The position numbers were made by a program, and so were the translations under genes. The notes below the pieces were generated by a model, which had not been told where the DNA came from, did not search any database, and saw only the letters and a list, made by a program, of their open reading frames with translations. From an uncultured virus (IMG/VR IMGVR_UViG_2684622556_000001) (lineage: Duplodnaviria > Heunggongvirae > Uroviricota > Caudoviricetes): DNA of 20,000 nt. The DNA lies in the IMG/VR virus record IMGVR_UViG_2684622556_000001; one strand, written 5' to 3'. Positions 1-20,000 of the stretch are shown here, piece by piece; position 1 is the stretch's first letter; every line of letters starts with the position of its first letter.

Positions 1-135
1 TCTCAACTGCTGCGGTACCCCGCCTTCTACGCCGCTATCGGGTTGGCGGGGTTCGGGTTCGGAGTGTGGTTCCGGCGCTCCCGCTGGGTGTCGGCGGGTC
101 GGCCAGGGCTCGATCCCCGGATTGGAGGCATCTGA
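1..135 (+). CDS. 3' end of a small membrane protein upstream of lysin A (partial)
   Basis: Open frame from base 1 (SQLLRYPAFYAAIGLAGFGFGVWFRRSRW...GGI*) with a hydrophobic stretch; its TGA overlaps the lysA ATG (TGATG). Confidence 0.6.
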   Translation, partial: SQLLRYPAFYAAIGLAGFGFGVWFRRSRWVSAGRPGLDPRIGGI

Positions 136-1457
136 TGCCGCGGGTCGTGTATGGAAATTCGTTCTCAAGTAACGGCTGGCCCATGGTCAACGGTGACGAG
201 TGCACCTGGGTCACCGTGCCGGGTACATCGGTGAGTCTGCAGATTCAGAACGGGCATCCGTTGGCGATTCTGCGGGCGTTCGCAGCGGATTTCAACGCAT
301 ATGTTGAGCCGCTGCGTGACCCGGACTCGGCGTGCTGGACGCCGACCAACTCGGTGTCCACGTCGAATCACCTGTCAGGTACGGCGATGGATCTGAACTG
401 GGAAAGCCATCCCTTTCAGGTCGTAAATGCCGGGTTTAGTGCCGCGCAGATCGCCACCATAAAGGAAATACAGGCGTTCTACGAGGGGACCGTCTTCTGG
501 GGCAATGACTGGTCAGATCCTAAAGATGCGATGCACTTTCAGCTAGCGAGCCTCGCCAATGGCGGTGACATTAACACCTACCAGAATCCGCATACTGCAG
601 ACTTCATCGCCCGCAAGATCCGCGCCGACGGATTCTCCACGTTCCGGCGCGGCAACTCGGTGGTGCTGTCAACCAAGGATCGACACGCGCTAGCGACTAT
701 CAACGAGGGTAAGCGACTCGGCATCACCCCCAAGGGAATCTGCATCGCCATCGCGGTGGAGCTGGTGGAAACCAACCTCACGATGTACGCGAACAGCAAT
801 GTCCCTGCGAGCCTCGGCTACCCACACGAGAAAGTCGGTAGCGACCACGACTCCACTGGGCTGTTCCAGCAGCGCCAGGCATGGGGTCCTTTGTCGGAAA
901 CCATGGACCCCACTCTGTCGGCGCGGCTGTTCTTCCTTGGCGGACACAGCGGGCAGCGCGGTCTGACCGACTTCGACTACAACTCCAACTCTCGTACGCC
1001 CGGCGGATGGGCGCAGGCCGTGCAGGTGAGTGCTTTCCCGTACCGCTACGACGAGCGCTACACCGAGGCCCAGCAGATCTACGCCCGACTCAGCAATCTA
1101 GGAGATGAAGACATGGCCCAAGTGCCACAGGACCAGTGGGACACCCTCTATCGGCTATTCACTCAGCCCACAGTGGGATCGGTGTCCATGTACGCCACAC
1201 CGGGCGAAGGCCCGATCTACAACCTGGTGCAGCTGATTCAGTCGATCGACGGAGCTGCACATAAGGACCTGACCGTCGAGGCCGACGCCAAGCTCGGAGA
1301 CCTCGAGGCCATCGGCCGTATTGCTCGTGTGGCCGCCGGGCAGGGATCGCGCACTGACGCCGCCGCAGTCGCCCATGCCAAGGCATTCCTCGCCGAGCTC
1401 GAGGCCACCAACCCTGCAGTCCTGCAGGAGTTCATCTCTCAGAAGGGACAGTCATGA
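135..1457 (+). CDS. lysA: Endolysin (lysin A): N-terminal M15-type Zn peptidase, central lysozyme/transglycosylase-like domain, C-terminal putative binding domain
   Basis: SNHLSGTAMD (SxHxxGxAxD) and DAMHFQ motifs; ETNL...DHDSTGLFQQR..WG motif; GGAGG RBS before ATG 135 (preferred over ORF start 66); first gene of the lysis cassette. Confidence 0.9.
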   Translation: MPRVVYGNSFSSNGWPMVNGDECTWVTVPGTSVSLQIQNGHPLAILRAFAADFNAYVEPLRDPDSACWTPTNSVSTSNHLSGTAMDLNWESHPFQVVNAGFSAAQIATIKEIQAFYEGTVFWGNDWSDPKDAMHFQLASLANGGDINTYQNPHTADFIARKIRADGFSTFRRGNSVVLSTKDRHALATINEGKRLGITPKGICIAIAVELVETNLTMYANSNVPASLGYPHEKVGSDHDSTGLFQQRQAWGPLSETMDPTLSARLFFLGGHSGQRGLTDFDYNSNSRTPGGWAQAVQVSAFPYRYDERYTEAQQIYARLSNLGDEDMAQVPQDQWDTLYRLFTQPTVGSVSMYATPGEGPIYNLVQLIQSIDGAAHKDLTVEADAKLGDLEAIGRIARVAAGQGSRTDAAAVAHAKAFLAELEATNPAVLQEFISQKGQS

Positions 1458-1870
1458 CAGACCAGATTCGTAAGTGGTACTACCTCATTGGCGCGGCAGC
1501 TCTGTCGATTATTCCCATCTTGGTCACTTCGGGTGTGGTCAGTGACACGGTCGGGCAGTCTTGGGTCAACGCGGTCATCGCCATTGGTGGCGTCTTCGGC
1601 GTGGCCGGTCTCGGGACAGCGGGCGTGGTGCTGCACAAGCAGATCAAGAACGCCCCCGGTGCTGCAGCGGACAAGGCCGTGACCAGCTTGCAGGACATCC
1701 AGGCGCAGCTGAACTCCACCGCGCAGGCCGCGCAGGACCAGCTTGCCGCCGCCACCCAGGTTGCCGTGGACAGCATCACCAAGATTCAGGCCACCGTAGG
1801 CAATGTCGTCGGCCCGCAGGTTTCCCTCGGCCCGCTGGCTGCCGAGGTCATCAAGAGCGTGACTGAGTGA
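1454..1870 (+). CDS. Holin
   Basis: Two N-terminal hydrophobic helices and an Ala/Gln-rich coiled-coil tail; lies between lysA and lysB with 4-bp overlaps. Confidence 0.8.
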   Translation: MTDQIRKWYYLIGAAALSIIPILVTSGVVSDTVGQSWVNAVIAIGGVFGVAGLGTAGVVLHKQIKNAPGAAADKAVTSLQDIQAQLNSTAQAAQDQLAAATQVAVDSITKIQATVGNVVGPQVSLGPLAAEVIKSVTE

Positions 1871-2835
1871 TCCTCACCCTCGGTTCCCATGGGGAGGTAG
1901 TAGCGAGGTGGCAGCGGGTCATGTTGGCCCGCTACGCCTCCTACGCGAAAGCCGCTGACGGGGGACCGCTGAAGGTTGATTCGTATTTCGGGTACGACGA
2001 CCAGGCGGTCCAGAAGGAATACCAGCGCCGCACAAACCAACCCCAGACGGGCGAGGTTTCTCAAGCGGATCTGGTGAAGCTGGGTTTGACGCCGCTGTTC
2101 TTCACGGTCGAGGGACATCTGTCCGACATGTTTGTCGGGCCTTGCGCTTTCGTGGCCTCTACTTTGGAGCGTGAAGGGCGGGCGGTGTGGCGGCCCACCG
2201 GCTACGACAACGTACGGCTGCCGTTCAACAACCAGTCCGGTGTGGACGAACTCGTGAACCGTTTGGATACTAAGCTGTTTGATGACGGCACACCATTCCC
2301 CGAAGGAACGCCGTGGAATCTGGCGATCTTCAGCCAGGGTGCGATGGTTGGCTGCGAGGTCATGGAAAAGCATGTTCTACCCGTCAATGGCAGGTTGCAT
2401 TACCGGCTGAAGGACTTCCGCAAGGGCATAGCTTTCGGGAACCCCTACCGCCTGATCAACCAGTGCGCCCCTTGGGTTCCCGACCCGCCCCAGCCCAACA
2501 CTCAGGGGATCATGGACTGGCACTTTGACTTCCTGAAATACCCCGAGCTGGCGGGGAAGTGGCAAGAGCATGCCCGCACCCGCGACTGGTACGCCGAGAA
2601 CCGGTTGGATGAAGCCGGGGTCAACATGACAGCGATAGCCCGCATAATCACCCAATCCTCGTGGACCGGTGGGGCTTCCTCGATAGTGGCCCGAATCATG
2701 GACCTCTTCATCAACCCATTCGACGGGCTGATCGACATCGTATGGGCCATCGTGCGGACCTTCCAAGGCATCGCCCATCTGGAAGCCCACGGGACGTACG
2801 ACCTGAATCCAGTCCTCGACTGGTTCCGCGCTTAG
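1867..2835 (+). CDS. lysB: Lysin B (cutinase-like mycolylarabinogalactan esterase) with N-terminal peptidoglycan-binding-like domain
   Basis: FSQGA nucleophile elbow, FGNP motif, C-terminal His (AHGTY); N-terminal LGSHGEVVARWQ...VDSYFG...AVQKEYQRR; position after holin. Confidence 0.9.
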   Translation: MILTLGSHGEVVARWQRVMLARYASYAKAADGGPLKVDSYFGYDDQAVQKEYQRRTNQPQTGEVSQADLVKLGLTPLFFTVEGHLSDMFVGPCAFVASTLEREGRAVWRPTGYDNVRLPFNNQSGVDELVNRLDTKLFDDGTPFPEGTPWNLAIFSQGAMVGCEVMEKHVLPVNGRLHYRLKDFRKGIAFGNPYRLINQCAPWVPDPPQPNTQGIMDWHFDFLKYPELAGKWQEHARTRDWYAENRLDEAGVNMTAIARIITQSSWTGGASSIVARIMDLFINPFDGLIDIVWAIVRTFQGIAHLEAHGTYDLNPVLDWFRA

Positions 2836-3020
2836 CCCCTAAGCCAACGCTGCACCGTGTTGGTGGATCGGTTAATTAGCGCGGCAATCTCCCGCACTGA
2901 GCCTCCGGCGGCTTTCGCTTCACGGACAGCGGCGCGGAGGTCTTCTGTGGCCATGTCGGCTTGTGTGGCGGCTGCGAGCAGCCTGGATCGTTGAGGCTCG
3001 GGGGTTTCTCCCCGCCTCAA
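2832..3020 (-). CDS. Small helix-turn-helix DNA-binding protein
   Basis: GGSVREIAALINRSTNTVQRWL HTH; probable TTG start at 3020 overlapping the upstream stop (TTGA). Confidence 0.7.
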   Translation of the reverse strand: MRRGETPEPQRSRLLAAATQADMATEDLRAAVREAKAAGGSVREIAALINRSTNTVQRWLRG

Positions 3021-3190
3021 CGCTTTCCATCCAACTGAAGGTCGGCCCATGCCTTCAGGAGGTCTGTGTACTTTTCGTATGGAACAACGATTGCCACCGG
3101 CTTTTCGTCGCCGACGGCGATCGGGTAGTCACTCCCACCCTTGATCGCTTTCCACAGGTTATCTATGTCGATTTCCGGCAAGTCTGGCAT
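3017..3190 (-). CDS. Small protein, weakly Phd/YefM antitoxin-like
   Basis: MPDLPEIDIDNLWKAIKGGSDYPIAVGDEKPVAIVVPYEKY; KPVAIVVPYEKY resembles the Phd/YefM motif; ATG lies 6 nt after a TACAAT -10. Confidence 0.55.
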   Translation of the reverse strand: MPDLPEIDIDNLWKAIKGGSDYPIAVGDEKPVAIVVPYEKYTDLLKAWADLQLDGKR

Positions 3191-3196
3191 GTCTCG

Positions 3197-3226
3197 ATTG
3201 TAGCGCTTATCGCTACGGTGTGACAC
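3197..3226 (-). promoter_or_regulatory. SigA-type leaderless promoter with an overlapping inverted-repeat operator
   Basis: Minus strand GTGTCA-18 nt-TACAAT-6 nt-ATG; inverted repeat GTAGCG-cttat-CGCTAC at 3200-3216. Confidence 0.6.
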
Positions 3227-3285
3227 CCCAAATCCAACAACTGAATAGAGCCCTCGAAGCGCCCCATGAAAGGCGGTTCAAACAA

Positions 3286-3504
3286 ATGTCCATCCGAGAT
3301 CTACTCACTGAGCGATCCAAGCCAAAGCCAGCGGTATGTACCACATGCCAATGGTTCGCAACTCAGCCAGAAGATGAGCAGGCTGCAGCCAAAGAATGGG
3401 CGGCGGCAGGCTTCTCCAGCGCGGAGTTGTGGCGCGGCATAAGGGAGTTGGGGTATCCATTGGGCGAGGCAGCATTACGCCGCCATTTCAAGGAATGTAG
3501 TTGA
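3286..3504 (+). CDS. Small Cys/His-containing phage protein (possibly Zn- and DNA-binding)
   Basis: CTTC near the N-terminus and RRHFKEC at the C-terminus; GAAAGG upstream of ATG 3286; overlaps the next gene. Confidence 0.7.
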   Translation: MSIRDLLTERSKPKPAVCTTCQWFATQPEDEQAAAKEWAAAGFSSAELWRGIRELGYPLGEAALRRHFKECS

Positions 3505-4697
3505 GTATCCGCGACAGCCTGAACAAGCGGCGTCCCGTGGCCGAGGAGTCGGCGCCGGAGCAGGCGAAGATGCGTGCGGAGTGGGACGGCACCGCTGGAT
3601 TCATTCAGACCGGCAAGGTCTCAGATGACTTCGACGAGCAGGACTTCGAGGGCATCCTTCGCGAGTTCGCCGACGAACTGCACTACGACCCAGCCAAGGT
3701 TGAGATAGCCGGTAACCCACAGGTCGTGGTGTGGGAGACAGGCTTCCGCAACAAAGATGGGGAGTGGGAGAAGCACAAGCACCACTCATGGCGCTATCAC
3801 CTCGCTGTGCGGCGCTGGGCTGTCGACCTACCCGCCTTGTATGCGGAGGTCCGCAGAACCAAGCCGGTGCAGCCGAAGAAACCCACAGGTGAATCAACGG
3901 TTGTGGTGTGCTGGGCTGATATTCAGACCGGGAAGGTCGACCACCTCGGCGGTGTCAAAGAGCTGTTGCTGCGCCTTCAGGAAAAGCGGGAAAACCTGAA
4001 TGCCTACCTGAAACGTTCAAGGTTCGATCGCATCATCATCGCGGACGTGGGTGACATTGTGGAGGGCTTCGACAATGTAACAGCCCAAACCCGCACCAAC
4101 GGACTATCTCTCATGGATCAGGTCGAGGTCGCCGCCACGGAGTTCTGGAAGACCATCACCCTGTGCGCCAAGCATGCCCCCGTGGATGTGCTGTCCATCC
4201 CGTCCAATCACGGCCAGTGGCGGCGTGGAAAGGATCTGATCGGGAAGCCCACCGATGACTGGGGATTGGCTATTTCTAAGCGTCTTGAATGGCACAATAA
4301 CCCCGACAACCAGGGCCCGAATCTGCCGGTAGAGTTCCACCGGCCGCCCGAGTGGTGCGAGACGCTGCAGTTCGATGTACGCGGCACCAGGTTAGGACTG
4401 GCGCACGGCCACCAAGCCTCCGGTGCTGACCGGGTTAAGACGTGGTGGGAGAAGATGACCCACGGCGGCGTTATGGACTGCCACGTCCTGCTGACTGGAC
4501 ATTTCCACTACGCCAGCCTCCGGCCACATGGGCGGGATCAAGTCACAGGTAAGGCGCGCTGGCACATCCAAGCCTCAACCCTGGACAACGGTTCAGCGTG
4601 GGTGATGAACAAGATGGGCGAAGACGGAGATCCGGCATTGACGGTGTTCCAGATCAACAACGACGGCTTCGACGTACAGAGCTTTGCACTCCTTTGA
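3501..4697 (+). CDS. Calcineurin-like metallophosphoesterase (Mre11/SbcD-like phage protein)
   Basis: Motifs ADIQ, GDIVEG, SNHG, AHGH and GHFH in canonical order. Confidence 0.85.
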   Translation: MSIRDSLNKRRPVAEESAPEQAKMRAEWDGTAGFIQTGKVSDDFDEQDFEGILREFADELHYDPAKVEIAGNPQVVVWETGFRNKDGEWEKHKHHSWRYHLAVRRWAVDLPALYAEVRRTKPVQPKKPTGESTVVVCWADIQTGKVDHLGGVKELLLRLQEKRENLNAYLKRSRFDRIIIADVGDIVEGFDNVTAQTRTNGLSLMDQVEVAATEFWKTITLCAKHAPVDVLSIPSNHGQWRRGKDLIGKPTDDWGLAISKRLEWHNNPDNQGPNLPVEFHRPPEWCETLQFDVRGTRLGLAHGHQASGADRVKTWWEKMTHGGVMDCHVLLTGHFHYASLRPHGRDQVTGKARWHIQASTLDNGSAWVMNKMGEDGDPALTVFQINNDGFDVQSFALL

Positions 4698-4722
4698 TAC
4701 CCACTGATACTTGGGAGCCGCG

Positions 4723-4947
4723 ATGAGTGAACACCCCGACGAACTCATGCAGAAGTACGTCGAAGCGATGGATCAAGAACCCGGCTGGCGGGTATCAGAT
4801 TTCGTGCTCATGGTCGGTTTCGAGAGAGTCCAAGCGGACGGCACCATAGAGCACACCTACGGCGTGTATGAAGGTGAGAACCAATCGACCTGGGCTACAC
4901 ACGGTTTAGTCGCCAACGGTATAGAACACCTAGAACGAACTGAGTGA
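4723..4947 (+). CDS. Hypothetical phage protein
   Basis: GGGAG RBS before ATG 4723; acidic ORF continuing the operon. Confidence 0.65.
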   Translation: MSEHPDELMQKYVEAMDQEPGWRVSDFVLMVGFERVQADGTIEHTYGVYEGENQSTWATHGLVANGIEHLERTE

Positions 4948-4950
4948 CTA

Positions 4951-5268
4951 TTACTGGCTGTTCCAGTGGGCTAGGTCTTCATCGTCGATCAGTGTGACGA
5001 CGATCTGAGCGATTCGCTCGTCGCTCTCGTCAGTGCCGTAGTCCACGATCCACGCCCAGATGTCGTAGCCGCCGTCGCCGAATCCTGCCGAAAACTGCAC
5101 CCCGGACCCGTACTTACTGAATAGGTTGTGACCGCTACCGATTCCTGGATACTTGGCCGGAGCAAAAGCGGGGTCGGTGATCGCGGCCATGGCCGAGTCG
5201 ACCGAGACGCCGCCGATGCGTTCCCATCGACCGTTGCGGCCCGGGGCTGGTGTTGGTGGTTGACCCAT
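4951..5268 (-). CDS. Hypothetical protein, DUF4241-like
   Basis: VSVDSAMAAITD...FSAGFGDGGYDIW pattern; TAAAAT 6 nt upstream of the ATG. Confidence 0.55.
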   Translation of the reverse strand: MGQPPTPAPGRNGRWERIGGVSVDSAMAAITDPAFAPAKYPGIGSGHNLFSKYGSGVQFSAGFGDGGYDIWAWIVDYGTDESDERIAQIVVTLIDDEDLAHWNSQ

Positions 5269-5313
5269 CCCTCAATTTTACGGCGCTACAGCAGTATCCA
5301 CGGGGTCTAACTG

Positions 5314-5499
5314 TTACGTCCGAGGGTCATCCGACTTTCGGGTGAATAAAAACTGGCGTCCACAATCCTCACTCGGACAAACGGCAACATCGCCCCATGC
5401 ATGACGTGACGGCGGAACTTCTGTGACACGGGCAAGACTTGGCCCGCACCGATCGATTTGCCCGGCCAGATCGCATGCCGCACATTCGGGGTTGGTCAT
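5314..5499 (-). CDS. Small putative Zn-binding protein
   Basis: CAAC...CPSEDC; upstream sequence resembles that of the neighbouring gene (AATTGAGGG). Confidence 0.55.
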   Translation of the reverse strand: MTNPECAACDLAGQIDRCGPSLARVTEVPPSRHAWGDVAVCPSEDCGRQFLFTRKSDDPRT

Positions 5500-5572
5500 A
5501 CCCTCAATTATCCGGCGTTTCAACCGGAGTCGCGGTGTTTAGGCCCCGCGCGAGGAGAGCGCGCAGGGAACT

Positions 5573-5596
5573 AGCGCACTGTACCGTGCGCTTTTT
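5573..5596 (+). terminator. Possible intrinsic terminator hairpin
   Basis: AGCGCAC-tgtacc-GTGCGCT followed by a T run. Confidence 0.4.
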
Positions 5597-5680
5597 CAGA
5601 TGTATCCGGCAGAACGCCCAAATCCGGGCTTCTACCTGCGTGTTTCTTTTTCATCCACAACCTAATCGGGGAGGGTTCCC

Positions 5681-5923
5681 ATGGCTTTACATCCATCTGA
5701 TTGGGCGTGGATCACTATGGCTGCTGGGATCGTCGCCTACGAGATAGCTTGCCCACCGGGGGAGCTGCTATCGGACGCCACTACCCGCTACGGGCAGTCC
5801 CACATGTTCCTCAGCTCCGCCGTGATCGGAGTAGTGGCCGTACATCTGCTGCGCACCACCGGACTGCTTCGGTTCATCCCTGAACAGCTCGACCTAATCC
5901 ATTTGTTGGCTTCACTGAAATGA
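5681..5923 (+). CDS. Small phage membrane protein
   Basis: Two hydrophobic segments; GGGGAGG RBS. Confidence 0.7.
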   Translation: MALHPSDWAWITMAAGIVAYEIACPPGELLSDATTRYGQSHMFLSSAVIGVVAVHLLRTTGLLRFIPEQLDLIHLLASLK

Positions 5924-5985
5924 GAGGACACCGCTATGTGCAGAGTTGAGACTTGGAAGTGTGGCCTGCCGACTGGTACTCCGCG

Positions 5986-6321
5986 GTGAATGTGGCTGAG
6001 GTAGTCGGCTTGATCGCTGGCTCATCGCTCCTGTCCTCGCTTGGTGTCGCACTCCTTTCCCGCAAGAGCAACACCTTCTCCAAATTCACCGAAGCCTATG
6101 AAGCCCTCGCTGATCGGGTGACCAAGCTTGAGGAGAAGCTGGAAACCGTAGAGGGTGCGCTCGAGGTTGAGCGTGACCAGCACTCAAAGGCCCGCGATCT
6201 ACTGCGGATTGCGCTGCGCTACATCCGCGATGTTCTTTCCTGGGGGGTGGGAGACCGCGCCCATCCGCTACCTGAACCGCCCCCGGAGCTCTTTCGGCAC
6301 CTCGAGCAGCAAGACTCCTAG
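5986..6321 (+). CDS. Membrane-anchored coiled-coil phage protein
   Basis: N-terminal TM segment (VVGLIAGSSLLSSLGVALL) then heptad-rich YEALADRVTKLEEKLETVEGAL; start uncertain (5953 or 5986). Confidence 0.7.
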   Translation: MNVAEVVGLIAGSSLLSSLGVALLSRKSNTFSKFTEAYEALADRVTKLEEKLETVEGALEVERDQHSKARDLLRIALRYIRDVLSWGVGDRAHPLPEPPPELFRHLEQQDS

Positions 6322-6359
6322 ACCCCGCCGTTAGCGCTTACCGCCAATAGAATTGGGGT

Positions 6360-6644
6360 ATGGAGCTGACCGAGGGCAACATGCCGGACCCGCCCGAAGG
6401 GTGTGAGTGGGCGGTATCTACCATCCAGAACCCCGCAAGTATCTGCGTGAAGCTAAGGATGTCCAACGGCAACACTTACGAGGGCACATACACCGTGCCC
6501 ACACTGAACGACGAGGACTACAACCACAGAGCAGCCGCCTGGATGGCGGCCGAAATCCTGGAGTATCTACCCGGAACACTGCCCTACATAGGCAGTGGAA
6601 GACCTAAGCCCACACCTCCGCTGTCGGTCACCGGTACGACATAG
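6360..6644 (+). CDS. Hypothetical protein
   Basis: 94-aa ORF with TAGAAT 6 nt upstream of the ATG and a terminator downstream. Confidence 0.6.
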   Translation: MELTEGNMPDPPEGCEWAVSTIQNPASICVKLRMSNGNTYEGTYTVPTLNDEDYNHRAAAWMAAEILEYLPGTLPYIGSGRPKPTPPLSVTGTT

Positions 6645-6667
6645 AAGTCACCCCTCGCTTCACAGCC

Positions 6668-6718
6668 GCCCCCGGCTCCCGTGCTTCCCCCCAGCATGGT
6701 TGAGCCGGGGGCTTTTTT
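6668..6718 (+). terminator. Rho-independent terminator between the rightward genes and the convergent integrase
   Basis: GCCCCCGGCTC (6668-6678) pairs with GAGCCGGGGGC (6702-6712), followed by TTTTTT. Confidence 0.85.
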
Positions 6719-6742
6719 GCGTTTCCGGTGGTTGGTTTCGAA

Positions 6743-8002
6743 TCAGCTGCCTGGCACTAGCACTGCGAGGGCGTCCATCATCGTCGAGTTCCTTGCCTGA
6801 TCGGCGTGTGCGTAGATCCTCGTGACTTCCGGGGAGTTGTGTCCCAGGATCTCCATGCGAGTCTGCTCGTCCGCGCCCGCGGCGCGCAGCACTGTGGCGG
6901 TGGTGTGGCGGGTGCTATGCAGCGGCATGGTCTCGCCCTCCCCGATGATCCCGGCGTCCCGCAGGAGTTTGTGCCATGCCTGGTTATCGTCATTCGGAAT
7001 GACTGGTGCGCCGTCGGCGCGGTGGAACACAAGGTTATGCGGATTGGGTCCGCAATCCTTCTCGCGGAGCTGCGCCAGTGCCAGCCGTAGCGGCTCAATG
7101 ACGGGCACCCACCGCTTCCCCGCCTCTGATTTAGGTCGGGTTAGCGCCAGGGATGCATGTAGCGGTTCGTACTCAAACTTCACGGGCATATCCCATTTCG
7201 GGTCGGTGCAGTGGCCACCATTCTTGCGACCACACGGCCACTTCTCGCCGACCTTTTCACCGCAGCCGTGTGCGCGCTTGAGCTGCTGTAGCTGCCAAGT
7301 GATGTCCACCGCCCCGCCTTTGAGGTCCACTCGATCCCATGTCAGCCCAAGCGATTCACCTTGCCGAGTCCCCGTAAGGAAGAGGAATAACCACCGGGTG
7401 GCCTCCATCTGATTGCGGTGTTTGACCGCGTACGCGAGCAGCTTGTGCACGTCGCCGATAGATAGCGCCGTCCGATCACCCTTGGATACTTCGGGCGCAT
7501 CCACCGGGGCGGCGACGTTCCGTTTGATAAGACCCTCTGCGACCGCATCCTTGAGGGCCTTGTGCAACACCACGTGAGCCTTTTGCGTGCGCCGCGCACC
7601 CTTGCCGATGAGCGTGTGCATGCGCCGAACATCAGCCGGCGTCAGTTCGATCAGCTTCTTATGCCCTATGGCGCTGGCGATGTTGTTGATGGTGTGCCCG
7701 TAGTCGCGGTAGGTGGTGGGGCGGATACGTTCTCTATGGACGTTCGGAAGCCAGTAGTCGAGCCACTTGGCGACCGTCATAGTCCTGTCGAGGTTGAAGC
7801 CATCTGACGATTCGGCTTTCAATTCATCCAATCGGGCTACGAGGGTGCGGTAGTCCTTGCTGTAGACACGCTTCTGGCGCCGCTTCCCGGTCTCGTCGGG
7901 GGGCGCCTCGATCGAACCGACCCACATTCCATCGGCCCGCTGGAAGATGCTGCCCTCACCCTTGGCACGCGGCGGTCGCTTCTTCTTGGATGTGAATGCC
8001 AC
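6743..8002 (-). CDS. int: Prophage tyrosine integrase
   Basis: GEGSIFQRADGMWVG arm-binding N-terminus; catalytic TGTRQGE, HSTRH, LGH and IYAH; probable GTG start at 8002. Confidence 0.95.
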   Translation of the reverse strand: MAFTSKKKRPPRAKGEGSIFQRADGMWVGSIEAPPDETGKRRQKRVYSKDYRTLVARLDELKAESSDGFNLDRTMTVAKWLDYWLPNVHRERIRPTTYRDYGHTINNIASAIGHKKLIELTPADVRRMHTLIGKGARRTQKAHVVLHKALKDAVAEGLIKRNVAAPVDAPEVSKGDRTALSIGDVHKLLAYAVKHRNQMEATRWLFLFLTGTRQGESLGLTWDRVDLKGGAVDITWQLQQLKRAHGCGEKVGEKWPCGRKNGGHCTDPKWDMPVKFEYEPLHASLALTRPKSEAGKRWVPVIEPLRLALAQLREKDCGPNPHNLVFHRADGAPVIPNDDNQAWHKLLRDAGIIGEGETMPLHSTRHTTATVLRAAGADEQTRMEILGHNSPEVTRIYAHADQARNSTMMDALAVLVPGS

Positions 8003-8025
8003 CGTCCACCCTCTCAATGTATCCA

Positions 8026-8055
8026 ATACTGTACACATCTACGTGTACACAGTAT
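8026..8055. repeat. Candidate integrase arm-type or regulatory sites of the prophage
   Basis: TGTACACA twice (8030-8037, 8044-8051) within an imperfect palindrome ATACTGT...ACAGTAT, about 75 bp from the att core. Confidence 0.5.
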
Positions 8056-8129
8056 GTATGCAGTGGGTAATACAACCACCATCTACCTGGTGTCATGCGT
8101 TTATGAGCTGCTCTAATCATACCAAAGAT

Positions 8130-8178
8130 GCGGACTTAAAATCCGCACAGTGTCGGTTCGAGTCCGACTGGGGGCACC
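8130..8178 (+). other. att core: 3' half of tRNA-Leu(TAA), prophage right attachment site
   Basis: Anticodon arm GCGGA-CTTAAAA-TCCGC, T arm GTCGG-TTCGAGT-CCGAC, acceptor 3' strand TGGGGGC-A-CC; no 5' acceptor strand or D arm upstream. Confidence 0.9.
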
Positions 8179-8246
8179 GATATCGGTGCAGGTCAGGACG
8201 GTTTTCTGGTGGCCTGGCGACTGGTGTTCCTGCCGGGAGTGGTCAC

Positions 8247-8268
8247 CGCGTCCGTGTCGCGTCCGTGT
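8247..8268. repeat. Tandem 11-bp direct repeat, candidate arm-type sites of the second element
   Basis: CGCGTCCGTGT twice, exact and adjacent, about 70 bp right of the tRNA remnant. Confidence 0.6.
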
Positions 8269-8306
8269 ACGGATACAAACCGCCTGCGGCTGGTGTCGCC
8301 TTACGC

Positions 8307-9365
8307 TCAGACAGTGGTTGTCAGGATCGGCATCCTGCGAGCAATGCCAAGGTTGGAGGGCGCAGAGTTTTTGGTAATCCAATCCGAGGCGAGAGTAGTC
8401 ACCGTGGCCTTACCCACAAGCCGGGCAATCCGCACTTCGTGGGCAACCATGATCGCGGATGCAATCCGAACCATATCGAGTGCAACGCCACTTGACGCGA
8501 ATTCGGTAGTCGGGCCATCGGTGAACATTGCAGCTTCCTCGTAGTTCGCCTTGATGCGCAAACGGAAGAGGTAGTCCAGCATCGTGTACGGGCGGACGCC
8601 AGCTTCAACGGCTGCCCGTTCAGACGCCGTCAGATTAGAGGTACTTGAAAACCCTGGCTCCTTACGTGCTTTTTTGCCCTGCGTGAGCCGATCGGCCTCC
8701 TCCGTGTGCCATGCCTTCTTCTTCTCACGGGCTTTCTTCACGCGCGCTTCGTGCAGCTTCTTCTCCACTGCGTCATTGCGGGTGCTTCGAAGGGCAGTCG
8801 CCGCGATGTCCCAGCAATTCGTAGTACCGACTGTGGGCCAGCCGGTTACGCCCGCATCGATTGGCCTTCCTGGACCATTCGCATACGCTAAGGGGTTGGA
8901 CTTGCACCCTGGCATCGCGGCGAACGAAAACGGCTCTACAGCCGACTGGCGGTCCACCCACAACGTGCGCACCTGACTTTGCGTTTTCGGATGGTCAGTG
9001 GGTCGAGAGCGGCCCTCCGCGACGATCAGAGCTTGCGTTGCTGCATACCCGACGTAATAAGTCTGGACGCTGCCCCATGAGTTCGACAACCGAATGAGTT
9101 CGTCTTCTTCGAAATTGGAGGCGAGCCCCAGTAACAACTCTGTACCCCAGGCACGGTTCAGGCACTTCGCCATCTCGTCTATATCGACGGACGGGATGGC
9201 CTTCGGGACCGGAAATGCCGTGGCGACGCGTTGCGCCAACGTCTGTAGGACGGCTAGGTCTTTGTTGGGCCAATAAGTGAAACCCGCGAGTTGCGCGAAC
9301 GCCCGCAAATAATGCGCATGGGTTAGGAAGGACTTCTCCAGGGCATCGTTGACAGGGGTCGTCAC
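8307..9365 (-). CDS. HEPN-like protein with a large insertion
   Basis: VQTYYVGYAATQALIVAEG...TDH and YLFRLRIKANY resemble the two conserved HEPN segments; TAGCAT 6 nt before the GTG. Confidence 0.55.
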   Translation of the reverse strand: MTTPVNDALEKSFLTHAHYLRAFAQLAGFTYWPNKDLAVLQTLAQRVATAFPVPKAIPSVDIDEMAKCLNRAWGTELLLGLASNFEEDELIRLSNSWGSVQTYYVGYAATQALIVAEGRSRPTDHPKTQSQVRTLWVDRQSAVEPFSFAAMPGCKSNPLAYANGPGRPIDAGVTGWPTVGTTNCWDIAATALRSTRNDAVEKKLHEARVKKAREKKKAWHTEEADRLTQGKKARKEPGFSSTSNLTASERAAVEAGVRPYTMLDYLFRLRIKANYEEAAMFTDGPTTEFASSGVALDMVRIASAIMVAHEVRIARLVGKATVTTLASDWITKNSAPSNLGIARRMPILTTTV

Positions 9366-9426
9366 ACGGACATGCTATGAGGCTTGGCGCAACGTCGTCT
9401 GCACATTCAACTGGAGAGGCGGTGGC

Positions 9427-9579
9427 CTACCCTCCGGCGGATTTGTACGCGAGCCAGTCGGCTGCGGCCTGTACGTCGCTCGGTAACTTGCCTTCGATCT
9501 TCTGCACGCGCCTGGTTAGGGCTGCTAGGGCTTCCTGCAGCTCGGCCACCTGCGCGGCCAATTCGGTCTCGTTTGTCAT
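9427..9579 (-). CDS. Small coiled-coil protein (50 aa)
   Basis: LAAQVAELQEALAALTRRVQKIE heptads; TACCGT 7 nt before the ATG. Confidence 0.6.
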   Translation of the reverse strand: MTNETELAAQVAELQEALAALTRRVQKIEGKLPSDVQAAADWLAYKSAGG

Positions 9580-9741
9580 GGCGTCAACGGTATAGGCAGT
9601 CCCCAACACTCACGTCGCCTTTCGCAGCGGCAGCACCTGGGCCGCACCATAGGCAACGGTGACCACATTGCGTCCAAACCTTCGGAGCGGCCTGCACGTT
9701 TGTACACGAAACTGTCGCCCGTCCGCAGTACCGTCAGGTGC

Positions 9742-9981
9742 ATGGCTACAGTGATCTCTGGCGAGCACGTCGAGAGAAACCAGATCAACGACGATGTGGT
9801 CGTGGTCAGCGGCGGCGAGCTAACCTTGCGTGGCCAGATCAACGGAACGCTTACTGTCCGTTCGGGCGGCCAGGCCTACATCAACGGCCAAGTGGCCGAT
9901 CTTGTCATTGAAGACGGTGCGTCCGTTCAGCTGAACGGGATGGTGAACGGCACACTGACCGACCGCCGTGGGCAACCGTGA
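9742..9981 (+). CDS. Bactofilin-like beta-solenoid protein (79 aa)
   Basis: Repeats LRGQINGTLTV / INGQVADLVI / LNGMVNGTLT; TACCGT 7 nt before ATG 9742. Confidence 0.6.
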   Translation: MATVISGEHVERNQINDDVVVVSGGELTLRGQINGTLTVRSGGQAYINGQVADLVIEDGASVQLNGMVNGTLTDRRGQP

Positions 9982-10745
9982 TTCCGAGCTGGTTTCCCGA
10001 CGCGGACACATGGTCTGCCTGGGCGCAGATCGCCACCGTCGGCATTGCGGGTTGGGCGCTGATCTACGCGCGCGGACAGGTCAAGGAAGCTCGCGAGACA
10101 CGTGAACGCGTAGCGCAGCCGGATGTCGTGGTCTTCATTGAGCGCGACCCTCAGAACTGGCACTACATGGACCTGGTAATCAAGAACTTCGGCCAGACAC
10201 CGGCATACAACGTTCGTTTGACGTTGCCTCCGTTGGAGGTAGTGCCGTACGAAAACATGGCTACCGGAGAACAGGTCACCGAACTCTGGGTGCCAACCAA
10301 CATTGCCGTCTTAGCGCCAGGACAAGAGTGGAGAACTTCTTGGGACTCCGGTATCGAACGCGAAGAGTACAAAGGAGAACTCAAGAGTCAGTTCGGCGGA
10401 CGGGTCGACTTCGATGACGCGATGATCCCACCGAAGCGGAGCTATAACAATCCAATCTCGTTGGATGCCAACATGCTATGCAATTCACTGCGTGTGACGA
10501 CCGACAAGGCTAAGTCACCCGAAAAGGCCCTGTACAACATCGCAGAGACGCTCAAGGGTTACACAAAGCAGCACAGCGGTCTCTGGATTTACGGCGTTCC
10601 TGGCGAGGACGAACGCCAGTATCACGAGCAACGGGTTGCTGCCCTCAGAGCTAGAAGTCGACAGAACCTACGCGAATTGATGGGCAAGGGCGGACAACAA
10701 GACCAGCCCACGAACGCCGACCAAGAACCCGAGGGTAACCAATGA
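9978..10745 (+). CDS. Single-pass membrane protein of unknown function
   Basis: N-terminal TM (AWAQIATVGIAGWALIYA), then QPDVVV...LVIKNFGQTPAYNV beta-rich domain; GTGA overlap with the upstream gene. Confidence 0.75.
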   Translation: MIPSWFPDADTWSAWAQIATVGIAGWALIYARGQVKEARETRERVAQPDVVVFIERDPQNWHYMDLVIKNFGQTPAYNVRLTLPPLEVVPYENMATGEQVTELWVPTNIAVLAPGQEWRTSWDSGIEREEYKGELKSQFGGRVDFDDAMIPPKRSYNNPISLDANMLCNSLRVTTDKAKSPEKALYNIAETLKGYTKQHSGLWIYGVPGEDERQYHEQRVAALRARSRQNLRELMGKGGQQDQPTNADQEPEGNQ

Positions 10746-10751
10746 CGAGCC

Positions 10752-12125
10752 TTACGTTGCCTTTCGCTCTAGCGGCACAACGTTTCCCTTCGTGACGACC
10801 CCTCGCCCAACCTTCGGGGCAGCCTGTTCGTCTTCGTTGATGTAGTCCGCGTAGGTCGTCAGCGTGAGCACGAACGTGGAGTGTCCCAGCCACTTTGACA
10901 CCTGCATGTAGTGCTCGCCAGCGCTCAGGTTCATGGTGGCGAAGGTGTGGCGCAGGTCGTGGAAGCGGACAGCTCCAAGGCCAAGAGCCTTGCAGGCTGG
11001 CTGCAGGTAGTGCTCGTACAGGCTGGCCGCGCACACCGGCTTAGCCCAATCGAACACATGGCGATTGCGTCGGCCCGGGAACAGCGGTGCGATCCGGTAC
11101 TTGCCGGCAAACGGGTGAACCGTAGTTAGGTAGTCGCGTAGCTCATCGGCCAGCCACGGCGCTAGCGGCACTACGCGATCCGCGCTGGCATCGCTCTTGG
11201 GCGTGCCGTAGATCCACTCACGGTTCTTGCGCGATGCGGTGCGGACAACGCGAATGCTGCCCACCGTGCCCGGGATGTCCGACAGCGTCACGTCTTGGAC
11301 CTGAAGGCCCTGCAGCTCTGCGGCCCGAACACCGGTGTGGGCGGCGAACAGGATCGCCAGCGCGTAGACCTCGTTGCCCGGCCTGGTGTAGGTGCTGCCT
11401 TGTGGACCTGAAGAGTTGGCTGCGTCGCGACTGACAACCTGCTCGTTGGCGATCCAGTCGTGTACCGCCGCTACTTGGTTGGCGGTCAGTGGATGGTGCT
11501 TGAACGGCTGCGCGCTGCGCTTGGTGGTCCGGCGTCGGTTGGCGATGACCGGGTTGGCGGCAATGGCCTGATCATCCTGCGCCACATCCAGAATCCGCTT
11601 GAGCGTTCCGATGATGTGTTTCACCGTCTTCGGAGAGCGGGTAACCATATCGGGCAGGGTCGGGGAAGTGGGCTTGGCTCTGCCGTGACGGCGCTGGTGT
11701 GGCGATAGCAGCTGCGCGCGGAAACTGGCCACCTCAGCGGTGGTGATGGCCGCGACTGGCTTGCTACCGAACACTGGCGCAAGGTGCGTGCGGTAGATCT
11801 TCTCGTAGCCCTCGATGGTGGATTGGTCGATGGTGCCGACCAGCGAGTCAAGGTACTGACGGGCGTATGTGCCAAGCGGCGTGTTGGCCTTGGCCTTGGC
11901 CGCGCTGGGGTCCATGCCGTAGCCGGTGTCCAGCTGGTCCTCAACCTTGCGCAGATGCGCCTTGGCCTTGCGCTCGGTCGGAAAGGTCTCAGACGTCTCC
12001 TTAAACTCACCGGTTGGCGCGCCGAACTCGTCGCGCAGGGGCTCCAGCCAACGAACCTGGTACGAGACCGTCGGATTGCCGTACTTGTCGAGCCGCTTTG
12101 TCGTGCGCTTGCGGATGAATGCCAT
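10752..12125 (-). CDS. int: Tyrosine integrase of the second element
   Basis: SYQVRW arm-binding N-terminus; catalytic TGVRAAEL, HDLRH, LGH and TTYA. Confidence 0.95.
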   Translation of the reverse strand: MAFIRKRTTKRLDKYGNPTVSYQVRWLEPLRDEFGAPTGEFKETSETFPTERKAKAHLRKVEDQLDTGYGMDPSAAKAKANTPLGTYARQYLDSLVGTIDQSTIEGYEKIYRTHLAPVFGSKPVAAITTAEVASFRAQLLSPHQRRHGRAKPTSPTLPDMVTRSPKTVKHIIGTLKRILDVAQDDQAIAANPVIANRRRTTKRSAQPFKHHPLTANQVAAVHDWIANEQVVSRDAANSSGPQGSTYTRPGNEVYALAILFAAHTGVRAAELQGLQVQDVTLSDIPGTVGSIRVVRTASRKNREWIYGTPKSDASADRVVPLAPWLADELRDYLTTVHPFAGKYRIAPLFPGRRNRHVFDWAKPVCAASLYEHYLQPACKALGLGAVRFHDLRHTFATMNLSAGEHYMQVSKWLGHSTFVLTLTTYADYINEDEQAAPKVGRGVVTKGNVVPLERKAT

Positions 12126-12129
12126 AGTG

Positions 12130-12276
12130 TCACGAGTCCTTTGGTTCTTCGGTTGTCGTATCGGCCTCCAGCGCGCGATGGTGCGGGGTCAGTTTCCTAA
12201 CTGCCTCTAGCTCTTCGGGCGTTGCGAGGTATGCGCACTCGGGTTCGCCCGGGTCGCCGGGGTTAGCCGGGTTCAT
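12130..12276 (-). CDS. 48-aa ORF between the two recombinases (not in the ORF track)
   Basis: MNPANPGDPGEPECAYLATPEELEAVRKLTPHHRALEADTTTEEPKDS*; ATG overlaps the serine recombinase stop (TGATG) and the stop lies 4 nt before the integrase ATG. Confidence 0.5.
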   Translation of the reverse strand: MNPANPGDPGEPECAYLATPEELEAVRKLTPHHRALEADTTTEEPKDS

Positions 12277-12923
12277 CAGGCCACACCTTCGCGCTCAAGC
12301 ACACCGCGCACAGTGCTGTAACTCCATGTGCTGCTACGCGGTGCGGCGATGCCATCGGAGTCCAAAGCCTTAGCGATAGCCTTGGTTCCCTTTCCTGCGC
12401 TACGCAGTTCGACGATTCGGTCGATGGTTGCGCGTTCGATAGTGCTGGGCTTGCCGAGCTGCTTGCCGAGCTGTCGCGCTTTAATCAGCCCTTGCTTGGT
12501 GCGCTTGCTGATCAGCTCGCGCTCTTCCTCTGCAACTAGCAATCTCGCGTGTGCGGTGAGCTGTGAGACTGTGTCGCTATCGGTTCCGTCAAGGCCAACG
12601 ATTCGCCAACCTTCGGTCTTGGCGTCGGCTACCAGCTTCGCGCCGTCTGCCATGCTGCGACTGCTGCGGTCTAACGTGTTGACTACCAACACGTTCGCGA
12701 TGCCTGCCTGAATGGCTGTCACAGCGGCTATGCGTCCGTACAACTTATCGGTCTTGCGCCCACTCATCACGTCGACGTGCAGGCCGACCAGCTCCAAACT
12801 GTTGGCAGCGCAGTAGGAAAGCACCTGTTCCCGTTGTGCCTCTAGGCCGTAACCGCTCTCCGCTTGGCGCGTGGTCGAAACTCGTATGTAGCCAATTGCT
12901 TTGGGTGTTGGTGCTGTCGTCAT
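12276..12923 (-). CDS. Small serine recombinase (resolvase/invertase family) with C-terminal DNA-binding domain
   Basis: GYIRVST catalytic Ser, SG, LDRSSR, ERELISKRTKQGL; AAGGA RBS before ATG 12923. Confidence 0.9.
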   Translation of the reverse strand: MTTAPTPKAIGYIRVSTTRQAESGYGLEAQREQVLSYCAANSLELVGLHVDVMSGRKTDKLYGRIAAVTAIQAGIANVLVVNTLDRSSRSMADGAKLVADAKTEGWRIVGLDGTDSDTVSQLTAHARLLVAEEERELISKRTKQGLIKARQLGKQLGKPSTIERATIDRIVELRSAGKGTKAIAKALDSDGIAAPRSSTWSYSTVRGVLEREGVA

Positions 12924-13036
12924 CACTTCATCCTTCGGTGTTGGTTGTGGCGAGTGACGACCGTCACTCACCTCACCAAATACTTATAGCCGACCGCTCT
13001 ACCTCGAATTAATTGCTCGCACGGGCTATCTGGGTC

Positions 13037-14179
13037 TCAGTAGATGGATCGCCTGCGGTGCGCCGTGTAGCGCCTGTGTGGGCTTTCTGGATGGCGAACA
13101 GGCATCTCATGGCCGCGCTCATTGGTGACCCGAGCCAGATGCAACGTGCCTTCGTCCTCGCTCATGAGTTCACCGCTGGCGGGGTCTGGGATGGCCAGCT
13201 CGCTATATCTTGGGCGTTCGCGCCGTCTGTCCGCCGGGTGCGTGGGTCCAACACCGTCGCTTCGCGACGGCTGGCTTTCGTAGTGCCCGTTGCGTTCTGT
13301 CGGTGGGTCAAAAGACCGTTCTTCTGGTCTTGCTGCTGTGTCTTCTAGTCTTGTCGCCGGTTCTTGCCCGGCGGGCGTGGTCATCGAACTGCCACTAGGG
13401 GATTGGTTCGGGTACTCGTCAGAGGGTGAGCCTGTGCCGTAGTTCGGGCTGTAGTCGTTGTAGCCCCTGCGCGCTCTGCTCTGTTCTCGGGTCTCAGTCG
13501 TGATGCCCTCGAGAATCTGCTCATACGGCTTCGGCTCCATCGGGCCTAGCTCAACCTGAGTCGGCTTGGTGATGCCCGCACGGTCCAGAGCGCTGTTGGT
13601 CGCGCTCAGCTGCACAGTTTCGCTTTCGGCGGTTTCGCCAAGTCGTAGCAAGTTGGCTGCCATACGGTCAGCAGCGTTCTCCAGTCGGGCGCGAGCAGCT
13701 GCCTTGACGTGTGGGGCTGCACCGCCGTGAACTCTGCAGACTGTCGTGCCCTGCAGTGCGGCCTGCTTGCAGCGTTCGCCAGTCTTCTTATGTCCCTTGC
13801 ATCTACGGGATTGAGTCTGTGGGCTTTGCATTGCCCACCATTCGTCGCTCCACTTCGTAACCCCCAGGCTGTCATCGGGTTTGGAAGATGCGCGGGAGTC
13901 AGCGATCCGTGCCGGGAGAGAGATCCGGCGGCTCTCCGCCTCCTGTTCGTCCGAATCGGCCGTGCTGATAGGTCGAGGAGCGGATAGGTCGTACTGACGC
14001 ACCAACTCGGCCTGTGTAGGTGTCCGTATCGTTTCGCTCACGATCTCGACGTCGATGATTTCGGATTCGTCTTTGATCGAGTGGCCCAGGGCTTCCTCAA
14101 TTTCGGCGTCGCTCATGCCGGTGTCCCGAAGTGTCTGTATCGCCTTGCTCCGCTTTTTGCGAATCTCGATGCTACTCAT
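13037..14179 (-). CDS. HGGxSTG-type Zn-finger protein, terminase-small-subunit-like, with long disordered tail
   Basis: RCKGHKKTGERCKQAALQGTTVCRVHGG followed by AESETVQLSATNSALDRAG; GAAAGGA RBS. Confidence 0.6.
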   Translation of the reverse strand: MSSIEIRKKRSKAIQTLRDTGMSDAEIEEALGHSIKDESEIIDVEIVSETIRTPTQAELVRQYDLSAPRPISTADSDEQEAESRRISLPARIADSRASSKPDDSLGVTKWSDEWWAMQSPQTQSRRCKGHKKTGERCKQAALQGTTVCRVHGGAAPHVKAAARARLENAADRMAANLLRLGETAESETVQLSATNSALDRAGITKPTQVELGPMEPKPYEQILEGITTETREQSRARRGYNDYSPNYGTGSPSDEYPNQSPSGSSMTTPAGQEPATRLEDTAARPEERSFDPPTERNGHYESQPSRSDGVGPTHPADRRRERPRYSELAIPDPASGELMSEDEGTLHLARVTNERGHEMPVRHPESPHRRYTAHRRRSIY

Positions 14180-14214
14180 TGGTGTTCAGTCCTTTCGGTT
14201 GTAGCGGTCAGGAT

Positions 14215-14375
14215 TGGCGGGGGAGCGGGTGAAGTTTTGCCCGCCGGAAATCCTTACCGCCGCCTCGCTCGTGTAGTTCGATCTCTTAGGGTTCGAGGGC
14301 CTTACTTGATCTCTCTAAAATTTTCAGACGGCAAGGGAATTTTCGGCGGGGAAAGTTTCCCCCGCTCACCCGCCA
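14215..14375. repeat. Long imperfect inverted repeat, candidate replication origin
   Basis: 14215-14261 against the reverse complement of 14327-14375 matches at 39 of 49 columns by manual alignment; 65-bp spacer with GATCTCT twice and TAAAATTTT. Confidence 0.75.
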
Positions 14376-14387
14376 GCGCTGGCTGTT

Positions 14388-15971
14388 TCACTCCGTTCCC
14401 GCCTTCTCGTCGTCCTCGGCGGGCGGCACCAAAATCCATCGCTTAGTGCTGTCCTTGTTCTTCCCGCCGTCGTTCTCCACGCTCCACCCAGCAGCGCGCA
14501 GGCCGGGGGCATGCCGGGTCAACAGGTGCGTGACGGTCTTCGGGTGTTTGGGCCAGCCCTTCGGTGGCGGATCAACCCGATATGCTGCAGTTACAGCCTC
14601 TAGAACTTCCTTGCCCGTGTGCCCGTCCAGGCCCGTGTCGTAGCGCATCGCCACCAGTTGCGCGATGAATGGATCATCTTGCGCGGTCTCGGTCAGAGCT
14701 CGCTTTCGCCGAGACAGATACAGAGGCAGAGACTTCGGGTTGTGGTTGAACTCTTGGTCAAAACAGTTGAGGGTGAGCGCAAAGTCCGCCATGCGCGGCA
14801 GCTTGTCCGGTCGCGGGGTGTGCGGAAGCTTGTGATGTACCTTGGCTGCGATGCTCAGCAGCCCGCCGAGGATTCTCGGGTGGTCCTTGCTCCACTCGGC
14901 CGCAAGATCGCCTTCGGGGACTCGTTTGTCTTCCGGTATGTGTTGCAAGGTGAACGGGACAAGGCGGTCGGCCAGGTCACCGCGTATGTGTTCCATCGAG
15001 ATTCCGTTGAATACGATGGGCCGCCGGAACACGAACAACGCGAGGTCTTCATCGGTGTATAGAGCGCGCGTCTTCAGACCGCTGCCGGTTGCGGTGCGGC
15101 ACATGGCGTCTGACAGCCAGAACGGTAGGTCCGAGAGGTTGTCCAAAGCCACGACCCAGCTGGTGGCAGCTGTGAGAATCCAGTCCTGGAGGCTCTTCGG
15201 TGGTGAGTTGTGCGGGGTCACAGCTGGGTCAATCAGCCGAGCGAAATGCACTGTGCTGCTCGTTTTCGCCGTTCCCTGTTCACCGTCAAGGTGGACAATC
15301 GGCTTTGCGGTGTTGGGGTTGATGATGAAATCCACCGCCGTGCCGACGACTAGGGCTCGCTCGTCTCTGGCAACGGGCACGTAGCGAAACAGGCGACTGA
15401 CCTTGCCGCCGCGCGCTGGCTCCACCATGGCGGCGGTGTCCTGCGTGCGCCGAAACTTGTACGGGCACTCTGTGACCACCTTCCAGTCACCGCCGCTGAT
15501 CTTGATCACCCGGTTGGCGGCATCGGCCATGTCGAGATACACGGCCTCGCTGTCACCGGCTACACGTACGTACGTTTCGGCTGGCTCGGTGCGGAGGGCG
15601 ATGCCTTCAAGTGTCACCATGGCTTCTCCCAGCGCGCTCGCTGCCGCCACGATCTGGTTGCGCTCGTAGTAGTCCCATGCAAGGCGTTGCTGAAGCGCCA
15701 GTTGCTTGCTCTTTAGGGGAAAAGTGACGTGAGGTGCCTCTAGGTGATACGCGAACGTTTTGCCGTTCGGTGTTATGCCGAACCCGTACTGAGCCTCGGC
15801 CAGACGGACCAATTGTGTTGCAACGCTGGGCTTCTTCTTGGCTTCCGTCACATTCTTAGCCTGGGCTTCCAGCTCTTCTACCTCTGCAAGCAGTGCGTCC
15901 AAATCCACGGGCTCAGAGGATCGGCCGGCACTGCCGCCGCCGTGCGAGTCGTCGGCTATCCTGGCAGACAT
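14388..15971 (-). CDS. P-loop ATPase, putative SF3-like replicative helicase
   Basis: Walker A GEQGTAKT, Walker B VVALDN, IVFNGI sensor-like segment, DLADR; GAAAGGA RBS. Confidence 0.75.
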   Translation of the reverse strand: MSARIADDSHGGGSAGRSSEPVDLDALLAEVEELEAQAKNVTEAKKKPSVATQLVRLAEAQYGFGITPNGKTFAYHLEAPHVTFPLKSKQLALQQRLAWDYYERNQIVAAASALGEAMVTLEGIALRTEPAETYVRVAGDSEAVYLDMADAANRVIKISGGDWKVVTECPYKFRRTQDTAAMVEPARGGKVSRLFRYVPVARDERALVVGTAVDFIINPNTAKPIVHLDGEQGTAKTSSTVHFARLIDPAVTPHNSPPKSLQDWILTAATSWVVALDNLSDLPFWLSDAMCRTATGSGLKTRALYTDEDLALFVFRRPIVFNGISMEHIRGDLADRLVPFTLQHIPEDKRVPEGDLAAEWSKDHPRILGGLLSIAAKVHHKLPHTPRPDKLPRMADFALTLNCFDQEFNHNPKSLPLYLSRRKRALTETAQDDPFIAQLVAMRYDTGLDGHTGKEVLEAVTAAYRVDPPPKGWPKHPKTVTHLLTRHAPGLRAAGWSVENDGGKNKDSTKRWILVPPAEDDEKAGTE

Positions 15972-16102
15972 CAGTTTCCTTTCGGCGACTGTTGGCCCGT
16001 TGAGTCCCTACAACTTCCGGGCCTTCCGTCGCTTTGTTTGTGCGCTCCATCGCGCTACGCGCCTTTCCGGCGTTAAGTCGGGTGGTTGATCTTGTGGTCT
16101 GC

Positions 16103-16747
16103 CTAGGCCCAGTCGTCCTTTAGCGGGTTCGGTCGATTGATCGCCGTGTCCATGTCGTCTGGATCGCCCTGCTCGCACCATGCAACGGTGCTAACCGGAC
16201 GAGCCACCTGGTCCATGGGGCCACCAGCTCGCAACAGTTCACGGCACGACCCGCACAGCGCCACGACCACAATCACCAGGCCCCGCTGGTACGCCCAGAG
16301 CTTGGAGTGATCGCCTTTCTCGCAATGCCGTGAAAGCAGCGCGCCGCAACCGCGGATCGGTGAAGAGTCGCCTAGCATCCGGTGTTCGGCAACGCGCACG
16401 TAGTGGCTTAGTTGGGCGACCTCGTTGATCTCCAGCGGAACCACCTGGCACACCACCTCAAACCGCGCGGCATCTTCGGCGTGCACAAGACCGGTGAGAA
16501 ATGAGGTGTCCCTGGGGGTTTCTCCTAGTACGTCTAGCCTGCGCTGGAATGCGTTCCACGTTTCCGCGCCGAATGCACGCTCTAGATGATTCGGGTTGGC
16601 TAGGAGCTCATCGGTTTCGCACAGACTGTCGGCTATCGCCTCCGCCCGCGCGTTGATATCAGACCAGTCGTCGGGGTCTATTGGCGGTGCTCCGGCGACG
16701 GCCAACAGCTGGTTTGGCCGATGCCAAGGCCTGAGCTTGCCGCTCAC
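16103..16747 (-). CDS. Hypothetical protein with C-terminal Cys cluster
   Basis: GTGA overlap with the xis-like gene; C..HC...CGSC motif. Confidence 0.65.
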   Translation of the reverse strand: MSGKLRPWHRPNQLLAVAGAPPIDPDDWSDINARAEAIADSLCETDELLANPNHLERAFGAETWNAFQRRLDVLGETPRDTSFLTGLVHAEDAARFEVVCQVVPLEINEVAQLSHYVRVAEHRMLGDSSPIRGCGALLSRHCEKGDHSKLWAYQRGLVIVVVALCGSCRELLRAGGPMDQVARPVSTVAWCEQGDPDDMDTAINRPNPLKDDWA

Positions 16748-16974
16748 AGTGACTCCACCAGCTTGTCAAGATCGGCAACACGCCAGTACGCCTTCTTGCC
16801 GATCACCTTGGGTTTGGGCAGCTGGCCGGTCTTGTAGGCGTAGCCCTTCAGAGTCTCGAAGGTGACCGCCTCAAACCCTTTGTTTCGCAGGTAGGCAACG
16901 GCCTTTGCCTTGCTTACCCATTCGGTTTGCCCCGCTGGGGTGTCGCCCTGGGGCGGATGGGTGGATATAGACAT
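16744..16974 (-). CDS. Excisionase/AlpA-like winged-helix DNA-binding protein
   Basis: WVSKAKAVAYL...TLKGYAYKTGQLPKPKVIGKKAYWRVADLDKLV; GGAG RBS before ATG 16974. Confidence 0.75.
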   Translation of the reverse strand: MSISTHPPQGDTPAGQTEWVSKAKAVAYLRNKGFEAVTFETLKGYAYKTGQLPKPKVIGKKAYWRVADLDKLVESL

Positions 16975-17845
16975 CTTGGTCGTCTCCGTTTCCTGTTGTG
17001 TCCGTTGATGATTCGCGGTTTCAAGGTCCGCGTTAACTACCATAGCCGACGCGAGCGCCGCTGTCCGACACCGATTTACGCTCAGATCGGCCCTCCTAGC
17101 TGCATCGATGCCATACAGGGGCTGCAAAGGCGGGGTGTGCCAGTTCCGCCTGAATCGACCCGCTGTCGTTTGCTGGCGCGATAGGCCTCGAAACCCTATG
17201 GGGCCAGATTGAGTGGGCGGCATCGAACTAACCGACTCCCGTGGAGCCGGTTGGCCCTGCGCGGGCATCCCTCAGCCGTGCGGGCGGTTCGGGCCAGCTG
17301 CAGACCCTCGACGCGCGGGGCTCGACCGGCTCTGGTTGCCTCAGCCATGCAAGCGGCCACCCCGACTGTCGCGTGGGACGCAGCCGACCCGCCTCGACGG
17401 GTGTGCCGTGCCCCGTTAGGGGTGCGGCCCTACTGCCGTGACATACGCACCCAAACGCAAACAGACGTCCACGTGCTCACCGTGACGCTGCCTGTCTTGC
17501 GCACCCACCCGGCGGGCAAGCGGATGTGACTGTGCAGTCTTCCCGGACCGGGTGTATTGCGAGCTGGCGCTACTTGGTTGGTGGGCCGTCACTGCCTGCA
17601 TGACTCAACTTTGAGTATCGAAAGCCTTAGTGTGACAACTGGCATGGCGCGAAGTGCACGAGCGGCCGGAACGTTCTGGCGGCATAATGTGTCCTAACCC
17701 CTTGCCGGGCACGGCGGTTGGCCTAGTCTTGCAACAAGATGCGGCAGCGCAGTCGGCACCTAGCGCGGGCGCAGGATGGATTCAGTCCCGGTACTGCGCC
17801 CGCGAGCCTGGTGTTTCCCAAGACACTTGGCCCAAAGGCGACAAA

Positions 17846-19024
17846 ATGACTTCCACACATAATTTCTCGCGAGCTGATCACTCGCACGAAGCGTTCCCTA
17901 TTCCTCCTTTCGGCTTTGAGGGCGGCTACGGCACCGAGGGTGACGCTCTCCCTCGGGTCACCGAAACTGCTGACGGCACGGACCTCAACCGCGTCTGGGA
18001 CGACTTCCAACGAACACTGGAGGAGTGGAACAACAGCGCATCGAGCCTGGCGGGATTGCTTTCATACTGGCACACCAACGTTGCCGACTCGATCCCTAAG
18101 GGGTTCAACCGCAACACCTTCGAGAGGGCCTCGGAATTCGGTGAGCCCGAAGCGCTACGGCCCGGTAGCTATGAACTGGTCGGCTACGACTTCGAGGACT
18201 ACGACCGGGCAACACGCTTCACCTGGAAAGCACTGCGAGACATGGATGCCCGCCAGGTTCGCGCAAGCCACAACGAGGCGCTCAACGAAGACAGTCGCTT
18301 GGTCACCAGCACTATCTTGCGGAGGCTGTTCGACCCTGTCGCCACGACCAACGAAAGTGCTACGCCGGTCTATGGCCTGTACAACGCTGACGGCATGGAG
18401 CCCGCGCCTTTTGCCGGCCAAACCTTCAACGGAACTCACAGCCACTACATCGCCTCCGGTTCCGCCACCATCGACAGCGGCGACGTGGAATCCACCATCA
18501 AGCTGGTGAAGGAACACGGTTTCGGTCTGCCCGAGTCGGGGCAAACCTTGCTGCTGCTGTGCCACCCCGCAGAGGCCGAGGTTGTCATGTCCTGGGCCAA
18601 GGGTACGGAGACCGCCACTGACGTTTTCGCCAAATACGATGCAATCCCTAGCGTTGGCGCTCCTGCATTCGAGATCAGCGGACAAATCGTCGGTCGGCAG
18701 GCACCCGACAACTTCAACGGTGTTCCGATCATCGGGAGCTACGGACCTGTCCTCGTGGTGGAGTCGTATTTCGTACCGCTGCACTACTTCGCGGTCGTCG
18801 CCACCAGTGGGCCCAACAGCCCTAACAACGCTATCGGGGTTCGCGAGCACATCAACTCGGCTTACCGCGGCCTGCGCCAGATTCCGGGCAACGTCAGTGG
18901 CTATCCGCTGCAAGACAGCTTCTACACGCGCGGTTTCGGCGTCGGTACGCGCTGGCGCGGTGCGGCTGCGGTATGCCAGGTCACGGCCAGCTCCAACTAC
19001 ACGGCACCGACGATTACCGCCTAA
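17846..19024 (+). CDS. Major capsid protein-like (probable HK97 fold)
   Basis: Resembles actinophage capsid proteins by recall (TEGD...TADGTDLN..W, FERASEFGEP, GYDFEDYD.ATRFTWK, RGFGVGTRWRGAAAV); 392 aa from ATG 17846 with AAAGG upstream. Confidence 0.7.
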   Translation: MTSTHNFSRADHSHEAFPIPPFGFEGGYGTEGDALPRVTETADGTDLNRVWDDFQRTLEEWNNSASSLAGLLSYWHTNVADSIPKGFNRNTFERASEFGEPEALRPGSYELVGYDFEDYDRATRFTWKALRDMDARQVRASHNEALNEDSRLVTSTILRRLFDPVATTNESATPVYGLYNADGMEPAPFAGQTFNGTHSHYIASGSATIDSGDVESTIKLVKEHGFGLPESGQTLLLLCHPAEAEVVMSWAKGTETATDVFAKYDAIPSVGAPAFEISGQIVGRQAPDNFNGVPIIGSYGPVLVVESYFVPLHYFAVVATSGPNSPNNAIGVREHINSAYRGLRQIPGNVSGYPLQDSFYTRGFGVGTRWRGAAAVCQVTASSNYTAPTITA

Positions 19025-19045
19025 TGCGGCTAGGAGATAGGCACC

Positions 19046-19255
19046 ATGCGCAGATCAACGGGAGTGAGTCCTAATCCGAAACCCGCAGACCCTGACCGGC
19101 TGGATCCCATCGGCGCGGCCTACCGCCGAGCCGACACGGAAGGAAGCGAGTACAGCTGGGGTGCGGGCCTGGCTCCATCGGGGCTTGAGAACGGAGGTCC
19201 GGCCGAGGGCGGCAGATACCACACTCGTGTACCCGGTCGGAAGATTCGGGATTAG
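19046..19255 (+). CDS. Small hypothetical protein downstream of the capsid-like gene
   Basis: AGGAG RBS; starts 21 nt after the capsid-like stop, same strand; Gly/Pro-rich. Confidence 0.55.
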   Translation: MRRSTGVSPNPKPADPDRLDPIGAAYRRADTEGSEYSWGAGLAPSGLENGGPAEGGRYHTRVPGRKIRD

Positions 19256-19337
19256 CTCGCGCCTTTCGAGGACATTCACCCGCCGGAGACCGGCGAAAGA
19301 ATCACAAGACAACAGATCAAGACTCAAACGACTGAGG

Positions 19338-20000
19338 CTACTGCTGATTGCCGGTCTGTTTACGGGACTGCGCGGCCTGTTGAGCCTGCGAGATAACCGC
19401 CGGTGATTGATAGACATCGTTCAAGATCTCACCCATCAGCTGTATCACTAGCTTTGACTCCTCAGCACTGATCGGGTTCACGAAGTCTCCGTGCGCCATC
19501 TCATTGCCCAGTTCCCGGACACCGTGGGCAGCATCCTTGATGACTGCCCGAATCAATCCGGCGGTTGCGAGCGCCTCGATCTTGTCGTAAAGCCTGCCCT
19601 TGGTAATGCCTTTGTCCTTGGCCGTGGCCTCGATCACGGCCCGGGCAAGCATGATCGCGCCGCGATAGTGCTCGTTGCTGTGACATTCGTAGGCTTCCGT
19701 GGCGGCTTCGCCAATGTGATTGGGAACATGCGGGTAATCCGTCGTCTCGGTTATCGAAGGGCGCCAGCGGAGCTCATCGCCGCGCACGGACTCTACGAAC
19801 TGATAAAGCGGGACGGACAGTCCTCCTGGATTTCGGAAGGGGAATAATGCAACTGAGATGCCACGGCAAATCGAGCACTCGTAGGCGGCAGTTGCTAGTT
19901 GTTCCGGCCTAACACCTGCTTCTGGGCCGACAAACCGTGCTTCTCCGACAAGGTTGTGTCCGGTGTTGGCTTTGCACAGCCAACAAACGTGGTTTGGCAT
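19338..20000 (-). CDS. DUF4145 (HEPN-related) protein with N-terminal Zn ribbon; start may lie at or beyond the window edge
   Basis: CWLC...CSIC; YRGAIMLARAVIE...LYDKIEAL...VRELGNEMAH. Confidence 0.8.
   Translation of the reverse strand: MPNHVCWLCKANTGHNLVGEARFVGPEAGVRPEQLATAAYECSICRGISVALFPFRNPGGLSVPLYQFVESVRGDELRWRPSITETTDYPHVPNHIGEAATEAYECHSNEHYRGAIMLARAVIEATAKDKGITKGRLYDKIEALATAGLIRAVIKDAAHGVRELGNEMAHGDFVNPISAEESKLVIQLMGEILNDVYQSPAVISQAQQAAQSRKQTGNQQ

Follow-up and report, generated by a model that had tools for sequence, protein, structure and literature searches.

The 20,000-nucleotide stretch of DNA analysed here (the window) contains, at 8183-20000, nearly the whole of an integrative element of about 12.18 kb, which is probably a helper-dependent phage satellite of the M. 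abscessus group. By homology and gene order, the element belongs to a conserved family of Mycobacteriales islands, 10-14 kb long, that integrate at tRNA genes. The core of these islands recurs across Mycobacterium, Gordonia, Tsukamurella and Lolliginicoccus in one order, which is integrase, small serine recombinase, small-terminase-like (TerS-like) gene, swappable replicase, HTH gene and a divergent capsid gene with its small partner, and variable cargo lies at both ends. We infer helper dependence itself from this gene content: an element with its own capsid and small-terminase genes and no portal, large terminase (TerL) or tail gene probably rides on a helper phage.

Extent, integration site and adjoining prophage

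The left attachment site of the element is a partial tRNA-Leu(TAA) gene (8130-8182, plus strand), which runs from the anticodon stem to the 3' end and forms the att core. The core is identical at 53 of 53 positions to the tRNA-Leu of the relative L009, an Rfam tRNA match covers 8110-8176 (30 bits), and homology to the left arm of the G167 element lies to its right. In DNA run X7, the att-core unitig has a depth of 130, compared with 51.7 for its flanks. The core occurs again about 310-340 nt past the end of the window. An X7 DNA contig extends 341 nt beyond the window and its final 30 nt repeat the core at 8133-8162, which sets the length of the element at about 12.18 kb. The earlier note on this DNA had proposed retrieving this boundary and held that portal, TerL or tail genes directly beyond the window would indicate a prophage. 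The element instead stops about 340 nt past the window end, as a small, self-contained and integrative unit. All sampled words of the element (100%) were present in 18 DNA runs from six studies. No joints were seen in the runs over a stretch that stops short of the element's right end. The IMG/VR record of the window had been called a provirus.

The att core at 8130-8182 doubles as the right attachment site of an adjoining MabA2-type prophage. According to a row in the supplement of Abad et al. 2023 (PMC10654092), tRNA-Leu(TAA) is attB-15, and the element and the prophage lie in tandem at this site. Positions 1-8177 match prophiGD02-2 at 94.5% and the prophiGD02-2 record ends at 8177, which agrees with the neighboring prophage described in the earlier note. 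That note also suggested this prophage as a possible helper. The tandem placement favors such a role, as do the prophage's own TerL, portal, scaffold, connectors and tail and the fact that TerS-based hijacking requires just a compatible large terminase. However, the prophage capsid belongs to phrog_267 and not to phrog_3990, the family of the element's capsid; no homologs of element proteins were found in the 49-kb prophage record; and the closest relative, G167, is located at an intact tRNA-Leu with no prophage between. In addition, tandem placement can be a hot-spot effect, since PICIs and prophages generally have attB sites in common (Abad et al. 2023). A satellite that depends on this particular prophage is therefore improbable, and the prophage is not supported as the helper.

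Integration, replication and packaging genes

Two recombinases had been claimed for the element, and both have profile matches. The tyrosine integrase (10752-12125, minus strand) matches Pfam Phage_integrase (5.7e-12), SAM_3 and phrog_1 (1.2e-50), and is 78.5% identical to its counterpart in G167 and 63-67% identical to those in L002, L014 and G058. The small serine recombinase (12276-12971, minus strand) is of resolvase/invertase size, matches Resolvase (7.9e-25) and the phrog_125 DNA invertase (8.8e-32), and keeps the catalytic motif YIRVST. It lies between the integrase and the TerS-like gene in 10 of 17 loci. A small ORF that had been placed between the two recombinases was not recovered, as the gap at 12126-12275 has no ORF of its own of at least 50 aa.

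The TerS-like gene (13037-14179, minus strand) encodes a 380-aa protein with an HGGxSTG motif that matches NCBIfam HGG_STG. The protein consists of an N-terminal helical domain, a Cys3-His HGG zinc-ribbon, a helical hairpin and a disordered tail, and its structural model has a pLDDT of 59. The family profile matches the solved small terminases 7joq (6.5e-5) and 6w7t (4.7e-4), in agreement with the initial TerS-like call. Among 11 family members, nine match phrog_10899 and six match phrog_2538, and in phages the homologous gene stands first or last in the genome. These modest profile scores and the gene position suggest that the HGGxSTG protein is small-terminase-like.

The helicase-like and Cys-rich ORFs of the leftward block described earlier are also present. 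The former is a P-loop replicative ATPase/helicase module of 527 aa (14388-15971, minus strand; Walker A GEQGTAKT). Its start is probably at 15908, which gives 506 aa, and a 100% identical protein of 506 aa occurs on 56 contigs. Many of its 554 homologs are fused to Prim-Pol or Toprim domains. The inverted repeat reported earlier is imperfect (14200-14390); its 52-nt arms (14200-14251 and 14339-14390) are 75% complementary and it has two GCGGG..TTT..CCCGC palindromes and an AT-rich center. It is a candidate origin of replication (or packaging site), proposed solely because it lies directly downstream of the helicase gene. The Cys-rich protein of 214 aa (16103-16747, minus strand) has no family matches, and the primase parts of the fused helicase homologs have no similarity to it. 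In relatives, its slot holds proteins that are Cys/His-rich but unrelated. The leftward operon begins with the HTH gene (16744-17268, minus strand), the true start of which is probably internal, at about 17043. The last 77 or so residues are Xis/AlpA-like, and this C-terminus is conserved in L002, L007, L014, G167 and G058. The earlier description of this gene as xis-like applies to an HTH-like C-terminus, but HTH_17 matches in three family members were below threshold (E of 0.081 in the window, 0.019 in L002 and 0.015 in L003), and the likeness to Xis/AlpA is a weak one.

Capsid gene, cargo and mode of transfer

The element has its own divergent capsid gene with one small partner, as the earlier note had claimed. 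The capsid gene (17846-19024, plus strand; ORF open from 17654) encodes 392 aa and matches phrog_3990 (2.7e-103) and the solved capsids 8saj (2.5e-80) and 8giu (9.8e-73). The product is 37-45% identical, over nearly its full length, to capsids in 162 actinophage records, and a Pfam search with it gave no match at all. By this homology, it is a genuine phage major capsid protein. A tree of 14 island capsids and 10 sampled phage capsids placed all of the former in a single clade (SH-aLRT 100, branch 0.44) that excludes the latter. Related capsids occur in large siphoviruses (56-72 kb) of Mycobacterium, Gordonia and Microbacterium, where scaffold or minor-capsid genes always precede the capsid gene; the island is without them. 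The partner (19046-19255, plus strand; 69 aa) has the motif SE[FY]SWGxGLxPxG..PPxxGGxY. By an HMM built from nine members, 16 of 17 loci, as well as G167 and G058, have it immediately downstream of the capsid gene. Among 50,697 phage records there was no significant match, and there was none in 12 phage or viral loci or in the adjacent prophage. By these searches, the partner gene is a hallmark specific to the islands.

A single shell gene of the HK97 family, closely linked to a small protein with a conserved short motif, and the absence of a portal gene would also be expected of a self-sufficient capsid-like compartment (encapsulin-like or a tailless particle), in which the small downstream protein would be a cargo or shell partner. 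This is extremely improbable, as the shell protein resembles real tailed-phage capsids over nearly its full length and its gene travels with the TerS-like gene, which indicates DNA packaging and not a metabolic compartment.

Searches of the element with Pfam, PHROGs and NCBIfam found no portal, TerL, protease or repressor, as had been noted previously, and no scaffold, connector, tail or lysis gene was found. In seven annotated relatives (147 ORFs searched by Pfam and 96 by PHROGs), the only head or packaging matches were the capsid and the TerS-like protein. Most island-bearing genomes have a single match of this capsid family, which is the island's own; thus, a matching resident helper is usually absent. 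As a satellite, the element would have its leftward operon turned on by a helper phage, perhaps via the AlpA/Xis-like HTH protein, a switch that is proposed because no repressor was seen. The integrase would excise the island, the helicase would replicate it from the inverted-repeat origin and the TerS-like protein would bring the large terminase of the helper to island DNA. Heads would be built or remodelled on the helper portal by the island capsid protein and its partner, and would then take helper tails. We know of no characterised satellite that forms own-capsid heads on a helper portal without a portal or scaffold of its own.

The left cargo begins with a 352-aa ORF (8307-9365, minus strand) that has no Pfam, PHROG, NCBIfam or PADLOC match, falls only into unnamed clusters in the Atlas and is not kept in G167. 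It is followed by an uncertain 51-aa ORF (9425-9580, minus strand), a possible coiled coil from reading its sequence, with no Pfam match, and by a 93-aa ORF (9700-9981, plus strand; GC3 0.75) with sub-threshold Pfam matches only. The latter overlaps the start of a gene for a 255-aa protein with an N-terminal hydrophobic helix (9978-10745, plus strand; phrog_9607, 2.1e-16), for which no named relatives were found; a 63% identical homolog adjoins the integrase in G167. On the right is a DUF4145 gene (19338-20000, minus strand; DUF4145 8e-18, phrog_1305), with its start codon at the last base of the record. It matches PADLOC PD-T7-4 at 6.7e-4 and possibly encodes a defence or DNA-binding protein; G303 has a 78% identical copy, located in a 3.3-kb remnant at tRNA-Met. 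Defence-like cargo had been proposed for both flanks, and this stands weakly for DUF4145 and not for the 352-aa and 255-aa ORFs, which have no assignable function. Cargo in relatives includes restriction-like, KAP NTPase, nuclease/SUKH and DUF4145 genes.

The RNA evidence consists of assembled contigs, and not raw reads, from two RNA-seq runs of one study. RNA contigs cover 8142-11116 (depth 29-89) and 19123-20000 (depth 12-15). The 352-aa ORF is under contigs at depth 77-89, the 51-aa ORF is inside the contig at 8142-9588, the 93-aa ORF is partly covered (9771-10161) and the 255-aa gene is also covered. Only patchy contigs of low depth (3-9) lie on the capsid gene and its partner (17653-17970, 18123-18284 and 18821-19332). 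There were none on 11117-17652, the core operon from integrase to HTH gene. This distribution, with RNA contigs on the end cargo, some on the capsid gene and none on the replication operon, would suit an anti-phage island, in which the capsid protein and partner would act as decoys and spoil head assembly in incoming phages whose capsids are related, the TerS-like protein would misdirect the terminase of those phages, and the element would move rarely or by other routes. The defence-like cargo of relatives, the absence of the partner from phages and the lack of the scaffold or minor-capsid genes that accompany related phage capsids also fit this explanation. We regard it as possible but unlikely. 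In four bacterial families, the capsid is accompanied by a complete, conserved integration-excision-replication-TerS set, which meets the needs of a packaged element and exceeds those of a defence gene. Moreover, interference and transfer are not exclusive, and known satellites do both.

Distribution of the family and comparison with known satellites

A check for conserved synteny found the same core order in many genomes. The integrase, serine recombinase, TerS-like gene and capsid gene occur together in 10 of 17 capsid-anchored loci, and several relatives are bounded by tRNA repeats (L009, 11.1 kb; L003, 10.2 kb; G167, 12.2 kb; G058, 13.6 kb). Their replicases vary (DUF3631, PrimPol+AAA_25, PrimPol+DUF3987 and D5_N+DUF5906). 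Among 401 sampled Mycobacteriaceae genomes, the capsid was found in 45 and the TerS-like profile in 34, and a TerS-like gene lies 0.7-7.8 kb from the capsid at 30 of 52 capsid places. Some copies are degraded: L015, in which the integrase 3' end is fused to the 3' part of the capsid gene, L017, the G303 remnant and a capsid pseudogene with two stops in G001. These copies and the provirus call would agree with a decayed prophage remnant in which the capsid gene was kept by chance. That origin is quite improbable for the element, given the compact order, intact frames and att repeats seen in four genera, the absence of an internal stop at 51 of 54 capsid places, the single old clade of island capsids and the island-specific hallmark gene. 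In addition, the element has no DNA similarity to 50,697 phage records beyond the att core.

The earlier note called the element a new type of satellite, which was overstated. Abad et al. 2023 (PMC10654092) reported Mycobacterium "candidate PICIs" as regions that carry an integrase along with a major capsid protein, known from genes alone, including one M. abscessus PICI at attB-15; those with tyrosine integrases occupy tRNA genes that serve prophages as well, and some candidates include helicases and terminase genes. De Sousa et al. 2023 likewise mentioned distinct putative satellites in M. abscessus. The element shares the integrase, the capsid and the attB-15 site with the candidate PICIs and is likely the GD01 element of Abad et al. 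2023. Most of the findings that the note had listed against its own proposal were not seen. Section 9 of Abad et al. 2023 does not describe the small serine recombinase, the HGGxSTG TerS-like protein, the small capsid partner, the single island capsid clade or the spread to Gordonia, Tsukamurella and Lolliginicoccus.

The element resembles SaPIs and AlpA-regulated Gram-negative PICIs in size, att repeats, integrase, cargo genes, a replicase followed by an ori-like repeat, and its own TerS for packaging redirection. As in AlpA-regulated PICIs, the leftward operon is headed by an AlpA/Xis-like HTH gene and no Stl-type repressor is visible. What sets the element apart from PICIs and SaPIs is a major capsid protein of its own, an additional small serine recombinase, cargo between the attachment site and the integrase, and a capsid gene in the position of the divergent regulator. 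The capsid-forming PICIs (cfPICIs) carry a full head module of capsid, protease, portal, head-tail connectors and TerS, often with HNH. Like them, the element would supply its own capsid protein and small terminase and take other virion parts from a helper, but it holds only the capsid and TerS-like genes of that module.

Both de Sousa 2023 and Abad 2023 (PMC10654092) placed the phiRv1/phiRv2 elements of M. tuberculosis (about 10 kb, with integrase, excisionase, primase, terminase-like gene and capsid) among PICI-like satellites. Compared by description and not by sequence, they have a prohead protease beside the capsid, which the element does not, and the element's capsid belongs to phrog_3990 and has no Pfam match. 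The EPIPs of Mycolicibacterium aichiense (Qian et al., bioRxiv Dec 2025, PMC12822802) are about 11 kb and were reported as the first Mycobacteriaceae satellites isolated as particles. They share with the element the size class of about 11 kb in Mycobacteriaceae, TerS, a capsid protein and an HTH gene. However, EPIPs were found as free particles, and they have a serine integrase, a head-tail adaptor and stopper, a scaffold and a tape measure protein, none of which the element has. The element in turn has a tyrosine integrase, a small serine recombinase and a replicase.

Attachment site and extent of the element

The source record is 49,164 bp long and is classed as a provirus in IMG/VR, and the window is its final 20 kb. 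The ends of the record coincide with gene boundaries, as it starts with ATG and ends with the reverse complement of ATG. Since the record was cut at a gene boundary, the right boundary of the element had to be sought outside it. A prophage occupies the left part of the window (1-8177) with its right end, which encodes lysin A, holin, lysin B, an exonuclease and a tyrosine integrase (6743-8038), as identified by Pfam and PHROGs. This part is 94.5% identical to prophiGD02-2 and prophiGD90-1, and the records of both stop at window position 8177. The remainder of the 49-kb record contains the prophage HNH, TerL (phrog_9), portal, scaffold, capsid (phrog_267), adaptor, tail terminator, major tail, chaperone and tape measure genes. 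Dedrick et al. 2021 (PMC8092301) place prophiGD02-2 in cluster MabA2, with integration at attB-15, which the supplement of Abad et al. 2023 (PMC10654092) lists as Mab_t5019, tRNA-Leu(TAA), with the core CTTAAAAT. Within the prophage, a contig of the RNA runs X19 and X20 matches window 6500-6723 with 8 differences and diverges after 6723, the position at which the similarity of MabA1 prophage records to the window is also lost. The strain behind these two runs probably carries a different MabA prophage.

Positions 8130-8182 represent the tRNA-Leu(TAA) gene from the anticodon stem to the 3' end, with 53 of 53 positions identical to the tRNA-Leu of L009, a related locus found by its capsid gene. 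ARAGORN called no tRNA anywhere in the window, and Rfam gave a borderline tRNA match at 8110-8176 and nothing in the window besides this fragment. The Mycobacteriaceae genome G167 has an intact tRNA-Leu(TAA) with genes in the same order after it, and the tRNA 3' part recurs 12.2 kb beyond as a 46-nt repeat (87%). The window sequence immediately right of the tRNA fragment aligns with the left arm of the G167 element. Thus, positions 8130-8182 are both the right att of the prophage and the left att of the island, and the two lie in tandem at one tRNA. A tRNA-Met attachment site, suggested by the loci L002 and L014 and the genome G303, was rejected, as the window holds no tRNA-Met fragment and G167 points to tRNA-Leu.

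The right boundary was located in the DNA run X7, in which a 14,833-nt contig spans window positions 6500-20000 and a further 341 nt. X7 is possibly the window's own source sample, which is acceptable for locating a boundary. The terminal 30 nt of this contig repeat positions 8133-8162 in the same orientation with 2 differences, which places the right att at about 20312-20341 (extrapolated coordinates) and gives an element of about 12.18 kb. In addition, the 45-nt unitig of the att core has a depth of 130, compared with 51.7 for its flanks, which fits about three copies of the core, and a second contig begins inside the core and runs on into unrelated sequence. Portal, TerL and tail genes directly beyond the window had been named in the earlier note as a sign of an ordinary or decayed prophage; the X7 contig shows that the element ends about 340 nt beyond the window, at the repeated att core. 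No near-identical copy that might have shown the right boundary was found in the phage records, IMG/VR, the one-genome-per-species contigs or 401 Mycobacteriaceae genomes. In four sequencing runs, compared over a stretch that stops short of the right end, no joints were seen. Copies of the tRNA 3' part about 12.18 kb apart lie within the 10-15-kb, att-repeat-flanked format of a classical PICI. The integrase gene is 2.6 kb from the left att, with cargo between them.

Gene content, capsid and probable small terminase

All genes of the element were screened by Pfam, PHROGs, NCBIfam and PADLOC. The leftmost genes, which have no assigned function, are a 352-aa ORF and a possible 51-aa ORF on the minus strand and 93-aa and 255-aa ORFs on the plus strand. 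After this left cargo come, all on the minus strand, the tyrosine integrase gene, a serine recombinase of resolvase size (231 aa) with the catalytic motif YIRVST, the 380-aa HGGxSTG protein (13037-14179), an ATPase of 527 aa (probably 506 aa), a Cys-rich ORF of 214 aa and an ORF whose C-terminal 77 aa or so resemble an Xis/AlpA-type HTH. A 208-bp spacer between the HGGxSTG and ATPase genes contains an imperfect inverted repeat of 52 nt with an AT-rich centre. A stretch of about 0.6-0.8 kb with no convincing gene separates the HTH ORF from the capsid gene (17846-19024, plus strand), which is followed at the right end by a 69-aa ORF (19046-19255, plus strand) and a DUF4145 gene on the minus strand. 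ORF calling did not bear out the small ORF that the earlier note had placed between the two recombinases. The cargo ORFs matched only unnamed clusters in the Atlas. Pfam, PHROGs and NCBIfam gave no portal, protease or connector match in the window, and Pfam and PHROGs gave no adaptor, stopper, scaffold or tape measure match in the element.

Judged by its matches to phrog_3990 and to solved capsids and by its identity to phage capsids, the capsid protein is genuine. It matches phrog_3990 (E 2.7e-103), the solved capsid 8saj (E 2.5e-80; residues 89-453 of the 456-residue ORF aligned with residues 29-394 of the 403-residue chain) and the solved capsid 8giu over nearly its whole length (E 9.8e-73). 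Homology to the HK97-fold actinophage capsids (phrog_3990) of solved virions is therefore full-length. The protein is 37-45% identical to the capsids in 162 phage records from Mycobacterium, Gordonia, Microbacterium and other hosts, with genomes of 56-72 kb. The likely start is the ATG at 17846, giving 392 aa as the earlier note had it, since this is where the alignments to relatives begin and AAAGG is found 8-12 nt upstream of it. A structure predicted from 13 sequences was too poor for use (pLDDT 44.6). In a quick maximum-likelihood tree of 32 capsids, 14 island capsids formed one clade (SH-aLRT 100, stem 0.44) apart from 10 phage capsids; the capsid of locus L016 groups with distant viral contigs and was used within the outgroup.

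In 10 of 10 phages examined, the capsid gene is preceded by a gene in the usual scaffold or minor-capsid position, named "minor capsid protein" in eight records, "hypothetical" in Papyrus and Indlulamithi and "gp20" in Barnyard. A gene of this type ahead of the capsid gene is absent from the island. The small gene after the capsid gene encodes a conserved motif, and an HMM found it directly downstream in 16 of 17 related loci and in the genomes G167 and G058. The same HMM matched neither the adjacent prophage nor any of 12 phage or viral loci, and tblastn of the L009 small partner against 50,697 phage records gave nothing significant (best E 0.2).

The HGGxSTG protein is probably a small terminase. 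An 11-member profile matches the solved small terminases 7joq (6.5e-5) and 6w7t (4.7e-4), and of the 11 members nine match phrog_10899 and six match phrog_2538, two families that bear the name small terminase. In phages, homologs of the conserved core are encoded by the first gene of the genome in Golden, Lucky3, SirVictor, Pajaza, Big4, Cece, Zooman and Mimi and by the last gene in Megan and D_HF5_3, and the Cece homolog is annotated as small terminase. The predicted model (pLDDT 59) has an N-terminal helical domain, a zinc ribbon and a helical hairpin followed by disorder. A fold search of this pLDDT 59 model gave a best VIA-align Z of 6.1, on the generic helical hairpin, and its BFVD matches were uncharacterised phage proteins. 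With moderate confidence, the element would appear to share with classical PICIs a small terminase of its own.

The ATPase is, by homology, a putative replicative helicase module. It has 554 homologs at E <= 0.001, many of them fused to Prim-Pol, Toprim or DUF3854, and no primase domain was found in the island. The Cys-rich ORF was considered as a split primase and rejected, as it has no similarity to the Prim-Pol-fused homologs of the helicase. The inverted repeat downstream of the helicase gene is ori-like and is a candidate origin. No repressor was found in the element by Pfam, PHROGs or a further Pfam search, and HTH_17 (Xis/AlpA type) was matched below threshold only (E 0.015-0.08) in three members. 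A promoter scan of 16900-17900 gave 0 sites. The capsid start codon has a perfect 11-nt inverted repeat with a 19-nt spacer (17764-17804) about 40 nt upstream, possibly an operator or attenuator. The serine recombinase was also considered as an agent that actively inverts the capsid module, which is reversed in loci L001, L004 and L005, but this idea was rejected, as no inverted repeats were found to flank the module in the window. Multimer resolution is our guess at a putative role for this recombinase.

Related islands, known satellites and the putative helper

One genome per species was scanned with the capsid as anchor, and 17 loci were obtained from 54 candidate stretches. Conserved synteny, which the earlier note had called for, is present: 10 of these loci (L001-L005, L009 and L011-L014) have the integrase, small serine recombinase, TerS-like and capsid genes in one block. 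The other seven are short contigs (L006, L007, L010), a locus with only the HTH gene, capsid and partner (L008), deletion remnants (L015, L017) and a locus with a distant capsid (L016, 33%). Seven loci were annotated in full, with 147 ORFs searched by Pfam and 96 element ORFs by PHROGs. Besides the capsid, matched in 7 of 7, the TerS-like protein was their sole head or packaging match, and neither search found portal, TerL, protease, scaffold, connector, tail or lysis genes in these seven loci. Their flanks are ordinary chromosomal genes, such as PE/PPE, two-component systems and transporters. The replicase slot is exchanged among members (DUF3631, PrimPol+AAA_25, PrimPol+DUF3987, D5_N+DUF5906). 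tRNA repeats bound L009 (tRNA-Leu, 44 bp, 11.1 kb) and L003 (tRNA-Gly, 55 bp, 10.2 kb). The closest relative found was G167, with identities of 78.5% for the integrase, 83% for the serine recombinase, 63% for the 255-aa ORF and 52% for the capsid. Of 401 sampled Mycobacteriaceae genomes, 45 have the capsid (E <= 1e-20) and 34 match the TerS-like profile (E <= 1e-8). The TerS-like gene lies 0.7-7.8 kb from the capsid gene at 30 of 52 capsid places (54 rows, two of them merged as second pieces of split genes), with several of the misses at contig ends; 30 of 39 TerS-like places have a capsid gene within 10 kb.

All sampled words of the element occur in 18 DNA runs (6 studies, three organism labels), each of which was flagged as a possible source of the window sequence. 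Two RNA-seq runs of one study contain 22-23% of the words, and their contigs lie at 8142-9588, 9771-11116, 17653-17970, 18123-18284 and 18821-20000 and beyond. No RNA contig covers 11117-17652, which holds the 5' part of the integrase gene and the serine recombinase, TerS-like, helicase, Cys-rich and HTH genes; as assembled contigs, these data drop rare species and do not show the strand. The empty stretch argues against DNA carry-over, and the pattern is consistent with a quiescent island whose end cargo is expressed.

A satellite is the best reading of the element, and the earlier note was right in its observation as a whole. Its claim of a new type was too broad, as the kind had already been flagged in print among the candidate PICIs of Abad et al. 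2023 (PMC10654092), where those of Mycobacterium are described as regions with an integrase and a capsid. The present element likewise has an integrase gene together with a major capsid gene in a non-prophage region, and, apart from the att core, its DNA resembles none of 50,697 phage records. In its account of candidate PICIs, the same paper reports tRNA sites also used by prophages, with an M. abscessus GD01 PICI at attB-15. Tyrosine-integrase members share such sites with prophages; here the site is tRNA-Leu(TAA), which is attB-15, and a MabA2 prophage adjoins. Compared by description, the island is likely the GD01 attB-15 example. The sections of that paper on candidate PICIs also state that SatelliteFinder recovers 62% of them and missed four displayed examples, and that induction was shown for none (PMC10654092). 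De Sousa et al. 2023 (PMC10085698), in their treatment of these elements, class phiRv1 and phiRv2 with PICIs and mention genetically distinct putative satellites in M. abscessus.

The element differs from each known system in several respects. First, classical PICIs have no virion structural genes, whereas the element has a full-length major capsid gene. Secondly, capsid-forming PICIs (cfPICIs) carry a complete head module of capsid, prohead protease, portal and head-tail connectors, but here only the capsid was found, and the other parts had no match in the window or in seven relatives. Third, phiRv1 and phiRv2, contrasted here by their published gene list, pair a capsid with a prohead protease and a terminase-like gene, and the protease is absent from the window and the relatives. 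Lastly, EPIPs, described as the first isolated Mycobacteriaceae satellites, have a serine integrase, adaptor, stopper, scaffold, tape measure, TerS and capsid (PMC12822802), whereas the element has a tyrosine integrase, a serine recombinase of resolvase size and no adaptor, stopper, scaffold or tape measure. In a literature search, neither the conserved serine recombinase nor the HGGxSTG TerS-like protein nor the small capsid partner was described as a family hallmark, the partner motif not being itself a query, and there was no paper for "HGGxSTG". The new parts are the family-level definition and the hallmark small gene.

The integration geometry, the gene set and the silent core, the last read from assembled RNA contigs, are established, and the rest of the mechanism is modelled on PICIs. 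A helper would turn on the operon headed by the AlpA/Xis-like HTH gene, and excision of the island would follow. Replication may start at the inverted repeat, and packaging would be redirected by the island TerS. The island's own capsid protein and the partner would build or resize heads, with portal, large terminase and tails supplied by the helper. The adjacent prophage, suggested in the earlier note as a possible helper, is a poor candidate, as it shares nothing with the island and its capsid belongs to a different family (phrog_267). A second capsid of the island's family is absent from most island-bearing genomes, which indicates that these genomes do not usually have a resident prophage whose capsid matches. 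Phages with capsids related to that of the island belong, we presume, mostly to lytic clusters. A bolder proposal, which we put forward tentatively and consider rather unlikely as a whole, is an old and distinct "capsid-swapping" satellite class of Mycobacteriales with a member in M. abscessus. Such satellites would keep only the capsid, the island-specific partner and the small terminase of the head module, plus a serine recombinase beside the integrase, and would parasitise large, mostly lytic siphoviruses with phrog_3990 capsids, not resident prophages, by building small heads of their own capsid on the helper portal. To our knowledge, this strategy of an own capsid on a helper portal, between those of PICIs and capsid-forming PICIs, has been shown for no satellite.

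M. abscessus is difficult to treat, and attempts at phage therapy are under way. Which phages work on which strains could be shaped by satellites, through hijacking or blocking of phages, and by their defence cargo. The family offers a test case that is defined, compact and widespread (45 of 401 sampled Mycobacteriaceae genomes, identical copies in 18 runs) and bears on whether the mycobacterial candidate PICIs are real satellites and on their helpers, and its conserved gene set provides anchors for detecting such islands. If the island does build its own heads, it would exploit its helper in a new way, with a minimal head module of capsid, small partner and TerS-like protein.

Variant islands, remnants and end cargo

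Several copies depart from this layout. In G058, contig C6 (L052 and L049 joined, 13005-26683) has an integrase 67% identical to that of the window and a perfect 44-nt repeat of the tRNA-Leu(TAA) 5' part, and spans 13.6 kb. Its intact tRNA is on the integrase side, the orientation opposite to that of G167; a crossover in the anticodon loop, with the element carrying either tRNA half, would explain this difference. In four genomes (G116:C28, G329:C24, G063:C69 and G309:C8), the capsid is more distant (37-41% identical) and the TerS-like gene is only about 0.73 kb away, possibly representing a sub-family with a different layout.

Other copies are degenerate. In L003, a second island in tandem (12427-15836) consists of integrase fragments and a small-partner gene, with the tRNA-Gly repeat present at its boundary in a third copy. 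The L015 remnant (9900-10730) has a deletion that fuses the integrase gene's 3' end directly with the capsid gene's 3' third, after which comes the small-partner gene. In G303, contig C1 (L053 and L050 joined, 19033-22388) has a 3.3-kb remnant between 35-nt tRNA-Met repeats that retains only the small partner and the DUF4145 gene, 78% identical to the window copy. The G303 remnant and the window have end cargo in common at different tRNAs. The end cargo of other members includes defence-like or toxin-immunity-like genes: a non-specific endonuclease with a SUKH_6 partner in L001 (7735-9317), an Mrr-type restriction enzyme with a NOV_C protein in L009 (11419-13526) and a KAP NTPase fragment in L014 (20-355).
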